Position numbers and translations under genes: made by a program
In this document: piece by piece, positions 1 through 64,000 of the stretch
Layout: every line of letters starts with the position of its first letter
Numbering within the stretch: position 1 is the stretch's first letter
The notes under the pieces: generated by a model
Told to the model about the DNA's origin: nothing
What the model saw: the letters and a program-made list of their open reading frames with translations, nothing else
Database searches by the model: none
Source of the DNA: Curvularia clavata
Lineage: Eukaryota
Assembly: GCA_023920165.1 (NCBI GenBank)
Contig: CP089276.1
Coordinates: forward strand, 2,480,001 to 2,544,000
Length of the DNA: 64,000 bases
Direction of reading: 5' to 3'

Positions 1-982
1 TAAAACAAGAGACCAAGAGGAGGTGAGGCGTTGTCTGGCCAAGTAGAAGAAACAGAGCGGAGAGTGATGAGGTTAGAAATTTTGGGTGTTCTTGGGTATG
101 TACAGTACCGGAGTTGGGTCCGTCAGATGAGCAACTGGTGGGGGAGTATTGGGGTATGAGATGGGCTTGGCCTTGAGTTTAGGTTTGGGGTTGGGTTTGG
201 GGATTGAGGTAGCGGAATAGTGTATGTGTTGGATGTAAGCGATGCTACTATGTTCACATGTGCGCGTGTGTGAGTGAGATGTCTTGGTACATCTATTGTT
301 AGATTGCATGCGTAGTTGCCACAGTATAGCAGACTCGCTTAGAAGCAAAGAAGATCCCACAAGCAAAGGTTACTGTAAACGATCAAGTCGTTGTTGTAAT
401 AGCCTAAAGTCGGGAAATTAACCTCTTCGCTATCATGGTAGTGGGGGTCGTGGTGGGGTGCTGCGGCGTCGTCGTAGATACTTCGCCGCACACGTCTGGC
501 ACACGGTTCCACAATATAAATTGTATTCATCGCTCGTTGCCTAGCCATTGGTTGCCTAAATCACCCAGTGTGCAGATGCAATATGCAGGAGTCGACAGAC
601 AGACGCAGGAGTTGATAGACACAGAAACGAAAACATACGCAAACACCTGCAAAACGTAAGTAGCTACGCTAGGATACACGGCATTGTCTCTAAATCTGGG
701 TAGCAGAATCATTACTCAGGCGCCCATGCATGCAGCGAGCTTCTCGGACTTTTGGGCTACCTGCAGAGAATGTCAAGCCCGCTACTGCAGTTTCTCGCTT
801 CTTCACATGCAGGGTTTGATTGTGACATTTATGCGCTAGATGCACTAGGACGCTTGTGGTTCACGATGTCAAATCACACCACTGGGCAAACGCGATTGGT
901 TCTGAGGGTTCTTGGAATCTTTTCATTGCTCGTGGTATCCTCTTTCGTAAAGAACCAAGGTCATGCTAATGCTACCTTTTCT

Positions 983-2857
983 CTATCTTGACAATGCAAT
1001 GTCATCAATTCGGAGAATCATCTTGACTGTTTCGGCTGCCAGCTCGATGGCGCTGGTGCTGACCAGCAGCGGCTGCAGTACGTTCTCCTCGCTAATGTCA
1101 TTCTTAACACCCCCGCTCTTGATGCTGATGCCTGCGTTCTTTTGATCTTGAGCATGCCTATGTCTTAGCTCTGTGACGACCTTGATGCTGTTGAGACCCG
1201 CATTCTCCGCCAGCGTAGTGGGAATCACCTCCATGGCCTCGGCGAAAGCTTTCCAGCAGATGGATTCTGTACCAGAGAGTTCACGAGCCTTGAGGGACAG
1301 CTGGTGTGCAATCTCAATTTCAGGAGCGCCTCCACCAGCAAGGAGTGCCTTCTTTTTCACCAATGAGCGGATGGCGCAGTGCGCATCGTGAAGCGATCGC
1401 TCCGTCTCGTCCAGAATGAGGCTGTTGGCGCCCCGGCAGACAATCGAGACGGTGTTGGCCGCTGTCTTGACACCGGAGACCTTGACGTAGCGAGCGCCTG
1501 ATGCCTGAACTTCTTCTACAAGATCAGCCGAGCCGAGCTTGTCTTCTGTGAAGGAATCAATATCAGCAATAGGCTTGCAACCAGTGCTCTGCTGTATGTC
1601 AGTACAATGTCTACGAACAGCTATAAATTTTACGCACCTTGCAGATGAACTCAATCTCATCGCGCTCAATATCCTTGACGACCATGATTTTGAGCTTCGA
1701 CAGGAAATGCAGACTGAGGTCATTGACGGCATCGCGCAAAATTGACTTCTGGATGAAGAGAACATTGCACTTGGCTTTCTGAATCTTCTTAACCATGTTC
1801 AACAGGTACGTCCGCTCCTCCTTGAGGATCTTGTCCATCTGTCTGTAGTCGTTGACAACAATCTGGTTCTCCATGTCCGGCTTCGGTGGGCTCAATTGGA
1901 ATTGAATGAGACCTATCCGTGCCTTCTCCTTCAGTGTGGGACCACCAGCGCTCTTCACTACTGGCTGGTTCAGGACCAGTCCGTCAATCATCTCACTGTC
2001 TTCAATAGTGCCACCCGACTTCTTGATCATACGAATGTTCTTCAAGTCTACGTTATCGGCGGTCTTGGGGTCGATGACCTTAAGCACTGAGTCGACGGCC
2101 ATGATGGGGAGCTTTGGCTCTTGGGCGACAATTTTGGAGGAAAGCGCAGTGGTGGCGGTCTTGAGTAGGGTTTGCCTATCGGTGAGCGAGATGGGGATGG
2201 CCATTTCAGTCAATATGGATATGGCCTCCTGAGCCGCACGCTGGAAGGACTCTGATATAACTGTAGGGTGGATACCCTTGCCCAATAACCGCTCAGCAGC
2301 GCCGAGGAGACTGCCAGCAATGACTACGACCGATGTTGTACCGTCTCCGGCCTCGATATCCTGGGCGTGTGCGAGGTCGACGAGCATCTTAGCCGACGGG
2401 TGCATGACGCTCATCTGGTTCAGCATGGTGGCTCCGTCGTTTGTGATGATGGTTTGACCTTTGCTGGTTTGAATCTGTAATATATCAGCCGCTGTACTGG
2501 CTAAAAGATTGTGTACAGGCACGTACCATCTTGTCCATTCCCTTTGGTCCCAAAGACTGCCAAAGTATTAGTATTCGTCTGATTGCCCGCACATGGTGGT
2601 CGTGGTGGTGGGGGGACATACAGTCCGGATTGCATCTGCCACAGCTATGCATTTTGGGTCAGCTTGGGAAACTCAAAGTATAAGCGGGACTGTCATACCT
2701 CTGGCTGCAATGATGTTGGCGCTGCGAACCGCCCTAGGCTTTTCCTTGTCCTGTGCTCGCCATCAGTCAATGTTTTCAGAGCTTGTGGCAGAGGCATCCG
2801 CACCTTGAAAGCAGCATTTCCGCCACCGCCACCGCCGCTGGCAACTTGAGCAGCCAT
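983..2857 (-). CDS. CCT4: T-complex protein 1 subunit delta (CCT chaperonin), spliced; span given
   Basis: ORF pieces contain [37 protein letters not shown] and C-terminal [11 protein letters not shown] at 2857 ([18 protein letters not shown]). GT-AG introns join the ORF-track fragments. Confidence 0.95.
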
Positions 2858-3215
2858 ATTTTGGGATCTGGGGGGTGGGAAATTAGAGCTAAAGGAGGGG
2901 TATCGTGTGGTTTGGCGGGGAAGTTTTGGGTGCCGGGGACGCGAAACTGTTAAGATTTCGAGAACGCGATAGACGTAGCGCACTGACGATGCATAAGCTC
3001 CGACTCGCCGGGCTCGTTGCCGCATCCATGACAGCTACCACCTTCACTCAATAGCACAACACCCACGCCCATACACCACACACGCACCACCACGCCATCT
3101 CCTCCCGACCATCGCCCTCTCCATCCGGGACTTGATCGACTCGCCTCCCCTATACCGCTATCCGCAGTCCCATCCACACGCCGGCCGCCCGACAGTCGCC
3201 GCCCACACCGCAGCC

Positions 3216-4635
3216 ATGCCCTCAGCCACTGGCTCTAACTGGGAGAAGTATCAAAAGAACTTCGCCGATGACGAGGTAGAGGAGAAGAAGATTACGCCTC
3301 TCACCGATGAGTAAGCATGACCGGCGCTGTCTCTGCTTCGAAAGCGCTGACATGGTGATAGAGACATTCAGGTGTTGAAGACATACGGCGCCGCACCCTA
3401 TGGCGCCGAGCTCAAGAAGCTAGAGAAGGAGATCAAGGACAAGCAACAGATGATAAATGAGAAGATTGGGGTCAAGGTAGCCTAGCCCAACCCCAAATAT
3501 AGCTTCATCCGCTCACCTCGTTCAGGAATCAGATACCGGTCTCGCACCTCCACATCTATGGGACATTGCCGCCGACCGCCAACGCATGCAAGAAGAACAG
3601 CCCCTACAAGTTGCACGATGCACCAAGATAATACAGGACGAGAAGGATTCAGACAAAAGCAAATATGTCATCAATGTTAAGCAAATCGCAAAGTTCGTCG
3701 TCAACCTGGGAGAGCGCGTCTCACCCACGGATATTGAAGAGGGTATGCGAGTGGGTGTGGATCGTAACAAGTACCAGATCCTGCTTCCCCTTCCACCAAA
3801 GATCGACCCTTCAGTCACCATGATGACAGTCGAGGACAAGCCTGACGTCACATACGGAGATGTGGGTGGATGCAAGGAGCAGATTGAGAAGCTGCGAGAA
3901 GTCGTCGAGATGCCGTTGTTGTCGCCAGAGCGCTTCGTCAACCTGGGCATCGATCCTCCAAAGGGTGCGCTACTCTACGGCCCACCAGGAACAGGAAAGA
4001 CACTTTGCGCCCGAGCCGTCGCCAACCGAACCGATGCTACTTTTATCCGTGTCATCGGTTCAGAGCTTGTCCAGAAATATGTCGGAGAGGGTGCCAGGAT
4101 GGTACGCGAGCTGTTCGAAATGGCACGAACAAAGAAGGCGTGTATCATCTTCTTCGACGAAATCGATGCTGTCGGTGGAGCGCGTTTCGATGACGGTGCT
4201 GGAGGCGACAATGAAGTACAACGTACCATGTTGGAGCTCATCACACAACTTGACGGTTTCGATGCTCGCGGTAACATCAAGGTCATGTTCGCCACCAACA
4301 GACCATCTACCCTCGACCCTGCGCTCATGCGTCCTGGACGTATCGACCGAAAGATTGAATTCTCGCTACCAGACATGGAGGGCCGTGCCAACATTCTCCG
4401 CATCCACGCCAAGAGCATGAGCGTGGAGCGCGACATCCGTTGGGAGCTCATCTCCCGTCTCTGCCCTAACAGCACAGGTGCCGAGTTGAGGAGTGTCGCC
4501 ACAGAGGCAGGCATGTTCGCGATTAGGCAAAGACGCAAAGTTGCAACAGAGAAGGACTTCTTGGCTGCTGTCGACAAGGTCATCAAGGGTAACCTCAAGT
4601 TCAACTCGACTGCTACGTACATGCAATACAACTAG
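3216..4635 (+). CDS. RPT1: 26S proteasome regulatory AAA-ATPase subunit 7 (Rpt1), two 5' introns
   Basis: [12 protein letters not shown] start, Walker A GPPGTGKT, Walker [20 protein letters not shown]-terminal ATYMQYN. Confidence 0.95.
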
Positions 4636-5259
4636 ACGACGTTGTTTGTCGTTTGCCGCAAGGGGCTCTCAATCATATGCTGGGAGATAAGGCTGGCACT
4701 GTACGAATACTCGGGAACGCGTTTTACTGCCGCTTTCATGATTAGAGTTGTAATGCATCTTTTCGAGTCAGTCTCTTAGCATGTTCTCTTCTGTTTCCAG
4801 ACCATGGTTACTCGTAAATACACAGTGCGTCAGTCAGAGCGAATATGCCATGGAGAAATCAAAGTGTCTGAATTTCACGACCAATGTTCTCCAAAACAAA
4901 TGCACACTTTGCATCATGATGTTATGGGCTGAACACGTACAGGAAACTGTAAGGAACCAAAAGTTATTGTATTGCTTGGTATCTACATTTCTTCGGGCTG
5001 GGTACTTATAGTATTCCACACGTGATCTTTCCTTTCCTAGGCTCCACAGGGTAGGCGTAGCCTAACCCATAACACATGATAGGTAACGTACCTCACAGGC
5101 GACTGAGCCCCGATAGTGTTGCTCTTACTAAAACCCTCCCTTCTACTCTAATATTGTAATAATAACAGTAGTTATAACTAGCTTTCTACTGAATACTAGA
5201 TATAGTTTACTCTTTAAGCTTTTAAATAAAATATGAATCTCTGTTTCAAATGCGCTATA

Positions 5260-5446
5260 TATCAGGATCTGGCCCGATTTTGTCCAACTCTACCAAAGTT
5301 AGTTAGCAAGAGACTACCTAGGGGTATAAAGTTCTAGTAATCGCTAGAAACGCTCGATGGCGATTTGTCTTGTGAAGATATGACTGTTTACGCATAGTTT
5401 TCTCTTGTCTATCTCGTGCTGTGTCTATACACTACTAACAGCCTAA
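5260..5446 (-). mobile_element. LTR relic, family C (reverse orientation)
   Basis: Reverse complement aligns by eye with 5730-5937 and 63344-63552 (CAGGATCTGGCCC...GCATAGTT...CTAACA). No TSD. Confidence 0.7.
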
Positions 5447-7293
5447 TGTTACACGGGGTCTATATGTAGTAGGGGAATACTTACCTACTCTCAGTCCAGG
5501 CTAGGGCGAGACGAGTTGTTGAAGTAAAGTGTGCGGTAGTTGTCTGGCGATTTGGGTGGAGAAGGGTTATAGATAGTTAGTTATTAGACTTTGCTAGGAT
5601 AGTATATTATGTAACTTTGGGACCCGCGATGATCGTGCTGTATTCCTTTGAACCCTTTTATGTATGGTCATCACTTTTCTTTGGCTCTCTGCATCCTTTG
5701 GTGGGTTTGTCACAGGGAAAACCTGCTTGTGTTAGACTGTTAGTATCGTAATAGAACAGCACAAGATAGATGAGAGAGAACTATGCTTTAACAGCCGTAT
5801 ATTCACGAGACGGATCGCTATCAACCCTCTCTAGCGATTACTAGAACTTTATATTACTAGGTAGTCTCTTGCTGACTAAAGCACGTACCAGGGGTAGAGC
5901 TGAGCTGGATTGACCCAATCTGGGCCAGATCCTGACAGATTTTAGTGAGATTTTGAGATGGCGCGCTCACCTATGGGGTATGTTAGACAATATACTATTA
6001 ATAATTTTGACTTAACTTTTAGAAGCTTATAGAGCTTTATCTTTAGAATACTAATAAATTAGCTACTATAATTTAAAGTAATTATATCAAGTAAACAACC
6101 AGACGGCAAGCCTACTTTAGGAAATTGATGCACCCTGTTTAGGTAATCCGGACCTTATGTAGTTATGGCTTTTGCACTACGCTCAAATAGAGAATTAGCC
6201 TCTAATATCTATCATAAAAAGTTTTCATTAAACGTCGTTTTCTATTCCCTTCTTTGCCTAATACTCTCTACTCTTATCTATTTAGTCCGCAATCCCTTAT
6301 CCAGGAACTCCTTAGGGACAAGGGTAAGGCAGGAATATCTGGCTAGTAGCTCCTAGACATAGGGCTGGTCGAGCACCTTAGAGTCGCAATCAAGGTTGCT
6401 AACACCGACAGGACAGCATGGAAGCCGTTTCACCTACTAAGCTCCTGATGGAGCTAAACAACTACACTCTGTTACCCCAAAGAGGGGCAACGCAGTCAGC
6501 GAAAGCACGGAGAGAGAAAAGGAAGAGAACAACGATAGGCAGTAGTTAAGATTTTTAAGCAGGGAAACCTGCTATATTTGCTCCAATTCTCTAGAACGAA
6601 GAAATAGTATTCGTAGACGTGTAAGGGAACCATACTGTAAGCCTAGAAGTACCATGTATGGTCACATGGTAGCCCACTTGTAATCGAGTCGGGCACTAAT
6701 GCCCAATAAGTCAATACTACGTAACAAATGACTCGGCCGCAGCCGACCCACCAGCAAAAGATAAGCATGAGAATAATCTGAACTAATTATTCAAGTGTAG
6801 TGTGTTATATATAGGCATGTAACCTTGTTACACCGCTAACTAATAATACTATATTCAAACTTGCTTTCAACATCATAATTGTAACGGGTGGGCGACAGCC
6901 GAGCGTACGACTACACAGTGCGCCCAATTAGCCAAAAAGACTGTCACAAGACAACGAAGCTTGATGTTATCTTGGCGTAGTCGGCACTTATCATCATCGT
7001 AGATCTCTTTCTTAAGTCTTGGGGCGTAGCCCATTACAATAAAAACAACAAAACAAACTTTATATTTACTCAATTCCCTACACATATAGAACTTTGAATT
7101 TATTTATTTTATTATTATCCGCGATGACTCTAACAGATCATATACCGCTGTCTAGTCACGTGATGTCTACCACGAATAGCTTACGCACTCTGCCGCCGCT
7201 TACCCCACGATCGTCCTTAACTCTCTCCTTTGAACTTTCTTTATAACACATGCCTACTATTATGTTTAGGTTTTTAATCGCCTTGCTCCTACA
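5447..7293. mobile_element. Stack of further probable LTR relics (TG...CA units at about 5447-5714, 6470-6726, 6880-7135)
   Basis: Each unit is about 250-270 bp, non-coding, TpA-rich and bounded by TGT...ACA. No second copy or TSD is visible in the window, so support is by shape only. Confidence 0.4.
5730..5937 (+). mobile_element. LTR relic, family C
   Basis: TGTTAGACTGTTAG...CCTGACA; shares GATAGATGAGAGAGAACTATGCTTTAACAGCC with the 63344 copy. Flanks do not form a clean TSD. Confidence 0.75.
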
Positions 7294-8437
7294 TGGAGTG
7301 CTCAACGTGGGCGCTGACGTCAACGCGCAAGGTGGATTCTTTGGCAGTGCTCTACAGGCAGCTTCACAGAAAGGCCACAAGCAGGTAGTTAAGATACTGC
7401 TCGACAAGGGCGCTGATATCAATGCGCAAGATAGACACTACTACGACAAAGCACTCTATTCAGCTTCAGAGGCAGGCTATGAGCAGGTGGTCAAGATACT
7501 ACTCGACAAGGGCGCTGACGTTAACGCGCAAGATCGACACTACTACGACAAAGCACTCTACTTAGCTTCAGAGGCAGGCCACGAACAGGTGGTCAAGATA
7601 CTACTTGACAAGGGCGCCAACGTCAACGTACAAGGTGGAGAATACGGCAACGCACTACAGGCAGCTTCATTAGCAGGCAAAGAGCAGATAGTCGAAATAC
7701 TGCTCAACGTAGGCGCTAATATTAACGCCCAGGGCGGAGAGTATGGCAACGCACTGCAAGCAGCTTCAGTAGGAGGCCACGAGCAGATAGTCAAGATACT
7801 GATTAACAAGGGTGCTGATGTTGATGCGCAAGGTGGATACTTTAGCAACGCACTCTACGCGGGTTCACGGCGAGGCCACGAGCAGATAGTCAAGATGCTA
7901 CTCGATAAGACTGTCAAAGTTGATGCGCAGGGTGGATTCTACGGCAACGCACTACAGGTAGCTTCACTCATAGGTGAAGAGCTGGTGGTCAAAATGCTGC
8001 TCGACAAGGGCGCTAACGTTAACGCCCAGGGTGGACGGTATGGCAACGCACTACAGACAGCTTCATTAGCAGGTAAAGAGCAGATAGTCAAAATGCTACT
8101 TAATCTAGGCGCCGATATTAACGCAAAAGGTGGAGAGTGCGGTAACGCACTACAGGCAGCTTCAGTGGGAGGCCACGAGCAGATAGTCAAGATACTGCTC
8201 GACAAGGGCGCCGACGTTAACGCGCAGGGTGGATACTTTAGCAACGCACTACAGGCAGCTTTAGTAGTAGGCCACGAACAGATAGTTAAGATGCTGCTCG
8301 ACAAAGGCGCTGATATTAATGCGCAAGGGGGAGTGTACGGCAATGCACTCTACACGGCTTTAGAGAGAGACAGCGAGGATTTGTTTAGAATATTGCTTGA
8401 CGCAGGTAGTTTTCAACCGGTGTCTTATTTTGAATAG
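7294..8437 (+). pseudogene. Ankyrin-repeat array (~11 x 33 aa), probably the 3' fragment of a larger NLR-like gene
   Basis: Repeated GADVNAQGGxYGNALQAAS...GHEQIVKILLDK. The ORF-track start (7250) lies in unrelated AT-rich sequence ending in ...CTACA at 7293. TpA-rich codons suggest RIP. Confidence 0.75.
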
Positions 8438-8789
8438 TTAGTAGCTTTGTTAACTATTACTTGGGTACATACTGAGCATCTCTAGTTAGCCGTTAGCGCG
8501 CGCCACATATGTTTTAAAGATTATGGCTAGATAGACATAGTGCCCCCCTTATGGCGCACAGATTGCCTCCAGTAACCTCCCACCTCTCTCGTTACTTGAT
8601 CTACACTAGCTTTCCCCTGCTACTCCCCTGCTACTCCCCTGCTACTCCCCTATCTCTCCCCTCTGTCTTAACTCATCTTACGTCTTGCGTAGATTCCTAA
8701 CACGCGACGTAACGCGACGCGATCGAATCTACTTACACTACACACTATCTTTGATTACAATCTATATCTATATCTAACTATTACTCGCT

Positions 8790-10770
8790 GTGTTTACATA
8801 TCTACCTATCTATAACGTGCTCGTCTATCGCGACCATCGCCGCGTTATCTGTAGCACGGACGAGCATCTTAAGCGCCATTATAAGCTACCAGCAGCAGAA
8901 AGAAGAGCGCTACGTAACTACTTAGCGCGTATAGCAATCTCTCTCCTATCACCAGATCAAGTGCCTCTTCCTGCCCCTTATAGACCACCTTTCCCTAAGC
9001 TAGGCCTACCAGAAAACACGCTATTCTGCTGCTGCGATATAGCATGTAGCTTTATTACTACAAGCCGTAGCAAGATGCAGCAACACGTTAACCAGAAGCA
9101 CAGAATCCTTCTTACCCGCTGGTCCGCTCCCTTAGCTACCTCGTACGCTGAGCATGCTGCCTAGCTATAGGGGCATATCCGAGTACAAACCTTCTTCCGC
9201 GAGAGCCGATATATCCGCTACTTTACTATCCAGAAGCAGCAGCAGCAAGACCAGCGGAAAGCGCCGCAGCAGGATAGGATCCAGCTAATGACACTAAAGC
9301 AGAGAGAGGCAGAGCGCCACCAGCAACGCCTAGCTAGCCTATGGTACGAGTGGGACATGGTCGCGACTAGAGACAGCCAGGAGATTGAGCGTGTAGTAAA
9401 AGAAGCCTTAGCTAGAGACTGCACTGGCTGGTTCAAGCGGACGCGGTGCGACGAGCACCTCCAGGCCTATCCAAACTGGTAGCTACTATCGTACGCCGTA
9501 CGGCTACCGTCTAGCGACGAGCCGTATCTACGGCGCGTTGTCAGTCTCGTAGAGGAGCTTATAGACCAGGCAGCAAATAGCCTAAGTACAGTATTAATCG
9601 ACATGCTACGTTGGCTGCGCAGCCCACGGCCACAAAACAGCGATATACGCCCGTTTGGCCGGATGCAGAACAGGGCTAGCCAGGTGCGCGCAGCGCGACT
9701 CTGGGCACAACTTCTCTGCTACTGCCTCCGCATGGTGGCGATAGAGCAGCAAGAGCTGGGCCAGCAAGAACACAGCCGCAGCGCCAGGACCCCTTACTTC
9801 CAACCGAGCTGTCTGATATCGCAAGATTGTTGTATGGCACGCAGAAAGAAGCAGCTACGCAGCTATGGCTATCTCTCTCGTCTACTAGCAACAACAGCAG
9901 TAGCTCTAGCGCAGCGCAGCAGCGTACGTACATACGGCATCTATCCTAGGCGCTTATCTGCCAAAAAGTATATCACTATCCATTTGATAGCCCACTTATC
10001 CACTTTCTAGCTGCTCTTGGTATCTACCCAGAGACTCGTCTGCGTACTGCTGCTGATTCTTCTACTATACTTTGCGCTTTAGTTTACTGCGTACGGGCGT
10101 TAACAATAGAGCTCTTCCTCCCAGCAGATAAGCGGGCTGAGCAAGGTGCTGCTGAGACAGACAGCTTTCTTGACCAGCATGCCTGCTATCTAGTAGGCAG
10201 CTCGTACAGCCTAATGAGCACTATACTAAGCTTATTAGCATACAGCAAGTTTATTAGCATACAGCAAGTTTATTAGCATACAGCAAGTTTATTAGCATAC
10301 AGCAAGTTTATTAGCATACAGCAAGTTTATTAGCATATAGCAAGTTTATTGCTATGCGTACGCCTAGTAGCAGCGCTAGTAGTATATGGTGGTCGGCAGA
10401 TCGACAGACGTTCTATATTAAAGGCCAGCCTGTTATGCTACAGCGATTTCGCGAGCTTGCCCAGGGCGTTGTTGCTAAGGCGGAGCGCTTAATATGGGAA
10501 GAGCAGCTGTGGATGAGCGAGCACGAGCATCGGCCGACGACTAGGCTAGCGGAGATACAAGACGACGTGTCTATCCGATGCCGTGGTGTATGCTACCTAT
10601 TGCCGTCGCAGCTGCGCCAAGGGCAAGCTTAGGTGCTAGATCGATTGACTAGAGTAGCTGGGGCGCAGAAGCTCTATCAGCAGCGCGTAAGACTACAGCT
10701 AGAGCAGTTAGAGCAGCTACCAATAAGTAGTAATCTAAGCAGCTCTAGCAGCCCACGCAGCTATCTACCA
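8790..10770 (+). pseudogene. DUF3505/OrsD-like Zn-finger protein of the type found N-terminal to fungal RecQ/telomere-linked-helicase-like proteins; stops, frameshift, truncated
   Basis: Motifs read across stops: YNVLVYRDH...HLKRH, C..C...MQQHVNQKH, VQTFFRESRYIRYF, TGWFKRTR..EHL, LWAQLLCYCLR, SLMSTILSLLAYSK. Family assignment is from recognition, not a search. Confidence 0.6.
10232..10350 (+). repeat. 19-bp tandem repeat TTATTAGCATACAGCAAGT x6 plus partial
   Basis: Units start at 10232, 10251, 10270, 10289, 10308 and 10327; only the last carries a C>T change. Confidence 0.95.
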
Positions 10771-11960
10771 AAAGAGAGCACTGCAGACACGAACTGCAAC
10801 CGATCCTTGTAGATGTCGAATTGCTTAGAGGCGATACCCCCAAGATGATCAAATGTCCATAGCCGTATCAGAGATCTACAGGGGGTAAAGCCAAGAACAA
10901 AGTAGTAACTGTCTTAGACAGCGAGCACCTCCTTCACGTATCGGCTAAGGTCGAGTCACGCCTTAGACGCTTTATTAGCTAATAGGTTGCTCTTAAGCTC
11001 TCTAGGTATAAGGATATGTGACCATTACCACTTCGAGTTCACGCTAGCGTTCAGATCGTTTACAGAGTTAATATCTAGCTTGCAATTAGCAGTAAAGCCT
11101 TATAAAGGCTAATACGGCTATGCTAGCGTTTACTAGCGTATTCTAGGTACCGACTGATACCTATCTACAAGGTTCAACAGCCGCTCTATAAGTAGAACAA
11201 ACTAGCTCAAAATATTATTTTCCTTCGCCGCTTAAGGCTTGCTCTGCTAACTACTCTATCTAGAAAAGTAGACTATCTCCCTTCTTACACTTATCTCATA
11301 TAGCTCGTATCACTAGTCTTAGATCTGGCAAATCTCTAAAGAATGCTTTAAAGAAATCAGGTATGTCAACGTATAATTCTCATAACTCCTTCTTTAGCAC
11401 ATTATTTGCGTATTTGCAGTGCTCGGTCGAGTTCACGAAACTGCTGTTTGGTGGAAGGATAAGGTGGGGTAGGGTAGTGTTAAGAGTATGATCTCGAGTG
11501 GAAGTAATATAAGACTTCTGGTGTCAAGACCTTCTTTAGATTGATTTTCGCGGATAAAGCAATAGTGTATTATAAATAAAAGTTCTGCAGTAACTATTAT
11601 ATTATAGGTACTATACTCGTAACTTAAGTTAAATATATCGAGCTATAAGGGTCTAATACCTATTCCTATATACTTATAGTGCTCGTAACCCTTGGTTAGA
11701 GGAGTCTAAGTAACCCTCGATAGCTTATATACGAGGAGCATTCCTCTATAGCTTATGTACGAGGAGCCTGCTAAGACCCTTCTTTAGATATGCGCTACTA
11801 AGGAGATTATATAATGCGTGCCCCCGCGTTATATATAGCTAGGTCGACTAGTCGTTAATGCTTCTTAACTTAACTGCTGTGCCTCTTCCTCCTAGGTTTG
11901 TAATACTATTCTTCTCTTTTCTAAGCTTATTCTTAAGCTTTTCTTTATATCTAGCTAACA

Positions 11961-12475
11961 ATATCTGCCTCTAGGTCTAAAGAATATCTTCGTCTTATTT
12001 TTAAAATTCGTCGTAATAGTCTCCCCGCGCCTATCCCCTGCGATTATTATTTTGCGAATAACTATTAGTGCGTCGCGATGCCCAAAGTCGACGGTAAGCG
12101 TTTGAAGTGCTCTGAGTGCACTCGTCTAGGTCATCTATATGTTAATATATTGTAGGTGTCGTTAGACAAGACTTATAAAGAGTATTAAAAGAAAGTAGAT
12201 AAAGATAAGTAATTATTGGTTTAAGTAATTTCGCGGTTAATGCGAAATAAGAAAATTCTAAAGTAGGCTAAGGAACGTGCTATGAAGAAGACTATATATT
12301 TAGCGAATTCCTTACGCGAAGGTAGTGATAACATAGACGCGTAGGAGTCCCTAAACTGCCCTGCGGCCAATATATTAGTAGGGTTCTCACCTATTATATA
12401 GAGTACTTTGGATTCTCTAGACGCCCTAGCGTTATTTTTAAATTCTAGCAATATTTCTGTTTTTTCTTTCTAATA
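11961..12475 (+). pseudogene. Antisense accessory gene of A1: Zn2Cys6-like cluster plus coiled coil
   Basis: Frame from ATA(11961, presumed RIPped ATG): SASRSKEYLRLIFKIRRNSLPAPIPCDYYFANNY*CVAMPKVDGKRLKCSECTRLGHLYV..., followed by a charged helical stretch. Confidence 0.65.
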
Positions 12476-13179
12476 GTAAGTTCTTTTTATAGTTTTATAG
12501 TATTTTTTAATAATTACTAAGATTATCCTCTAGTTTCTATATATTTTCGCTATTATCGTATTCTAACTATTTAACTAGGTACTTGGTTTTGTTGCGCGTA
12601 GTCTAGTGTACTAGAATTTTCTTAACTTCGAATTCGTCTTCTTCTTCTAGTTCGAAATAGAATGTTTTTTATAATAGTATTTTAGGGTCTGCAGATTTTA
12701 GTAACTTAACGTGAAACTTTAGGTGTATTTTCACATCTGGTGGTAGATCGAGTGTATAGATAACTAGTCTATTCTAGGCTTTAATTAAAAATAGCTTAAC
12801 GTAGATATTATCTAATCTCTTATTTAGTTATGTCGTACGAAGGTTCTTTATAAGTAGATATACTTTATCTCTCTTCTTTAGCTAAAGTACTATTTTTCTT
12901 TTCTAGTTAATATATAAGATGCTTTAGCGTTAAGCCTTTTTAAATAATTTTTATAGTTCTTCGTATATTTTTTTTATTTCTTTAGCTATAGCGATGGCTA
13001 CTTCTATTTTCAAACTTGGTAATATTCTAGTAAAGAGATTCGGGTGTTTTCTATAGTTCGTATAAAATAGTGTTTATTTCGTTAATTCTGATAGCTTGTT
13101 ATTATATGCTAGTTATGCTATAGGTAGTAGTTATATCTAATTATTTTGTTAGTAGTTGCTATTAGACTGGTAAATGGGT

Positions 13180-13420
13180 ATGGGGCACCCGGCTCGGGTT
13201 GGGGTAGGGCTTGGGGCTATAGAGACTCGGGCTGGGGTAGGGCTAGGGCTGCTAAGAGTCGGGCTGGGGTAGGGCTGGGGCTGCTAAGAGTCGGGCTGGG
13301 GTAGGGCTGGGGCTGCTAAGAGTCGGGCTGGGGCAGGGCTGGGTTGCTTGGCACTTAGGCTAGGGTAGGGCTAGGTTACTAAAGAGTTGGGTAGAGGTAG
13401 GGCTGGGTATAGCCTGCCCA
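13180..13420 (+). repeat. Left subterminal repeats of the hAT (GGGCTGGGGTAGGGCTGGGGCTGCTAAGAGTC-type units)
   Basis: Directly visible tandem G-rich units; related units in both orientations at 19320-19590. Confidence 0.9.
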
Positions 13421-13536
13421 GCTAGGTTATGAATAACTTTAGGCTAGAAAAGATTCGAATTTATTACAGTTTATTATTACAGTAGCTTTAAAAAAAACTT
13501 TAAGATAAAACCAATAGGATTTATTACAGTTGACTA

Positions 13537-16134
13537 TTACGGTAGCGCGCAGGGCGGACACGCTTTCATAGAGAAAGTGGTAACTTGTCCTCTACCTCAT
13601 CCACTTCCTCTAGAGATTCTTCTATATCCTAACTCTAATACTAACTCCCATACTCCTCTATATCTGCTAGAAGCTTAAATAAATTACTAATATTATTAGA
13701 AAGTTAAGTAGCTTCCTCTATAGGCTCGTCTAAGTCTCTATTAAGACTCTCCATCTTATTAGAATTTATAAATTTAAGAATTATAAGTTATCGAATCTTT
13801 TTAGTAGAAAGCTAATGTCGACGATCACTAATAACTTCCTTAGTAATACTAAAGACTCTCTCTACACCTACTTGTGCAATTGGTATAGCTAGAATATCTT
13901 TTGCAACTTAGATAAGGTGGGGGTACGTAATCTTACTTACTTTCTACTACTCTAAGATATCGATATATTTCTATAGATTAATACTAGGGCTGTTTAGATA
14001 TAGCTCCTTTTTTTAATAGATTGGCCCTCTACTCTCCTCAATTTCCTAGCTTGAAGAATCTTGGCTTAAAAGAGAAATCTAGCTTAATTATAATCGAAGT
14101 AAAATAGGCCTTCGAAACTATTCTATACTTAATACTCTCTAAGGAAATAAGCTTAGTATTAACTATATAATTTCTTAATTATTATATTAAGCTAGATAAT
14201 TAAGAAACTACTGCTGGTAAATATACTTATCTTAAAACTCCTATATCTCATCCTATATCTTTTATTAGTATCTATCTATAATAAATATCTATAATAATAT
14301 CTTGTAGGCTATAAGCTTTTACATTAGATTAAAAATCGTCGTACAGTTGAATAAGAAGCTACACTCTTTATTAGTTTTCGAGTAGTATTTACTCAACTTT
14401 GCCCTCTCTTTCGCCGCCGCAGCTCTCACTACTTATGGCTAGTTGCTATTCTCTAAGTCTTTTCCTAAATCAACCTCTATCTAATTAAGAAAATTAAAAA
14501 GCTAATTATACATAAGCTAGATATATAGTATTTAAAGTTTTCGACTCTAACTTAGAGACATTATTATAGTCTTAAAATAGCTAAGCATTTTAGTAACTAT
14601 CTCAAGATGCGACTATTCTTATGCAGATAGTCGTAGTCTCTTAAGATCCTAAGAATTAATATTAGTATTATTGTCGGCCTCTAAGAGGTTTTTAGTATAG
14701 ATAGGAACTCTTAACGCGATCTCATCTTTAAGCCATTCATCGATATATTGCCGAAACTTAACTGCGCGCTTATATATATTATATGTTGAGTTCTATCGTA
14801 TTCTAACATTACGGATAACACTAAGGCGTTTTTTTAGTAGTAGATCCTGTTGTGTTGCGAGAAACCGTTCGTATCGCTGAGGAGATGAGTTAACTATAAT
14901 GCAGATTGCTCTAATCTATATTGTAGTTAGTATGTGATAAATAACTATAATAAAAAATTCTTCCCTTACGAAATGAATTAGAGACTGAGATGTTGGTATT
15001 TACTTTATTAATCTATTATCTCTACAAATCTTATATATTATCTAACTTGGTAGAAGCTAATAGTTTTAAGTACTAGATAATATTCTAGATAATAAGATTG
15101 ATAATATAGGCTAAGTAGGGAATAGTGTTTTTACTTAGACTCTAGCTTATACTAAGTTATTATAGATCTTGCTAAAGAGACTGCGTAAGAGTGCTATTAT
15201 TGCTGGCATTATCGCAAGTAATGGATAGCAATTTTTTTTAGAATTTACTTCTAGAAAGAAGTTTTAGAACTTTATCTGCTATTAAAGCTCTAGTATATCT
15301 CCTACGGATTGGTATAAAATCTAAAAGCTTTTCTTTAAGTTGCTATTAAATATTAATATAGTAACCTTTGATTATAAAGAAACTAAGATAGTTACTTAAA
15401 GTCTAACTATCTAATATAAGTAATATTTTTATTCCTTGGCTAAGATTATTAAGAAGCTTAGCTGAAGCCTTCTCAAATTATAACTTAAACGCTAGCTTAA
15501 ATTTATAACGGCTAATAATCATAGTATTAGGCTAGAGAAACTAGAGAAATCGTTAAAATAATGGCCGCTCAAGTGTTCGGAAGCTCTAGTAGTTATTAAC
15601 TACTACTCTTACTAGTTCTTGTTTGTATATCTTAGTTAAGTAGGCTAGTATTACGCGAGGATTAATATTTATTAGTAGTAGGATACTTTAGTAGAGTGAG
15701 TTCGATAGCTCGTTGTATATAGACGAAGAGATAAGCTAGTAAGTCTAGGTTTAATAATATCTATAAAGATGCTTTATACTAATATTTCTAGCTAATAGGT
15801 GCGCGAGTATATAACTATAGTTCAAGCAGAAGATATATAAACAGCTAGTTAGGACCTCTACAGCCTCTCTAAAGTTTGCCTAGATTTAGCTCGTACGATA
15901 AGAAGAGCCCCAGTATAGAACTGGCTTCGAAGGATCTCGGGCCTATAGTATTTTATTCCACTACTTTTTCTAGTTTAAAATAATTGCTTTATTTTCTTCA
16001 TTACTATTATTTTTAAATACTAAATACTAGATAAGTGTAAGTATGACTTTAAGACTACCTTTATCTCAATATAGAGCATTTATCTTAAAATGCGCAAGGA
16101 TATCTAGCAATTCTATAGGAGGCTCAGCCATCAT
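13537..16134 (-). pseudogene. hAT transposase, RIP-inactivated
   Basis: KILLILDS*T (first Asp motif), SITCDNASNN, IPYLAYIINL (CxxH after de-RIP), VRIR*NSTY, and dimerisation domain **KVSKITYPHLI*VAKDILAIPIAQVGVERVFS...DRRH*L. Intron at ~14917-14960. Confidence 0.92.
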
Positions 16135-16329
16135 GAAGATTATACCTATAATAAATAATTATAATAAATTAAAGTTACTAGATAGACAAATATTATCTAT
16201 AGAAAACTAGATATGGTAGGAAGTTCTAAGTCCTCTAGCTTCTAGCATAGCTAAGATTGTCTAAAACACTAGTGTTATTTAATATATATCTAAAGTAAGT
16301 TTTATATAAGAGAAAGTTTAGATCAACAC

Positions 16330-17625
16330 AGAGGTTATACTATAATTATTAGCTAGAATAAACCCTAGTATAATATTCTAAACCCTAACTACTAGAGTAT
16401 TGTTAGAGATCTGCTTAAATAGCCAGCACTACTCAGACTTCTCTTCTTTAGCCTTTTCATCTTAATCCTCAGCCTCCTCTATCTCAGTACTATTAGCCCC
16501 TTCTAGAGCTAAAAAGCTATCGTTACTACTATAGCCATCCTTATCCTCGTCTATAATCTTATTCTTATTATTAACCTCTTCTTTACACTTATTACTATTA
16601 TAGCCCTCAATATATAGCTTATTATCCTTAAAACGCGTATCTAGATCAAACTAGTCAAGAATAGAAGTAGGCTCTTCTTGTCTATACTAGTTAGTCTTTA
16701 AATATAATAATAAACTATAATAAACTTACTATTAGAAACTATCTATAGTAAGTTCTTTTTCTTTAGAAGAAAGGTTTTCGTAAAACTTGAGCTACTTATC
16801 TCGTGCTTGCTCACTCTCAAAGATATTGTTGTTTAGCTTAGCTAATCCTTAAAGATATTCTTTGCGTATAAGTAAATCAACAACCCCCTTTTAACTATAG
16901 AGACGAGCAGAAACGCGTAACCCCTTAGTAGAGGTATTAGACAGAGCGTCGCTAGAGGTAGTCTAGAGAATAAGCTAATACTATCTTTTATTGATCTTAT
17001 TCTAGATTTTAGACCATTTCGCGTATATAGCTTGGAGAGCAAACGCTATCTAATTAGCTAATAACTATTAGTAGATATCTATAATAAAAGACTATAATAA
17101 CTTACTACTTCGCTTTTCTTTAAAGCGCTTAGATTTATACTCTTTAAAATAGCTCTTTATAATCCTATCCTTCTTATCCTCTCTGGCGGTCTTATACTAT
17201 TCTTTCTCTTTAAATAACTTAAGAAATTTCGCCCGAGCAGCGCGGTTAGCATCTTTGGCGCGTTGGAGAGCGGCTTCTTCCTTAGTACGTGACGCGGCGA
17301 GATCTCTCTATGCAATAGCTCGAGCTATATTACTAAGCTGACCTTGATATTAGACTTGTAGACTAGTTGGACGACCCTTTTAGGAACCTCTAGATCCACG
17401 TTACGCAATAATAAAATTAATCTTATCTTACTTATTTTCAAAGCCCTACTAACGTTAGTATTTACTATAATAATAGACTAGAATTATTACTTTAGTAAGA
17501 TCTATCTACTTCTACTTAGTAAAGTTCTTAGATATTTAGGCAACGCGTAGAGGTGCTAGACCCTCAGATACGTCGCCATCAGTCTCTGTCGTAGACTCGC
17601 GCTTAATTTCTGGCGTACGCGGCAT
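16330..17625 (-). pseudogene. Second hAT cargo gene, unknown; coiled-coil-like middle and acidic tail; 3' end approximate
   Basis: ATG 17625 MPRTPEIKRESTTETDGDVSEG, then ...RDLAASRTKEEAALQRAKDANRAARAKFLKLF... GTA...TAG introns near 17450-17490, 17055-17105 and 16682-16729. Confidence 0.6.
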
Positions 17626-18541
17626 TATTAACTATAATAAAGTACTAATATAACGTCTAGTATAGTGAGAGTAGGGAGAAAAGGGATAGTTACTAAGAGA
17701 AAGTAGGAAGTTTGGTGATAGTCTACCTATTAAAGTAATTAGAGGTCCGTGCGCTCTAGATTTCGCGCTAGCATTAGGCTAGCGAACAACATCTTTCATA
17801 CAGCTAATATCTTAGATAATAAAAATTAGAGCGCTTTAATTTTAGTCTTATTTAAAAGCCCTAGAGTAGCTCTATCTAACGAGCTAGTTATTATAGTATT
17901 TAATCACTACTTTATTAAGTTATAGCAATTTCTTGCTAACTATCTCGCAGACCCTTAGTAAAACTCTAGGTAATCCATGCACTCACCTTCACCTTCACCT
18001 TCATCTACTCATATATCCCCAAAATTCTTAACTACTCTATAGCTAAGTATTTATCCACTAATCCTCTCAATCCAAATCTAACTTTCCTAGCCTAACACTA
18101 AATTTCTCAACTCAACCCTACTAGTTATTACAGAAATTTATCACGTACTATATTAGCAGTAGACAAGGTAGGGGGGCTAGACGATAAGTTGTTTGAGGAG
18201 ATGGCAGAACAGTTAAATATGCTCCTGTCGCCTAAAAGACAGGTATCTTAGCCGCTGTTACCTCGCGAATTAGAAGCTCTTAAAGACGAATTTAAGGTTT
18301 TAGGAGCTTAGATAACTAGCAATTCTACTTTTTCTACTAAAAGTGGCTAACTAAATCTATAAGTTTATCACAGTAATTTATCATAGAAAATGGCTAATAA
18401 ATACTAGGACTACTATTTATAATTATCCCTTCCCGCCCCATATCTCAACTAGTGGCTATCTTATATCTTTTACATACGTTTATCACAGTAATTTATTACA
18501 AGTAATAGCTAACTAATAGTAGGACTGGCACTATATTCTAT

Positions 18542-19118
18542 AGTGTAGGTGGCAAAACCGCTCATAAGCAGCCAGTCAATTATAGGCCGCCCACGCCTAA
18601 GCCTAACAATAAGAATCAAGAGTTGGAAAGCAGCAAGGAAGACGAGTCCGGCCCTCCTACACCACCCGGTGCTCAACCATCTACGTCTGGCGCCTCTAAG
18701 AGGCGCAGGTTTAAGTCTAGCAATAAATTTATCACAGTTATTTATTATAGCAAGCGACTAATAATTACTAGCTATTACACTAAAAGAGATTAAAAGATTC
18801 TAAAAATCTACTAATCTATTTATTCCAAAAACTCAATTTATAAAACTTATTAGGGAGATTATAGGAGACGTATATCCGCAACACCCTCTACGTATCTAAA
18901 GAGAGACATTAGAAGGTCTTTAAGAGACTGCTAAGTATTTCTTGGTTAAATTTCTTAAAGATATATTATATTATTATAGATATTAATCACAGCTACTAAT
19001 AGATCTAGACTATAACATAAATGCTATCTATACTAAGAGAGTTACTATTCAGAAGAAGGATAGGGATCTTGTCAAGCACTATCTTAACAGACTTGGTATA
19101 GATAGTATTAAGTACTGA
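18542..19118 (+). pseudogene. Histone H3-like gene (tail motif plus histone fold) carried by the hAT; further 5' exons likely from ~17977
   Basis: Spliced translation (introns 18723-18771, 18961-19008): SVGGKTAHKQ...KRRRFKSST ITLKEIKRF*KSTNLFIPKTQFIKLIREIIGDVYPQHPLRI*RETLEGL*ETAKYFLVKFLKD YNINAIYTKRVTIQKKDRDLVK. Colinear with H3 [20 protein letters not shown]...AIHAKRVTI. Confidence 0.9.
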
Positions 19119-19319
19119 GGGCTTTTATAATAGAGTATCAAGTACTAATAGCTTTTATAATTGAGGGATAGCCATAATTAAGAACTAGCTATATACTAGA
19201 AATTAAATAAAAGTTTTATAAGTTCTTAATTTTTAATTTACTACTATAATAATTATGCGTAATAAGTCTTTAATATATACAGAGTATATATATATCTAAT
19301 AACTAAGATCTAGCATAAC

Positions 19320-19590
19320 CTAGTACTAAGCAACCTAGCCCTACCCTAGCCCGCTTATTAAGCAACCCAGCCCTGCCCCTACCCAACTCTTGACTAACCC
19401 AGCCCTGCCCCTACCCAACTTAAATGCCAAGAGTTGGGTAGGAGCAGGGCTAGGTTACCTAATAAGCGGGCTAGGGTAGGGCTGGGTTAGCCAAGAGTTG
19501 GGTAGGGGCAGGGCTGGGTTGCTTAGTCATCTGACCCAGCCCTACCCCTACCCAACTCTTAGCAGCCCTGCCCCAGCCCTGCCCCAGCCC
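19320..19590 (-). repeat. Right subterminal repeats of the hAT
   Basis: CCCAGCCCTGCCCCTACCCAAC units and their reverse complement, same unit family as the left end. Confidence 0.9.
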
Positions 19591-19943
19591 ATTTACCAGT
19601 CTAGTTGCTATACATTCTAAGGTATGTTTTCATTATGCGATTTATTCTTTCTGTTTGTCTGTTGGTTTCTGGGTGGTAAGCTGTAGATAATTTTCTTTTA
19701 GTGCCTATTTCTACTATAAGTGTGGTCTAGAAATTTAATGTGAAAAGCTTATCTCGATTGCTAATGATTGACCTTGGTATTCCGTAATATCTGATGATTT
19801 TGTCGTAGATAACGTGCGTAAGTTGTACTATAGTATAATCTTTTTGGAATAGTATGTATTCGGCGTATTTCGTAAATCTGTCGATAACAACTAGTATTGT
19901 GTTGTAAACTGTGTCGGTGACGAGGTCTATTGATAGTAGTAGT

Positions 19944-22900
19944 TGTAACGGCGCGAGCAAGACTAGTCGAATCGGTTCCGGTGGGAAGTGTCACTCAAAT
20001 GCATATGGAAGTGCGTGGGACAGCAGAAACACCTTGGATTCGGTAGACACTTATAGGCCTGGTACGAAAGGATATCAAAAATCTACCGAATATCTATAGA
20101 AGGTACCTGGTACTTATACCTGGGTGCGGGTCTTCATTAGGTCTAACCCAGCTCTCAATCGGATCTTAATAAGCTGCCCTAGCTGGGGTATATTTTAGTC
20201 TATGTATGGTTACATTACCCCCCCTCCTGGTAGACAGCTAGTCCTATAGCTGTCTATTCCAGTTATCATTCTTCTTCCCTACACTATAGGGTCTCTCGTT
20301 CCTAATTTCCCCTAGATTTTCCCTATACTGCGCCACTCTAGGCAATAGGATGCTCCAGTTCCGGTGTGGCTTCTATAGCCGTGCATGTCCTTCACTTAAG
20401 CCTCTGTGCCTAAGCCTTAGTAACCATTCCAGTACTTATATGGCGCTGCTGCCTTGCTGCCTGGCTGCTAGGCCGTTTACCTTCACCTGCTAGACAGGCC
20501 TGGACGCTTTGATTGGAGCTCCGAGTCGCCGGCGATTCGTTTATAGTCAGGGTCTAACGGCTATCTAGGTCACGTGTGCCAAGACTATTTACTCCCCTAG
20601 TATATATATCAACAATAATATAGTGTCGCCGCCAAATTTTCTCCTCTACGCTTCTTAATCAAAACAAGTCAGTTATAACTCAACGCACTCGTTTTCGCTA
20701 TACCTCTTCGTTGTCCGCCCAGTGCGCTACCAGATGCGTATCGCTTCATCTATCTGCGAGCTGTCCGCGTCTTGGCGCGCCGTTAGTTCGACATTACTTA
20801 CGCCTACCCGTCTAATTCCTCCAAGAAGTGTCTTTATTACACCCAGCAGAAAGAGAAGTGCGATTCTATAAATTTGCTTCTCTTTTCTTTTACTGTTTAT
20901 AGCTTAGCTAACCCAAATAGGTTTCTAAGTACGTCTTCAAGGAGTTTTATAATTTAATTAATATTATTAAATTGTGTGCTATCGCTTAGTATAGCTCTAT
21001 AGTTGATGCTAATATAGAGATATTACTTGATCGAATTACTACCGCCGCTTTAGATATCGCCTGTAAGGTCTAAGTTATTAGGTCCTAGAAGAAAGAGCTT
21101 TTAGTTAATTAGCTCTTTATCGCCCAGAACCAGGTCCTAAGGGATATCTAAGATAGTATCTCAGAGTTAGTCGATATAGTTAATAGTATAGAAAGGCGCC
21201 TTTCGCGTCTTAAGGCTAGGTCGGCTTAGGGTGGCGTTTAGGTCGGCCCTCAGGTCGAGAAATTAGAGGAATAGTCTAGTTTGTCCTCCTCCTCAGAGGA
21301 GGACAAGGGTGCGGTTAACTAGGAGATAGCTAATACTAAGCTAGAGCGCTCTAATATTAAGCTTTAAGTAAGGTGATATTTAAAAGATTTACTAGTAATT
21401 ATAGGGTTTGGGTCTAAGTTTCCTTTATTACTAATATCTAATAAAGTTTCTGTTTTTCCTTTTCCCTAAATTTTATTATTCTGTAGTAAAGTTATATTCT
21501 CTATATCTTATTCCCATGCCATAATCTACTTACTAAGGGAACGTAGGGGTCCCGGTTTAGTAGGATATTATTTATAGAAGAGTTTAAGCTTATATAGGGC
21601 TCCTATAAAGTTTAAAGCTAGATACTAGGTAGAATTCGGGTTATATCCAACCTACTATACTTAGTATTTTAGGTTTGAGCGGTATAACTTACTTACTAGA
21701 ATTTCTTCTACCTCCTATTCTTCTATACTTTAGATAGGAGTTGCTAGAGGCTTTAGAAATTCTTATCCTAAAAAGAAGTTTTAAGAATCCTTATATAATA
21801 GATCTAGGGCGAAGATATTATAGATCTAGGACTTTTTTAGAAGGTCTAAGCGGTATAAATATCCTATCTTCTTAAGTACTCTAAAAGGTCCCTCTTATTT
21901 AGAGAATAACTTCCTACTTAGATAGTCTAACGCGAGGTTCCGGGTACTTAGGAAGACCATATCTTCTATATCCTAGTTAATAGAACGACGATAGCAGTTA
22001 ACTATAGTTTGTATCCTATTCTGAGCTTTCTCTATTTATTCTTTAGCTACCTTCTATACGTTGTATATACGGGTAGCTATTTCTAATGCATCCTTATAGT
22101 TAAGTTTATTAGTAGGGGTGAGAAGGCTAGTAGAATATTTCTAGTCCCAACTCTACCAGAGTTTAGAACTATATAGGATATAGTATAGGGATATACTAAT
22201 AGAAGAATATAGTAGGGAAATTTAAGCACAATTAATCAAAAATAGAAGTCTACTCTAGTTATCTTAGTAGTAAGATACGAATAGGCGCAACTTTTAATTA
22301 ATATACTTATTTATAATCTCTATCTAACTATCTATTTCTTTATAGTAGGCGGTTGATAGCTTAACCTTAACGTCTAGAATTTGGCAGAATTCTGACTAGA
22401 AGCTTAAAATGAACTATAGTTCTTGGTTAGAGACTATAGTTTTAGGTGTGTAGCTAAATCAGTACACCCATTGCATAAATAGGTCGGCCATTCCCTTTAT
22501 ATTAATAGTCTTATAGTAGGGGATAGAGATAGCCTGCTTAGATAACCGGTTGATTACAACTATAATTATATTGTAACTAGATCGGTCTTAAGGAAATTTC
22601 TTAAAGTTAATATATAGGTGCTATATCGGCTAGTTAGAAATTAGTAAAAAATAAATTATCTCTAGAATTCGGGTCTATCTAGAATAGACCTTCCTATAGG
22701 CTATATAATTCCGTATATATTTTTTATAGGTAGATTCCATACCCTTCTAGTAGTACTTCTAGAATAGTAGTTAGTAGGTCTTCTTCATACTAGAGTGCGC
22801 TAAAGATACTTAGTCGTGTACTTCCTAAATAAGACGAGTTATAAAGGTAGAGATAGAAGAAATATATAGGCGGTTGGAATAGAGCAGAAGTCTATTTTTA

Positions 22901-25900
22901 ATCTAGTATCTATCTAGAAGGGACCTTCGCTCTGCCCTAAATGAGACTTAGTTCTCTTATAGAATAGACTCAATTAGCTCTAGTAAATCGAGAGATATTA
23001 GCTCTAATATAGGCTCAACTACAAGTAAAGAGAAAGATTCCGCTTAGAGTTGGGCTACATAGGTCTTAGCAAGTTCAGAGTTAATTTAGTTATTAAGTCA
23101 GTATAGTCTTAGGAGGACCCGCGAATAGTTATTAATTTAGGCTATTTTTAGATTTTCTACATTTTGCTCTTATTAGGAGAGAATATTAGCACAAGCATTA
23201 TTCTTTCTAGGGGTATATTAGATGTAGAAATTAAAAGATGCCAATTCTTCTATCTATCGCACTTAGCGGGCATTTAGAACTTTAGTAGTTATAAAGTATT
23301 TAAAGGAATAGTAGTCTGAGTATATATTGACACGAGAGCGTATTAATAGTAGCTCTAGTCGCCACTTGCTAAACGCTATTATAATAGCAAATAGTTCTTT
23401 ATCATATATTTCCTAGTTTAGCTCAGACCTGGATAGGACCTTACTAAAGAATACTATAGGATACCAATTTCTATTTAGCTACTTTTAAGAAAGAACGCCT
23501 ACTATAACGCCATTAGACGCGTTAGTCTCCATCTTAGTATTATACTCTAGATAGTAGTAGTATAAAGTAGGAATTACTAGTAGTATAGATTTTAACTTTT
23601 TAAAGACTTAGTTGTACTCTAAATTTTATATAAATAGTTTTAAGAGGCTCTAGAGGGCGAGAAGAGATTTCGTAATTTATAAGTATTTAGGAACGAACTA
23701 CCTATAGAATCTAGTAAACCCTAGGAACGACTTCATACTAGTAATAGTAGTAGGTTAGACCTAATCTTGAAGAGCTTCTATCTTGTTAGGATCTACCTCT
23801 AGATTTTAGTTAGTTAAAATATACTCTAGGTATTTGGTCTGAGTAATATAGAATTTGCTTTTCTTAATATTAACTTGAAGACTAGCTTACCTAAGCCTTT
23901 CTAAAACCTATTGTACGTGGCGGAGGTAGTCTAGTTCTGATTTAGAGTAGATTAAAATGTCGTCTAGGTAGACTATATAGAAGCTGTCTAGATAATCAAT
24001 CAATATATTATTTATATAGCGTTGATATGTTGTAGGGCCGTTGTATAATTTAAAAGGCAGCACTTTAGACTTATAGATTCTGTATCTAGTGCGGAACGTA
24101 GTGTACTCCTCTAAGTCGGGGTGTATTCGGATCTTGTTAAATGCCGCACGTATGTCAAGCTTGGTGAAGATTTTCGTCTTATAGGTGCGGGCTAGAAGCT
24201 CGTCAATGCGTAGTATCGGATACGCATTCTTTCTAATAATTATATTAAGTTGGCGGTAATCTATATAGATGCGAATGTCTCTATTTAGCTTTTAAACACA
24301 AAGGACTAGGGAGGTGAAAGGGCAGTAGCTTAGGTTAATGTGTCCTTTTCTAAGGTTTTCTATTACGAACGTCTTAGTGGCTTCGAGTTCTTTAGTGCTC
24401 TGCTTGTATAGAGGACTGAATTAATTCGGAAGAAGTTCGGTTAGTATAATCTTATAATCGTATGGGCAATATTTAGGTAGTAGCTCTGCCGCTATCTTGC
24501 TAAAGACATCGCGGTACAAATGGTAAGCGGATGGAAGTCAGTCCTAAATAAGTTTGGCGTTTTTAGGATTGTCTAGCTTTATACGCTCTTCTAAGATGCG
24601 ATCAATCTTATAGATACTTGTTGTAAAGAACTCGTTTTCTTTACGCTTTATAGAATAATAGAAAGTATTTGCCGAAATGATAGCGATATGGGGTGAAGAT
24701 GTTGGTTGGATAGGGTCTGGAGTAGGGTTGGGAATAGGTGGTGGTAGACGAATTTTGGGAAGTTTGAGGTATTCTCTAATTCTTCGTATAAGAGCTTTGC
24801 GAGGACTGTTTTGCCTCTGGTAGTTGTCTTTTTTTTATAGTGCGTCTCGCCTCTATATGTCCCGTTCTATATTAGTATTGACGGAAGATTGTTTTAATTA
24901 TATAAGAATAGGGGGCGCAGGATTATATATTAGAGGGTACTTAGCTGGCCATATGATTTGGTTCCGGCTCGTATTAAGCCTAAGCTGGAAACGTCTTAAC
25001 TACTTGATTCTGATTATGTAGTTCTGTGTCTTTAGATCTATGATTATGAAGGGATAGTTGTAAATCTTTCTTCTATTAATTTGGATATGTAACTGAATAT
25101 ATTTGTCTATCCTAGTTTGGATTTGGTTCTAAAATCCTTTGACTGTGATCTTGAAAGGAAGTCTTTGGATGGGGATCTGAAGAGAGCTGGAAAGGGTATG
25201 AGCAATAGCAGAATTTAAGAATAAAAAATCTTGGGCTCTGGTGTTAACTAAGGAATGTAAGCTGACGCCAAAGCCTTTCGAACAAAGAACGGTGGGGACT
25301 AGGAAGTGTTTTTCTCTGAATAAGTGGGATAAATTAATTTTAGCTAGATTATACTTGTTTATGTCTAGGGTGGAGAGTTTTTCTAGGTCTGGTAGTTTTC
25401 TGTCTGGTCCTCTTCCGATAAGTATTCGTGTGCTTCTTCGAATTCTTCCTTCTCTGCTTTGATTTCTTAAACCCAAGGAATGGGGCACTTATTCGCATAA
25501 TATCTAGGTTTTCTATAGTTATAGTAATTACTAGTAGTCGGTTTGCTATCTGGTGCAGGGGTCTTTGAAGGGAACCTGGGGGTATTAGAATAAGCGCGAG
25601 ATTGGGTTGGAGCTAGTTCGGATTGGACTCTATAAGTGTTTGGGCGGTAGTTTTGGTATTGACTGACGCGGGGCTTCGTTAGTGGAGTATAAGAATTATT
25701 GGAAGTGGGTTCTAAACTGTGTCTAAAAGGAGTGTTCCTTCTTTCGGTATCGAAGGCAGTAAGGTGTTGTATTATCTTATTAAAGGAGTTGTTCTACTGG
25801 TGTTTAAATCCCAAGTTTGGAATACATAAGGCGGGGGTAATTTTTTCCTATAAGTAGAAAAACCACTCTGACTTTGATATAGATTCTTTGATAGCAGCAC

Positions 25901-27139
25901 TTATAAATTTTGTCTTAAATTTAGCGAAGGTTTCCTTTTTGTCTATGAGCAAGCGGTGGAAAGCAGCGCGGCTTTCCGCTTGCTTGTTGCTGGATACGAA
26001 GTATGATTTTAGAGTAGCTATTATATTTTTGGCGTTTTGGAACCGGTCCTCCACTGAATTGGCTAGGTACTGTGGTTCTAGGTATCTCTTGGCGATATCT
26101 GTAGTATGTCCTCAGACTAGAGCTATGCGTGCGCGTTTACTCTGATAATGGTCTGTATTGATTATTAAGCGGTCCTCTATTGACGCTTGCTATTGGCGGA
26201 ATATAGATTCTGTTCTATTACTAAGATTATTAATAGAAGGGGTACGTTCTATGAGTTTGATACGTAGTAGGTCTAGGGTTGCTGACTAGTACCTTCTGAA
26301 TTGAGTTTCGGTTGGTTTAGCGATAGTTGGTAGTAATTCGGTAGAGGGGAGAGGTTGATCTGGGGCTGCGGTGTTTTGGCGGGATAGCCGTATGATTTAT
26401 TCGTTTAGCCTGTTGATCTCTGCCTGAAAGAGGCTAGTCTTATTTTCTTCTAAATTCTCTTCCTCTTCGATAGCTGGCGGTTTGCTAGGCGTCTTCTCTC
26501 TTAACTTTGAATCTTAGAAGCGCGGCGACTTTCTAGAAAGCTCTCCTAAGCCAGATGGGGTTAAGTCAGCTATTGACGGTTGTCTTCGTGGCTGATGGGT
26601 TTTTAGTAGTCTCTAAGTCTCTACCCTAGCGTAATCTACGTGACTTCTCTGAAGTTAATCTAACTGCAATTAGTATAGGAGGTCTAAACCTAAAGGCTTC
26701 GGTTAGCGGGAGATTGAAAGGATCCCGCCTGTGTGTGAATGTGGGACGTAACAGTGTGAAGTATCCAGAGCGGTTCTAGAGGGACTTAGACTTAGGCGCG
26801 GTCTTAATAAATAAGCTGCGATATTATTTTAAAGGCCGTCACTAGCTGGGACGAGATTTTTGATATAATGTAACGGCGCGAGCAAGACTAGTCGAATCGG
26901 TTCTGGTGGGAAGTGTCACTTAAATGCATATGGAAGTGCGTGGGACAGCAGAAACACTTTGGATTTGGTAGACACTTATAGGCCTGGTATGAAAGGATAT
27001 TAAAAATCTACCGAACATCTATAGAAGGTACCTGGTACTTATACCTAGGTGCGGGTCTTCATCGGGTCTAACCCGGCTCTCAATCGGATCTTGATAAGCT
27101 GCCCTGGCTGGGGTATGTTTTGGTCTATGTATGGTTACA
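19944..27139 (-). mobile_element. Ty3/Gypsy LTR retrotransposon B, full length, RIP-inactivated
   Basis: 271-bp LTRs at 19944-20214 and 26869-27139. TSD GTAGT. Polypurine tract (reverse complement) at 20215-20230. gag ~25500-26500, protease-like ~25130-25330, RT IVYLDDILIYS ~23945-23980, then RNaseH, integrase and chromodomain (~21600-21720). Confidence 0.95.
20700..21367 (+). pseudogene. Antisense, intron-containing accessory gene of element B with Cys cluster and coiled coil
   Basis: TATA-like run at 20601. ATA(20700) PLRCPPSALPDAYRFIYLRAVRVLARR*FDITYAYPSNSSKKCLYYTQQKEKCDS, then an intron at 20868-20920 (ATAAAT...GCTAAC...TAG), then VSKYVFKEF...ISELVDIVNSIERRLSRLKA. Confidence 0.55.
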
Positions 27140-30100
27140 GTAGTCCCGTAACGAAGTCTATAGAGATATCTGTCTAGGGTGTGTCTGGCAGTTTTTATAC
27201 TTACATCTCTCCGTATAGTACGTAAGTGCTGTATTTATTTTTTTAATAGTGTTCGCATTTAGCGATAAAGGCTACGACCTTTTTTTTTATTTTACTAAAT
27301 TCGAAGTTCTTTTAAATTAGTTCTATTATTCTAGCGATTCTAGAATATCTATATATAGGGTCGTCGTAATATTGCTAAATAATTATTTCCTACTAGTTTT
27401 TAGATATGTCGTTTCTAATTATTATAAGTAGATTAAGCTCGTGTGCTAGACTTAATATTCTATCTTTATTTATCTAAAGTATTAGTTGGTCTATAATAGT
27501 TTTAGTTCCTATAATATCTAGTCTTCTGCTAAGAGCGTCTACTCTACTATTATCCTTTCCTAGTATATATACGATTTTGAACTTGTATTGCCTAAATAAT
27601 TCAGCCTATTGGGTTTGTTAACAGTTAAGAACCTTAGTAATAGTGAAGTAGGTCAAGTTCTTATAATCCGTATATATAGTAAGTTCTAAACAGCTATATG
27701 CGTAGACTCTCTAGTATTATATACAGGCTACTATAGCTAGTAGTTCTTTATCGTATACATTATATCGTTCTTCAGATCCTGAAAATTTTCTTAAGTAGTA
27801 CGCAATTAGATGCCATTTATCTTCGTGTAGTTAGTATACGCATCCTCCTAAAACTAGGTCTAATACGTCTATCTTAATTCGTAGTAGTTTGTTTAGTTCG
27901 AATATTCTAAGGTATAGTGCTTTTGTATATGCTTTCTTAAGTGTTTCAAATACGATTTCTCCTTTAGATCCTATATTAAAGTAGTCTGCTACTTATTTCT
28001 TTAATAGCTGTGTGAGTAGAGCTACAATTTTCGAGAAATCCTTAATAAATACTCTATTAAAGTTTATAAATCCTAGGAAGAATTATACTTCCTTAAGCGT
28101 GTCTAGTAATAGCCATTCTATAATAACTTTGATCTTTTCTTTACTTATCTATACTCTTTATTTTTCTATAGTATAGTCTAAGAAGTCGACCTAAGTCTTG
28201 TAGAATTTATACTTCTGAGATTTGAGTCTGAGGCTATACTTGTCTAGGGCGGTCAGCACCTTATAGACGTGTTTAGTATATTATTCCTTATTCTTAGAGT
28301 AGACTAAAATATCGTCTAGATATACAACAACAAATATATCTAGATAGGGCCTAAGTATATTATTAATAAGTTCCTAGAATATGGCTAGGGCGTTCGTAAG
28401 TCCAAACAGTATAACTATATATTTAAAATACCCATATCGTATTCTAAAAGCCATTTTCTATTCTTCGCCTTCTACAATTCTAATAAAGTAGTAGCCATCC
28501 TATAGATCTAGTGCTATAAAGATCTTTACTTATATTAGTCGATCTCTTAATTCCATAATATTTAGTAGCGGGTATTAGTTCTTAATAGTAATATTATTAA
28601 GCCTTTAGTAGTTAACGTATAGTCAATCTAATCTATCTTTCTTTAGTATGAATATAATTAGTACTCTGGCTAGTAATTTTAATTTTTATATATACTCTTT
28701 CTTTTAGATTTTATCTAAGTACTCTCGTAGTACTTTAAATTCTCGTTCTATTAGTTAATATATTAGACTAAAAGGTAAGTCCTTTCCTTCCTAGATTACG
28801 ATTCTGTAGTTCTAGAGTTAATACTTTAGTAACGCTTACTCATCTACTATTTCCTAAAATAAATATTCTAGATCTTTATATTATTTAGGGATTTCTAGAG
28901 TTACACTCTTCTTCTTTTCTCTAGCCTTGTAGTCCGTTAGTCTAGTTTTAGTACCTGCTAAGTTTGGCTTCCTGCTCTAGAAACTACTTTTTAAGTACGC
29001 TCGTTTCTCTATATTATTATACTATTTAGCAATATTACTTTTATCTACTATCGAACTCTACTAATACGTAGGCTGGCTTGCGGTTGCGCCTAGTCCGCAG
29101 TACTTAAATTTAAACACTTTCAACTTCTAGTCAATCTATAGATTATATTCTTATAGCTATAGAAGTCCTAAAATAATATTATAGATAGCTAGTCTAAGGA
29201 CGTCTAAATCTACTTTCTCCTTATACTCTTAGATACTAAGTATTACTTATCTAACCTCGTCTATAATTCTATTTTCTTTAGGTATTGGTTCGCCGCTAGC
29301 GATATATAGTAGGTATAGCTCTTATTTCTACTATACTTTAAGTCTAGCTTATTATATAGTATACGCTAAAATATAGTTTATCTAGAATTCTAAATCTACT
29401 AATATCTATATTTATATTCTATTAAGCTTTACTATAAGCTTAATTAATCTTAGAGAGTTTACTAAGTTAATTTCCTTAGAGAAGCCCTACCTTCGTAGCG
29501 CTAGCCTAAAAAAGTCTATAACTTCTTTATAAATCTATTATAGAGTTTCTCTACTTCGTATTTCTCGTATTTATCTAAAAAATAAGTGTGCTATAAGGGT
29601 TAGTTACATACTTATTATATATTGCCCTTACTTTAAATAATATAGATAGTTTATATATCTACCATTTCTCTTAGACTATCTCTTCTAGAGAAGTGTATTA
29701 CAGTGCGCTTATCCTATAGGTGTTTTACGCATTCTATATTAGTATACTCTAACTATAACTAGTTGTATTTGGGGTATCTGGGAATATTAGTTAGGTTCTA
29801 GTTAGATCTTTGCTTAGCTTACCAATATGCTAGGCAAAAGTCGTAGACGTAACCTATCTAGTAGGTCTACACATATTTATAGTTGTTTGCGTAGTACTAA
29901 TAAAGACTAAGTTAGTACTAATTATCGTGTATCTAGTCTGCTTATGTCTTTTTAGTCTATTAAGGTATCGTTGTAGAGTTCTCCTTCTAGGGTGTTTTCT
30001 TATTTTTAGGGAACTCCGTATTTTCTTATAGTTGTTAGATATTAGCTGTAATATATATATAGTCTAGTAGTTTCTAATTAGTTATAATAGAAAAGAAGTT

Positions 30101-31365
30101 GATATCTAATCTAAGATTCTATATATCTTTATATATATAAAGAAGTACGTTAGGCTTATTATAATTATACCCGTGAAGAGATTAATTTAAGAGTTGTTAT
30201 AGTACATTAGTCTGTAGTTTTATATATTTCAGGTTATTCCTTATATATGGGATTTCTGGTAAGACGCTATTGTAGCGCGGAGTAGCTAGTTAGTATTTCT
30301 TTTTAAACTCGGCCATCTTTTTATATTTAGTCTTGTACGTAGAACCTTCTTCTTTCTCGTTAGATATTTCGTACTCTTCGTTGCTACTTAGTTTAGCTTT
30401 AGTAGTGTCCTCAGACGTAGTAAGCGTGACATTCTCTAGTCCGCTAATAAGTCCCTTATCGTCTGGGTAATATTAGATCTTAGCTAGGGTAATAACGTTC
30501 TATCTCTTGTTATTATCTAATTCTGATTTCCTGCGTAGTATATTAAGTTATTATTTGACCTTATTAGTATCTTTGCTTCGACAGTCTCGTGCTATGTAGC
30601 CTTCCTTGCCACAGGCGTAGTAGTTAAACTTCTTCTTGCCTTTAGATAGTTTCTTATTAAACTTATAGTGCCTGTTACCTTTATTAATATTATTAAGATA
30701 TATTAGTTTAGCACTATATCTTTAGTAGACTTCTAGGGTCCTAGACGCGTAGTTTTGCTATCGACCTTTATTCAGATGTACACGTCAATAGCTGTACTTC
30801 TTAGATCATTCGTTCGTATATCTCTAGTTGCGCATTCTTTTGCTAAACAGTCGTTCTTCTAATAAAAGTTCGTAGAGTTCGTTATCTAGTCGAATAGATT
30901 CTTTAATAAGTTCTTCTAGTATACTAATGCTGGCTCTACTTCGCATGAGTTCCTTACGTACGGTAGGTTTAAGGCCTTACTTATACATTCGCATAAGAGC
31001 GTTATTATCCCATTCTATAACTATAGCGTACTGCTAGAATAGGGTGGTGTAGTTAGTAGCAAACTATATCTAGCGAAGTTCCTAGATCTTTTATTCTATA
31101 ATAACTAATTCTTTAAATAGTAAGAAGTTCTATCGCATCTTAGTTTTAAAGGTATTCTAATTCTTAACTAGGGCTGTATTATTAGTATTCTAGATAGAAT
31201 TATCTATATAGCGTTTAATAATAGGGTTAGCCTATTTCTTAGTATTACTATAAAGATATAAAGTGGCTATAATAACCTTATTAGTATTATCAATTTTATC
31301 CTCTTTAAGATAGAAGTATTAGTCGACCTAGAGGAGCCAAGCCTTAAGCTTCTTACATTCTCTAT

Positions 31366-31636
31366 TGTAACCATGCATAGACCAAAACATACCCCAGCCA
31401 GGGCAGCTTATCAAGATCCGATTGAGAGCCGGGTCAGACCCGATGAAGACCCGCACCCAGGTATAAGTACCAGATACCTTCCATAGATGTTCGGTAGATT
31501 TTTGATATCCTTTCGTACCAGGCCTATAAGTGTCTACCGAATCCAAAGTGTTTCTGCTGTCCCACGCACTTCCATATGCATTTGAGTGACACTTCCCACC
31601 GGAACCGATTCGACTAGTCTTGCTCGCGCCGTTACA
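31366..31636 (+). mobile_element. Solo LTR of family B inside A1 gag
   Basis: 271 bp, reverse complement of the B LTRs, TSD TCTAT at 31361-31365 and 31637-31641. Confidence 0.95.
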
Positions 31637-31991
31637 TCTATAGTATAAGTCGGGCTTATATCTATAGGTAGTAGATCCTCTAGTCTAGGAAGTGTTAGGA
31701 GTATTTATAGTAATATTACTTATTATAAGAGTATTTAAAGTATTAAAAGTATAATCTTAAGTAGAAGTAATATAAGACTTCTAGTATTAAGACCTTCTTT
31801 AGATTAATTTTTGTAGATAAAGTAATAGTATATTATAAATAAAAGTTCTATAGTAATTATTATATTATAGATACTATACTTATAACTTAAGTTAAACATA
31901 TCGAGCTATAAAGGCCTAATGCCTATTTCTATATACTTGTAGTGCTTACAACCCTCGGTCAGAGAAATCTAAGTAACCCTCAGTAGCTTAT

Positions 31992-34900
31992 TGTTACGAA
32001 CCTAGGAGGAAGAGGCACGGCGGTTAAGTTAAGAAGCATCAACGACCAGTCGACCTAGCTATATGTAACGCGGGGGCACGCATTATATAATCTCCTCAGT
32101 AGCGCATATCCGAGGAAGGGTCTTGGCAGGCTCCTCGTATATAAGCTATAGAAGAATACTCCTTATACATAAGCCACCAAAGGTTACTCGGACTCTTCTA
32201 ACTAAGGGTCGCGAGCACTATAAGTATATAGAAATAGATATTAAGCCCTTATAGCTTAATATATTCAACTTAAGTTATAAGTATAATATCTATAATATAA
32301 TAGTTACTACAGAATCTTTATTTATAATATACTATTATTTTATCTACGAAAACTAATCTAAGAAGGTCTTAATACTAGAAGTCTTATATTACTTCTACTT
32401 AAAATTATACTCTTAATACTTTAAATACTCTTATAATAAGCAACATTACTATAAACACTCCTAACGCTTCTTAGACTAGAGGATCTACTACTTATAGATA
32501 TAAGCCTAACTTATACTATAAAGAATGTAAAAAGCTTAAAATCTAGCTTCTCTAGGTCGACTAATACTTCTATCTTAAAGGAGATAAGATCGATAATACT
32601 AATAAGATTATCGTGGCTACTTTATACCTTCGCGGTGATGCTGAGAAGTAGGCTAACCCTATTATTGAACGCTATATAGATAACTTCATCTAGGATGCTA
32701 ATAATATAGCCCTAGTCGAGGACTAGGACGTCTTTAAAACCAAAATATAATAAAACTTCTTACTATTTAAAGAATTAGTTATTGCGGAATAGAAGATCTA
32801 GGAATTTTGCTAGACGCAGTCCGCTACTAACTATACTACACTATTTTAGTAGTACGCTATAGTTATAGAATAGAATAATAATACCCTTATACGTATATAT
32901 AAGCAAGGTCTTAAACCTACTATACACAGGGAACTCATATAAAGTGGAGCCAGTATTAGTATACTGAAAGAACTTATCGAAGAATCTATTCGACTAGATA
33001 ACAAACTCTACGAACTCTTATTAGAAGAACGACTATTTAGTAAAGGAACGCGCAGCTAGAGATACACAAATAAACGACCTAAGAAGCACAACTATCGACG
33101 TGCTTACCTAAACGAAGGTCGACAGCGAAACTACACGCCTAGGACCCTAGGAGCCTATTATAGATACAGTATAGAACTAATATATCTTAATAATATTAAT
33201 AAAGGCAACGGGCCTAGCAAGTTTAATAAAGAACTATTTAAGAGTAAGAAGAAGTTTAACTACTACGCCTATGGTAAGGAAGGCCATATAGTACGAGACT
33301 GTCGAAACAAAGATACTAATAAGGTTAAGTAATAACTTAACATACTACGCAGGAAATTAGAGCTAGATAATAATAAAAGATAGAACGTTATTACTCTAGC
33401 TAAGATCTAATATTATCTAGACGATAAAGGACTTATTAGCAGACTAGAGAATGTTACGCTTACTACATCTAAGGACACTACTAAAGCTGAACTAAGTAGC
33501 GACGAAGGGTATAAAATATCTAGTAAGAAAGAAGAAACTCCTACGCATAAAACTAAATATAAGAAGATGGCTAAATTTAAAAAGAAACACCAACTAGCTA
33601 CTCCGCGCTATAATAGCGCCTTACTAGAAATTCTATATATAAGAGATAACCCGAAATATATAGAACTACAGACTAATATACTACAATAACTCTTAAGTTA
33701 ACCCTTTTACGGGTATAATTATAATAAGCCTAATATACTTCTTTATATATATAAAGATATATAGAATTTTAGATTAGATATTAACTTCTTTTCTATTATA
33801 ACTAATTAGAAACTACTAGACTACACGTATATTATAGCTAATATCTAATAACTACGAGAAAATATAGAGTTCCCTAAAAATAAGAAGACACCCTAGAAGG
33901 AGAACTCTACAACGACATCTCAATAGGCTAAGAAGGCACAAGCAGACTAGATACGCGACAATTAGTACTAACTTAGTCTCTACTAGTACCATACAAACAA
34001 CTATAAGCACGCGTAGACCTACTAGACAAATTGCGTCCACAACTTTTGCCCAGCATATTAGCAAGCTAAGCAGGGATCTAACTAGAACCTAACCAATATT
34101 CCAGAATACCCCAAATACAATAGGTTATAGTTAGAGTATACTAATGTAGAATACGCAAAGCACCTATAGGATAAACGCACCGTGATATACTTCCTAGGAA
34201 GAGATAGTCTAAGAGAAGTAGTGGATATGTAAACTACCTATATTATTTAAAGCAAGGGCAATATATAATAAGTATATAATTAACCCTTATGGCATATTTG
34301 TCTCTTAAATGAATGCGAGAAATATAAAATAGAGAAACTCTATAATAAATTTATAAAGAAGTTATAGACTTTTTTAGGCTAGTACTATAAAAGCAGGGCC
34401 CCTCTAGGGAAATCAATTTAGTAAACTCTCTAGAATTAATTAAACTTATAGTAAAGCTTAATAGAATACAGATATAGGTATTAGTGGACTTAGAATTATA
34501 GATAAACTACGTTTTAATATATATAGTATAATAAGCTAGACTTAAAGTATAGTAGAAATAAAAGCTATACCCACTATATATCGCTAGCGGCGAACTAATA
34601 TCTAAAGGAAACAGAATCACAGACGAGGTCAGATAAGTAATACTTAGCATTTAAGAGTATAAAGAGGAAATAGACTTAGACGTCTTTGGACTAGCTATCT
34701 ACAATATTATTTTAGAACTCTTATAGCTACAAGAACACAACCCGTAGATCGACTAGAAGTTAAAAGTATTCAAATTCAAATGCTACAGACTAGGCGCAAC
34801 CGCAAGCCAGCCTACGTATTAGCAGAGTTCGATAGTAGATAAGAGTAATATTACCAAACAGTACAATAACACAGAGAAACGAGCGTACTCAAAAGATAGT

Positions 34901-37900
34901 TTCTAGAGTAGAAAGCCAAACTTAGCAGATACTAAAACTAGGCTAATAGACTACAAAGCTAGAGAAAAGGAGAAAAGCGCAACTCTAGAAATCCCTAAAC
35001 AATATAGAAAATTCGAGTATCTATTTTAGAAAGTAGTAGACAAATAAACATTACTAAAGCATTAACCCTAGAACTATAAAATAGTCCTATAGGAAAGAAA
35101 GCAACCAACTTTCAGCCTAATTTACTAACTATCAGAATAAGAACTTACAGTACTACAAGAGTATATAGACAAGTCACTAGCGAAAGGCTATATATAACTA
35201 TTAAAATCCCTAGCGGGATACCCTATTATATTTATACTAAAGAAGGACGGCACAGATCGACTATACATTGACTACAGATAACTTAACAACATCACGGTCA
35301 AGAATCGATACCCACTACTAAACATCAGAGAATTTAGAGATCGACTATTTCGAGCAGAAATCTTTACAGTATTAGATCTACGAGACAGATACTATCTTAT
35401 TAGAATTAAGAAAGGTGAAAAATAGAAAACGGCTTTCCAAATACAATACGGACACTACAAATACATAGTTATGCCGTTTAGGCTAATAAACACTCTAACC
35501 ACATTTCAAGAACTTATTAATAACGTATTTAGACCCTATCTAGATATATTCATTATCGCCTATCTAGATAATATCCTAATCTACTCTAAAAATAAAAAAT
35601 AATATACTAAGTATATCAGAAAGGTGCTAAAAGCCCTAGACAAGTACAGTCTTCAACTCAAGCTAAAGAAGTGTGAGTTTCACAAGACCAAAGTCAACTT
35701 CTTAGGCTACGTAGTAGGGACCAACAGAGTACAAATAAGCGAAGAAAAAATTAAAATCATTAAAAATTAGCCAACACTAAAGTCAGTCACAGATATTCAG
35801 TTATTCTTAGAATTTACAAATTTTAACTAAGAATTTATTAAAAATTACTTAAAAATCGTAACACTAATAACACGGCTTACAAGAAAAGATACCCTATAGA
35901 ATTAGAATAAAAAAGTAGATAACGCCTTCAAAACAATCAAAAAAACATATACTATACCACTATACTTTAGAATATTTATTCCAGAAGTACCACTAAAATT
36001 TAAAACCAACACATCGGACCTAGCCCTAGGAGGATGCGCTAGCATCTACATCAATAGCAAATAGTATCTAATAGTATACTACTTAAGGAAGCTCTTAGGA
36101 CCAGAAGAATAATACGACGTACACAACAAAGAACTACTAGCTATAGTAGCCTGCATATAACACTAGAGAGTCTACGCACATAGCTACTCAGAACTTACTA
36201 TATACACAGATTATAAGAACTTAACCCACTTCACCACTACTAAGATTCTTAACTAATAATAGACCCAATAGGCTGAATTGCTCGGACAATATAAGTTCAA
36301 AATCATATATATACTAGGAAAAGATAATAATAGAGCAGACGCTCTTAGCAAAAGACTAGATATTGTAGAAATAAAAACTATTATAGACTAACTAATACTC
36401 TAGACTAATAAAGATAGAATACTAAGTCTAGTATATAAACTTAACCTACTTATAATAATTAGAAACAATATATTTAAAAACTAGTAGGAAGTAATTATTT
36501 AGTAATATTATGATAACCCTATATACAGATATTCTAGGATTGCCAGAATAATAGAACTAATTCAAAGAAACTTTAAATTTAGCAAAATAAAAGAAAAGGT
36601 CGTAGCCTTTATCGCTAAATGCGAATACTATTAGAAGAATAAGTACAGCACACACGCACTATACGGAGAAATGCAAGCACTAGAACTGCCAAACACCCCT
36701 TAGGCAGACATCTCCATAGACTTCGTCATAGAATTACCACCATCAACAGACCCTGTCACTGGTACAATCTATAACGCGATACTAGTTATTATTGACAGAT
36801 TTACAAAATACGCAGAATTTAGGAAATTTAGGAAAGACTATAATGTAGTTAAACTAGTATATATCTTTCTAGACGTTATTATTAGATGATATAGAATACT
36901 AAAATTAATTATTAGCGATAGAGATAAGCTCTTTATATCTAACTTCTAGACTATACTCTAAGTAGAAATAGGTACTAAGCGAAAGCTATCTATAGTATAC
37001 CACCCCGAAACCGATGGATAAATGGAAAGGATAAACTATATAATGAAAATATACCTATAAATATACGCTAACTATTAGTAAAATAACTAGGTATAATTAC
37101 TATCTATGGTACAACTAGCATACAACAACAAATTATTAGAATTAATAAAATAAATACTATTTTACGCAAACTATAGAAGACACCCGAATCTCTTTACTAG
37201 AACGTTACTAAATTTAAAAATAAAAGTAGCTATCGCTACGGCTGAAGAAATGAAGAAAATACACGAAGAACTATAAGAATTACTTAAAAAGGCTTAACGC
37301 TAAAGCATCTTATATGTTAATTAGAAAAGAAAAATAGCATTTTAGCTAAAAAAGGGGGATAAAGTATATCTGCTTACGAAGAACCTTCGTATAATACAAT
37401 TAAGTAAGGGATTAGATAATATCTATATTAGGCTATTTTTAATTAAAGCCTAGAATAGACTAGTTACCTATATACTCGATCTACTACTAGATATAAAGAT
37501 ATATCTAAAATTTTATATTAAGCTACTAAAACCCGCAGACCCTAAAACGCTATTATAAAAAACATTCTATTTCGAACTAGAAGAAGAAGACGAATTCGAA
37601 GTCGAGAAAATTCTAGTATACTAAACTATGCGTAATAAAACTGAGTATTTAGTTAAATAGTTAGAATACGATAATAGCGAAAATATATAGAAACTAGAGG
37701 ATAATTTTAGTAATTATTAAAAGATACTACGAAACTATAAAAAAGAACTTACTATTAGGAAGAAAAAATAGAAGTATTGCTAGGATTTGAGGACGACGCT
37801 AGGGCGTCTAGGGAATCTAAAGTACTCTATATAATAGGTGAGAACCCTACTAACGTATTAGCTGTGGGGCAGTTCAGGGACTCTTGCGCGTCTACGTTAT

Positions 37901-38749
37901 CACTATCTTCGTGTAAGGAATTCACTAAATATATAGTCTTCTTTGTAGTACGTTCCTCAGCCTGCTTTAGAATCTTCTTATTTTACATTAACCGCGAAAT
38001 TACTTAAGCTAATAATTACTTATTTTTATCTACTTTTTTTTAATACTCTTTACGAGTCTTATTTAATGATATCTATGATATGTTAATATATAGGTGACCT
38101 AGACGAGTGCACTCAGAGCACTTTAAATGCTTGCTGTCGACTTTAGGCATCGCGACGCACTAATAGTTATTCGCAAAACAATAATCGCAGGAGATAGGCG
38201 TAGGGAGACTGTTACGACGAATCTTAAAAGTAAGATAAAGATATTCTTTAGATCTGGGGGTAGATATTGTTAGCTAGATATAAGGAAAAGCTTAAGGATA
38301 AGCTTAAGAAAGAGGAGGATGGTATTACGAACCTAGGAGGAAGAGGCACGGTGGTTAAGTTAAGAAGCATTGACGACTAGTTGACCTAGCCATATATAAT
38401 GCGGGGGCACGCATTATATAATCTTTTTAGTAGCGTATATCTAAGGAAGGGTCTTAGTAGGCTCTTTATGTATAAGCCATAGAGGAATGCTCCTTGTATA
38501 TAAGTTACTAAGGGTTACTCGGACTTTTCTGACTAAGGGTCGCGAGTACTATAAGTATATAGGAATAGATATTGAGCTCTTATAGCTCGATGTGTTTAAC
38601 TTAAGTTACAAGTATAGTACCTATAATATAATAGTTACTGCAGAACCTTTATTTATAACACACTGTTGCTTCATCCGCGAAAACCAACCTAAGAAGGTCT
38701 TGACACCAGAAGTCTTATATTACTTCCACTCGAGATCATACTCTTAACA
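31992..38749 (+). mobile_element. Ty3/Gypsy element A2 (same LTR family as A1), full length, inserted in inverted orientation into the A1 5' LTR
   Basis: 427-bp LTRs at 31992-32418 and 38323-38749. TSD CTTAT. PPT AAGAAAGAGGAGGATGG before the 3' LTR. gag knuckle ~33260-33305, RT AYLDNILIYS ~35560, integrase ~36500-37100, chromodomain EFEVEKIL ~37590. Confidence 0.95.
37755..38267 (-). pseudogene. Antisense Zn2Cys6-like accessory gene of A2
   Basis: PISCDYCFANNY*CVAMPKVDSKHLKCSECTRLGHLYI; homologous to 11961-12475 and retains CDYC. Confidence 0.65.
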
Positions 38750-41044
38750 CTTATGTACGAGAAGCATTTCTCTGTGGCTTATATACGAGGAGCCTGCCAA
38801 GACCCTTCCTTAGACATGCGCCACCGAGGAGGTCACGTGATGCGTGCCCCCGCGTTACATATGGCTGGGTCGACTGGTCGTCGATGCTTCTTAACTTAAC
38901 CGCCGTGCCTCTTCCTCCCAGGTTTGTAACAGGTAGAGGCGTCGACTTGGTGACGACATCGTATACTCTATTCTAGACGACTTTGTCGGGCTGGAATTCG
39001 AGAACCGCATCGAGTAGAGGTTGTGTTTATTTGGCGTCGATGTTATCTAAACTAACTGCAGCATTAAGCCACAGGAGGTTATGAAAGATGGTTTTGCCTT
39101 GATACTAGAATTGTAAAAATAGAATCGCTAGAAGGGCTCGCAAAGCGGAAAGAAGATTAACGAATAAGTCCTCGTTGAATGCTTACGAATATCTATATCT
39201 TTTGTTGCACGCGTGGGTACAATCAAATCGGTCTGTATTGTGTGTGCTATCTACCATCTTCATGTAACTATGTGTATTGTATAGCTATTGCTTTTTCTTG
39301 TTGAGGCTGTGCATCCTTGCTGCCGTTACAGTGGCTTGTTGCTTCAGTTCAGCTGAATTCATTGCTTCTGCAGCCCTGCCTCGGCTGCGACATCTTTGCA
39401 TGTTGAATCGAGGGTGTTCTAACAGCTACTTGACTCTTCGCCTATCAGTTTAGATTGTATGACTTGCGATCGCGACTACGTATATGTATCTTTACAGATG
39501 CATGAGTCGCCAAAAAGTGCCATAGCGCTGTCGCGCACACAGCCGCTCACAATCCTACATAATCTAGAAAGAATAAGATAAGACTAAAAGTAATAAGAAG
39601 CAAAATATAATGCATGTTAGCGATGGCGCGAGAAGATTGCGAATATACGCGACGACACGCAGGCTTTACTTGGCACCACGTCGGTTCCCCAAGCTGTTGA
39701 TTAGTTCGTGCACTATAGCACGTTTGGAGCACTCAACATTCTATACCCACACCTCCACTTTTACTGTCATCGACTGTTGACTTTATTTATCTGCGCATTT
39801 GTGCGAATATATACAAGTATTCATATCACAAGTCCTCAATATTACTAAAAGGTATCTTGAGATCTTGAAAAATTTATAAGCTGGAAATAGAAAGAGAGAA
39901 GGTAATAATGCACGTACGGATTGTTTTGACAATACTGTTAAACGATAGCTTGTTTAGATACAGAAATAGGAATCTCAGTACATCAACGGTTAAAATATAA
40001 AACGGGCATGCTCCTTTTTTGCGCTGCCGTTAGGGTCGGATATTTCCTCATTAGGTATTACACCGGCAAGCTGGCTGAGTGAGATGTATGGACCAAAGAA
40101 ACCTGAATGAGCCCAACGCGGAGCGCCCAGAATATCCAATTTTGCAGCGCTTGCGCTCCAAGGACATTGTGCTCTTCGTACCAGCGGACAGTGCATGTCA
40201 TTTTCGTCCTTAGCTGTTGTCGCGTATGGGCAGCACCTCCACTTGCCTCAAAAAATCATCATTTCCATCGATTGATATTTGACGAAGCATAACGTGGCTG
40301 CATAGGAGCACTGCGGAAGAATAGCAATACTTGATTTGGCGTGGCATTTCGACTCAGTCCCCACCATGTTGATTGTGGGCGTTATCTGTTGTGTGTTATG
40401 GCGTCAGCGCTGCATGGCTGTACCCGGAAAAGCCTAGTGCAGGTATACCGTGGGTGAGTGGGCTTCGTCCACCCCCACTAAATTCATCGACCCTGAGCTC
40501 CACATATTCATTGTCTAAATGGCACCGCCACAATTTGTTCTTCCAGCGCGCCGTTGTTCTGCTACGCGTCACTGGTCACAGGCAATAACAGCACGGAACG
40601 GAGCGTTATCCCGCCGAATAAGAAATGTAATGCCCATGTATTCATTGATATCGATTAATGGTGGCGGAATTCGATATCGTTCCGCGACTCGTATTAACAA
40701 CTCATGTTTGTGTATTTCGCACGCGGATCGCGTACATGAAGTTTTGATGAGGTTTCAGAATGCATAAGAAGAAGGAAATGAGCGGGCTTCATGGCGCGAG
40801 TTAGGCCCTATAGACTTTCTTGCTCGGGATTCGTCGCACGGGTTTGAACGAGCGGACTTTGTCGAGCGGGATTCGCGCTTCACACAAACGAATTCCGGTC
40901 CATTGTTTACGATTGTCATGTGCACACTCCGTATAAAAGAAAAATACGTACCTGGCTGTGTTGAAGGTCCGTTACATGGGCTTATGTGTTCTACAACTTC
41001 TCTTCGCCAAACTCTTCCCCCGTGATTACCGATTGGTTAGCATC

Positions 41045-42939
41045 ATGTCCTCCGGTTCCGACAAGCCTGGCTTTCGCGCCTCTGCATCCACAGATACTAC
41101 CGGGACGCCAGATACCAGGGCAAGCGATCTGGCTAGCCACCATGTCAAGGGTCTCAAGCTGGTTGCTCTTCTTGCGAGTTTAACGCTTGTGACTTTTCTC
41201 TCTTTTCTCGACACGTCCATCATTGGCACTGTGCGTAGCATCTCCCTCACGCGCTATTAGATGATAAAAGCAAAAGCTAATATTCGTAGGCCATACCCTA
41301 CATCACTAGCGACTTCCACTCATTGGCAGATGTGGGTTGGTACATTGGTGCCTACACTCTTGGAGCGGCAACTCTGCAGCCGCTGTCCGGCAAGCTTTAC
41401 ACGCTCTTCCCTACGAAACTCGTATTCCTCTCGTTCGTCTTCGTCTTTGAAGTCGGCTCTTTGATCTGTGGTATAGCTCCTTCGTCAGCAGTGTTTATTG
41501 TAGGTAGAGCTATTGCTGGATTAGGGGTGAGCGGCATATTCAATGGCGCCCTCACCATCGTCGTGGCGAGTGTGGAGAAGAGCAAAAGCCCCATGTACAC
41601 TGGTATCCTATTCGGCGTTTCGCAGATGGGAATGGTGGCTGGGCCTCTGATCGGAGGGGGGCTGACGGAAAACGCTATATGGCGATGGTGTAAGTTTCCT
41701 ATCCGTGCTAACTTCTCAGGTTGGCTAGATACTAACATCTTTATAGGCTTCTACCTCAACCTTCCTGCGGGAAGCGTGGCAGCTTTCTTTCTGATTTTCA
41801 TCAACTTTCCTGAGGTTATCAAGAAAGAGCCAATTTCTCTCGCTCTCATACATAAGGTCGCTCCTCAGTTGGACCTTTTCGGCTTCTTGCTCTTCGTACC
41901 GCCCTCGATTATGTTCATACTCGCTCTGCAATTTGGCTCTGGAAATACGTTTGCCTGGGACAGTGCTACTGTTATTGGCTGTCTGATTGGATCCGGTGTG
42001 CTCTTTGTCATCTTCATCATATGGGAGGGGAGGATGGGCGATCGAGCTATGATCCCGGGCTACCTTCTCAGGAATCGTATCGTGTGTATGAGCTTTGCTT
42101 TCGGCATGTGCAACGCCATTTGCATGCTAGTGGCGAGCAACTTCCTTCCGACTTACTTTCAGGCTGTCAAGGGTGAGGGCCCGTCTTTGAGTGGTATCCA
42201 TGTACTGCCCAGCATTTTGAGTCAATTGCTACTCATTATGAGCACCGGAGCGCTTGGTGAGTTCGACCATCGAAGCTCTGCGATGTAGTCGCTAACAACA
42301 CGCAGTATCAAAGTTGGGTTACTATCTTCCCTGGGCACTTGGCGGCAGCGTCATCTTGGCAGTCGGCAATGGTCTCGTTTCTACATTCTTGCCAACGACA
42401 AGTATTGGGCAGTGGGTTGGCTACCAGATCGTCATGGGAGTGGGCCGCGGTGTCATATTGCAGATAGTGAGTACTCCGAACACAAGATACGGGAAGTTGA
42501 ATCAACTGACCTATCGTAGCCTCTCATCGCGGTCCAGAATGCAGTCACGCCTCCCCAGATTGCTGTCGCTATGGCGATTCTCGTCTTTCTGCAGAACTTC
42601 GGCGTGTCGATTGGCATCACTATAAGCAATGCTGTCTTTGCGCAAACGCTCGTTAAAGCCATTCGCCAGAATGCTCCATCAATTTCTCCACAAGCTGCAT
42701 TGAACGCTGGTTCTGGCGCTGGTGCAGTTCGTGACTTGGTGATTGGCCATGAAGAAGAGCTCAATGGCGTATTGCTGGCATACTCAGAAAGCTTGCGCAA
42801 CGTCTTCTACATCTTAGTTGGTTTCTCATGTGCAGCAGTCGTCTTGAGTCTGGGAATGGGTTGGGTCGATGTGCGGAAGAAACAGACACCAAAGCCAGCT
42901 CAAGATGTGGAGATGAAGACAGAGAAGCTTGAAGGATAA
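41045..42939 (+). CDS. MFS efflux transporter (14-TMS DHA2 / toxin-efflux type), four introns
   Basis: FLSFLDTSIIGT|AIPYITSDFHSLADVGWYIGAY, QPLSGKLY, FEVGSLICG, GRAIAGLG, GPLIGGGLT, WRW|CFYLNLP. Canonical introns at about 41231, 41690, 42257 and 42467. Confidence 0.92.
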
Positions 42940-43595
42940 GGGCAAATTGAAGTGCTTTGAAGCAGGCGAATACCCAATGATCAGGCTCCCCATCAGTCAT
43001 ATCAAAGACATCCCTTTCTCACAGTAGCTTGCAACTTTCTGTCAAACCAGAAATTACATTTCTTACTAAAGAATGTCACTCCTTTCACTATCCCGCAATT
43101 TTGTAGTTTATTAATTGAGACATCCTAGTGACGGTTGACTTCATTTTTCATGTGTGACCAACGTCCAGGGTACCAGGTCTCGTTTCTTCGGCTTTCCTTT
43201 GCTTTCGACAAACCCCCGTCTGCTCCATTGACCTATAGGCACAATAAACATAAGTCATGTATCTATCGAATACACCGTAATAGTTGCTCAACTAGCAGGG
43301 CTCTCTTAGCACCAATATCTGTGATGCCTAGCCTTACTCATTGCTATGTTCAGATCAGGTTTTAAGCAAGGGTGTTGGATTAAAATTACCCAACGTCATC
43401 TTGCGTTACGTCATATATGATACAAAAGACCAAAATGACGGCAAAAAATCAACTATAGTCTCCAGTTTTGAATACTCAGAAGAAATCCCATTTCATTTTC
43501 TTTCAGACCCCATCAACAGCTATGATACTGTTGGCAATAATGTACTTTGATAAAAACACATGCTTCCCTACGACACTTTTAATACGTGCCGGTAA

Positions 43596-45526
43596 CTACA
43601 GGTAAAACGGAGGATTCGACCAGAAATCGTCCGAGAAGTCCTCAAACGGAAGATCCAGCGATTCAGTAAAGCCTTGCATGGTGGTGTCTTCACCGTTATG
43701 AATGTCAGAGTTCTGTGCCTGCGAATTTGGCGGTGCTGACTCCCTGACCGACTTTGCTGCAATGGCAAAAACGCTGTGCTCGCCTAGTTCCTCCACTATG
43801 TTTGCATCGACTCTTTCGGCCCCTACAGCACAGAGCTCCAATATCTCAACAATGTTCACTGTCTGGCGTACTATTGATGGGTCCCAACTAGTTTCTGTTA
43901 GTGTCAAGAGCTTGTGCAGATTTCTTAGACTGTGCGTAAAGACAACACTCGTGGGCGTCGTGATATTGATGAAGTCGAATTCGAGGTATTGCTGCGTACA
44001 TTGGTTGCATAGATGTAGGAAGGCCATCAGATATTCGGCTCGCCTCTGATCGAACATTTGACTGCTTGGGGTGGGTTGAGGTGAGGTATGTAGGATGAGA
44101 AGCTCATAGATACTTATTCGAGCAGTAGACGTGAATGCGACGATACTGGCTTAGACACATTTTTTAGTTCACCTGTCTTCATGATACAGCAAAACCCTTA
44201 CAATGCTGAGACACCTCCCTTGGAAATGTCTTAGTAAGCTGGTCAAGTGAGAATAGCAAGGGCGCAATGTGCAACGCGGCGTGCGTGCCATTGTTTTCGT
44301 TGAGATGCAGGCTGATGTCGGCTGCTTGCAGAATAATCCTCGAAATACGAGCCATGGCCACGAGAAGTTGATCCCCTTCTGTCTCAGCGCCTGTGGCCAA
44401 CTGGGAACAATCCTGTTCGAGTTGTGGTGACCACGGCATTATGTCGTATTTGAATGTTGTTGAAATGCTGCAAAAGGTTAACTATTAAATCGACAGCTGG
44501 TTGTCATCCCGCTAATACTCATAGATGTCAGGAGACTGGGTGGAGGCAAATATACGTTGTACTAAGCGCGAAACATGCTATAAAAGCGCGACGTGATGTA
44601 CTTGAACGAACGGTCTGGTCTTCCCTATAAGAGCCAACAGCCGGGCACCACGACGAATTTTGGGGCTGGTCGAGGCGGAGGTCACTGACAAGTGACCTTG
44701 ACAATGCCGCTAGCATACCAACGAATTGTTTGCCCAAGGTAAAATATATGGACCTAATGGGATCAACGATGAACTTCCAATGATGAAGGTGGCTTACCAA
44801 GTCATGCAAGTCAGTACGCTAAGAAGCAGATCAAGACTCTTCTCCCCATCGACCATCATCTTCAGTGCTATTATTTCGCGCAGTCTTTTGCTTAGTACAG
44901 TCTGCGTGGAGTATGCTTTGTTGGAAATGGTTTTGATGGCTAGGGATAAAAGTGGCTTTTCGTTTTCGAGTTGTCTCGCTGAGAGGTTCGGAGGTAGGTG
45001 TACCAGCGGGAAGTGTGGCAAATGGAGCCAACGAAATTTCTCCAGTTCCTCCTCGGTGAGATGCTGGTCGCGTACGGCCTCGATGCCATCTGATTGGAAA
45101 GTGAAGTCAAGGGACCGGAATGTGACAGCCTGGAATGGTATAGCATCTTGCTGAGGAGTTACATGCCGTGTGCGGAGTATGGACACCAGATCGTCAAGTT
45201 TGTCTTCCAACTGACTCCTCTTCGATGCTTTGGTATTCCTGGAACTTTTCCTGCGTACACCAGACGAGGGGGTACACTCTTTGTTTAGTCGATGACATCT
45301 AGAATTTTGTCAGCCAAGGACGCAGTGATCTATCTCTTTTTACTTTCGCATTATAGCCCCAGAACTATAGCCTGGACATTGCAATTCTTGCGTTCAAAAT
45401 CGACTTATGCAGGCATTTTACTGACCTTTCACAAGTGCCTCCATCGAGCAGCATGCATCGGGATTTGGCTCTGACGCAGTGCGCGCAGGCTTGTCCGTAT
45501 GGCGCAGGTATCTTGGTGCTTTCCAT
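43596..45526 (-). CDS. Zn(II)2Cys6 transcription factor, spliced
   Basis: ATG 45526 MESTKIPAPYGQACAHCVRAKSRCMLLDGGTCER|CHRLNKEC, then LEDKLDDLVSIL, PHFPLVHLP and KSLDLLLSVL; acidic aromatic C-terminus DFSDDFWSNPPFYL. Confidence 0.88.
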
Positions 45527-46584
45527 GGCGGCCACTTTCTAGAGTCTATTCGGAAGTCGATGAAATTGGTGTAGCGAGCGATTCTGCAACCTCCAATGTC
45601 TGCATTGTATGAGGTGTACGGTAAGCGGCCCCACTCAGGCTCCCTAACTATGTATGAATTGTCACCTGTTGCCCCTGGCGCATGCAGGTATGACAGGGGT
45701 GCCGCCTCCAGATCCGTTCTTCCAGCCGAAATCCGGCGGCGCAAGCTGGCAGAAATATGCACTGTGATTTGCTTCAACATCTTTGGGGTATTTGGCTCGA
45801 ACCCTATTATCCTAAGCAATATGAGGTGGCGAAAGAGGCCTAATTCGCGCCAAATAGGTTCAGCACTAGAGCCAACTTAACTCTAATATAATCTTAAGTT
45901 CACTCTAATTTACTACTGTTACTTACTAAAAGCAGGATTAACTACTAGTTATCTGCTTTACTATTTTGGCACATCTTTCGCTTTCTCTTTAAGGTAATGT
46001 TAGCACATATTACCTTTTAGGGATGAAGACTTTCTTATAATTTACTTGTTATCTATGACATCGACTGTCTTGCTTTGGCATGAATACGTAGAAATGGCAT
46101 GACACGCGCTGCTTAACTGGGTCCGCGTTTAATTACATGGTCACTCGCCTGACACTAGCTGACAGCCAGGTAAGGCAATACGCGCAAGGTAGATCAAACA
46201 GTACTACGCTATAGAAGAAAGGGGTAACTATCAGCGTACATGGCAGTCAGGTGGCGATATTTGTCGCGCTATAGTCGGCGTTGAGAATATCGAAGCGCCC
46301 CTAATTCTTGTGCAAAGCTCCGGAAACTCACACACGTGCAGCAACTAGGACAGCCTCCAGGTTAATGTATTTCAAGACTAATTGAGTGTGAAACATCGCA
46401 TATTGCTATGTTGCTAGAGACCATGCCTTCTAACCCAAAAACTCATCGTCGAAAAGGCCGTTTGCTAATGCTCTTGCCTACGGAGGCCACCGCAAAACTC
46501 TTTGAAGTTTCTGATTGGGCTATCAAATTAGCAACGGAGGCGGGAGTAATTCTCCTCCTTTGGCTCGCGCCCACCCACGGCCAA

Positions 46585-47315
46585 CTACTCTGTGAGGCCA
46601 ATACATTCAAAAGCCTGTTCTCTCAATGTTTGATCGCCCTCAAGAAAAGCGTTAACGTAGGTCTTGTAGTTTCCGGTCAGTCGGCTCTTATCGAAGACGC
46701 CGTTTTCGGTGCAGAATTCCAATATGTAGCTGAGCCAATTCATCCAATACCCCCCGTACGTATTCTGATCTTTTTTTGCGAGCAAAAGCAGTGCCTGAAC
46801 TAGCTGAGAGACGGTTGGGACGCGCACTGGATCCAGATCCTGCTGGAATCGCCCTCTTCTCCCTAGGATGTCTGGTCCGGGTAGTTGATTGGGATCAGAT
46901 GCTAGAATGATGCTCTCGCCGTCCACGTTTGATAGGGTTGGAAATCGCCATAGAATGTCGGATCTTCTGTACAGACCCAGCCGTTCGAATTCGGTGATGT
47001 GGAGATGGGTATGAGGGGTTGGGGCATAGGACAGTCTCCTGTTGCCGATACAACTTTCCGACTCGCACTTTTTGAAGCGCGCACCTTGAAGAGTGTCATA
47101 GGCAGCGTCCATGAAATCATCATCAACAACGAAGTCGATGCCCTGGAAAATATGTTAGAATTGGTCAGCTCAGATTGACACTGGGTACGTACGTTGACTA
47201 CAGTGGGAATGCCAAAGATAGTCAACATGTAATTACCCCAGAGGACGTAGGGAATCTTAGCAGCATCGAGTCTCGCAGCTGCCGATGCAACGAGTCTGTC
47301 GTCGAGAGGTGGCAA
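46585..47315 (-). CDS. Hypothetical protein, possible nucleotidyltransferase-like N-terminus; start unresolved
   Basis: Two ORFs joined by an intron (~47144-47192): LDAAKIPYVLWGNYMLTIFGIPTVVN|GIDFVVDDDFMDAAYDTL. No in-frame ATG found upstream of the TTG. Confidence 0.55.
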
Positions 47316-47857
47316 CTCAGAACCGTCTTGACCCTTACTGACGCCTTCAGCGATCGTGAGAGTCTTTGAAATAGCTGAGCAGTGAGCAGTGATGCAGTCC
47401 AGGTTGCTTGGAACTTTGCCGGTGGAAAGTGTTTATGCTCTTGGTGAAAGAACGGCGACTGGCAATTAAGCGCTGGCTCCACAAACGGCGCTATCGGGCA
47501 TGGTCAGTACATAAGCATGATTTTACAAGTAACAGATGCAGGATTCTCACCCTTGATGCTGACCACGAGTGGTCGCAAACTCGTACAAGGATGTCAGCAG
47601 GTAATGCGCTCACCATAGGGCAAAGTCACGTGACTGTTTTCCCACCAAAAGCTAACATCCCACCAAAAAAAGGATGCTAATAGGATATAGAATGCTATAT
47701 CCTCCCAAACCTCCCTGCACGAGATTATATAATAGGAGGCTAGAGAGGACAGGTCTAGAGGCAAAAGGTATAAGAATAGAACGGATTTCATTATCATACT
47801 TGTTATAGTCAACTCATTATATTATAACTATTAGACTTGTGAATTTGAAAATGACTA

Positions 47858-49006
47858 TTAGACGACCAGTGTTTCCCCAATGTCACACAACCCCACATCC
47901 ACACCCCATTGCAGCCCCTCTGTCTCTGCACTTTTCCGCCAGCGTTCAGGCGGCTCGGTGACAGGTTCGTAGTTGGCCGAGTAGGCGCCTCGAAACGTCC
48001 CATAATGCATGCCTACACTCCTCTTACTCTGCACATCCTTGTGTATTGCGATTGAGTCATCGGGACTGGAATGTTGTCCCGACAGCACGGAGCGCGGCTT
48101 AAAGCACCCCACTGGCAGCAGCGCGAGGTCAAAAGGGCCATACAAGTTGCCTATATCTTTAAAAGCAGGGCAGGGTGGTTGTTCGGCGTTATGATGGGAG
48201 TACTGCTCGTCAGAGGCGACGTAGCAATATCCTGTATCGCCTGCGAAGTATAGCTTCTTGCCGCCGGATTGCGGCTCTCGCACAATCCAGCTACACCAAA
48301 GCGTTGAGTACAAACTCCACGGCGAGCGTCCAGACTGGTGCTGAGCAGGAGTACAGATCAAATCTATGCTGCCGACGTCTTCAACCGATACGGTTACACC
48401 GTCCCACCAGTCCATTTCTTCGACCTGATTGGCCTTGATGCCTATCCCCAGTCCAGTCAGGACAGACTTGACGCCCAGGCCGCAGAAGAAGCGCAGGTTG
48501 CCATTTTGCTTCTCGTTGAGCTTCTTCAGCGTGTCTGAGTCGAGGTGGTCGTAGTGGTCGTGGCTTATGCATACGGCGTCGATGTCAGGTAACTCGTCGA
48601 TAGTGCACGGCGGTGGTGTAAAGCGTAACGGCCCAACCATGCCATAAGGCCCCACGCGTGTACTCCAAACTGGGTCAAGCAATATCCTGATTCCTCTTTG
48701 ACTCGTACTGGAGGCTGTTGTTTCTATTAGAAAACTAGCGTGTCCTATCCATGTGGCCTTGAACCCTTTCTTCGGGTGGTTAAAATCTGGTTTGCGCACT
48801 TGGACCAGGCCTGCGCGGTCGGTAGGGACGGGAACAAAGTTTTTTGGTGTGTTGAGTCGTGTGCGCATGGCAGATAGTATGCCGTTGTTTTTGTATGAAG
48901 GCCATGGGTTCTTGAATGCGCTAGGCGGACTGCCTATATGGTGGGCTGTTGTGTATGCATCTGGTGTACGGGGCGCGAGCGCTGCTACGGTGGATGCTGG
49001 AGACAT
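47858..49006 (-). CDS. Metallo-beta-lactamase-fold hydrolase, NAPE-PLD/Fmp30-like
   Basis: FKNPW, TWIGHASFLI, ILLDPVWS, ISHDHYDHLD, TPAQHQSGR, YFAGDTGY, GMHYGTF. Confidence 0.9.
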   Translation of the reverse strand: MSPASTVAALAPRTPDAYTTAHHIGSPPSAFKNPWPSYKNNGILSAMRTRLNTPKNFVPVPTDRAGLVQVRKPDFNHPKKGFKATWIGHASFLIETTASSTSQRGIRILLDPVWSTRVGPYGMVGPLRFTPPPCTIDELPDIDAVCISHDHYDHLDSDTLKKLNEKQNGNLRFFCGLGVKSVLTGLGIGIKANQVEEMDWWDGVTVSVEDVGSIDLICTPAQHQSGRSPWSLYSTLWCSWIVREPQSGGKKLYFAGDTGYCYVASDEQYSHHNAEQPPCPAFKDIGNLYGPFDLALLPVGCFKPRSVLSGQHSSPDDSIAIHKDVQSKRSVGMHYGTFRGAYSANYEPVTEPPERWRKSAETEGLQWGVDVGLCDIGETLVV

Positions 49007-49601
49007 TGTTGGCGCTCTACTGTTTCCGAAGAGCAGACCGCGTACAGGAATAAGGCAAGCTGAGTGCGCATGGTTATGTTGCTGCAAGTGATGACGTTAT
49101 GGTGGTGAATAAACGGAGGTGGAACACGGAGATAACCCATCGGCGACAGAGTTGAGCCGTCGAGCCGTCGAAGCGCCCCGGGCCAGACCTTCTAGAACAG
49201 CAACATTATGCTCGGTGCAGTGACATACTTGTTTGCCATCTTGAGTCTTTTAGCCCCGGAGAAGACATCGGGTAGGGACAAGCATTCACAGCGTGGCTTA
49301 GGGCCTCTTTTGTTATCGTCCAATAGCGTCAACACGTGAGCGCGTCTAGCTTACACGCAGGTACTGCCCACCCATCGCACATCGCCGGTGCCGGGCTCGC
49401 ACTACGATCCGCGGATATGGACCTTCTCAAACAGGAAAAGACCGACCATTGAGCCGCAGTGCAGGATTTCGCCGTGGCCAGAAATTTTGTTTACTTTAAT
49501 AGTCCCTGGCTTCTTCCCATATGTATCTACTTTGCTGCTCAGGTTCCGTCTCCTTCTGACCTGGATATTGTTCATCGTTCATTTCTGTCAACGTTGCCAA
49601 C

Positions 49602-50666
49602 ATGAAGGAAACATTTGCTAGGGCTGGGGCTGCAACCCTGCTTGCTATGGTGGCCAACGCACAAATCTACCCAAACCAGAGCCCGTTGAACCATACCTGC
49701 CAGCTGCAGGAGCCTCTTCTGTCTTGCCCGTCGCAGGATCCTTCCAAGGTCGACTCCTGCTGCGTCGAGACCTTTGGTGGTCTGCTCTTGAGCACCCAAT
49801 TCTGGAACACGTACACTGGCCGTGAGTCCGAAGGCCAATTCCTGCCAACCGACACCTGGACGCTGCATGGTCTCTGGCCCGACTTTTGCAACGGCAGCTA
49901 CACGCAATATTGCGATCTCAGTCGCCAATATGATCCTATTCCATCCCCCAATACAACCAATGGACTACCCAATGGCACCGTCGTCCCCCCCTACAACGGA
50001 TCTAATATCGACACTTTCCTTGAGCCTTTTGGCCGCTACGACCTCCTAGAGTACATGAACACGTACTGGATTGCGTGGCAGCAGGACAACGCCGGGTTCC
50101 ATGCCCATGAGTTCTCCAAGCATGCAACCTGCTTCTCCACCTTCAACGTCCCCTGCTACGGTCCGCAGTACCGCAAGCACGAGGAGGTTGTCGACTTTTT
50201 CGAGACAGCCGTCAAGTACTACAAGAACTTTCCCACTTTTGACTGGCTTGCTGCTGAGGGCATCACTCCTTGCAACTCGACTACCTACTCGTACTCCGAC
50301 ATTGTAGATGTTCTGCAGAAGCAGCACGGCGGAATCCCCTTCTTGGGCTGCACGGGCCCTAGGTTCAACACCACTGCTGCTGGCAAGAACTCGACTGACC
50401 GTGGCTACACCATTCTGAACGAGGTGTGGTACTACGAGCATGTAAGTTATTTCTTGGAAAAACCCCCATTTTATTTGTATTTACCATGAAAACGCACCAT
50501 ACTAACTGTGAAAAAAAAACAGGTCTACGGACGCCCTCAGGAAGGAAACACGATTCCTGTAAACGCTTCGGCCAGCTACCTGACCAACTGTGCTACTACG
50601 CCAGGCGCCATCATCTATCCTGAGAGGAGCAACGGATCGGAGAAGGTCCCAACTGTTCCGTACTAG
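49602..50666 (+). CDS. Secreted ribonuclease T2, one intron (50442-50522)
   Basis: Signal-peptide-like start, DSCC, CAS-I WTLHGLWPD, CAS-II HEFSKHATC; second exon VYGRPQEG...YPER. Confidence 0.92.
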
Positions 50667-51099
50667 ACATGTGTTCGCCATGTAATATCCTTATCTTTTT
50701 TGTAAGAGTTTTGTACATAACTACACTATATCATGCGATATGAATACACGGGACGAGAACAATCATTGAATGCTATTCATGTTGAGAATGAGTACCGGAC
50801 AGCAGGTTAATCAAACTAATCGAAACAAATTACTCATGACTATTTTTTGCTTTGACGATGCCGGCTCGAAATGATTGAAATCAATTGTGCTTGGTCTTGA
50901 GTTTTGTAAATGCATACCAAATGGGCTGAAACAAGACACCACATAAATAAAATCAAGACAAGCAGGATACAAAAAAAACACCAAAATGGGATATCTATTG
51001 ATAGGGTATTAGCAGATCATGTAAACTAAAGGCTACATGCAGATATTTTCCGCCCGTTATTCATCCAAAATGCTATCCAGCGCCATATGAACCATTAAC

Positions 51100-54000
51100 T
51101 TATTGAGCCTTTACGTGTATAGTATCAGCTTCGTCTGCGGCCGAGCTCTCGATGGCGCGGGATTCGGAGCCAGCTCTTGAATCCGCCCGAGTGCCGTTGT
51201 GATCTCCCTTTGGCTCCTCTCTTGTCTCCCCACCTTTTTCTGGCTGTGGAGCGAGTTCATTGGGAGTCTGGCCGTCGTCCTCTGCACGGTCCTCAGCTTC
51301 ATCCATATCTACATCTTGTGTTTGTGGACTCTGTCTTTTGTCCATCTCTCCGTTGCGCTCTTTCTCTTCTTCCTTAACGGTCTTGTCTGCTTTGGCTGCC
51401 GACCGATGGCCGTGCGACCGTGTGTGAATGGTGTGATCGCAATCTTCTGCAAACACCTGGCTAGCATAGTCTTGCTGTTTGCGCGATGCAGCCAGACCCT
51501 CAGGGAAGATCTTGCCCATGATAGCCTTGTGCTTGTCGGTCGCGCTTGGTGGCACGGCAACTCCAGCTGGACTGGGGGTGTCAGTTGCACCAATCGAAGC
51601 GGCGTATTGGGTATTTGTGGGTGTGGGCGAGTGGCTGGTTTCTTGCTCCTTCCGCGCATGCACCTTCCGAAGATTCGCTGCTGACGATTGGGAACGCATA
51701 TCTGGACGGCCATCTTTCCTGATAAGAACACCGTCGGCATTACGGACAGGCTTGGTTCGAGTTCTCTTGGCTGAACCATAAGCTTCTCCGGATGGTCCGA
51801 AGCTGATACCACCCGCCACGCCTTGGAGACCAAGACTGGCAGCACGATCGCTGGTCATATAACCACCACGTCCGCCACTGCCACCACTGCCACGCCGTGC
51901 TATGCCACCTCGCCCCGAGCGTGCCATGTGGCTGTGAAAGTCCTCTGGACTACCCTGGGAGCTGTGAAGGCCTTGCCAATCATCCGATTCCCATTCGGGC
52001 GTTCCAAAAGAGCTATGGGGCTGCACCAACATGCTTTTTCGAACTCTACCGCCACGGCTTCCCGGTCCTCCGCCCCGACCCCGCCCTCGAGGTCGATATC
52101 CCATTATGGGCTGTGAATCGGACCGCAGGCTCTCGTCCGAGGGCCGATATTGCGGGGTATATGGGGAATAGAGGGGCTGTTGTGATTGCGATGAAGGGGC
52201 TGAGTCAGGTATGGCATTTTGAGACACGACAGCATGCGCGGGTGTCGAGAAGCGCGCGTCTGTGACTTCAGCTGCTGCAGGATTGGGAGCCGGATGCGAA
52301 GGTGTGTAGCCTGAGAATGGCTCAGCATCACCCAACTTTTGTCGCTTCGGGGAACTAGGGCCGTGCATTGTGGCCTCCTGCGGACTGTTCATGCCACTGT
52401 GGGAGTTGCGCTTTACTGCTGTGTTGATGGAGGCCCAACCATTCTGCTGACTGGGTGGAGGCTCAGTCCTCTGCGTGGTTTCCGACGTAGTCTTGGTAGC
52501 CGGCTGGCCAAACGACGGCTGGTGGTGCTGAACACTTGAAGCGCGTCGAGTTGGATCGCTGCCCTGCGTAAGTGTCGGGGTACTTGGGTGGGACGGTACT
52601 GTGGCATGGGCAGGGGGAGCTCCCGCTTCTCGTTGAATTTGGTACGTATGTGATGTTGATTGTGGAACCCCCGATTTGGCGCTTTCTTCCAGCCGATAAA
52701 TCTTGTTCTTCATAATTTCAATGTGGAGTTTCAAATTGTCAAGGTCGCTCGTCTTGTGCGACATGGCGGCGATTTGTTGTGCCATGAGCTCGAGTGCCGA
52801 ATCTTGGGCGCTAAGTTGGTGGTCTGGAGAAAATACCGATTTACGTGACTGTCTGTCCACTCTCCATGCCTCCATCTCTCGGCTGATAGACTCCATCACG
52901 TGACGCATGCTTTGCATTTCGTGTTGTAGTCGTGCTGCTGACTCTTCTACTTTTTGAATGTCTGCGCTCTGGCGGAATAGCTGATCCTGAAACTCTTGGC
53001 GAAGAGTGTCCTTGAGATGCTGAAAGGACTCCTCACTACGACGTATATCGCGAGTATGGGCCGCCAAAGCACCACTGTTCTGAGAAATCTGTGTTTGTAA
53101 ACGCTCAATGGCATCCATACTGATCGCGCCAGGCGAGCGAGGGTACTGATGGCCGTTTGTTTGAGATGTTTCTTGCGAGAATTGCGGTTTAGACATAGTA
53201 GCTTGAGATTCAGACAGAACAGAGCGGTTTTGTTGTGGCGATTCAGCCTCACGTAGGGGTTCCGCTGTAGGAGGGGACAGTGGCAATGTTTTGCTTGGCG
53301 CAGTCTGGATGGTGCTGTGCAATACATTGGTCACAGGAGGAGAAGGCATGGACGATGGTAGTGTTTTGAGGGGTTGCCTATCATGTTCGATAACATAGAC
53401 AGGTTGTTGTTTTCCTGGATCTTGGTCGTAGCGTAGTCCCAACGGACTACGGGAATACGTTGAATGATGTAAAGATGGCAAGCGTGAGTCGACCTCCATG
53501 GCTTCGGTTGGAGATGCTCTAGAAGAGTGTGTTTGTGAAAAGGGACTGGGAATGTCTTCAGCTGCTGACAAATCTGGCGCAGTGTCTTCCTGCGGCTCGA
53601 CGATGATGAATTGGCCTGGAGTGATTTCGCATTGCAACTCAATGCGGCTAAGTTTGAAGAAATCACGACCACTGTGGGGGAAGGGAAAAAATGTTAGCAA
53701 TCGTCTCAAGTGGGTTAAGGGTGTAAGATTTGTGTAGATGCAGCGACCAGCACTCCGAGTCAAAGTACAACATGTTGGGACACCACACACGCAGCAACCC
53801 ATGCTCGTGCACGCGCGACCAAGTAGTTTGACTCACCGAAATTTTCTTTTGGCCGCCGGGGCATCAATGACTGTGAAACCAATGGGCGTCTCGCCACAGC
53901 CAGGATGAGGGCAGATCAAGAGCTGGATGGTGCTGTGAGGGTGTCAGCTAAATAGGCGTATGTACAAAGTATATACGGACAGGAACGGAACGGCAGTAAT

Positions 54001-54607
54001 GCGGAACGTAGGAGAGACAGGTAGGGGGGCGGGGCGGCGAGGCGGGGGATGGTTTAATAGATGACAAGATATAGTGTGGAAATTATGTGGTACACACTAG
54101 CGCGCGTGCGCTTAGGGAAGAAAAATTAAAATACCATGTCACTTGAACTATACCGGGAGGCGGCAGAGTATATCGAGGACGCCTGATGATGATGGATGGC
54201 TGCGTGCTGATTGCTAAAACAAGAAAGTGTGCGCATGCGGCCGAAAGGGGAAAGAGTAATGCAAATGCGGGCTAAGCTTACCATCCTTCTACATCCGTGC
54301 CCTGTGCTGCTGGCTTAGGTTTGGGAGACGTGTGAAGGCTCATGGCATATGAGCCGAGCAGCGCAGGGACATAGTAACTGCCAGTGACTCGATGCCACGA
54401 GTTGTAAAAGTCGCCTATCTTGCGGCGGCAGTTTCGGCAGTGGGCCTGGGTAGAGCGCGTCGTTGTTGTTGTTGTTGTCGTCGTCGTGGTTGTGGGTGGC
54501 GATGTTGCGGCAGCGCGGCCTAGGATGATGCCAGAGGCGGGCTGCGCAACTTTGGTCGAGTCGCCATAGTCGTGCGGACGAGACAGCTGGTGATATTGGA
54601 TGCTCAT
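51100..54607 (-). CDS. Protein with Yippee/Mis18-like N-terminal Zn domain, coiled coil, RGG-rich region; three exons
   Basis: Exons ~54607-54282, 53933-53837, 53673-51100 splice in frame: HCRNCRRKIG...VEGC|TIQLLICPHPGCGETPIGF...FR|GRDFFKLSRI. Coiled coil AIERLQTQISQN...; LIRKDGRPDMRSQSSAANLRK. Confidence 0.65.
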
Positions 54608-56180
54608 ACTTTCTGTAGTACTATCACCAATACGAAACTGTCTTGTGCTCGCCGCTATAGACAGCCCATGGAGACGGACCGAAAGGATCGATCGCCGTGC
54701 GGTAACACGCAGGCGCGGGCAGGCAGATCTGTCACTGTTTGCTCGCCAACGGCAGGTAAGCGGAGTAATTCTGGGTGCAAGGAGAACCGTTTGGGCAATT
54801 GCCAAGGGTGGGCGATGGAGGTGGGAAAGGTGGGAAAGGTGGGAATGGGCCGAGTAATAGGAACACTAGTTGGGCTCTACTTTGTAGGTAAAGTAGGTGA
54901 TAATAGCTGGCGCGAGCGATAGAGAAGGAGTGAGAGACCCGGAGGCGAAGAAAGAAAGGGCGACTGACTTGACGACAAAGCACAAAGTGGTCCACTCGAG
55001 TCGCGAGGGGGAACCTTCCTGTACCGGGGCGCCAGGGTCGAAAAACCAAGTTAGGGAGAGAATTAGGACAAGTGAAATAATTAGTACAGCTTAATTCATT
55101 ATTGGCTCGTCTCGTGTCCCGGCGGAGCCTAGCGCGGCCTCGACATTTAGACGTGCTCTATCAGCTATTATGAATAAGCCTCTGAGCCGTGTGGTGTCGC
55201 AAGCGCGACGCGCCAGCGGTTCCGAATCATGCTTCACGGTTGTCATTGTCATTTATGCGAGTGGGCCATGTCCATGCGACGACCTGTGTGCGGTAGATTG
55301 CCAGACGTATCTAGATAGATAGGCAATGGTACATGTCGGGTATTTGCCGACTTTCTCCCAACGCCGGCCTGCCACTATCCAAGGCGAGACAAAGACCCGC
55401 CGGCTCCTGTATCCAAGTACATTGAAACATTGGTTGGCCTTATGAGCGATCACGATCAAGTTGCCACGATTCCCTGCTCAAGGTTTCATGGCTGACCAGG
55501 GCATAAGAGACTGATGATAAGGCACCACCATCCCCCAGCAGCGCATCGCATCCGCAATACGATAATAGACTTGTCGCTATCCTACATAGTCGATCCTCCA
55601 CATGCAATAAGTAAGCCCTTGACCTTGGTGCCGCCCGCCCCCAATGCAAGCTTTGCCTTACGTACAAGTAGGGCGGCAGCACAATCAAACTGCTCAACCC
55701 AGGCCGCAGTTCCCAACAGCCGGCGACAAAGCCGATCATGTAGTCATACGCTCTACGAAAAATTTTGATTTTACTTTGTGCATCCGATAGGATACGACGG
55801 AGCCAAAGGCTTGCGCTAACGTAGCTTTAGGCAAAGGTAATATCGACAGGGATCTTGATTGTCGTCTGTGCGTCCGATACGCCCAATAAACCCCGTACTG
55901 TAATACATGCTGAAACGGCATCCACCCAGCCTGGCTGCATACAACCGATGATTGCTTTTTTGCATTACAACTTTGCCATTATCCGCTCGTCGCCTCGTCG
56001 CACACCGCGCTTCTAGAATGCCCGTGACTGCGGAAATTGACCTGCCAAGGCCTAATATAGGCGCGTATTGTACTTACTATTACATACATATTGATATGCA
56101 CATACGAGCCCTGTTTCGCCTTGCGCATAACACGACGTATGTGCATGCATCGCCTACATGTATAGTACATAGTACATGCC

Positions 56181-58562
56181 TTACTTGACTACAATGAAGC
56201 CAACGCCGTTGCGCGCGTCTTGGCAGGCTTTGGACAGTGCTTGCACCTCGGTATCCGTCCACTGCACACTGAGATTGTCCCACTTCTTCGTGGCGTACTC
56301 GCGGCGATACTGCTGGTTCATGGCTTGCAGCCGTCGGATTTCTCGAGGGTCGCCCGTCCCACTGTACACAATAAAGGCCGTGCAGCGTGGCAAAGAGTCG
56401 TACACTTGGCCGATTCGCTCAACCGTCTTAGCAACAGCGTCGCCAAGCTCGGCGCCCTGTAGATCCACATGCCCATCGGCCCTCTCTCTTGATAGACCCA
56501 GTCGCTCAAGCGCATTTTTGCGAATGAGCTCAACGTCTGCTGACTTTGCGTCATCCCACCATCCTCTTGCAAGCTCCAGCTCCCGTAGTCGTCCCCAAAT
56601 AAAATCAATCTTGTCAGTGGTGCCGTCGTTGCCCTCGGCCTGGCCTTTGAGGGTACGGTCAATCGCTTCGACCACTTCATCGTCCGTCTTGCAGCCTATC
56701 GACACTTTAGCCTGGCTGCCGTATCCTCTATTCGGGTCGCCCCAGTCGATGATGGCTCCCGCACGATGTACGTCGTTGGACTTTGGTCGCATGGCCCGAC
56801 CCAATCGCTTGAAAATGGACTCGGCATTGGTGTCGCTCGACCCCCATCGTGGACCCTTCTCGCACTTTTGCTTGACCAAGTCAAGACATGTGCGAGCATC
56901 TTCTATACTATCATGGCCCTGCGAGCCTTTCTGGACTTCGCGCTTGAGATACTTCTGCGCAAGCCACTTGAGAGACTGTTTGTAGGGTGGGCCGCGAGGA
57001 TGGGGGTAGAGAATACCCGTGTCCACAATAAAGGGATGAGTCAGCTTGATTGCATTGAGATCCGAGTTCAACGAGTGTCCGAGAAGGATGGTGCGCGGCG
57101 TGATAAGGTCCAACAACTCCTTTTGTATGTCTCCCAGACTTGTCGTGACATCTTGCAGCATGGCCGCCGTGATGCCCGACCATTGTGTTAGATAATCTTT
57201 GATCGTAACATTGGGCTTGACCAACTTATCAAGGACCACATCGCCGTCCCAGTTCACGAGACTGATGCGAGTAAGCACAAGCTCGTCGTTCTCGGCTTTG
57301 CACATTTCACAATCCATAGCGAGAATGTCCCTTCCAGCGCTGAGACTGCCCTGCTCTATCTCTTCTTCAGGTACATCTCCCTCTTCCAAACTGGCTACAT
57401 TGGTATCGACCCAACCATCCTGCGTGGTCTGATTGGCCAGTTTCCTTCTCTCTTCATTAGCCTCCCTAGACTCGGGCGTCGTAAACATGGCTGGGTGGAG
57501 CACGTATTCGTTCTCTTGTTGTTCTATGAGTGTGGCAACGTATTCACTGATACGTGTGCGCTGATTCTGCCAATGGCTTGAGTTCTGCGGCATGGGTCCT
57601 TTGTGGTTACCAGACTTCTTCAGTTGCTTTTCCTCTTGAGTCTTGGGAATTTGCGAGGTGAGCATGCTGTGCATGGGCGAATGAAGTCGCGAATATTGAT
57701 GGTTACGGTGTTCACCAATGGCTTTAATGGGCCACACGTGCTCAAAAATGCCAGACAGAGGCTTCAGCGATGCTGGCAGCCGGTCTGGGTTCAAATTCGC
57801 AGGGTAGAAGTCGTCCGATGAGATATGCAGCCGCTTTGGTTTGTTGGCTGTGGCATCTCCTTCAGCAGCTTGACCAAGCGGCGATGCATTCTCCAGAGGA
57901 ACGTCTCCATTGAACATAGCCAAGTCTAGTCCTGGAACCATGAGCATAACAACCTGCTGGATGTTTGCCCGACTCCGCACAGAAACCCATTGCGGAGCGT
58001 TTCCATCAGCAAGCAGATAGAGCACTAGCGCCTGCAAATCGGTGATCTTGATATGCGAGTTCAGGCGTGCATGATGGGAGTGTTCAATGGCTGGGTAGCT
58101 CCTCTGCAGCTTGCGTTCCTTCCTGCGCTCCTCTCTTGATAGATTGTCCTCCGAGTACTGGGCGTCATCCTTGTGTATAGCAAAGGGGTTTTCGGTGGGT
58201 GACACGCGGCTTCTACGTTGTTCGCTGCTGGTAAAGGGATTGTCGAGTGTTGCATCTGGCCGGGGCGCAGGCGACTGTTTCTTTATCTCGGACAGCCCGT
58301 TGGTGTCACCGGAAGGGTTGCGACTATGGGGAGGTGGTGAGGGAGATTGTGAAGCTTGTTGCCTGCTGCCAACGTCATGTGCGTCGCGCTGCCTTCTCCT
58401 CTTCTTGTGCGCGCCGGCAACTGTCCAGCCGTCATCGTCGACCGTCGTTGTGGTTGTCGCGTGGTCTAGCTGGTCATTGCTGCGCATGTGCGCCAAAGTC
58501 GCGCCGAGTCCGACATCGACTGGAGGCCGCTCGTCGTGGCCACCTCTCTTTCTTTTGGACAT
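56181..58562 (-). CDS. REX1: DEDDh 3'-5' RNA exonuclease, REX1/RNH70-like
   Basis: AMDCEMC, DYLTQWSGIT, GHSLNSDL, SLKWLAQKYL, GHDSIEDA. Likely start MSKRKR at 58562. Confidence 0.88.
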   Translation of the reverse strand: MSKRKRGGHDERPPVDVGLGATLAHMRSNDQLDHATTTTTVDDDGWTVAGAHKKRRRQRDAHDVGSRQQASQSPSPPPHSRNPSGDTNGLSEIKKQSPAPRPDATLDNPFTSSEQRRSRVSPTENPFAIHKDDAQYSEDNLSREERRKERKLQRSYPAIEHSHHARLNSHIKITDLQALVLYLLADGNAPQWVSVRSRANIQQVVMLMVPGLDLAMFNGDVPLENASPLGQAAEGDATANKPKRLHISSDDFYPANLNPDRLPASLKPLSGIFEHVWPIKAIGEHRNHQYSRLHSPMHSMLTSQIPKTQEEKQLKKSGNHKGPMPQNSSHWQNQRTRISEYVATLIEQQENEYVLHPAMFTTPESREANEERRKLANQTTQDGWVDTNVASLEEGDVPEEEIEQGSLSAGRDILAMDCEMCKAENDELVLTRISLVNWDGDVVLDKLVKPNVTIKDYLTQWSGITAAMLQDVTTSLGDIQKELLDLITPRTILLGHSLNSDLNAIKLTHPFIVDTGILYPHPRGPPYKQSLKWLAQKYLKREVQKGSQGHDSIEDARTCLDLVKQKCEKGPRWGSSDTNAESIFKRLGRAMRPKSNDVHRAGAIIDWGDPNRGYGSQAKVSIGCKTDDEVVEAIDRTLKGQAEGNDGTTDKIDFIWGRLRELELARGWWDDAKSADVELIRKNALERLGLSRERADGHVDLQGAELGDAVAKTVERIGQVYDSLPRCTAFIVYSGTGDPREIRRLQAMNQQYRREYATKKWDNLSVQWTDTEVQALSKACQDARNGVGFIVVK

Positions 58563-60372
58563 GTCGGCGCTGTTCAGTAGGCGTGGCGGGTCGCAGATTT
58601 GCGCGACACGATTGCGTGAAAGAATGTTGCCGCTGGGACTTGCCAAAATGTTGTCGCATTGACCCATTGACGTAGCGCTAGTGTAGGCGGTCGTTCCGCC
58701 CTCTAGGTATTCCGCATGTCTGTGCACATCTAGTAGACACACACTTCGCCATGATCACTCTCATCTTTGCTTTCCCCTCGCGCATGCTTACCATCGACAC
58801 TGATTTTACAAGAAACCAACTTCTCATCGCAAATAGTCGCGTCAGGATGGAAAACACAATCCCCGTAGCCGAGTCGCGTTCCCATCGTTCTAGAACATCA
58901 ATGTCTATCCGTAAAATTGACCCCCGCTTTTTATTGCCCTACAGTGGTAACATATCTCGTCAAAGTGAGTCTGTCAAGACCAATCATCTTGCTACCACTA
59001 GTTTCAGATCGTGAGTGCGTGTCCAGGAACTCCTGGATGACTTCTCAGAGTGACGACCCCCTTGTAAGCAATTTATCTCGATGTGCCCGAAGGTCCTGAC
59101 ACAGTAACAGTAACAGTAACCGTAACCTTACTCTGCTAGCATTTGGCCTGCCTACAGAAACTCACTACCGATATTGCATGCAATATCCTGGTCTGTGTGG
59201 TCTGCATGACGATATAGTACCAACAAAGATTATAACAGAGAGTAACCGTGGACTATGTTTCTTGGAGCCAATCTAAAGTAATTAAACTAAGTACATGGGG
59301 TGCGCATAAGCTGTTGAAGAAACTTCTGATATGATAGTCACTCTGTCGTCATCGTGAGATCTATTAATCAAATGAGGCTTGCTTGTACAGGCTTTATTGT
59401 CATGAAAATAACCGAAGTTGCCTCGAGTAGATACGGCTAAATGAATACGGAAGTGGTTCTGTCTCTAAAAGCCTGTAGAATAAATGAACTGTGGTTGATT
59501 CGCTTGTTCGAAGTCCTCCGAGTGCTAGCATGAGAAATGCCGCAGCACTGAGCTTTGCGCATCCTTCTCATGAAGGGATGTTACATGACCAGAAACTTGC
59601 CTGCAAGCACGGGAGTACGCAGGCTAATAGAAGGTTTGGATATGAGATGTTCATGGCTAAAGCCGATGGGGATACCTGTTACGTTCTTCTGAGTCCAGCA
59701 TCACTCGTGACCAAATTTCATGTCCTACTCCTGTATGTTAGGCATGTATTTTCAATCCCAGTCTTCCCCATCCGACCTTACCAAGGGGAATGAGAAACTC
59801 ATATTCATAATCCGCATCGGAGCTCATGATCCTCGTTTGCAATAGATTAGCTTGTGGATCTACTTCGGGCAATTTACAGCCATCACATCCATACGAGTGT
59901 GGCCACCAAGTTTCAATCCCCGCTTTACGTAGTGTGGTTGAAACAATTAGTAATCGGGTGACAGTTGGCTTGTCTTCTAAGCCATCCCAACGATTGTCGT
60001 GTGAAATAAGAATATCTTATCGCGTTTTTTAAGGCTGGTTGAGAATAACATAACTCATGTCAACACATCTCCAGCCTACAGAAGCACAATGTTTGGCCCA
60101 AACGGTTAAGCGTTCAGCTCCAATATCTGGTTACCTGTAAAGTTCTACCAGATTACGGAATCCTGACGTGGAGCCAACGTAAGCATACAGACCTCGCAGT
60201 TGGCTATAGGAGATGGAATACAGACCTACCTAGGCAGATGACTCTTACCGCAGCCACTAAAGTCAAATCAAGAGCGAAGTCGCTCCCAAGCTTTCTGGAT
60301 GGTTATCTCATATATACTAGCGCCAATGATGAAGCGACAGCCCAGGTTACCCGAATAGGGACCATCAATTTC

Positions 60373-61700
60373 CTATGGCATATTCACTCTGACTGACGCA
60401 CTGTGTATTTCAGAGAGAACAGCATGCAACGCCTCTGCGTCCCGAACAAGCCGGTGAAACAAGTCTTTGAACAAGCACATGACAATTGCTACCACCAAGG
60501 CTTCGAAAGGACATACGCCCGAATTAATACATCCTTCTTTGTCAGGAAATTGGCACAGCAACTCAGATCATACATACAACACTGTCCTTCGTGTTTGCTG
60601 AATCAGACAGTGAGACATCGGCGGCATGGAGACCTTCAGCCGGTGGACCACACCGTGCAACCATTTGAGATGGTATGTATCGACTTGGTCACGGCGTTGC
60701 CAGAGACCAGGGACAACTTCTAAGCCTTCATGACTCGAACGTGCCACAAATCCAAAGCAATCGGGATCACCCTGGGACGAGATAATTGGGGAGGAGAAGG
60801 ATAGGGAGCGGCAATGATGAAAGACCACTACAGCCAAGGCTGGGGACACCCGCGAAGAATCATTAGTGATCGGGACAGACGTTTTCTGGACGGAATTTTC
60901 AACAAAATGATTCGGGACCTGGGAGGAGAGTTCTTTTCTACGACAGCATGGCATCCTGATGCGGACGGACAAAGTGAACGTACGAGCCAGACGGTGGAGA
61001 TAGCCCTACGATCCTTCATCACAGAATATCCTGACGCAGACCGGACAGATACAACACCACACATCCTCAACTCAAGCCAAAACGCCTCGACAGGAGTCAC
61101 ACCATTCGAATACCTCTACGGGTTCAATCCCCACAATGGTTTCGACATCCTGACAAGTCAGGACATCATGATCCCGGAAGAATACACAGCGGCACGCATA
61201 CATTTTCGGGAGATGGGCGAGCAGTCGATTGCTTTTGCCCGGATGAAACAAAAGTTTCATTTCGACAAGAGGCATCAATCACTGAGACTAAAACCGGGAG
61301 ACCAAGCTCTCCTCCACCTGCATCACGGCTATAAGTTGACGGGACACCTCAATCGAAAGTTGGATCGCCAGCGGGAGGGACCACTACACATCGTGGAAAC
61401 AGTCGGGAAAAACGCCTATCGCATAGAAGTAACACCCGGAATGAAAATCCATGATGTTATTACAGCACACCAGCTGGAACCAATGCCATCGGGAACGGAC
61501 CCATGGGGCAGAGATTTCCCAAATCCTCAGCCGATTCGGCAGGAAGACGAGGATAGGGAATTCTATCCAATCGATTACATCATAAAACGCCGCATAAACA
61601 CACATTAGGGAGAAGCGGAGTACTTGGTCAAATGGCGAAACCAGCCCCATTCACACAACAGCTGAAAAACCTACGACGAGCGGGAAACAGCAAAAGAGAT
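60373..61700 (+). mobile_element. Degenerate Ty3/Gypsy integrase-chromodomain relic without RIP signature; no LTR seen
   Basis: HDNCYHQG...CPSC, IDLVT, IISDRD, TAWHPDADGQSER, GPLHIVE, then YPIDYIIKRR...EYLVKW. Internal stops at 60721, ~61606 and ~61663. Confidence 0.85.
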
Positions 61701-62016
61701 GCGACGGGACTTCGATCAGAGCCATCCCATGACAATACGGGACTTACGCATTCAGAAGAAGACACGTAACCGAATCGTGAAAAGTCTGGCAAAGGAACGA
61801 ACTCGGGAAAAGTACACCAACCACGCGGAACAAAACGAATCATCACAACAAAACGCGCCAATCAACACACCAATGTTTCCCGATTCAACAAGGGAAGAAG
61901 GAGACGATAACGAGGGAGAAACAGAGGAACTGGCAGAATTGTACAAACCCAGGAAACGAAATCCATGCCTCCACGACCGCCTGAAGTCGCGCAACATACA
62001 TCAGGGCGGGAATCAG

Positions 62017-62106
62017 CTACCCTCACCCTCACCCCTACCTTCACCCTCACCCCTACCTTCACCCTCACCCCTACCTTCACCCTCACCCCTACCTTCACCC
62101 TCACCC
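62017..62106 (+). repeat. 18-bp tandem repeat CTACCTTCACCCTCACCC x5 (LPSPSP in frame)
   Basis: Directly visible. Confidence 0.95.
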
Positions 62107-62847
62107 CCATCCTCAGCGCTCAACCAACAATTCGGGAGCCCAATATCCCCACGAAGAACCCGAAGAGCAACAAACACACGAATTTGACTATATGGCAGAG
62201 CCGTTCAAGCGTCCGCACAGGAAAGACATTCTAGAAACGCCCAATCACAACTGCGAGTGTCGGGAAAACAAGCGAGACGCAGGTACAAGGTGAAAGACAA
62301 GTGAAGGCAAGGTGAGAGAAGAACTGGCACACACCGCTACGACCACGCACCAACTACTGGATATAATTACGACGCCCACCAGAAAAATAAACGATCACTC
62401 CCACACCATCGCGAAACCACATTACTACTCCATCCCGAACAACCATAGCCACAATACGAGACTGGCGACAAGAGGAACCAACATGTTCCGCTCAAAGGCA
62501 CTCGGACTCACCCGGGATGACCCGGACGAGTCGGGCGACATCACGATCAACAAGACGGCAGCAACCCAACGCTTCCAGCACCTCGAAGACCTGCTCGCGG
62601 CTTTCCAGGCATATCAAGATCACACCCAGACTCAGAAACCAAATGAAGAACCAGAGCAGATGACTTGGGACAACCTAACCGGCCACCTCTTGTCAATCAG
62701 AATGGCTTCCCGAGACCTGGCAAGAGATATGGGTTTGGACATTGGTACAAAGAGCTACATGATCGGCGAGATGCAAAAGAACGAGCCTTTCCCGTTGACG
62801 AGCATCACGAAAAACTCAGCGTATTCCCGGGATGATTTGAATTTCTA

Positions 62848-63260
62848 GGTAATATACTATAAAGTTAGCTAGACTTAGCTAATAGTAGTGGTTTAATAGA
62901 CTACATGGTATAGTAAATAGTATAAATAGTAACTAGTAGTAGCTCTACTAGCTTTATTATGCTTATAGCTGATAAGTAGAAAGTAAAGTAGAAGAAGAAA
63001 AAAAACTAGCTTACTCTCGACTAGCTAGCGTAGTGAAGGGTATATATAGTAATAGTATTACTATTTTATAGCTTATTAAGTCTGCAGTCTAGCAGCAAGA
63101 AGTAGAAAGAAAGTAAAAAGTTAAAAAAGAGCAAGAGGTGAGGCAGTAGGCCAAAGTGGCGCAGCCGACAGCCGAGTCAGCCCATGGGTGGCGCAGCCGA
63201 CAGCCGAGTCAGCCCATGGGTGGCGTAGGTGGCGGCTGAGTTATGCTTTTGGGCCTGTAA
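62848..63260 (+). mobile_element. RIP-mutated fragment, possibly the end of a DNA transposon, with a 32-bp tandem repeat at 63156-63228
   Basis: Abrupt switch to TpA-rich sequence at ~62848. GTGGCGCAGCCGACAGCCGAGTCAGCCCATGG x2 plus partial; segment ends ...GGGCCTG TA. No partner end in the window. Confidence 0.4.
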
Positions 63261-63343
63261 CCTTACACTACTGAATTCTTTTTTATATAGTGCTTAATAT
63301 TTTAAGGCAAGTAGATAGAGAGAGTAAATATAATAGAAGTTAG

Positions 63344-63552
63344 TGTTAGACTGTTAGTGGCGTGAAGGTACAGCACGAGATAGATGAGAGAGAACTATGC
63401 TTTAACAGCCATGTATTCACGAGACGAATCGCTATCGAGCACCTCTAGCGATCGTGGAGGCTTTATAGCCTTAGGTAAGCCCTAGCTGACTAACTAGCGT
63501 GAAGAAGGAGGGAATTGGACCAACATGTCCCAATTTGGACCAGGTCCTGACA
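63344..63552 (+). mobile_element. Solo LTR, family C
   Basis: TGTTAGACTG...CCTGACA flanked by TSD GTTAG (63339-63343, 63553-63557); homologous to 5730-5937. Confidence 0.88.
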
Positions 63553-64000
63553 GTTAGTGAGATAGTATCTCATAGAGTATTCATAGATTATAATATCTTT
63601 CTAATTAAAAACTATTTAAGTAGGTATAAATATAAGTGTAGTCAAGCTAAAATATAGAGAAGGCGCTTTGCACGCCCGGCACAAGGCATAGAACGAGCGT
63701 AAGAGGTGAGGTGTTGGCTATAAGGCAAGAAACACAGATACTTCACTCAATAATTTTATCGTAATGGTGAACTTTAAAGCTGTCGTGCTAGTACGATATG
63801 CAATGATAATACCAACCCACCCCACATTATCAAATACCTGTTTGCCTCTAGCGTCCTTGCGCCACAAATATTACTCCTCAAGCTGACTCTCCCACCGATC
63901 GACGCCAATACTTAGTCAAACTCACCAGAAGGACTATGCATAGCATAAAATACATGTGAAGATCGCATTTTGAAGGGGATTATATCGAGCTATCTCAGAG

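Follow-up and report, generated by a model that had tools for sequence, protein, structure and literature searches.

The 64,000-nucleotide stretch of Curvularia clavata DNA analysed here (the window) very probably carries two dead copies of a real, element-borne gene for a zinc-cluster-like protein. It is an accessory gene of a chromodomain Ty3/Gypsy lineage in ascomycetes, encoded on the strand opposite to gag-pol. It starts ∼50–100 nt internal to the inner edge of the 3′ LTR, past the polypurine tract (PPT) and a conserved hairpin, and heads toward pol, with its last codons overlapping the last codons of pol. Both window copies have been killed by repeat-induced point mutation (RIP). LTR retrotransposons are usually credited with gag and pol alone, and a third gene that is fixed in place and under selection in many fungal Gypsy lineages suggests missing biology.

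Two damaged copies of an antisense gene

An AT-rich block of the window (∼11 to 40 kb, GC 0.30–0.39) bears strong RIP signatures. The RIP index TpA/ApT is 1.38–1.56 versus 0.63–0.72 in the genic flanks, and (CpA+TpG)/(ApC+GpT) is 0.47–0.61 versus 1.26–1.31. Within this block lie two copies of one Gypsy element, head-to-head at 31991/31992. By self-comparison, copy 1 extends from this junction down to 11476 and is interrupted by insertions at 13157–19620 and 19947–27151 and by a solo LTR at 31363–31640; copy 2 is full length. The 1683 bp that the copies share contain 210 mismatches, every one a transition. The relevant features are as follows.

11476–11905, minus strand: 3′ LTR of copy 1, ∼430 bp, with the conserved edge motif; in self-BLAST, 11476–11903 matches 38325–38752 and 31994–32421
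11908–11921, minus strand: copy 1 polypurine tract, which on the strand of the ORF appears as polypyrimidine; relatives have this run adjoining the LTR edge as well
11923–11940, no strand assigned: inverted repeat of copy 1, between the PPT and the ORF start, with 7-bp arms and a 4-nt loop (AAGCTTA-TTCT-TAAGCTT)
11961–12473, plus strand: accessory ORF of copy 1, a RIP relic with ATA for ATG and eight premature TAA/TAG stops; tblastn with the intact homologue P0001 gives 65.7% identity over 169 aa, E 3e-62
12039–12140, plus strand: six-Cys cluster of copy 1, codons 27–60; Cys 1, 3, 4, and 5 are kept, positions 2 and 6 are TAT, and one TAG stands where relatives show Q
12153–12320, plus strand: counterpart in copy 1 of the long helix, matching residues 65–120 of the intact protein, which form the predicted dimer interface
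12438–13157, minus strand: 3′ part of pol in copy 1, with remains of the integrase C terminus and chromodomain; first stop at 12440–12438
31994–38752, plus strand: copy 2 of the Gypsy element, full length, with LTRs at 31994–32421 and ∼38323–38752, gag at ∼32715–33434, and pol from ∼34154
37755–38267, minus strand: accessory ORF of copy 2, a RIP relic with ATA for ATG and seven premature TAA/TAG stops; tblastn with P0001 gives 65.3% identity over 170 aa, E 7e-70
38088–38189, minus strand: six-Cys cluster of copy 2; Cys 1–5 are kept and position 6 is TAT (Tyr)
38288–38305, no strand assigned: the same inverted repeat in copy 2, with loop TCCT

The initial annotation, made from the letters alone, had proposed that both copies harbour, between pol and the 3′ LTR, an antisense frame for a Zn2Cys6-type protein. 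This frame reads as claimed, and homologues and selection (below) show that it is a real element gene; the end coordinate given for copy 1, 12475, lies 2 nt past the stop. In either copy the ORF spans 171 codons, from the ATA (11961 in copy 1, 38267 in copy 2) to the final stop (12471–12473 and 37755–37757, respectively). The two ORFs differ at 66 of 513 positions, by transitions only and with zero indels. The damage to both is RIP-type throughout.

The cluster reads C-DY-Y-FANNY*-C-VAMPKVDGKRLK-C-SE-C-TRLGHL-Y in copy 1 and C-DY-C-FANNY*-C-VAMPKVDSKHLK-C-SE-C-TRLGHL-Y in copy 2. Pooled, the copies retain five of the cysteines, and the sixth position is TAT in each; the annotation had restored it by a TAT-to-TGT reversal. 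That reversal is upheld, because natural intact homologues, which served in place of a de-RIP consensus, show Cys there. More broadly, when the window frames are aligned with intact homologues, the ATA falls in the start Met column, the Tyr residues at cluster positions 2 and 6 fall in Cys columns, and each premature stop stands opposite a Q, W, or R or else in a column that varies. Both window copies of the accessory gene are dead, and no protein would therefore be made from either.

If no more than one Tyr is allowed to stand for Cys, the Gal4-type spacing has a single occurrence in the real window; the same pattern was found in 1 of 200 dinucleotide-preserving shuffles (whole window, six frames, stops allowed). 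With tblastn, no place in the 64-kb window beyond the two copies matched the accessory-protein family. A stop-free sense frame of 82 codons overlaps the ORF in both window copies.

The host element was classified through an intact relative. In copy 2, gag and pol occupy different frames, and pol, read in its correct frame, passes Pfam RVT_1 (84 bits) and RT_RNaseH (58 bits). It is 52% identical over 1189 aa to the intact pol of metagenome locus L010; the copy 2 chromodomain is visible by alignment only. The L010 pol carries, in order, protease, RVT_1, RNase H, integrase, SH3_Tf2-1, and Chromo (69.7 bits). Because it bears this domain set, including the chromodomain, we take the host to be a chromovirus-type Ty3/Gypsy element.

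A conserved family beside pol and the 3′ LTR

With the RIP-damaged translation as query (X at stops), 20 proteins of 108–211 aa were recovered, the best at E 2e-67 with 65% identity and 98% coverage. Annotated homologues among these come from Exserohilum turcica, Periconia macrospinosa, and Pyrenophora tritici-repentis. An exhaustive HMMER search returned 126 clusters at E≤1e-3, 38 of them at E≤1e-10; all are small proteins (51–263 aa) save one of 407 aa (P0144). Profile searching added members from Cercospora, Elsinoe, Hortaea, Sporormia, and Boeremia. Named hosts are Dothideomycetes throughout, most matches carrying no name, and matches in a protein atlas are to ascomycete clusters only. By these sequence matches, the accessory-protein family is large and spread over many divergent Gypsy lineages.

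The position of the gene was followed in 52 metagenome loci, retrieved by scanning contigs with two peptide patterns of the family. They include duplicates from sister assemblies (L006/L007, L033/L034, L040/L041, L043/L044, and L047/L048). The expectation that homologues always sit antisense downstream of Gypsy pol was borne out: with the intact pol of four loci as queries, all 52 loci showed a Gypsy pol C terminus on the opposite strand, at −191 to +236 nt relative to where the match ends. As the loci were found via the ORF, this count says that the ORF always accompanies pol and says nothing on whether every element of the lineage has the ORF. Loci with this fixed ORF position span lineages that share just 34–62% identity.

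ORF and pol are convergent, and their 3′ ends overlap by 41–195 nt in the intact loci examined and by ∼36 nt in window copy 1. At the other end, the LTR-edge motif ends 47–106 nt upstream of the ORF start in 37 of 46 regions (those where the motif was found), and where both LTRs could be compared, in eight relatives, the 3′ LTR as delimited by BLAST stops 44–83 nt before the ORF. The window ORFs start 55–56 nt internal to the LTR inner edge. The earlier placement of the start within the 3′ LTR must be corrected accordingly: in copy 1 the start codon is 56 nt internal to the edge at 11905 and hence outside the LTR. Taken with the overlap with pol, these distances mean that the ORF takes up almost the entire interval separating the polypurine tract from the end of pol, outside the LTR.

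Intact copies also have an open frame and codon-level conservation, as the annotation's reading of a genuine gene implied. No stop interrupts the matched part at 39 of the 52 loci, and all six Cys are present at 34 of 52. For 80 pairs from 22 distinct intact ORFs, with the pol-overlapping end (the last 90 alignment columns) removed, the ORF frame has a median dN/dS of 0.19, versus 0.31–1.71 in the other five frames. Non-ORF frames are stop-free in at most 1 of the 22 loci when the last 60 nt are dropped; because the 22 ORFs were picked for an open ORF frame, only the comparison between frames counts. In 10 loci, ORF distances correlate with pol distances (Mantel r 0.47, with 0 of 2000 permutations as high), and the mean pairwise distance is 0.44 for the ORF and 0.45 for the last 250 residues of pol. 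Thus, the accessory protein is under purifying selection and co-diverges with pol.

The region upstream of the gene is also ordered. On the ORF strand there follow the LTR edge (GTAACA; TGTTAC on the element sense strand), the complement of the polypurine tract, a short hairpin, and the start codon. In copy 1 the LTR inner edge is TATTAC, the RIP form of the TGTTAC of intact relatives. The hairpin is located 17–20 nt past the LTR edge. A 6-bp stem, perfect or with G.T, occurs at this place in 34 of 39 distinct regions, versus 125 of 2000 shuffled regions. There are 22 different 5′ arms, and the loop is nearly constant (TCCT or TCC); the window stem has mutated symmetrically and retains its pairing. 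Pairs were counted by script, as MAFFT misregisters hairpins with 3-nt loops against those with 4-nt loops. Among non-Watson-Crick pairs, G.T on the ORF strand was seen 10 times and A.C twice. This excess offers a hint that the nucleic acid that folds is the ORF strand, as the leader of an antisense mRNA or as minus-strand cDNA, and only a hint because some of the G.T pairs stem from RIP-type copies.

We infer that transcription of the gene begins within the 3′ LTR, used in reverse, or at its edge. TATATA occurs at −85 to −87, within the LTR, in one subgroup only, and by eye a TTATAAGC-like word lies ∼40–50 nt upstream of the ATG in another subgroup; among the upstream sequences compared, no promoter word is common to all lineages. 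The metagenome loci have no poly(A) or poly(T) ends. Four contig runs, whose RNA label is a guess, yielded only some short fragments of further RIP-type copies at low depth, strandless and with none spanning the ORF.

The predicted protein

The intact protein has ∼170 aa. From the N terminus, a short basic helix and a six-Cys knot come first; an invariant SW-SLD-TR cap then leads into a helix ∼56 residues long, and an acidic linker joins this to the C-terminal motif, which is conserved and hydrophobic-acidic. The spacing C-x2-C-x6-C-x7..15-C-x2-C-x6-C is found in 177 of 295 family proteins, the remainder being mostly N-terminally truncated gene calls, and the observed six-Cys spacing agrees with the Zn2Cys6 pattern C-x2-C-x6-C-x5..12-C-x2-C-x6..8-C. 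The assignment to a Gal4-type cluster in the initial annotation thus stands as far as spacing is concerned, but it does not extend to the Pfam profile: the PF00172 gathering score (21 bits) was reached by 0 of 63 intact members scanned. Below this threshold, PF00172 matched 8 of 10 members at E≤10 (10.5–17.2 bits) and 7 of 53 at E≤0.1 (14.2–18.6 bits). Pfam gave no match on the two RIP-damaged window translations even at E≤10. The cut-off of DUF3716 (PF12511; 22 bits) was also reached by 0 of 63 members, with sub-threshold matches in five (P0010, 17.9 bits; P0032, 18.2; P0044, 14.5; P0033, 13.5; P0062, 14.8). Searched against PDB sequences, the family profile found no Zn2Cys6 chain, just chance coiled-coil-like rows at E≥0.42. 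The protein is filed here as Zn2Cys6-like, not as a PF00172 member.

The second half of the knot, C-S/A-E-C-T/V-R-x-G-R/K-P-C, looks canonical, and its Cys5–Cys6 stretch, R-x-G-R/K, has 80–82% K+R at two positions. The Cys2–Cys3 stretch is F/L-x-x-G/N-x-x, and K+R make up 0, 6, 8, 2, 31, and 6% at its six positions (177 members). In Gal4-type factors this stretch supplies the base-contacting lysines that read the CGG half-site, as in the Gal4 and Ppr1 structures. Because PF00172 stays below threshold in 63 of 63 members and Cys2–Cys3 is poor in K and R, we can only infer that the protein binds DNA.

An AF2 model of P0001 with 26 relatives (pLDDT 80) has a helix at residues 7–19, a Cys knot at 20–62 with two short helices (28–32 and 51–56), a long helix at 65–120, and a poorly defined tail. 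The long helix corresponds to the coiled-coil-like stretch that had been noticed after the cluster. In a Foldseek search with this model, the best 12 rows were all Zn2Cys6 DNA-binding domains (Hap1, Put3, Leu3, AlcR, and Pho7), the best E being only 0.24 and nothing reaching E≤1e-3. VIA-align superposed the knot on Leu3, Lac9, Gal4, Pho7, and Hap1 with an rmsd of 1.5–1.8 Å over 33–38 residues; the Z scores are low (2.6–3.1 for these five, 2.4–3.2 across the structural comparisons), as expected because the domain is so small. The knot would presumably bind two zinc ions, and its modelled fold may be a mere echo of the Cys spacing.

A two-chain prediction (residues 1–125 twice, plus four zinc ions) scored 0.52, versus 0.00 for the best control. 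The mark for this dimer score was reached by 21 of 30 same-chain pairs and 0 of 23 single-chain proteins in a calibration without ligand; among eukaryotic proteins 17 of 29 attained it, yet only 1 of 7 that lacked an older solved relative. The prediction included zinc and left the family alignment unused. Contact agreement between runs was at least 95%, and partner pLDDT was at least 82. The predicted contacts (79 with 96–100, 72 with 100–103, and 86 with 86–89) correspond to a coiled coil with antiparallel chains and its midpoint near residue 87. The modelling supports a homodimer made by the long helix, antiparallel in the model.

Possible roles and relation to known elements

The role that we favour tentatively, and at somewhat less than an even chance, is that the element encodes, in this protein, a dimer that binds nucleic acid and regulates LTR-driven expression or replication of the element itself. 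By position, such a regulator would be a fungal counterpart of retroviral 3′-end accessory factors. In an animal retrovirus, HTLV-1, the antisense strand next to the 3′ LTR encodes HBZ, a small dimerising bZIP protein; the likeness to HBZ is one of layout only (antisense, adjoining the 3′ LTR). A more far-reaching version appears rather unlikely: that the family is a large, previously unclassified set of ascomycete-chromovirus zinc-cluster proteins, dimeric regulators made from an antisense 3′-LTR promoter that switch their own LTR or counter host silencing, a counterpart of HBZ/Tax. The hairpin conserved next to the polypurine tract could belong to the control circuit of such regulators.

It is useful to compare the protein with Gal4-type Zn2Cys6 factors (PF00172; Gal4, Put3, Ppr1, Hap1, Leu3, Pho7, and AlcR). 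They are alike in Cys spacing and in the second knot half (C-x-E-C-T/V-R-x-G-R/K-P-C); the modelled knot superposes at an rmsd of 1.5–1.8 Å, and a helix predicted to dimerise follows it. The present protein differs in its sub-Pfam score, in having no basic Cys2–Cys3 stretch, and in its antiparallel predicted dimer, whereas Gal4-type factors are parallel coiled-coil dimers. It also has ∼170 aa without a large regulatory domain, and its gene is borne by a retrotransposon, not by the host.

These differences bear on another possible job for the same gene, that of a protein- or RNA-binding adaptor (holding Gag or integrase, guiding integration, or blunting silencing) instead of a sequence-specific DNA binder. 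We regard this as possible, though short of probable. A Cys2–Cys3 stretch without conserved basic residues and PF00172 scores below threshold in every member scanned would fit an adaptor. So would the antiparallel dimer model, which sets the two knots at opposite ends of a rod, unlike the Gal4-type arrangement, and the weak but recurrent DUF3716 matches (5 of 63 members, 13.5–18.2 bits against the cut-off of 22). However, every one of the best structural matches is a Zn2Cys6 domain that binds DNA, and the conserved basic N-terminal helix and the Cys5–Cys6 R-x-G-R/K could contact nucleic acid. Origin is a separate matter. The Cys spacing and predicted fold resemble the N-terminal part of host factors, as they would if the gene were a captured piece of a host Zn2Cys6 factor gene, carried as a functionless passenger. 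That is very improbable in view of the strong purifying selection (dN/dS 0.19), a divergence equal to that of pol together with co-divergence, the fixed position at 52 of 52 loci in lineages with 34–62% identity, and the lack of any host paralogue above threshold. Selection, co-divergence with pol, and fixed position effectively exclude a functionless captured fragment; an ancient host capture followed by co-option may nonetheless have occurred. Least credible of all is a chance Cys pattern or a shadow frame held open by constraint on the sense strand. AT-rich RIP sequence does offer many "revertible" stops, and the stop-free 82-codon sense frame lies over the ORF in both window copies, but the pattern arose in just 1 of 200 shuffles, intact homologues reach E 2e-67, and no sense frame is free of stops in more than 1 of 22 relatives, the ORF frame having the lowest dN/dS. 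Intact homologues, dN/dS, and the stop counts by frame refute both the chance pattern and the shadow frame.

Whether or not the favoured role as a regulator is right, there is about an even chance that the gene is brtn, already described in Boty-like elements, in which case the novelty lies in new hosts and in the fold assignment. The citing papers describe brtn as a gene on the antisense strand, flanked by pol and the 3′ LTR, in the Boty-like Gypsy elements that Botrytis cinerea carries (PMC7264820, PMC8365987, PMC4227169, PMC5987419); it was published by Zhao et al. 2011 (Virology 417:248), with Sclerotinia sclerotiorum as a further host, according to the same literature (PMC7264820, PMC8365987, PMC4227169). 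Position, orientation, and element type agree with the present gene as far as these accounts go (PMC7264820, PMC8365987, PMC4227169): in both cases, compared by description only, a fungal chromodomain Gypsy element has an extra antisense gene in the interval from the end of pol to the 3′ LTR. The size of the present family, across many divergent Gypsy lineages, also favours identity. Against it, named members are Dothideomycetes only, with no Botrytis or Sclerotinia, a weak objection as most matches are nameless. The passages on brtn that we consulted mention no zinc cluster. The portion of the PMC8365987 supplement text available to us contains no "brtn", "additional ORF", or "zinc".

The initial annotation had placed the gene outside the standard gag-pol model. 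This is true but not new, since antisense ORFs at this place are on record for plant elements and Boty in the parts of PMC7264820 that we cite. The plant elements Grande, RIRE2, Retand, and PvRetro13 have antisense ORFs between pol and the 3′ LTR that are conserved about as well as other element proteins, and the function of such additional antisense ORFs is stated there as unknown (PMC7264820). [quoted passage not shown] A sequence relation between the plant ORFs and the present gene is not to be expected. A literature search, with subscription journals mostly outside its reach, turned up no paper in which a Gypsy element is described as containing a zinc-cluster gene. The general arrangement is therefore known from Boty and plant elements, as the sources consulted describe it; the present analysis adds an assignment to a fold, a measure of how large and how strictly syntenic the family is, the evidence of selection, and the hairpin beside the PPT.

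Should the protein regulate the element, or the way the element is silenced, this would matter for how bursts of fungal transposons start and stop. Plant pathogens are among the fungi concerned, and in them genome evolution is shaped by AT-rich compartments filled with transposons. The family also matters for gene annotation. UniRef labels two of the homologues as Zn(2)-C6 fungal-type domain proteins, and several fungal annotations list ORFs of this family among host genes, under "hypothetical" or "Zn(2)-C6 domain", when they ought to be treated as genes of transposons.

Nested transposons around the antisense ORF

Self-comparison of the window resolved 11476-38929 as a nested transposon block. 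It contains two copies of family A, the Gypsy element that carries the antisense ORF, lying head-to-head with their junction at 31991/31992. Copy 1 has been interrupted twice, by an insertion and by an element of ~7.2 kb whose LTRs measure 274-280 bp.

Parts of the nested block (window coordinates)
11476-38929, whole block
13157-19620, insertion interrupting copy 1
19940-20217 and 26869-27142, LTRs of the ~7.2-kb element, 94% alike
31363-31640, third copy of that element's LTR
38750-38929, extra partial family-A LTR, inverted

The GC-normal parts of the window hold repeats of other kinds. At 7299-8377 a unit of ~99-100 bp recurs in tandem about ten times, its copies 70-78% alike; this may represent a repetitive coding region. 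Two short repeats, one direct and one inverted, are common to both GC-normal flanks (5297-5951 and 63343-63563) at 76-77% identity.

A conserved hairpin and an overlapping sense frame

Two further features were mapped in both family-A copies, which are RIP-damaged.

Features in copies 1 and 2, respectively
11923-11940 and 38288-38305, hairpin immediately adjoining the polypurine tract
12221-12469 (-) and 37759-38007 (+), sense-strand frame of 82 codons without a stop

The hairpin occupies the equivalent site in the related metagenome loci L001-L050, and across the window and these loci it has a stem of 6-8 bp closed by a TCCT or TCC loop. It was found in 34 of 39 distinct regions, versus 6% of shuffles, and pairing is kept across 22 different stem sequences. 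The hairpin may act in cis during reverse transcription; alternatively, it may be the leader of the antisense mRNA.

The sense frame overlaps the antisense ORF in both window copies. Among 22 intact relatives, sense frames are free of stops in at most one; the 82-codon frame is thus a shadow of the real antisense ORF.

The ORF protein and its database entries

When residues 1-125 of P0001, an intact homologue of the ORF protein, were modelled as two copies, the predicted dimer was antiparallel, with the six-Cys knots placed at opposite ends of the rod and each contacting the end of the partner's helix.

Transposon ORFs of this family are often truncated or mislabelled by gene callers. Internal-Met starts are common, either just past the Cys knot (at an MSW motif) or between Cys3 and Cys4 (at an MPEVDG motif), so that in the affected entries the knot is missing entirely or in part; P0017, P0018, P0020, P0239 and other gene calls of ~105-131 aa begin in this way. 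In a few entries the automatically assigned name is an unrelated one, for example "DUF169 family."

Among the related loci, three contigs of 6.3-6.8 kb (L005, L010 and L014) carry an identical 130-315 bp at both ends, and their element order is permuted to gag, LTR, ORF, pol, gag. Assembler collapse of two LTRs would give this layout, as would tandem or one-LTR circular forms.

Follow-up and report, generated by a model that had tools for sequence, protein, structure and literature searches.

A conserved central gene accompanies the histone H3-like gene in a RIP-inactivated hAT element of Curvularia clavata

Judging from its homologues, the central gene of the hAT element described herein, which lies between the transposase gene and an H3-like gene (H3L), is a conserved, family-specific gene and not a decaying host fragment, because it belongs to a family of 66 representatives having open frames, near-invariant residues and conserved introns. 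The open frames and conserved columns suggested that the gene is under purifying selection in active copies, and such selection would make its product an accessory factor serving the element in those copies. The three-gene layout itself is not new, having been in print since 2013 (Manning et al., 2013; PMC3538342, available text). New here are the conserved central family, the evidence for a three-gene unit, the shared intron motif, and the travel of the central gene with H3L.

Structure and inactivation of the element

As summarized in Table 1, the hAT DNA transposon spans positions 13163-19603 (6,441 bp) of the window, i.e., the whole 64,000-nt stretch of contig CP089276.1 analysed, and the coordinates given in the earlier note turned out to be the exact element ends. 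The outer inverted repeats aligned with a score of 56 versus a null of 23 ± 4. Having one pair of terminal inverted repeats (TIRs), a duplication of the target site (TSD) of 8 bp and no internal TIRs, the element constitutes one cut-and-paste unit. In silico deletion of it together with one of the duplicated octamers revealed a continuous, RIP-damaged retrotransposon integrase frame on the minus strand, and the left flank matched SH3_Tf2-1 (E 2e-6) and Chromo (E 4e-4); the insertion thus interrupts a chromodomain LTR retrotransposon in its integrase gene. The left subterminal array is connected with the right end by the inverted pairs I1-I13, and the GC content was 0.62 over 13159-13420 versus 0.34 for the whole element.

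The RIP indices of the element (TpA/ApT 1.59; (CpA+TpG)/(ApC+GpT) 0.61) were determined along with those of the genic flanks (0.63-0.75 and 1.26-1.31, respectively). Differences between copies were nearly all transitions, as in sequencing run X1 (A>G 369, T>C 255, G>A 208 and C>T 202, with each transversion class at most 3). The transposase gene, the central gene and H3L are all dead in the window copy, full of RIP stops. Nevertheless, the layout proposed in the earlier note, namely a transposase on the minus strand, a spliced gene on the same strand starting at ATG 17625, and an H3-like gene on the plus strand, was borne out by the Pfam matches for hAT and histone and by the homology of the central gene to an intact Exserohilum protein.

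The start of the transposase (ATG 16137) and its ITCDNASNN core were identified by eye, and no Pfam match was obtained for the catalytic core in the RIPped window copy. The dimerisation domain of the window transposase corresponds to hAT profile positions 4-81, and the C-terminal end is acidic (an EE..EEV stretch). Among PDB sequences, H3L aligned with H3 chains of yeast (E 3e-9), and it has a yeast-type core (KRVTIQKKD); likeness of the H3L core to Candida had been noted by Manning et al. (PMC3538342, available text). Its tail exon, with which a portion of P0075 agrees completely, showed no detectable similarity to H3 tails, and G-to-A changes at the splice-site positions 18472 and 18474 could be inferred from other copies. 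The head-to-head spacing of about 350 bp given in the earlier note holds if the putative H3L start is ATG 17977 (352 bp), but not if it is ATG 18203, the first plausible coding ATG by exon reading, which as a putative start gives 577 bp.

Table 1. Features of the hAT element and its insertion site (positions in the window)
Feature	Position	Strand	Evidence
Left copy of 8-bp TSD, GTTGCTAT	13155..13162	.	octamer repeated at 19604-19611
Left TIR, TAGACTGGTAAATGGG	13163..13178	+	16/16 nt complementary to 19588-19603
Left subterminal array of ~32-nt G-rich repeats (GGGCTGGGGTAGGGCTGGGGCTGCTAAGAGTC type)	13186..13413	+	5 copies, 32-nt spacing (repeat family D1)
Two 23-nt motif copies, 60 nt apart	13460..13542	+	0 and 2 mismatches; repeat family D16
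hAT transposase gene, RIP-inactivated	13533..16137	-	Pfam Dimer_Tnp_hAT E 2.7e-11 at ~13773-14003
Transposase-gene introns with 23-nt motif	~14276-14298, ~14932-14954	-	
Transposase 5' UTR introns with 23-nt motif	~16146-16168, ~16340-16362	-	
Central gene ("central ORF" of Manning 2013), RIP-inactivated	16381..17625	-	tblastn: P0002 residues 1-332 on 17625-16381
Central-gene introns	~17449-17490, ~17058-17105, ~16682-16729	-	
Central-gene probable 5' UTR intron	ends just 5' of ATG 17625	-	
Divergent intergenic region, presumed shared promoter	17626..18202	.	read from sequence
H3-like gene (H3L), RIP-inactivated	18203..19118	+	Pfam Histone E 2.3e-8
H3L putative exons	18203-18358, 18408-18473, 18520-18722, 18772-~18956, ~19002-19118	+	5' exons inferred from open frames only
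Right subterminal repeat array	19316..19587	-	inverted vs left array; repeat family D5, inverted pairs I1-I20
Right TIR	19588..19603	-	reverse complement of TAGACTGGTAAATGGG
Right copy of 8-bp TSD, GTTGCTAT	19604..19611	.	read from sequence

Relation to known H3-bearing hAT elements

The window element is very probably a full-length, RIP-killed copy of the Pleosporales H3L-carrying hAT family first described in Pyrenophora tritici-repentis. According to the available text of Manning et al. (2013; PMC3538342), the P. tritici-repentis element is ~5.6 kb long and carries the central gene beside H3L, and its copies are nearly identical and transcribed, whereas the longer window copy resides in another genus with its genes destroyed by RIP; a protein record of Curvularia clavata matched the window at 100%. 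The central ORFs of the former were homologous to that of the window (P0012, E 3e-24; P0011, E 1e-26), the central proteins of the two elements being only ~33-40% identical, and the transposase C-terminus was also homologous (44% identity); the identity between the P. tritici-repentis central ORF and the Exserohilum protein was 37-41%. P0011 is a chimera, one half of which aligned with the central gene (17577-17107) and the other, with the 44% identity, with the transposase C-terminus (13907-13533). This two-part mapping agrees with the long and short forms reported in the available text of Manning et al. (PMC3538342). The short form, hAT-1_Ptr (2.3-2.6 kb), belongs to the same family, P0011 aligning to central exons 1-2 and the transposase C-terminus, and, from that text and the P0011 alignment, has kept H3L along with the intergenic region and 150-160 N-terminal residues of the central protein; the window, in contrast, holds the long form only. 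Also different are the 6-bp TSDs and 17-bp TIRs given for hAT-1_Ptr in the available part of a 2025 preprint (bioRxiv 10.1101/2025.11.13.688278), as the window element has an 8-bp TSD and a 16-nt TIR.

The Mycosphaerellaceae hATs of ~9.5 kb, whose one or two H3 copies lack introns, are in part truncated and derive from a transcript (Dhillon et al., 2019; PMC6710886), resemble the window element in having an 8-bp TSD and H3-like cargo and in having been amplified and then RIP-inactivated in AT-rich blocks. The available text of that report, however, mentions no central ORF, which the window element has.

In the available part of the above preprint, the 5.6-kb form is interpreted as hAT-1_Ptr (2,603 bp) with a nested 3,278-bp hAT and a 6-bp ATAGTC duplication. 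If a short H3L-bearing hAT had been invaded by a second hAT in this way, the central gene and the transposase would each be stitched from two elements, and "three genes in one element" would denote a composite. The hexamer ATAGTC (GACTAT on the plus strand) is indeed present at 17090, within intron 2 of the central gene in the window. Nevertheless, no inverted repeat was found at the inner boundaries 13907/17107, where the score of 20 was below the null mean, although RIP could have erased inner TIRs. In addition, at least seven family clusters (P0007, P0010, P0013, P0026/P0083, P0040, P0066 and P0081) have exons 2 and 3 with intron 2 in one uninterrupted stretch, and the two exon segments are joined in full-length proteins from six genera. 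Furthermore, the short-form chimera lacks the 5' part of the dimerisation domain (covering profile positions 22-83 of 84) as compared with the window transposase, a difference explained by deletion and not by insertion. We thus favour one ancestral three-gene unit, and consider the nested insertion highly improbable.

Co-occurrence of the central gene with H3L

The earlier note proposed to check whether the two cargo genes co-occur, and they did so wherever the pair was followed: the central gene adjoins H3L in the window, in the published P. tritici-repentis element as described in the available text, and in 4 of 4 sequencing runs from four organisms, in each of which 30 of 30 bins were covered. 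One contig of 1936 nt ran from the 5' end of the central gene across the intergenic region and included H3L in full (17436-19371), and a contig bridge between the transposase and central genes was found at 15175-16761. Loss of one cargo gene alone was shown at none of 11 joints in the sequencing runs. Since these cases represent two lineages, i.e., the window element with its at least 80%-identical copies and the published P. tritici-repentis element, we infer that the head-to-head pair has been kept across the divergence of the Pyrenophora and Curvularia/Exserohilum elements.

Conservation of the central gene

The central gene aligned with the intact 332-aa protein P0002 of Exserohilum turcica with 58% identity over 365 alignment columns, 395 codons with 29 stops being read through, and the alignment gaps fell at the in-frame introns, three in number (42, 48 and 48 nt). 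An exhaustive HMMER search retrieved the 66 representatives at E ≤ 1e-3, 19 of them at ≤ 1e-10 and 6 at ≤ 1e-30. Organisms were looked up for 30 of the 66 clusters and 13 could be named, comprising 12 from Pleosporales (Pyrenophora seminiperda, P. teres, P. tritici-repentis, Alternaria alternata, Boeremia exigua, Exserohilum turcicum, Stemphylium lycopersici, Didymella exigua and Lojkania enalia) and one lichen MAG. Several members lie on contigs of 5.6-7.2 kb, about one element in size.

The cargo genes might instead be functionless hitch-hikers, captured from the host and persisting via recent amplification of the element. The statement that H3L genes "may have undergone drift" in the available text of Manning et al. 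(PMC3538342), the divergent H3L tail exon, and the RIP mutations in all copies seen would accord with such an origin. However, frames remain open, intron positions fixed and residues near-invariant among members only 30-45% identical, features that neutral decay would erase, and no host paralogue of the central gene was found among 1.84 billion representatives. Functionless cargo is accordingly very unlikely, and the captured host fragment free of purifying selection envisaged in the earlier note is at variance with the 66 representatives.

Predicted central protein and its possible role

The family protein (~330-360 aa) has an N-terminal segment PEGL/GF..EW..LT and a basic loop, RGQGGS-(R/K)KGRPT, AT-hook-like by eye, ahead of a helical core. 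AlphaFold2 modelling of P0002 with 68 sequences, for which a gene model lacking a conserved ~19-residue segment was folded, gave a pLDDT of 80.3 and a pTM of 0.68 (185 residues at 90 or above), with a confidently modelled all-helical core including long helices at 86-194. The acidic tail (residues 253-332) contains 28 D+E in 80 residues, with a net charge of -20, and bears the conserved short motifs DECEEE, EYE and FEGFS. The coiled-coil-like middle and D/E-rich tail described in the earlier note were in good agreement with these features.

Acidic tails are found in histone chaperones such as NAP1, nucleoplasmin, DAXX and HJURP/Scm3, with which the central protein shares an acidic disordered C-terminal stretch, its gene moreover adjoining a histone gene. 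It could thus be a dedicated H3-variant chaperone or deposition factor, constituting a chromatin module with H3L and co-expressed with it from the divergent promoter. Besides the net charge and conserved aromatic/acidic motifs of the tail, the maintenance of the head-to-head pair in two divergent lineages, the persistence in the short form of H3L with the intergenic region and an N-terminal portion of the central protein, and the divergent pairing of canonical fungal H3 genes with H4 are consistent with this assignment. However, no Pfam match was obtained for the central protein, and the sole hint among PDB sequences was NAP1L1 (E 0.25), limited to the low-complexity acidic tail. Foldseek, suggested in the earlier note, VIA-align (two models) and ESM Atlas returned nothing specific, the best structural Z scores of 7.0 and 5.1 both representing generic helical bundles, and the central-family profile did not resemble the histone fold of H3L. 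Considering that the transposase tail is likewise acidic, acidity is not specific to the central protein. We therefore claim no membership among the known chaperones, to which no significant sequence or fold similarity was detected. As for the variant histone and chaperone or partner module of the earlier note, the pairing stood, whereas the chaperone identity gained no direct support from the Pfam, PDB and fold searches and, while not refuted, is rather doubtful.

Alternatively, the central protein may be a co-factor or regulator of transposition that is independent of H3L and binds the transposase or the element DNA, with H3L being a separately kept passenger; its role would then be like that of the second ORFs in the two-ORF transposons named below. 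A candidate binding site is the 23-nt bipartite motif TTTATYAYAG-N4-TTATYAYAG, which occurs in nearly all element introns and also in distant family members. It is present in 14 copies in the element versus 0.21 expected, including the non-intronic left subterminal copies, which lie antisense to the transposase-gene 3' end. The conserved basic loop preceding the helical core would also suit such a role, as would the P. tritici-repentis chimera, a derivative described as multi-copy and transcribed that joins 150-160 N-terminal residues of the central protein in frame with the hAT dimerisation domain; a fusion of this kind is a possible origin of a transposase-associated regulator. On the other hand, hAT elements normally need the transposase only, no recognisable DNA-binding domain was found in the central protein by sequence and structure searches, and the retention of H3L alongside would be left unexplained. 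A co-factor independent of H3L is thus a reasonable possibility, albeit one that falls somewhat short of probable.

Given that the H3L-central pair has been kept together and that the short form retains H3L with the N-terminal part, the accessory factor proposed above would most likely act on the DNA or chromatin of the element, in concert with H3L, the transposase or both. Chaperoning or direct binding of H3L would be one form of such action, and the H3L-independent co-factor the other. PIF/Harbinger (Myb-like ORF), MuDR (mudrB) and En/Spm (tnpA) likewise encode a further family-specific protein next to their transposase. To our knowledge, these belong to other superfamilies and bear no sequence relation to the window element, which may resemble them, by analogy, in keeping such a protein beside its transposase.

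Boundaries and insertion site of the element

The interval to which the earlier note had assigned the element, 13163..19603, coincided exactly with the transposon ends as set by the positions of the TIR and TSD, which are listed in the table below together with the other features. The TIR (TAGACTGGTAAATGGG) and its reverse complement agreed at 16/16 nt, both were flanked by the 8-bp TSD GTTGCTAT, and the outer inverted repeat scored 56 as compared with 23 ± 4 for a null of random segment pairs within the element. A second copy was sought in the window by blastn, which returned only one 53-nt AT-rich chance match. The ~32-nt subterminal repeats each carry four G-runs (GGGCTGGGGTAGGGCTGGGG), a pattern that could form G-quadruplexes, and they have retained a GC content of 62%, versus ~30-35% over the remaining element.

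Positions and strands of the features of the element and its insertion site
Feature	Position	Strand	Remark
TIRs	13163-13178 and 19588-19603		inverted
TSDs	13155-13162 and 19604-19611		8 bp
Subterminal arrays	13186-13413 and 19316-19587		~32-nt G-rich repeats, mutually inverted between the ends
Transposase gene	~16137 to 13533	minus	hAT dimerisation domain
Putative H3L upstream exons	18203-18358, 18408-18473	plus	in frame with the tail exon
H3L tail exon	18520-18722	plus	precedes the histone-fold exon
Intronic motifs	14276 to 17654	minus	transposase and central gene
Intronic motifs	18364 to 18992	plus	H3L
Non-intronic motifs	13460, 13520	plus	left subterminal region
Weaker motif copy	19244-19265	opposite orientation	near the right end
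Interrupted chromodomain LTR retrotransposon, RIPped	12300-13154 and 19612-20400	minus	SH3_Tf2-1 and Chromo downstream, in the left flank

Genic DNA of ~50% GC alternates in the window with blocks of ~30-35% GC, and the element lies within one of the latter. Its TpA/ApT index was 1.59 (0.63-0.75 in the genic flanks) and its (CpA+TpG)/(ApC+GpT) index 0.61 (1.26-1.31 in the flanks), values that are typical for repeat-induced point mutation (RIP). In silico excision of the element together with one octamer restored a single continuous, RIP-damaged minus-strand frame, in which integrase-like motifs recognised by eye were followed by a Tf2-type SH3 domain (SH3_Tf2-1, E 2e-6) and a Chromo domain (E 4e-4). 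Since the frame closes across the empty site and continues into the SH3 domain and chromodomain, the hAT appears to have inserted into a chromodomain LTR retrotransposon, within its integrase gene; the integrase identity of the right flank, where Pfam gave no match to the rve domain at E<=0.1, is based on the motifs seen by eye and on the SH3_Tf2-1 and Chromo matches of the left flank.

End-only MITE-like derivatives, in which 13163-13352 is joined to 19466-19603, occurred in contigs of the sequencing runs X1, X3, X4 and X8, which represent four coded organisms. Their joints ran from 13276 to 19534 (18-nt filler), 13180 to 19490 (GGGCC), 13352 to 19466 and 13247 to 19534, and the identical 18-nt filler was found in two organisms.

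Gene content and relation to published elements

Domain and homologue matches bore out the three-gene content previously read from the window, namely a transposase (minus), a spliced gene with its ATG at 17625 (minus; hereafter the central gene) and a histone H3-like gene (plus; H3L). The transposase matched the hAT dimerisation domain PF05699 (E 2.7e-11; 43.6 bits, the cut-off being 21.4; alignment to positions 4-81 of the 84-position profile), and the 8-bp TSD, the short TIRs and this C-terminal domain agree with the traits of the hAT superfamily. Searching three RIP-damaged frames for the RNase-H-like DDE core and the BED zinc finger gave no Pfam match at E<=0.1, and a hAT-like 'ITCDNASNN' stretch was recognised by eye.

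According to the accessible text of Manning et al. 2013 (PMC3538342), an H3L-hAT carrying a transposase, a central ORF and H3L is present in Pyrenophora tritici-repentis, and the window element likewise holds these three genes between one TIR pair. Two P. tritici-repentis proteins, the 287-aa product of the central ORF (P0012) and a chimera annotated as 'Dimer-Tnp-hAT domain-containing protein' (P0011), were homologous to P0002, an intact 332-aa central protein of Exserohilum turcica, with E values of 3e-24 and 1e-26, respectively. Judged from sequence, the window element belongs to the H3L-hAT family of Manning et al. As the three-gene layout is already in print, the architecture itself is no discovery, and the window mainly adds a dead copy from another genus. 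The independent capture of H3 by an unrelated hAT in Mycosphaerellaceae is described by Dhillon et al. 2019 (PMC6710886), the accessible part of which does not mention a central ORF.

Single element or nested pair in P. tritici-repentis

The accessible parts of the two accounts of the P. tritici-repentis element are in conflict: Manning et al. took the long (~5.6-kb) form as ancestral, and a 2025 preprint (10.1101/2025.11.13.688278) takes it as a composite, in which the 2.6-kb hAT-1_Ptr received a nested hAT of 3,278 bp flanked by a 6-bp ATAGTC duplication. On the latter account, the long form consists of two hATs, one within the other. The ends of the window equivalent of the insert (13908-17106, 3.2 kb) did not, however, form an inverted repeat, their score of 20 being lower than the null mean, with some blurring by RIP possible. 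Furthermore, in at least seven distinct clusters the central gene ran without interruption from exon 2 through intron 2 into exon 3, parts that nesting would place in different elements, and the exon 2-exon 3 junction was intact in full-length proteins of six genera. In the chimera P0011, residues 9-150 corresponded to the central gene (window 17577-17107, 33% identity) and the other half to the C-terminal end of the transposase (13907-13533, 44% identity); its dimerisation domain begins only at position 22 of the 84-position profile, whereas that of the window transposase spans 4-81. A hexamer GACTAT at 17090, in intron 2 of the window central gene, fits a microhomology breakpoint. The composite origin is thus unlikely, and the window and family data favour the deletion reading of Manning et al., with the long form ancestral.

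Sequence family and predicted fold of the central gene

In the window the central gene, when translated with X in place of each stop, shows 29 stops over 395 codons and is 58% identical to P0002, and the gaps in this alignment correspond exactly to three introns (42, 48 and 48 nt), all of them in frame. An HMMER search with P0002 against 1.84 billion representatives yielded 66 clusters at E<=1e-3, of which 19 remained at E<=1e-10 and six at E<=1e-30. Thirty of the 66 were looked up; 17 of these derived from contigs of metagenomes or read assemblies, several with a length of 5.6-7.2 kb, roughly that of one element, and the remaining 13 bore an organism name. Twelve of the named clusters were from Pleosporales (Pyrenophora seminiperda, P. 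teres, P. tritici-repentis, Alternaria alternata, Boeremia exigua, Exserohilum turcicum, Stemphylium lycopersici, Didymella exigua and Lojkania enalia), and one was from a lichen MAG, Flavoplaca navasiana (Teloschistales).

The full-length members (340-367 aa, 33-40% identical to P0002) share a segment PEGL.PP...GF..EW..LT, a basic loop QRGQGGS.KGRPT..VPYKG.LS...RA.AQR, the motifs DRAAK, KRF..KKS / EWL....L..VHKKW and GGV..K..RK.Y..GL.KL..N.F.S..AK.EW..F...L.PEEL, and an acidic tail (PY...DECEEE.D, EYE and a terminal FEGFS). Among the shorter matches, many were single exons ending at identical alignment columns, which indicates that the intron positions are conserved throughout the family. From the open frames and conserved columns we infer that the gene has probably been under selection, and the idea of a decaying host fragment was rejected on the same grounds.

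The coiled-coil-like middle and D/E-rich tail ascribed to this protein in the earlier note were both recovered, the former as long helices at 86-194 in an AlphaFold2 model and the latter as the acidic tail of the family. The model, built with 68 sequences (pLDDT 80.3, pTM 0.68), was all-helical and confident over residues ~20-250, and the exon-3 domain modelled separately gave a pLDDT of 78.9. The gene model underlying P0002 (SETTUDRAFT_24621) skips ~19 conserved residues (F.E.LSPEEKELAIDS.W; window 16730-16800), so that the folded model is without that stretch; the skipped residues are present in the window, in the family protein P0005 and in the remaining family.

No Pfam family matched the central protein, and the PDB sequence search gave as its only hint NAP1L1 (E 0.25), confined to the acidic tail. 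The structural comparison proposed in the earlier note in connection with a chaperone role turned out negative, with no Foldseek match in the PDB at E<=1e-3. With VIA-align, the best Z scores of 7.0 (whole protein) and 5.1 (exon-3 domain) were to generic helical bundles and lay below the level that the tool itself deems meaningful for such bundles, and the ESM Atlas provided no usable match. Membership of known chaperone families (NAP, ASF1, nucleoplasmin, DAXX, HJURP/Scm3 and others) was not seen in sequence or fold by Pfam, PDB, Foldseek or VIA-align; moreover, there was no histone among the 50 fold-search matches listed for either model, and when the family profile was compared with the window H3L fold by hhalign, the probability was 0.08%. 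These results indicated that the central gene is a conserved transposon-borne family without a recognisable fold. The hypothesis that its product is a histone chaperone, which the acidic tail had suggested, has a fairly low probability, and the alternative of a co-factor that acts independently of H3L, somewhat more probable, is likewise tentative.

The H3-like gene

The core of H3L (TLKEIKRF-KSTNLFIPK...KRVTIQKKD) matched the histone fold PF00125 (E 2.3e-8, 34.7 bits versus a cut-off of 26.4) and 161 H3 sequences of the PDB at E<=1e-3, the best being yeast H3 chains (3.4e-9). The tail exon (18521-18721), when searched against the PDB, hit no chain at E<=10 and is to that extent without detectable H3-tail similarity. 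By eye, only ART, GGK and KQ align with the canonical H3 tail (ARTKQTARKS...K27...), and in this alignment the positions of K4, K9 and K27 are occupied by residues other than lysine. The splice donors of both putative upstream exons read A in the window and G in other copies, and since these exons are in frame with the tail exon, a longer N-terminal extension of H3L is possible. The head-to-head layout of the central gene and H3L described in the earlier note was upheld, and its spacing of ~350 bp would become an ATG-to-ATG distance of 577 bp if these upstream exons are counted.

When the RIPped histone-fold exon served as query in a word-indexed search, no intact H3L protein was found, and a search of this kind with the tail exon matched solely P0075, a 243-aa Curvularia clavata gene model (yc1106_04572); Pfam gave no match for either the putative 5' exons or P0075. 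The pieces of P0075 are spread over 15 kb of the window (9603-9923, 10444-10587, 17230-17286, 18539-18724 and 24504-24548), with identities of 100% in four of the five and 87% over 18539-18724. Of these pieces, one lies antisense to the central gene and another is the H3L tail exon. P0075 looks like an annotation chimera threaded across RIPped transposons.

Linkage of the central gene and H3L

The fraction of the element's sampled words recovered was 0.64-0.69 in two runs of one coded organism and 0.05-0.12 in fifteen others. When the contigs of four runs, representing four coded organisms, were aligned to the element at >=80% identity, 30 of 30 bins were covered in each run, and contig pieces linked the 5' end of the central gene to the whole of H3L (17436-19371) and the 5' part of the transposase to the central gene (15175-16761). 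The differences between copies were almost all transitions, as expected with each copy RIPped separately. None of the 11 joints listed removed one cargo gene alone, the large joints being those of end-only derivatives.

Adjacency of the central gene and H3L was found in both lineages whose context is known, namely the window element with its copies and the P. tritici-repentis element, which are ~60% different in the central protein; metagenome scans with two further family proteins (P0007 and P0013) gave pattern matches, none of them confirmed by tblastn. The pairing put forward in the earlier note therefore stood in two respects, in that the central gene adjoins H3L and, being a conserved family with open frames, is not a captured host scrap. 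That the cargo genes are hitch-hikers is unlikely.

A conserved motif in the introns

In all three genes, nearly every intron contained a bipartite 23-nt motif, TTTATYAYAG-T-N3-TTATYAYAG (TTTATCACAG-N4-TTATCACAG type), of which 10 copies were counted at <=2 mismatches and 14 at <=3, versus 0.03 and 0.21 expected from shuffles. Every match fell within the element, the other 57 kb of the window, including ~20 kb of other RIPped DNA, being devoid of it. Twelve copies are located towards the 5' side of introns or UTR introns and share the orientation of their own gene. In at least 17 family proteins called unspliced, intron 2 was read through as S-G-K-L-S-Q/H-x-x-I-T-x-x-Y, which back-translates to GTAAGTTATCACAG-N4-TTATCACA, and this read-through was found in members with exons only 30-45% identical, including a P. 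tritici-repentis copy. By this comparison of family sequences the motif is old, and its being better conserved than the surrounding exons indicates a function; candidate roles are a DNA site for the transposase or the central protein, or a common splicing control of the three genes.

A scan of public collections gave single matches in two viral and 20 bacterial/archaeal contigs, none clustered and none in a fungal element; by our own estimate, ~17 would be expected by chance for 18 specified bases in 596 Gb, about as observed. Narrow literature searching found no mention of the motif. Introner-like elements are near-identical introns across unrelated genes of a genome. In the window scanned, the present motif was restricted to one element.

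Possible roles of the cargo genes

One conceivable, though quite improbable, interpretation is that the transposon carries its own chromatin system, composed of an H3 variant, a dedicated partner and the 23-nt motif, by which the nucleosomes of the element would evade heterochromatin. In such a system, H3L would supply a variant tail without the silencing lysines (K4, K9 and K27, as judged by eye), and the acidic-tailed helical central protein would act as its dedicated partner. The motif in introns and subterminal regions might recruit that partner or coordinate the splicing of the three genes, and nucleosomes carrying H3L could escape H3K9/K27-based heterochromatin.

The family-level results are of more use. 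The central ORF represents a conserved, mostly Pleosporales-restricted family, whose intron positions are fixed and for which a confident structural model is now available, and it stands beside H3L despite deep divergence between the element lineages, so that the possible domestication of a histone and a partner by a transposon for its own use can now be put to the test. These results further assist in choosing between the deletion-derivative and nested-insertion readings of the P. tritici-repentis element, and they include an element-wide, evolutionarily conserved intron motif.

As a minor observation, the transposase C-terminus (~13540-13620) is acidic with an EEEV-like motif (...EESLEEVDEVED), and the tail of the central gene (16440-16560) likewise ends acidic, in DECEEE(V/L)D; the two ends were aligned with each other by MAFFT in the P. 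tritici-repentis chimera. The resemblance may be a coincidence or may reflect a shared docking motif.

Follow-up and report, generated by a model that had tools for sequence, protein, structure and literature searches.

The window, a stretch of 64,000 nucleotides from Curvularia clavata, contains a full transposon of 6441 bp (13163–19603), RIP-mutated to a GC content of about 0.30–0.39. A perfect 16-bp TIR, TAGACTGGTAAATGGG, occupies 13163–13178 and 19588–19603, and the 8-bp TSD, GTTGCTAT, flanks it at 13155–13162 and, with identical bases, at 19604–19611. The empty-site joint from 13152 to 19602, which skips 6449 nucleotides with 10 ambiguous letters, occurs in two runs (X1 and X2). Next to the TIRs lie two subterminal G-rich arrays in mutually inverted orientation: the left one (13179–13410, plus strand) is built of ~32-bp units, and the right one (19316–19587, minus strand) has internal inversions. 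Similar arrays are present in the related elements L007, L003 and L036.

The element encodes three genes. The hAT transposase gene (13521–16134, minus strand) has two introns and RIP stops throughout; it was recognised by its Dimer_Tnp_hAT domain (E 4.3e-11), by its homologue P0007 (1e-87) and by tblastn. The central ORF, or 'cargo' (16400–17625, minus strand, 3′ limit approximate), has three introns and was delimited by tblastn with the L007 model; its homologues are P0019–P0022, and a Pfam search with it returned no family. The part of the histone H3-like gene (H3L) homologous to P0006 (18533–19118, plus strand) has two introns, 57% identity to P0006 and a Pfam Histone match (E 4.5e-8).

The element is a member of the published Pyrenophora-type hAT/central-ORF/H3L family. 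Its transposase matches Pyrenophora tritici-repentis proteins at 1e-87, and that of L007 is 71–78% identical to the same protein. Whereas the P. tritici-repentis 'transduplication' element with H3L is described as about 5.6 kb long and little RIPped (Manning et al. 2013, PMC3538342), the window copy measures 6.4 kb and is heavily RIPped. In the main text of that paper 'subterminal' is absent, 'binding site' appears a single time, in another context, and 'introns' a single time, in the legend of a figure; we found no description of a motif architecture for this family. A hAT element of Capnodiales with a captured histone H3, ~9.5 kb long, shares with the window element the 8-bp TSD, the H3-like cargo and RIP in AT-rich blocks (Dhillon et al. 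2019, PMC6710886). Its H3-like copies are reported there as intronless, which the authors interpret as retrocopy capture, in contrast to the two introns of H3L in the window; the text of that paper does not use the word 'motif'.

Throughout the element recurs a 9-base motif, TTATCACAG, arranged as the pair TTATCACAG-N4-TTATCACAG. All 12 sites listed in an earlier note on this DNA (13461, 13521, 14932, 16146, 16702, 17079, 18125, 18365, 18480, 18729, 18971 and 19244) are present. The list was incomplete, as five more pairs exist (14276–14297, 15503–15524, 16340–16361, 17465–17486 and 17632–17653), and of the two spacer lengths that it proposed, 3 and 4 nt, only the second holds, the spacer being 4 nt and the period 13 bp everywhere. 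With at most one mismatch per half and a 4-nt spacer, the element contains 11 relaxed, RIP-degenerate pairs; the pair at 17465–17486 escaped this search because of 2 mismatches in its first half. Among 500 dinucleotide shuffles of the element, relaxed pairs averaged 0.022 with a maximum of 2, and none reached 11. The strict pattern matches 5 times against 0.01 expected. No relaxed pair occurs in the rest of the window's RIPped DNA (16,159 bp), nor in its remaining GC-normal DNA (37 kb); the observation is firmer than the note's caveat, that RIP makes the motif likelier by chance, had implied. Single TTATYAYAG words follow the same distribution: 23 of the 28 in the window fall within 13455–19265 (3.96 per kb), with 4 in three other RIPped stretches (16 kb) and 1 in 35 kb of GC-normal DNA.

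Around the transposase gene, a subterminal, inward-facing pair (13461–13482, plus strand; orthologous in L007 and L036) lies ~40 nt 3′ of the stop codon. The next pair (13521–13542, plus strand) is the antisense of the final codons and the stop, an overlap repeated in L007, L003 and L036; the stop stays within the antisense pair in all lineages, and the C-terminal residues before it vary (RYCD, RYCDNQL, KIL or RYRDN). Intron 2 (14253–14300, minus strand, 48 nt), identified by a 16-residue gap in the P0007 alignment, holds a pair at 14276–14297. Intron 1 (14916–14969, minus strand, 54 nt), identified by a frame change at the P0007 junction LRK/IRA, holds one at 14932–14953, which abuts the branch point TACTAAC. 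A further pair precedes the ATG (16134) by 12 nt (16146–16167, minus strand; orthologues in L007, L036 and L039). Within the coding sequence itself, a degenerate antisense pair can be read at 15503–15524 (plus strand, peptide ..TMIISRYKF). At its orthologue in four un-RIPped lineages, the codons of 4/4 invariant residues are identical (GTG, ATA, CGT and TAT), against 9/45 invariant residues in the rest of the same alignment, which points to nucleotides being constrained as such, on the strand opposite to the mRNA sense.

The sites of the central ORF are all on its sense, minus strand. One lies 3′ of the gene (16340–16361) with the spacer CTAA (from CCAA); its orthologues in L003, L035 and L020 have the spacer CCAA. 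The others are at 16702–16723 in intron 3 (16682–16729, 48 nt, a junction contiguous in P0019–P0021), at 17079–17100 in intron 2 (17058–17105, 48 nt), at 17465–17486, degenerate, in intron 1 (17446–17490, 45 nt), and at 17632–17653, with a degenerate first half, 6 nt upstream of the ATG (17625).

For H3L, five plus-strand sites had been assigned to introns, and two of them are confirmed there: 18729–18750 in intron Hd (18723–18771, 49 nt), whose donor GTAAGT is RIPped to ATAAAT, and 18971–18992 in intron He (18961–19008, 48 nt), placed by alignment to P0006. The other three lie upstream of the protein-aligning part and mark candidate introns; their L007 counterparts have no donor. They are pair a (18125–18146), whose second half reads TTATCACGT; pair b (18365–18386), which may belong to an intron in the leader or to a repeat in the promoter; and pair c (18480–18501), where other genomic copies have a G at 18474 that makes a donor GTACGT. 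Hd is found in L007, L003, L008 and the window and is missing in L036; the pair in He is confined to the window lineage, being absent from He of L007, L003, L036 and L008. The last pair (19244–19265, minus strand; orthologues in L007, L003 and L036) is subterminal and inward-facing, ~125 nt downstream of the stop codon of H3L. The earlier note gave 13455 and 19265 as its limits, whereas the TIR and TSD put the ends of the element at 13163 and 19603; its outermost sites do point inward, as it said, but lie about 300–360 bp inside the ends rather than near them.

We gathered relatives by a metagenome scan for one exact un-RIPped pair. Six intact ones (L007, L003, L036/L046, L039, L035 and L020) have 10–12 exact TTATCACAG each at structurally matching positions; L007, L003 and L036 have 11, 10 and 12, against a shuffle mean of 0.06–0.08. 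Identity between orthologous sites amounts to 1032/1188 pairwise comparisons (0.87) over the 18 motif positions, in a sample that the exact-pair search biases towards motif-keeping lineages, and to 153/264 (0.58) over the 4-nt spacer. In every lineage the subterminal pairs of one end are inverted relative to those of the other; L036 also contains six copies of the motif in an array with a 13-bp period. In most lineages a pair lies 2–75 nt upstream of each of the three ATGs, and 24 of 31 introns in six intact relatives contain one. The motif thus exists, is enriched and regularly placed in the element and is conserved; as it is retained at the same positions in un-RIPped copies, a comparison that had also been proposed, it is not a RIP artefact and is probably a functional recognition site. 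The suggested long co-adaptation of the cargo genes agrees with a three-gene layout and site positions common to at least five lineages with proteins ~35–60% identical.

All 12 internal non-coding sites of L007 are sense-oriented relative to the local gene, and in most introns the pair begins 4–6 nt past the GT. The rules that intronic pairs follow the sense strand just after the donor apply to most introns, with transposase intron 1, whose pair abuts the branch point, as the exception. Two further observations come from outside the intact elements. A DUF3716 gene (L019/L073) with no visible link to the hAT/H3L family has a perfect pair directly after an intron donor and a second, sense-oriented pair in its 3′ UTR. 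Short deletion derivatives, with joints from 13276 to 19534 or from 13180 to 19490, retain the TIR and G-rich arrays and lack the pair; they are present in runs labelled as three organisms.

What could the pair be? RIP does convert TTATCACAG to TTATTATAG, a plausible word in AT-rich DNA, but a chance or low-complexity origin has a negligible probability, refuted as it is by the shuffles, the neighbouring RIPped DNA and the un-RIPped form in intact relatives. It is improbable, too, that the introns all stem from one short intron that propagated itself, and are alike by ancestry, without function. Such copying would fit the 78% identity of 17055–17103 to 18726–18774 over 49 nt, across genes, and of 18348–18407 to 18712–18771 over 60 nt, as well as the uneven occurrence of Hd and of the He pair. 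Mutually similar introns in a dothideomycete also recall introner-like elements, which are described as soon becoming indistinguishable from regular introns, 50–55 bp long in fungi (PMC4457414). The introns here, at 45–54 nt not above regular length, are found only in one transposon's own genes and show the opposite of such decay: they hold the pair at orthologous positions despite wide synonymous divergence, while spacers and the remaining intron diverge. Moreover, the shared part also stands where splice signals are lacking (subterminal regions, leaders, a 3′ UTR and coding sequence).

Two alternatives give the pair a function for the host machinery or in RNA. The complement of the motif contains TGATAA, and NIT2/AreA-type factors favour two closely spaced GATA cores; a GATA-type or other host transcription factor could use the pair, near promoters and in introns alike, as a common enhancer co-regulating the three genes, consistent with its place before each ATG and its occurrence in the DUF3716 gene. 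We consider this unlikely, and likewise a plain GATA site, one of the options of the earlier note: C7 (1.92 bits) and A8 (1.29 bits) are conserved like the core although HGATAR does not include them, 12/96 half-sites have an A at position 2 that destroys GATA, none of 14 intron-like candidates in the 37 kb of host-like window DNA has the core, that DNA contains no pair, and the inverted subterminal arrays are left unexplained. Somewhat less unlikely is a role in pre-mRNA, where a host or element RNA-binding protein would recognise an intronic or leader element and so control how the transcripts of the three genes are spliced, retained or exported; the antisense copies with which both terminal genes end at their 3′ side would be incidental or pairing partners. 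The uniform sense orientation in L007, the short distance to the donor, the frequency of the pair in introns and the identical pattern in the DUF3716 gene of L019 all suit it. A sense-RNA model gives no role to the inverted subterminal copies, to the six-copy array or to the synonymously constrained antisense coding site, the pair of transposase intron 1 is at the branch point rather than the donor, and sense and antisense spacers are non-complementary, so extended RNA pairing is unsupported.

We tentatively prefer, with slightly less than even confidence, to regard TTATCACAG-N4-TTATCACAG as a conserved cis-acting recognition site that is most likely bound as DNA by an element-encoded protein, the prime candidate being the transposase. 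In its favour count the same positions of TTATCACAG in diverged intact lineages, and a layout (both orientations, inverted subterminal pairs, the L036 array) classic for hAT subterminal repeats. The antisense coding site with its kept codons, the stop codon that stays within an antisense pair and the variable distance to the donor also argue for it. At the N-terminus of the transposase, C104, C107, H121 and H125 are invariant; the best PDB sequence match is the ZBED2 BED finger (E 0.17), and Hermes transposase and its DNA-bound BED tandem are among the highest-ranking folds (E 0.16–1.6). Each of these three is weak. The Ac subterminal repeat is AAACGG. Multiple BED domains of Hermes bind the left end of the transposon (PMC10368747). 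As in the Hermes and Ac repeats described, a short tandem motif is inverted between the ends, here with a transposase carrying a BED-like finger; unlike them, the pairs are 260–440 bp from the ends, behind the G-rich arrays, and most copies are internal. The motif-less deletion derivatives, another difference, suggest that mobilisation probably does not need the pair, and the ends may in reality be bound at the G-rich arrays. The sense orientation of 12/12 sites counts against a DNA-level site, since a symmetric DNA-binding model would not predict it; avoidance of the GT-containing complement within introns would be only an ad hoc reason. The pairs in the DUF3716 gene and the absence of a zf-BED match in Pfam searches also count against this reading, as does the bias of the family sample.

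That a protein binds the pair, which one it is and what its binding does we infer as follows. The transposase would contact the site with the BED-like CxxC...HxxxH zinc finger at its N-terminus, much as other hAT transposases bind short subterminal repeats in tandem with their BED domains. The site is placed wherever coding constraint permits: inward-facing in both subterminal regions, in the leaders in most lineages, in almost all introns and once in coding sequence, with fixed synonymous codons. At 45–54 nt, the introns are barely more than donor, motif pair, branch point and acceptor, and may effectively be carriers for the site. With the leaders occupied, expression of the three genes would follow the amount of the binding protein, and binding at the ends and along the body would aid assembly or regulation of the transposition complex.

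The repeat-bearing stretch that the earlier note set at 13455..19265 does not mark the limits of the element. It lies within a DNA transposon at 13163-19603, in fungal DNA with AT-rich, RIP-like blocks. The transposon is bounded by a short terminal inverted repeat (TIR), TAGACTGGTAAATGGG, that matches at 16 of 16 bases, and the 8-bp target site duplication GTTGCTAT is found on both flanks; both are features of the hAT superfamily. In contigs of two public runs the element is missing from the flanking repeat: they join 13152->19602 with 10 ambiguous letters and omit 6449 bases, that is, the element plus 8. Behind each TIR a G-rich array of ~32-bp units runs for ~230-270 bp (13179-13410 and 19316-19587), inverted between the ends and G-rich on the inward-reading strand. 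The host of the insertion is another RIPped, high-copy repeat (11000-13162 and 19612 to about 20100), and the flanks show a several-fold higher summed contig depth and many empty-site-like joints.

The window element is a known kind of transposon: transposase, central ORF and histone H3-like gene (H3L) all lie between the TIRs, as in the Pyrenophora-type hAT/central-ORF/H3L arrangement. The transposase gene (minus strand) has a C-terminal hAT dimerisation domain (Dimer_Tnp_hAT, PF05699, E 4.3e-11, 42.9 bits against a cut-off of 21.4), and its best homologue is a Pyrenophora tritici-repentis protein (1e-87). The central ORF, also on the minus strand, matches no Pfam family, either as the RIPped copy or as intact exons. 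H3L, on the plus strand, matches Pfam Histone (E 4.5e-8) with 57% identity to an Exserohilum turcica protein. RIP-type TAA/TAG stops fill all three genes.

The sequence TTATYAYAG occurs 28 times in the window, with 23 of the 28 copies within 13455-19265, 4 in three other RIPped stretches (16 kb) and 1 in 35 kb of GC-normal DNA. Since both Cs of TTATCACAG stand before A, the form TTATTATAG is its RIP product. The half-sites form pairs whose spacer in the window is 4 nt without exception. Eleven pairs have at most one mismatch per half, and all are within the element; when the element is dinucleotide-shuffled the mean is 0.022 pairs and the maximum 2, so that none of 500 shuffles reaches 11. The neighbouring RIPped DNA, whose motif density bears on a chance origin in AT-rich sequence, has no pair in 16,159 bp, nor does the GC-normal, host-like rest of the window (37 kb). 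A crude scan of this host-like DNA found the motif core in none of 14 intron-like candidates. The motif is thus confirmed, and its known positions in the window rise from the 12 of the earlier note to 17.

Seven introns of 45-54 nt were placed by homologous proteins. In the transposase, T1 (14916-14969) corresponds to a frame change and T2 (14253-14300) to a 16-residue gap, both relative to the homologue P0007. The H3L introns Hd (18723-18771) and He (18961-19008) follow from comparison with the homologue P0006. The central-ORF introns C1 (17446-17490), C2 (17058-17105) and C3 (16682-16729) were located by tblastn with the gene model of the metagenome locus L007, and annotated homologues are continuous across each junction. 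Allowing one mismatch per half, a pair is present in all of them but C1 (six of seven), where it can still be recognised with two mismatches in one half. The RIPped donors ATAAAT and ATATAT derive from GTAAGT and GTATGT.

Other pairs stand next to the genes and near the ends. One is found 12 nt 5' of the transposase ATG (16146-16167), one 6 nt 5' of the central-ORF ATG (17632-17653), one 3' of the central ORF (16340-16361), and three, named a, b and c, upstream of the H3-homologous coding region (18125, 18365 and 18480). At site c, the intact donor GTACGT is seen in other genomic copies, which have G at both 18472 and 18474; this donor is among the 40 listed of 1919 places where copies from four DNA runs differ from the window, RIP-type differences included. 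Inward-facing pairs are placed at 13461 and 13521 (plus) and at 19244 (minus), and the pair at 13521 is the antisense of the final transposase codons and stop. Short repeats recur near both ends, in opposite orientation at the two, and give the window element and the metagenome loci L007, L003 and L036 the subterminal layout of hAT elements. A degenerate antisense pair (15503-15524) lies inside the transposase coding sequence.

A metagenome scan seeded with the P. tritici-repentis transposase gave 185 pattern matches, none of them confirmed. With the exact un-RIPped pair as query, metagenome contigs gave at least 121 stretches, of which 117 loci were kept, and among the listed matches six loci (eight with duplicates) are intact relatives with a GC content of 0.42-0.47. 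L007 (with L006) is a full element whose transposase is 71-78% identical to the P. tritici-repentis protein, and the L003 contig is exactly one element, TIR to TIR. L036 and L046 are 99.9% identical over 5992 bp from the TIR and their flanks differ, which indicates a recently mobile element; L039, L035 and L020 complete the set. The TIRs of L003, L007 and L036 are related to that of the window element. L003 and L036 also share its gene order and strands, and L007 has them in mirror image. L007 has 11 exact copies of TTATCACAG, L003 has 10 and L036 has 12, compared with 0.06-0.08 in shuffles: the motif is retained in un-RIPped copies. The L007 copy may be inactive, judging from an in-frame TAG (3878-3880) in its otherwise intact transposase, where relatives have Trp (LDAW).

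Many scan matches are unrelated to the family and were set aside, namely 13-bp arrays in low- or high-GC contigs, a recurrent locus (L022 and similar) and pogo-like coding sequence (L062, L084, L086, L101). Arrays of three to six copies of TTATCACAG plus 4 nt, with a 13-bp period (L002, L045, L048, L055/L104, L115, L010/L080, L009), sit in unrelated contigs of very different GC content, and one identical locus appears in about ten contigs (L022, L025, L027 and others). These arrays may be iteron-like.

The relatives have their pairs at structural positions that match those of the window. Inward-facing subterminal pairs are present at both ends, L036 having a six-copy 13-bp array, and pairs stand 2-75 nt 5' of the transposase and central-ORF ATGs and 45-250 nt 5' of H3L. 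The pair 3' of the central ORF has the spacer CCAA in three lineages. The transposase stop codon is antisense to a pair while the C-termini differ (RYCD*, RYCDNQL* and KIL*, with RYRDN* in P. tritici-repentis). Allowing up to two mismatches per half and three per pair, a pair is present in 6/7 introns of L007, 5/7 of L003, 5/6 of L036, 4/5 of L039, 3/3 of L035 and 1/3 of L020, or 24 of 31 combined. Three of the seven misses are intron He of H3L; the other four (L003 T1, L039 C2, L020 C1 and C2) have degenerate pairs that can still be recognised. In L007, the region 5' of H3L (960-1600, minus strand) consists of three tandem ~200-bp units, each with a motif pair at its end followed by TCACTACA(A/G)C(A/G)AGCG, and a splice donor in none of the three; the window pairs at 18125, 18365 and 18480 have a comparable spacing.

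We curated 48 pairs, or 96 half-sites, from 57 rows of the six loci, leaving out nine: four are embedded in coding sequence, and five overlap another row in a shifted register, four of them in the L036 array and one in L039. The half-sites agree on T-T(A)-A-T-C-A-C-A(G)-G, in which positions 1 and 3-7 hardly vary. Between orthologous sites, pairwise identity is 0.87 at motif positions versus 0.58 in the spacer, a contrast inflated because sites were chosen by their likeness to the motif. Nearly all orthologous positions are filled in every lineage, and the pair is kept there in lineages with 35-60% protein identity.

The introns themselves have a more variable history. L007, L003, the window and the distant, GC-rich L008 all have Hd. 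L036, with an H3L tail that closely resembles canonical H3, lacks it. He occurs throughout and has a pair in the window lineage only. L008 (3300-5460; also L026 and L044), on a contig of GC 0.57, holds a divergent central-ORF/H3L pair of genes whose introns sit at matching positions and whose motifs have decayed; no transposase was detected in its 16 kb, and the copy may have been domesticated or be non-autonomous. The Hd and He patterns imply that pairs were gained and lost in introns over time and that whole introns come and go, which keeps alive the intron propagation suggested in the earlier note; conservation argues instead that the pair itself is the unit under selection. Introners would be expected in many near-identical copies in unrelated host genes and to decay towards ordinary introns. 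Here the 37 kb of host-like window DNA gave no pair, a single non-family gene with a donor-adjacent pair (L019/L073) is found among the 117 listed metagenome loci, and pairs are retained at orthologous positions.

The interpretation of the earlier note stands in part. Disappearance of the motif from un-RIPped copies, which the note named as refuting, is not what the relatives show; its GATA-factor alternative fares less well. Conservation is not centred on HGATAR: positions 7 and 8 (1.92 and 1.29 bits) are conserved like the core, and the core is broken in 12 of 96 half-sites, so that a plain GATA site is unlikely. Proteins of the element are candidate readers. The transposase N-terminus has an invariant CxxC...HxxxH; its profile finds the ZBED2 BED finger as best, weak match (E 0.17), and its model (pLDDT 67) has Hermes transposase, the Hermes BED tandem on DNA and ZBED2 in the top rows (E 0.16-1.6). 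Foldseek gave no match to this model at E <= 0.001, and a Pfam search no BED finger in the transposase. The left end of the Hermes transposon is bound by several BED domains (PMC10368747). The central-ORF proteins of P. teres, P. seminiperda, Alternaria panax and the metagenome copies share an invariant RG.GGS(R/Q)(K/R)GRP (columns 53-63 of alignment A2), whose GSRKGRP stretch looks AT-hook-like. Past it the proteins are predicted to form long helices, and their acidic tail closes with repeats of DFEGFSD; the AlphaFold model (mean pLDDT 55.5) is largely long helices and disorder.

Whether the pair acts as DNA or as RNA draws arguments on both sides. The inverted subterminal layout and the arrays speak for a DNA-level site, as do the overlap with the stop codon, retained despite differing C-terminal residues, and the T1 pair, which adjoins the branch point and not the donor. 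The strongest argument comes from the antisense pair inside the transposase coding sequence (TTATAACGG-CTAG-TTATCACAG in L007): its 4/4 invariant residues use identical codons (GTG, ATA, CGT, TAT) in four aligned lineages, compared with 9/45 of the other invariant non-M/W columns of the same alignment. Against a DNA-level site, all 12 non-coding internal pairs in L007 are sense to the local gene. The DUF3716 gene of L019 (6860-8360; also L073), beside a Gypsy element, points the same way, its single intron beginning with GTAAG and a perfect pair, and a second sense pair standing in the 3' UTR ~260 nt past the stop. This gene has no visible link to the element family and no similarity to the three element genes. 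Extended sense-antisense RNA pairing was rejected, as the spacers are not complementary.

Short deletion derivatives also count against a DNA-level site. In them the two G-rich arrays are joined (13276->19534, 13279->19544, 13180->19490, 13247->19534) and the pair is absent. They occur in runs of three organism labels, so that, going by these joints, the pair may be dispensable for mobilisation. The G-rich arrays, as the part retained, may be the true end-recognition sequence; the relatives have them at L007:13-270 and 5990-6085, L003:30-190 and L036:150-430, with units GGGTTGGGG, GGGTTAGGG and GGGTCGGGG that look telomere-repeat-like and G-quadruplex-capable. The derivatives are MITE-like, with TIR and arrays linked via 5-25 foreign letters, and an identical 18-letter filler is found in the DNA runs X1, X2 and X4.

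Of 580 literature matches to the motif letters, the 15 listed are all unrelated papers and, as far as searches reach, the architecture is undescribed. Its mechanism we can only infer. A far-reaching reading, which we consider improbable, is that the transposon's own introns serve as vehicles for a recognition motif that couples all three genes to transposase occupancy. Minimal introns (donor, pair, branch point and acceptor) would have been gained or re-tooled, and one element-encoded protein would read the same word at the DNA ends, at the three promoters or leaders and beside every splice site, coupling transcription and splicing of the three genes to occupancy by the transposase. The pair that the old intron He acquired in the window lineage and the variable presence of Hd would then be snapshots of the process, and the outcome a transposon-specific, self-recognised class of introns.

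In eukaryotic DNA transposons, cis-requirements are usually sought at the ends only. Here the same conserved word, a concrete, short and testable sequence, stands at the ends, in three gene leaders, in almost all introns and at one coding site, in widely diverged lineages. If an element protein binds it, the transposon genes and captured cargo would be wired into one recognition system with unusual completeness, and introns retained as carriers of binding sites; an RNA-level role would make it a splicing code private to the transposon. In either case, H3L and the central ORF are integrated parts of the element, not passive passengers. Cereal-pathogen relatives carry the family, and genome plasticity in them has been linked to it.

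Follow-up and report, generated by a model that had tools for sequence, protein, structure and literature searches.

A RIP-inactivated hAT transposon of Curvularia clavata carrying a divergent histone H3-like gene

Fungal transposon-borne H3 genes have been known since 2013 and have been described as recent, independent captures, partly of transcripts. The closest described system is a hAT element of Pyrenophora tritici-repentis (Ptr) that carries an H3-like gene, "H3L", together with a transposase within its TIRs (Manning 2013, PMC3538342); the first-pass annotation of the present locus had named this precedent, and the sections of that paper used here bear it out. The same sections report a 2.3-kb deletion derivative in which most of the transposase was lost and H3L kept, call an effect on chromatin 'possible, though unlikely', and suggest drift (PMC3538342). 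A hAT-borne amplification of H3 has also been described in Pseudocercospora fijiensis, Cercospora and Sphaerulina (Dhillon 2019, PMC6710886). According to the parts of that study drawn on here, the extra hAT-borne H3 copies of the Mycosphaerellaceae are all dead, the consensus element is not similar to that of Ptr, the proteins of Setosphaeria turcica were among those screened, and the event was reported absent outside seven species. Screens of protein sets miss RIPped copies, as the present locus shows.

We analyzed a window of 64,000 nucleotides from Curvularia clavata (contig CP089276.1, positions 2,480,001 to 2,544,000) and found in it a second Pleosporales lineage with H3L cargo. RIP-killed copies and transcribed, spliced copies occur under one organism label, and selection on the cargo and its entry into chromatin are thereby directly testable.

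Anatomy of the element

Positions 13163-19603 of the window are one RIP-inactivated copy of a 6.4-kb hAT DNA transposon (Table 1). The copy measures 6,441 bp and is bounded by perfect 16-bp TIRs, each starting with TAG and single-copy within the window, and by the 8-bp TSD GTTGCTAT. A DNA contig of run X1 represents the empty site: it joins 13152>19602, skipping 6449 = 6441 + 8 letters, with 10 letters at the joint that fit either side, and as it joins the two flanks exactly it confirms the element ends. The hAT target consensus is nTnnnnAn, which GTTGCTAT fits, and the 8-bp TSD, the short TIRs and a C-terminal hAT dimerisation domain are further hAT characters of the element. The first-pass annotation had correctly recognized a hAT element with TIR and TSD carrying a spliced, RIP-damaged, divergent H3-like gene, but it placed the TIR/TSD boundaries at 17977 and 19118, where there are none; the span 17977-19118, which it took for the element, is cargo only. 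The subterminal 32-bp unit is present in 4.7 copies at 92% in 13194-13343 and recurs at the right end of the element in both orientations. We regard this anatomy, and the homology of the cargo set out below, as nearly certain.

Table 1. Features of the hAT element and its histone-like gene, in window coordinates
Feature	Position	Strand	Evidence or remark
Left TSD GTTGCTAT	13155..13162	.	same 8-mer directly outside both TIRs
Left TIR TAGACTGGTAAATGGG	13163..13178	+	perfect 16-nt reverse complement of 19588-19603
Left subterminal G+C-rich repeat array	13194..13407	.	32-bp unit
RIP-damaged hAT transposase coding region	13770..17620, upper limit approximate	-	PF05699 match
48-nt intron, GTAAGT...CTAAC...TAG, with 19-nt box	16682..16729	-	joint 16681>16737
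45-nt intron with half box	17446..17490	-	joint 17444>17490 in X18
G-poor CT-rich leader/promoter region of H3L, box copies at 17888 and 18125	17977..18156	+	
H3L exon A, acidic N-terminal extension, 3 premature stops	18157..18358	+	
H3L intron 1, 49 nt, 5' site ATAAGT in window	18359..18407	+	joint 18357>18408, X14
H3L exon B	18408..18473	+	open frame colinear with P0151, between two spliced joints
H3L intron 2, 49 nt, 5' site ATACGT in window	18474..18522	+	joint 18471>18523, X14 and X18
H3L exon C, tail with H3 10-19-like motif, through RRRFKSS	18523..18722	+	
H3L intron 3, 49 nt, 5' site ATAAAT in window, GTAAGT in other copies	18723..18771	+	
H3L exon D, alpha-N to mid alpha-2 of histone fold	18772..18960	+	3 TAA at Gln codons
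H3L intron 4, 48 nt, 5' site ATATAT in window	18961..19008	+	
H3L exon E, end of alpha-2, L2, alpha-3, divergent C-terminus, stop	19009..19118	+	
Right subterminal G+C-rich repeats, palindromic arrangement	19325..19590	.	
Right TIR	19588..19603	-	perfect 16-nt match to left TIR
Right TSD GTTGCTAT	19604..19611	.	identical 8-mer and empty-site joint

On the minus strand, the frames of the transposase region are hAT-like and full of stops; hAT-like motifs were seen in them by eye only, and Pfam domain PF05699 (Dimer_Tnp_hAT) was matched at 13773-14000 (E 5e-10, 39.5 bits, cut-off 21.4). The RIP-damaged upstream frames gave no Pfam match to an RNase-H-like DDE core or a BED finger, and three further minus-strand pieces, one of them out of frame, gave no Pfam match. 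A counterpart of the Pyrenophora 'central ORF' may lie within the region. It is covered by RNA-type contigs, and two of their joints fall at introns: the first, 16681>16737, was found in X16 and X18, from two studies, with 7 RIP-diverged letters between, and the second, 17444>17490, ends CT..AC (cut +1). A separate joint in X14, 16871>17084, is non-canonical. The introns of both the transposase gene and the H3L gene are 45-49 nt long, and a 19-nt box, TTATCACAG-N3-TTWATCA, occurs in introns of both genes.

Identity, structure and expression of the histone-like gene

The exon encoding the fold (18771-18962, TAA read as X) matched Pfam domain PF00125 with an E value of 5.7e-6 (27.0 bits, cut-off 26.4), and P0151 matched it with 9.8e-30 (P0001, P0151, P0152, P0260, P0275, P0284 and P0027 are ids given in the analysis to the proteins of relatives). 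The same exon matched 164 distinct PDB sequences at E<=0.01, the best 60 of the 164 consisting of 59 plain H3 and one H3.1/CENP-A chimera. The first-pass annotation had read an H3-fold gene at this position and had proposed PF00125 as a check; a histone-fold match was obtained on both the window exon and P0151, and the Pfam and PDB matches put the assignment far beyond chance. Among 1.84 billion representatives the best match was P0001 (E 1.3e-26, 66% identity); the nearest protein is SETTUDRAFT_99795 of Exserohilum turcicum, and the window H3L is homologous to E. turcicum SETTUDRAFT_99795/KAL6166231. The tail motif SVGGKTAHKQ, reported in the first reading, was found at 18542-18571, and the intact relative P0001 reads SVGGKAPRKQ there, with Q at each position of the three fold stops and Cys at 107, the residue to which the window's TAT codon had been predicted to de-RIP.

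Over 261 codons aligned between the window and P0151, 148 were identical, 76 differed in ways that C>T/G>A changes suffice to explain and 37 differed in other ways. Such non-RIP differences fell on 8 of the 99 fold codons and 29 of the 162 tail codons (Fisher p = 0.029); the contrast is weak, and RIP hides part of the differences. The fold is 54-59% identical to the H3L of Paraphoma, Boeremia and Alternaria versus 60% to canonical H3, and intact multi-copy H3L proteins are present in Paraphoma (5 accessions) and Boeremia (4 members). The H3L tail has a net charge of -13 and 3 Lys in 164 residues, all within GGKAPRKQPAK; the basic tail of canonical H3 with K4, K9, K27 and K36 was not encountered, and only residues 10-19 are recognizable. 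A search with P0001 passed 7895 of 8000 candidates and was dominated by tandem-H3 fusion proteins. With the tail only, a protein search returned 1 of 1161 candidates, the query's own cluster, and no other protein; a word-indexed protein search with the window exon gave 2 candidates, none of which scored, and the ESM Atlas gave generic histone clusters only, with all scores <0.9.

The gene has at least four introns, where the first-pass annotation had counted two. Colinearity of the window with the 263-aa model from E. turcicum begins only at about 18157, and the N-terminus of that model has no counterpart in the leader; the ATG at 17977 was rejected as the start, having no homology to P0151 and sitting in the G-poor CT-rich leader. 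Exon A is colinear with P0151 residues 8-75 and covered by a spliced X14 contig, and a loose end of X18 at 18408 reads the non-RIPped end of this exon. In other copies the first letter of intron 2 is G (A>G at 18474 in 5 X1 contigs and X16), and A>G is likewise found at 18723 and 18727 in intron 3. Intron 3 splits the Thr45 codon and intron 4 the Asp106 codon, both after base 1; protein P0260 reads into the former and P0152 into the latter, and for intron 4 we infer the 5' site GTATGT in the intact relative.

RIP has left its signal on the element, with indices of 1.59 for TpA/ApT and 0.61 for (CpA+TpG)/(ApC+GpT) against 0.63-0.76 and 1.27-1.31, respectively, in the genic parts, and X1 differs from the window copy by 957 transitions versus 14 transversions. 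The window H3L has 6 premature stops, and all four of its introns begin with AT, not GT. The RIP stops noted in the first reading include three in-frame TAA in exon D, at Q55, Q85 and Q93, where P0001 has Q. Both genes of the window copy are dead and the protein cannot be made; the copy therefore shows no function.

For other copies we used contigs of the RNA-type runs X14, X16 and X18, which bear the same organism label and whose RNA nature is guessed, and of the DNA run X1; contigs show neither expression level nor strand. Those placed at 80-95% likeness numbered 9 in X14, 8 in X16 and 11 in X18, and one X18 contig was >=99% like the window copy. Their differences were A>G and T>C and nothing else in X14 (102/91) and X18 (122/85), and A>G and T>C plus one C>A in X16 (201/148). 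Spliced joints lay exactly at H3L introns 1 and 2 and at two minus-strand introns, and such joints were absent from the DNA run X1. The splice junctions that the first-pass annotation had proposed to look for were thus recovered at introns 1 and 2; at introns 3 and 4 no spliced contig was found in the four runs (X1, X14, X16, X18), and one 1,273-nt X16 contig keeps introns 1-3. Because the spliced RNA-type contigs differ by A>G/T>C, a non-RIPped copy is expressed: under the same organism label, copies without these RIP changes are transcribed and spliced. Silence of every intact copy, together with a neutral dN/dS, had been named at the outset as evidence against a functional gene, and the less-RIPped copies were found transcribed and spliced.

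Maintained cargo or passenger

The explanation that we lean towards for the locus as a whole is that the H3L cargo is old, is kept by its transposon lineage and substitutes for H3. Rather than a recent accident, the cargo would be an old one retained by the lineage. From the central region of the element, transcription runs divergently into the minus-strand transposase gene and the plus-strand, multi-intron H3L. The predicted product of about 260 aa would consist of an acidic, Pro/Ser-rich N-terminal extension, a short motif resembling H3 residues 10-19 and a complete H3 fold. Most likely it would pair with H4 and enter nucleosomes as an H3 lacking K4, K9, K27 and K36, and H3L would then be a modification-poor H3 substitute. 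With its acidic tail H3L departs from every nucleosomal H3 known, and it may therefore stay out of chromatin altogether. The spliced, less-RIPped copies and the gene structure shared with Pyrenophora argue against a purely recent passive capture, and the intron positions and box in common with the Pyrenophora gene point to one older, maintained cargo and not to repeated accidents. That selection maintains the cargo has, in our judgment, a slightly better than even chance.

That H3L is a neutral passenger is rather unlikely. An H3-type gene would once have been trapped between hAT ends by transduplication and copied along with them, transcribed from the element's own or read-through promoters without benefit, and left to drift until RIP or deletion removed it. 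The window copy and most X1 copies are RIP-mutated, as the excess of transitions over transversions shows, and H3L evolves fast: folds from different genera are only about 53-59% identical, against near invariance in canonical H3. A transposon cargo is, moreover, expected to be transcribed even when neutral. Drift was the suggestion for Ptr (PMC3538342), and the dead copies of the Mycosphaerellaceae fit it as well (PMC6710886), as far as the sections of the two papers used here go. A passenger does not, however, readily account for intact ORFs persisting in several genera, for the conservation of intron positions and intronic box between Pyrenophora and the window element, for a fold less changed than the tail (weakly, at the p value given above), or for the Ptr derivative that, in the published description drawn on here, shed most of its transposase yet kept H3L.

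If the cargo is maintained, H3L nucleosomes would blunt silencing by H3K9/K27 methylation of the element or of the surrounding genome, a specific mechanism that we consider doubtful. The full form of this proposal, that an old Pleosporales hAT lineage keeps, for anti-silencing, a selected H3 variant whose tail has lost the lysines of the silencing marks (K9, K27) and of the K4/K36 marks and gained an acidic extension, and whose loop 1 is CenH3-like, is rather improbable. It would have H3L shield the element from heterochromatin and perhaps also from a heterochromatin-linked branch of RIP, and the box-bearing mini-introns of both genes would be part of one co-regulated module. Were the protein an anti-silencing nucleosome component, it would represent a new route by which a eukaryotic transposon counters host chromatin defence; otherwise, the locus is another case of passive transduplication followed by RIP.

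The distribution of the box could also mean that the region matters as DNA or RNA, with the boxed introns and leader as candidate cis elements (putative transposase or host-factor binding sites, or splicing signals) and the H3-like ORF incidental. At <=1 mismatch the box has 13 matches in the window, all within the element (13461-19252), against 0.11 expected by chance per 64-kb window. Inside each gene it is always in sense orientation, and the two outermost copies point inward, about 300-350 bp from the element ends. It is also kept in intron A and the 5' region of the Pyrenophora H3L, while the rest of that intron differs (Fig. S3, by eye). Each of the two subterminal copies, however, has a mismatch and lies within AT-rich sequence, and since the box also occupies transposase introns, it leaves unexplained why an H3 fold of all things stays open in several genera; we think this reading very unlikely.

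The first-pass annotation had stressed CenH3-like traits, and several of them hold: loop 1 is two residues longer in the window, P0001, P0275, P0284 and P0027, position 68 is Ile in the window and Ala in P0001, position 84 is Ile, and position 107 is Tyr in the window and Cys in P0001. Traits of this kind are the CenH3 criteria that the Methods sections of two papers quote from Malik and Henikoff 2003, but there the diagnostic Thr is at 118, and Thr118 (KRVTI) is kept, which leaves the Thr trait ambiguous. The CenH3 of Pleosporales (PTRG_01332, SNOG_15370; Manning 2013 Table S10, PMC3538342), a well conserved host protein with RWQSQ, HDANLC and the C-terminus RRLRAAWGAPV, keeps Q68 and carries Trp and Ala at positions 84 and 107, respectively, in the material drawn on here. 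It resembles H3L in its H3 fold, divergent tail, longer loop 1 and absence of Phe84 and Thr107. In contrast to it, H3L is transposon-carried and multi-copy and has lost Gln68, and by eye the window H3L has neither its tail, RWQSQ and HDANLC nor its C-terminus; judged from these comparisons, H3L is not the Pleosporales CenH3 orthologue. The Pyrenophora H3L, as described in the sections used here, has no loop extension and keeps F84, so the CenH3-like traits vary within the H3L family. That the cargo has its origin in CenH3 or behaves like it, and steers the element or the nucleosomes on it towards centromeric regions that are AT-rich and RIPped, is hardly probable: the loop, the replaced residues, a long N-tail not alignable with H3 and one NCBI record labeling the E. 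turcicum protein 'cse4' speak for it, and against it stand the automatic nature of that label, the retained Thr118, a conserved and different true CenH3, the variable traits of the Pyrenophora gene and the best 60 PDB matches of P0001, all canonical H3 and 0 CenH3.

Comparison with known systems

The bracovirus H4 with an N-terminal extension is a virus-encoded histone and, like H3L, a divergent core histone with an extra tail on a parasitic element; it is viral and an H4, and the likeness is an analogy only. Introner-like elements of Dothideomycetes are near-identical spliceosomal introns in unrelated genes, and the box-bearing introns in the transposase and H3L genes of this one element bear some resemblance to them. 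In the parts of the sources used here, introner-like elements are said to exceed regular introns in length, to be structured and to occur in hundreds of host genes (PMC3609843, PMC4457414), whereas the introns of the element are 45-49 nt long and, within the window, transposon-confined. The Mycosphaerellaceae elements are alike in the 8-bp TSD, in short TIRs (about 18-20 bp there), in the H3-like cargo, in the confinement of copies to AT-rich blocks and in the RIP stops. As far as the published description used here goes, they differ in their size of 9.5 kb and in carrying H3 without introns, in one or two copies, which was interpreted as transcript capture.

The comparison with Ptr is closer, although it too draws on parts of the published account. 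The Ptr elements are smaller (5.6 and 2.3 kb versus 6.4 kb), and their 26 copies show hardly any differences and no RIP; copies of the window element, by contrast, are heavily RIPped. The Ptr protein of 157 aa has a basic, H3-like MARTK tail with insertions, no loop-1 extension and F84 kept, its gene has two introns against at least four, and the two folds are only about 53% identical (by eye). Since the window fold is no closer to the H3L of Paraphoma, Boeremia or Alternaria than to canonical H3, a common origin rests on introns, box and a few residues compared by eye. The two Ptr introns interrupt the codons that window introns 3 and 4 interrupt, each in the same phase (Thr45 A|CT, Asp106 G|AC), the TTATCACAG-N3-TTWATCA box is present in an intron and in the leader of both genes, and Cys107, Asn110, the loss of Gln68 and the Tyr of the C-terminal RY motif are shared derived residues. 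For both genes transcripts exist, and the protein of each fits neither H3 nor CenH3. The shared intron positions and intronic box indicate the same kind of cargo, and from this comparison of the cargo genes the window H3L and the Ptr H3L are probably of common origin.

The hAT element and its setting

The transposon boundaries proposed in the first-pass annotation, 17977 and 19118, did not stand: neither an inverted repeat nor a duplication was found there. By inspecting two G+C-rich repeat islands (13.2–13.4 kb and 19.3–19.6 kb), we located the ends of a 6,441-bp hAT element at 13163–19603, present as one copy within the window, with subterminal arrays of a 32-bp unit that match between its left and right ends. 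Scanning 12–26 kb against Pfam in six frames gave a Histone match on the plus strand, the hAT C-terminal dimerisation domain (PF05699, E 5e-10) on the minus strand at 13773–14000, and Gypsy-type domains outside the element.

Coordinates of the features of the hAT element (window positions)
Feature	Position	Length	Remark
Left TIR, TAGACTGGTAAATGGG	13163–13178		perfect reverse complement of right TIR
Right TIR	19588–19603		perfect reverse complement of TAGACTGGTAAATGGG
TSD, GTTGCTAT			adjoins both TIRs on the outer side
H3L intron 1	18359–18407	49 nt	
H3L intron 2	18474–18522	49 nt	
H3L intron 3	18723–18771	49 nt	
H3L intron 4	18961–19008	48 nt	
Box example	18365–18383		
Box example	18480–18498		
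Box example	18729–18747		
Box example	16705–16723		minus strand

These ends have independent support from a public DNA run with the same organism label (X1), in which a contig links 13152 directly to 19602. It skips 6,449 nt (6,441 + 8), has 10 letters that fit either side, and is the empty site with one copy of the target-site duplication (TSD). Two further X1 contigs (13276>19534 and 13279>19544) link the subterminal arrays through 18–25 foreign letters; they are short, MITE-like forms of this hAT that arose by internal deletion in the same-label genome. Summed X1 contig depth at 13000–13226 is 2–6 times that of the element bins, and in other X1 contigs the hAT is missing and this flank runs on to the right one; the hAT therefore lies within a several-copy repeat.

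The base composition of the window is fungal-like, with gene-rich stretches at ~50% G+C and an AT-rich block (~11–40 kb, ~35% G+C) that contains the element. RIP indices are 1.59 and 0.61 in the element vs. 0.63–0.76 and 1.27–1.31 in the genic parts. RIP-damaged Gypsy-type retrotransposon remains flank the hAT on the minus strand (21792–24282 and 12482–12866); one side has reverse transcriptase, RNase H, SH3 and integrase zinc finger domains, the other a further SH3 plus a chromodomain. The hAT in the window, of the autonomous type and with a divergent gene pair, is a dead copy.

The H3-like gene, its introns and its copies

Translation of 17977–19180 gives a colinear H3 in two frames, interrupted by short AT-rich spacers and TAA/TAG stops, and the main fold exon, once its stops are taken as X, matches Pfam Histone (PF00125; E 5.7e-6, 27.0 bits, threshold 26.4). 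The H3-like gene (H3L) read earlier from the sequence alone is thereby confirmed, as are its tail motif SVGGKTAHKQ, a loop 1 two residues longer, the replaced Q68 and F84, TAT at 107 and RIP stops, three of them TAA at Gln codons. The fold exon had matches (E<=0.01) to 164 different PDB sequences; the 60 listed comprise 59 plain H3 and one H3.1/CENP-A chimera. A HMMER search of 1.84 billion representatives returned 575 matches at E<=1e-3, of which 12 reached E<=1e-10, and the top one (P0001; E 1.3e-26, 66% identity) is Exserohilum turcicum SETTUDRAFT_99795; P0151 (KAL6166231.1, 263 aa) is a longer model of that locus.

Removal of four spacers renders ~18157–19118 colinear with P0151, and 148 of the 261 aligned codons are identical; C>T/G>A alone can explain a further 76, but not the remaining 37. 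With six premature stops in the joined frame and AT at the 5' end of all four spacers, this copy is a pseudogene. Two unnamed ORFs of the same 90% cluster (P0260 and P0152) continue reading into introns 3 and 4, which shows that the intact relative carries both introns with GT at the 5' end. The ATG at 17977, previously taken as the start, lies at a (TCACCT) repeat (3.5 copies, 17983–18003) in a region with hardly any G on the plus strand, which resembles a CT-rich fungal promoter or leader more than it does coding sequence. A 30-bp tandem duplication (19104–19165; 2.1 copies, 84% matches) runs across the H3L stop codon.

No run among the 19 public ones listed is recorded as RNA covering this stretch. 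We aligned contigs of X1 and of three same-label runs guessed to be RNA (X14, X16 and X18), from two studies, onto 13000–19800 at 80% likeness. X1 contributed 956 pieces, from 99+% down to <90% alike and one of them identical to the window, with 957 transitions and 14 transversions; they are a multi-copy family in which the degree of RIP varies between copies. The RNA-type runs gave 9, 8 and 11 contigs covering both genes, 80–95% alike to the window except one X18 contig at >=99%, and such contigs cannot show expression level or strand. Apart from one C>A, the contigs differ from the window solely by A>G and T>C and therefore derive from copies without the window's RIP changes.

The first-pass annotation had proposed checking two splice junctions; four introns are now modelled, and joints were seen at the first two. 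The X14 joint 18357>18408 falls exactly at intron 1, where the loose end of an X18 contig gives the exon A terminus in its non-RIPped form, and 18471>18523, at intron 2, occurs in X14 and X18 (one study); no spliced contig in the aligned runs covers introns 3 and 4. On the minus strand, 16681>16737 in X16 and X18 (two studies) corresponds to a 48-nt GTAAGT...TAG intron (16682–16729), and 17444>17490 occurs in X18. None of these joints was found in the DNA run X1, and A>G changes at 18474, 18723 and 18727 in other copies restore a 5' GT to introns 2 and 3. A 1,273-nt X16 contig keeping introns 1–3 counts against the splicing reading. The hAT family includes transcribed, spliced members. Another X14 joint, 16871>17084, skips 212 nt with non-canonical ends and nine letters in between, and may reflect a variant carrying a deletion, unusual splicing or faulty alignment of RIP-diverged sequence.

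A 19-nt box, TTATYAYAG-N3-TTWATYA with <=1 mismatch, has 13 matches at 13461–19252 and none outside the element within the 64-kb window, where 0.11 would be expected by chance; of these, 11 lie in the two genes or their leader, in sense orientation, and the other two are close to the element ends, pointing inward. In short introns of both the H3L and transposase genes, sense throughout, it reads TTATCACAG-N3-TTWATCA, often RIPped to TTATTATAG..., a few bases 3' of the 5' splice site; the RNA-supported intron 17446–17490 has half a box. The box could mark a self-copying mini-intron family or be a transposon cis element.

Possible roles of the cargo

Intact ORFs in several genera, conserved intron positions, and non-RIP differences from P0151 that are rarer in the fold (8/99) than in the tail (29/162; p = 0.029) suggest that the cargo is maintained, as does its retention in the deletion form of the Pyrenophora tritici-repentis element (Manning 2013, PMC3538342). 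A neutral passenger gene is possible but doubtful. By eye, H3L retains Arg72, Arg83, Arg116, Thr118, His113, Asp123 and Leu126, making pairing with H4 plausible. The tail has a net charge of -13 and its only lysines are the three of GGKAPRKQPAK, leaving no K4, K9, K27 or K36. Our preferred mechanism, itself rather unlikely, is that H3L would serve as a modification-poor H3 substitute and so weaken methylation-based silencing.

The CenH3-like hallmarks noted earlier held in part. The Malik and Henikoff criteria, as quoted in two Methods passages, are a longer loop 1 and absence of Gln, Phe and Thr at 69, 85 and 118; H3L has the longer loop and neither the Gln nor the Phe, and the Thr is ambiguous, position 107 being Cys/Tyr, yet Thr118 is retained. 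Pleosporales CenH3 (PTRG_01332, SNOG_15370), conserved across two families in Table S10 of Manning 2013 (PMC3538342), differs in retaining Gln68 and in having RWQSQ, HDANLC and the C-terminus RRLRAAWGAPV. Canonical H3 accounts for every one of the 60 best PDB matches of P0001, and a tail-only search with P0151 recovered no protein beyond its own cluster (1/1161 candidates). We conclude that H3L resembles CenH3 in a few traits and is not CenH3 itself, and a CenH3-type role is very improbable. KAL6166231.1 is publicly named 'centromeric DNA-binding histone H3-like protein cse4', probably an automatic misnomer of a transposon-type H3L, judging by the CenH3 sequences of that table. A purely cis-acting role of the region is likewise highly unlikely.

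Relation to other hAT-borne H3 genes

A hAT-borne H3-like gene is a kind already published, and the Pyrenophora precedent noted earlier is real: Manning 2013 (PMC3538342) describes a P. tritici-repentis hAT in two forms, 5.6 and 2.3 kb, whose H3L has 26 nearly identical, EST-supported copies and matches neither H3 nor CenH3. Dhillon 2019 (PMC6710886) describes 9.5-kb hAT elements of Mycosphaerellaceae with intron-less H3 copies, all RIPped, and regards the Pyrenophora event as recent and independent. That study also screened Setosphaeria turcica proteins and reports the H3 amplification event to be absent from other species.

Several identical or near-identical intact H3-like copies occur in Paraphoma chrysanthemicola and Boeremia exigua, and single ones in Alternaria gaisen, Eremomyces bilateralis and Colletotrichum shisoi. 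Cys107, Asn110, the RY motif and loss of Gln68 are found in proteins of Paraphoma (five accessions), Boeremia (four cluster members) and A. gaisen; the intact proteins of all five species (P0279, P0287, P0039, P0288–P0290, P0082, P0027 and P0091) have the same derived residues.

Fold identity among H3L-type proteins (54–59%) does not exceed that to canonical H3 (60%), so the case for common origin draws on gene structure, the box and derived residues held in common. New here are a second Pleosporales lineage, whose protein is longer, has an acidic tail and is more CenH3-like; expressed non-RIPped copies; a box-bearing mini-intron family common to both transposon genes; and sequence evidence pointing to common origin with the Pyrenophora H3L. 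The two P. tritici-repentis introns split the Thr45 and Asp106 codons after the first base (Manning 2013, PMC3538342, Fig. S3), and by eye both positions and phases equal those of window introns 3 and 4. The box, as in the window element, is present in its intron A (ttatcacag-tcg-tttatca) and, as TTATCACAG-TAA-TTAATCA, ~60 nt 5' of its ATG (same figure). The P. tritici-repentis (Table S10) and E. turcicum proteins both have Cys107, Asn110 and a C-terminal RY and lack Gln68. On these comparisons, made by eye, the H3L cargo gene is shown to be common to this element and Pyrenophora.
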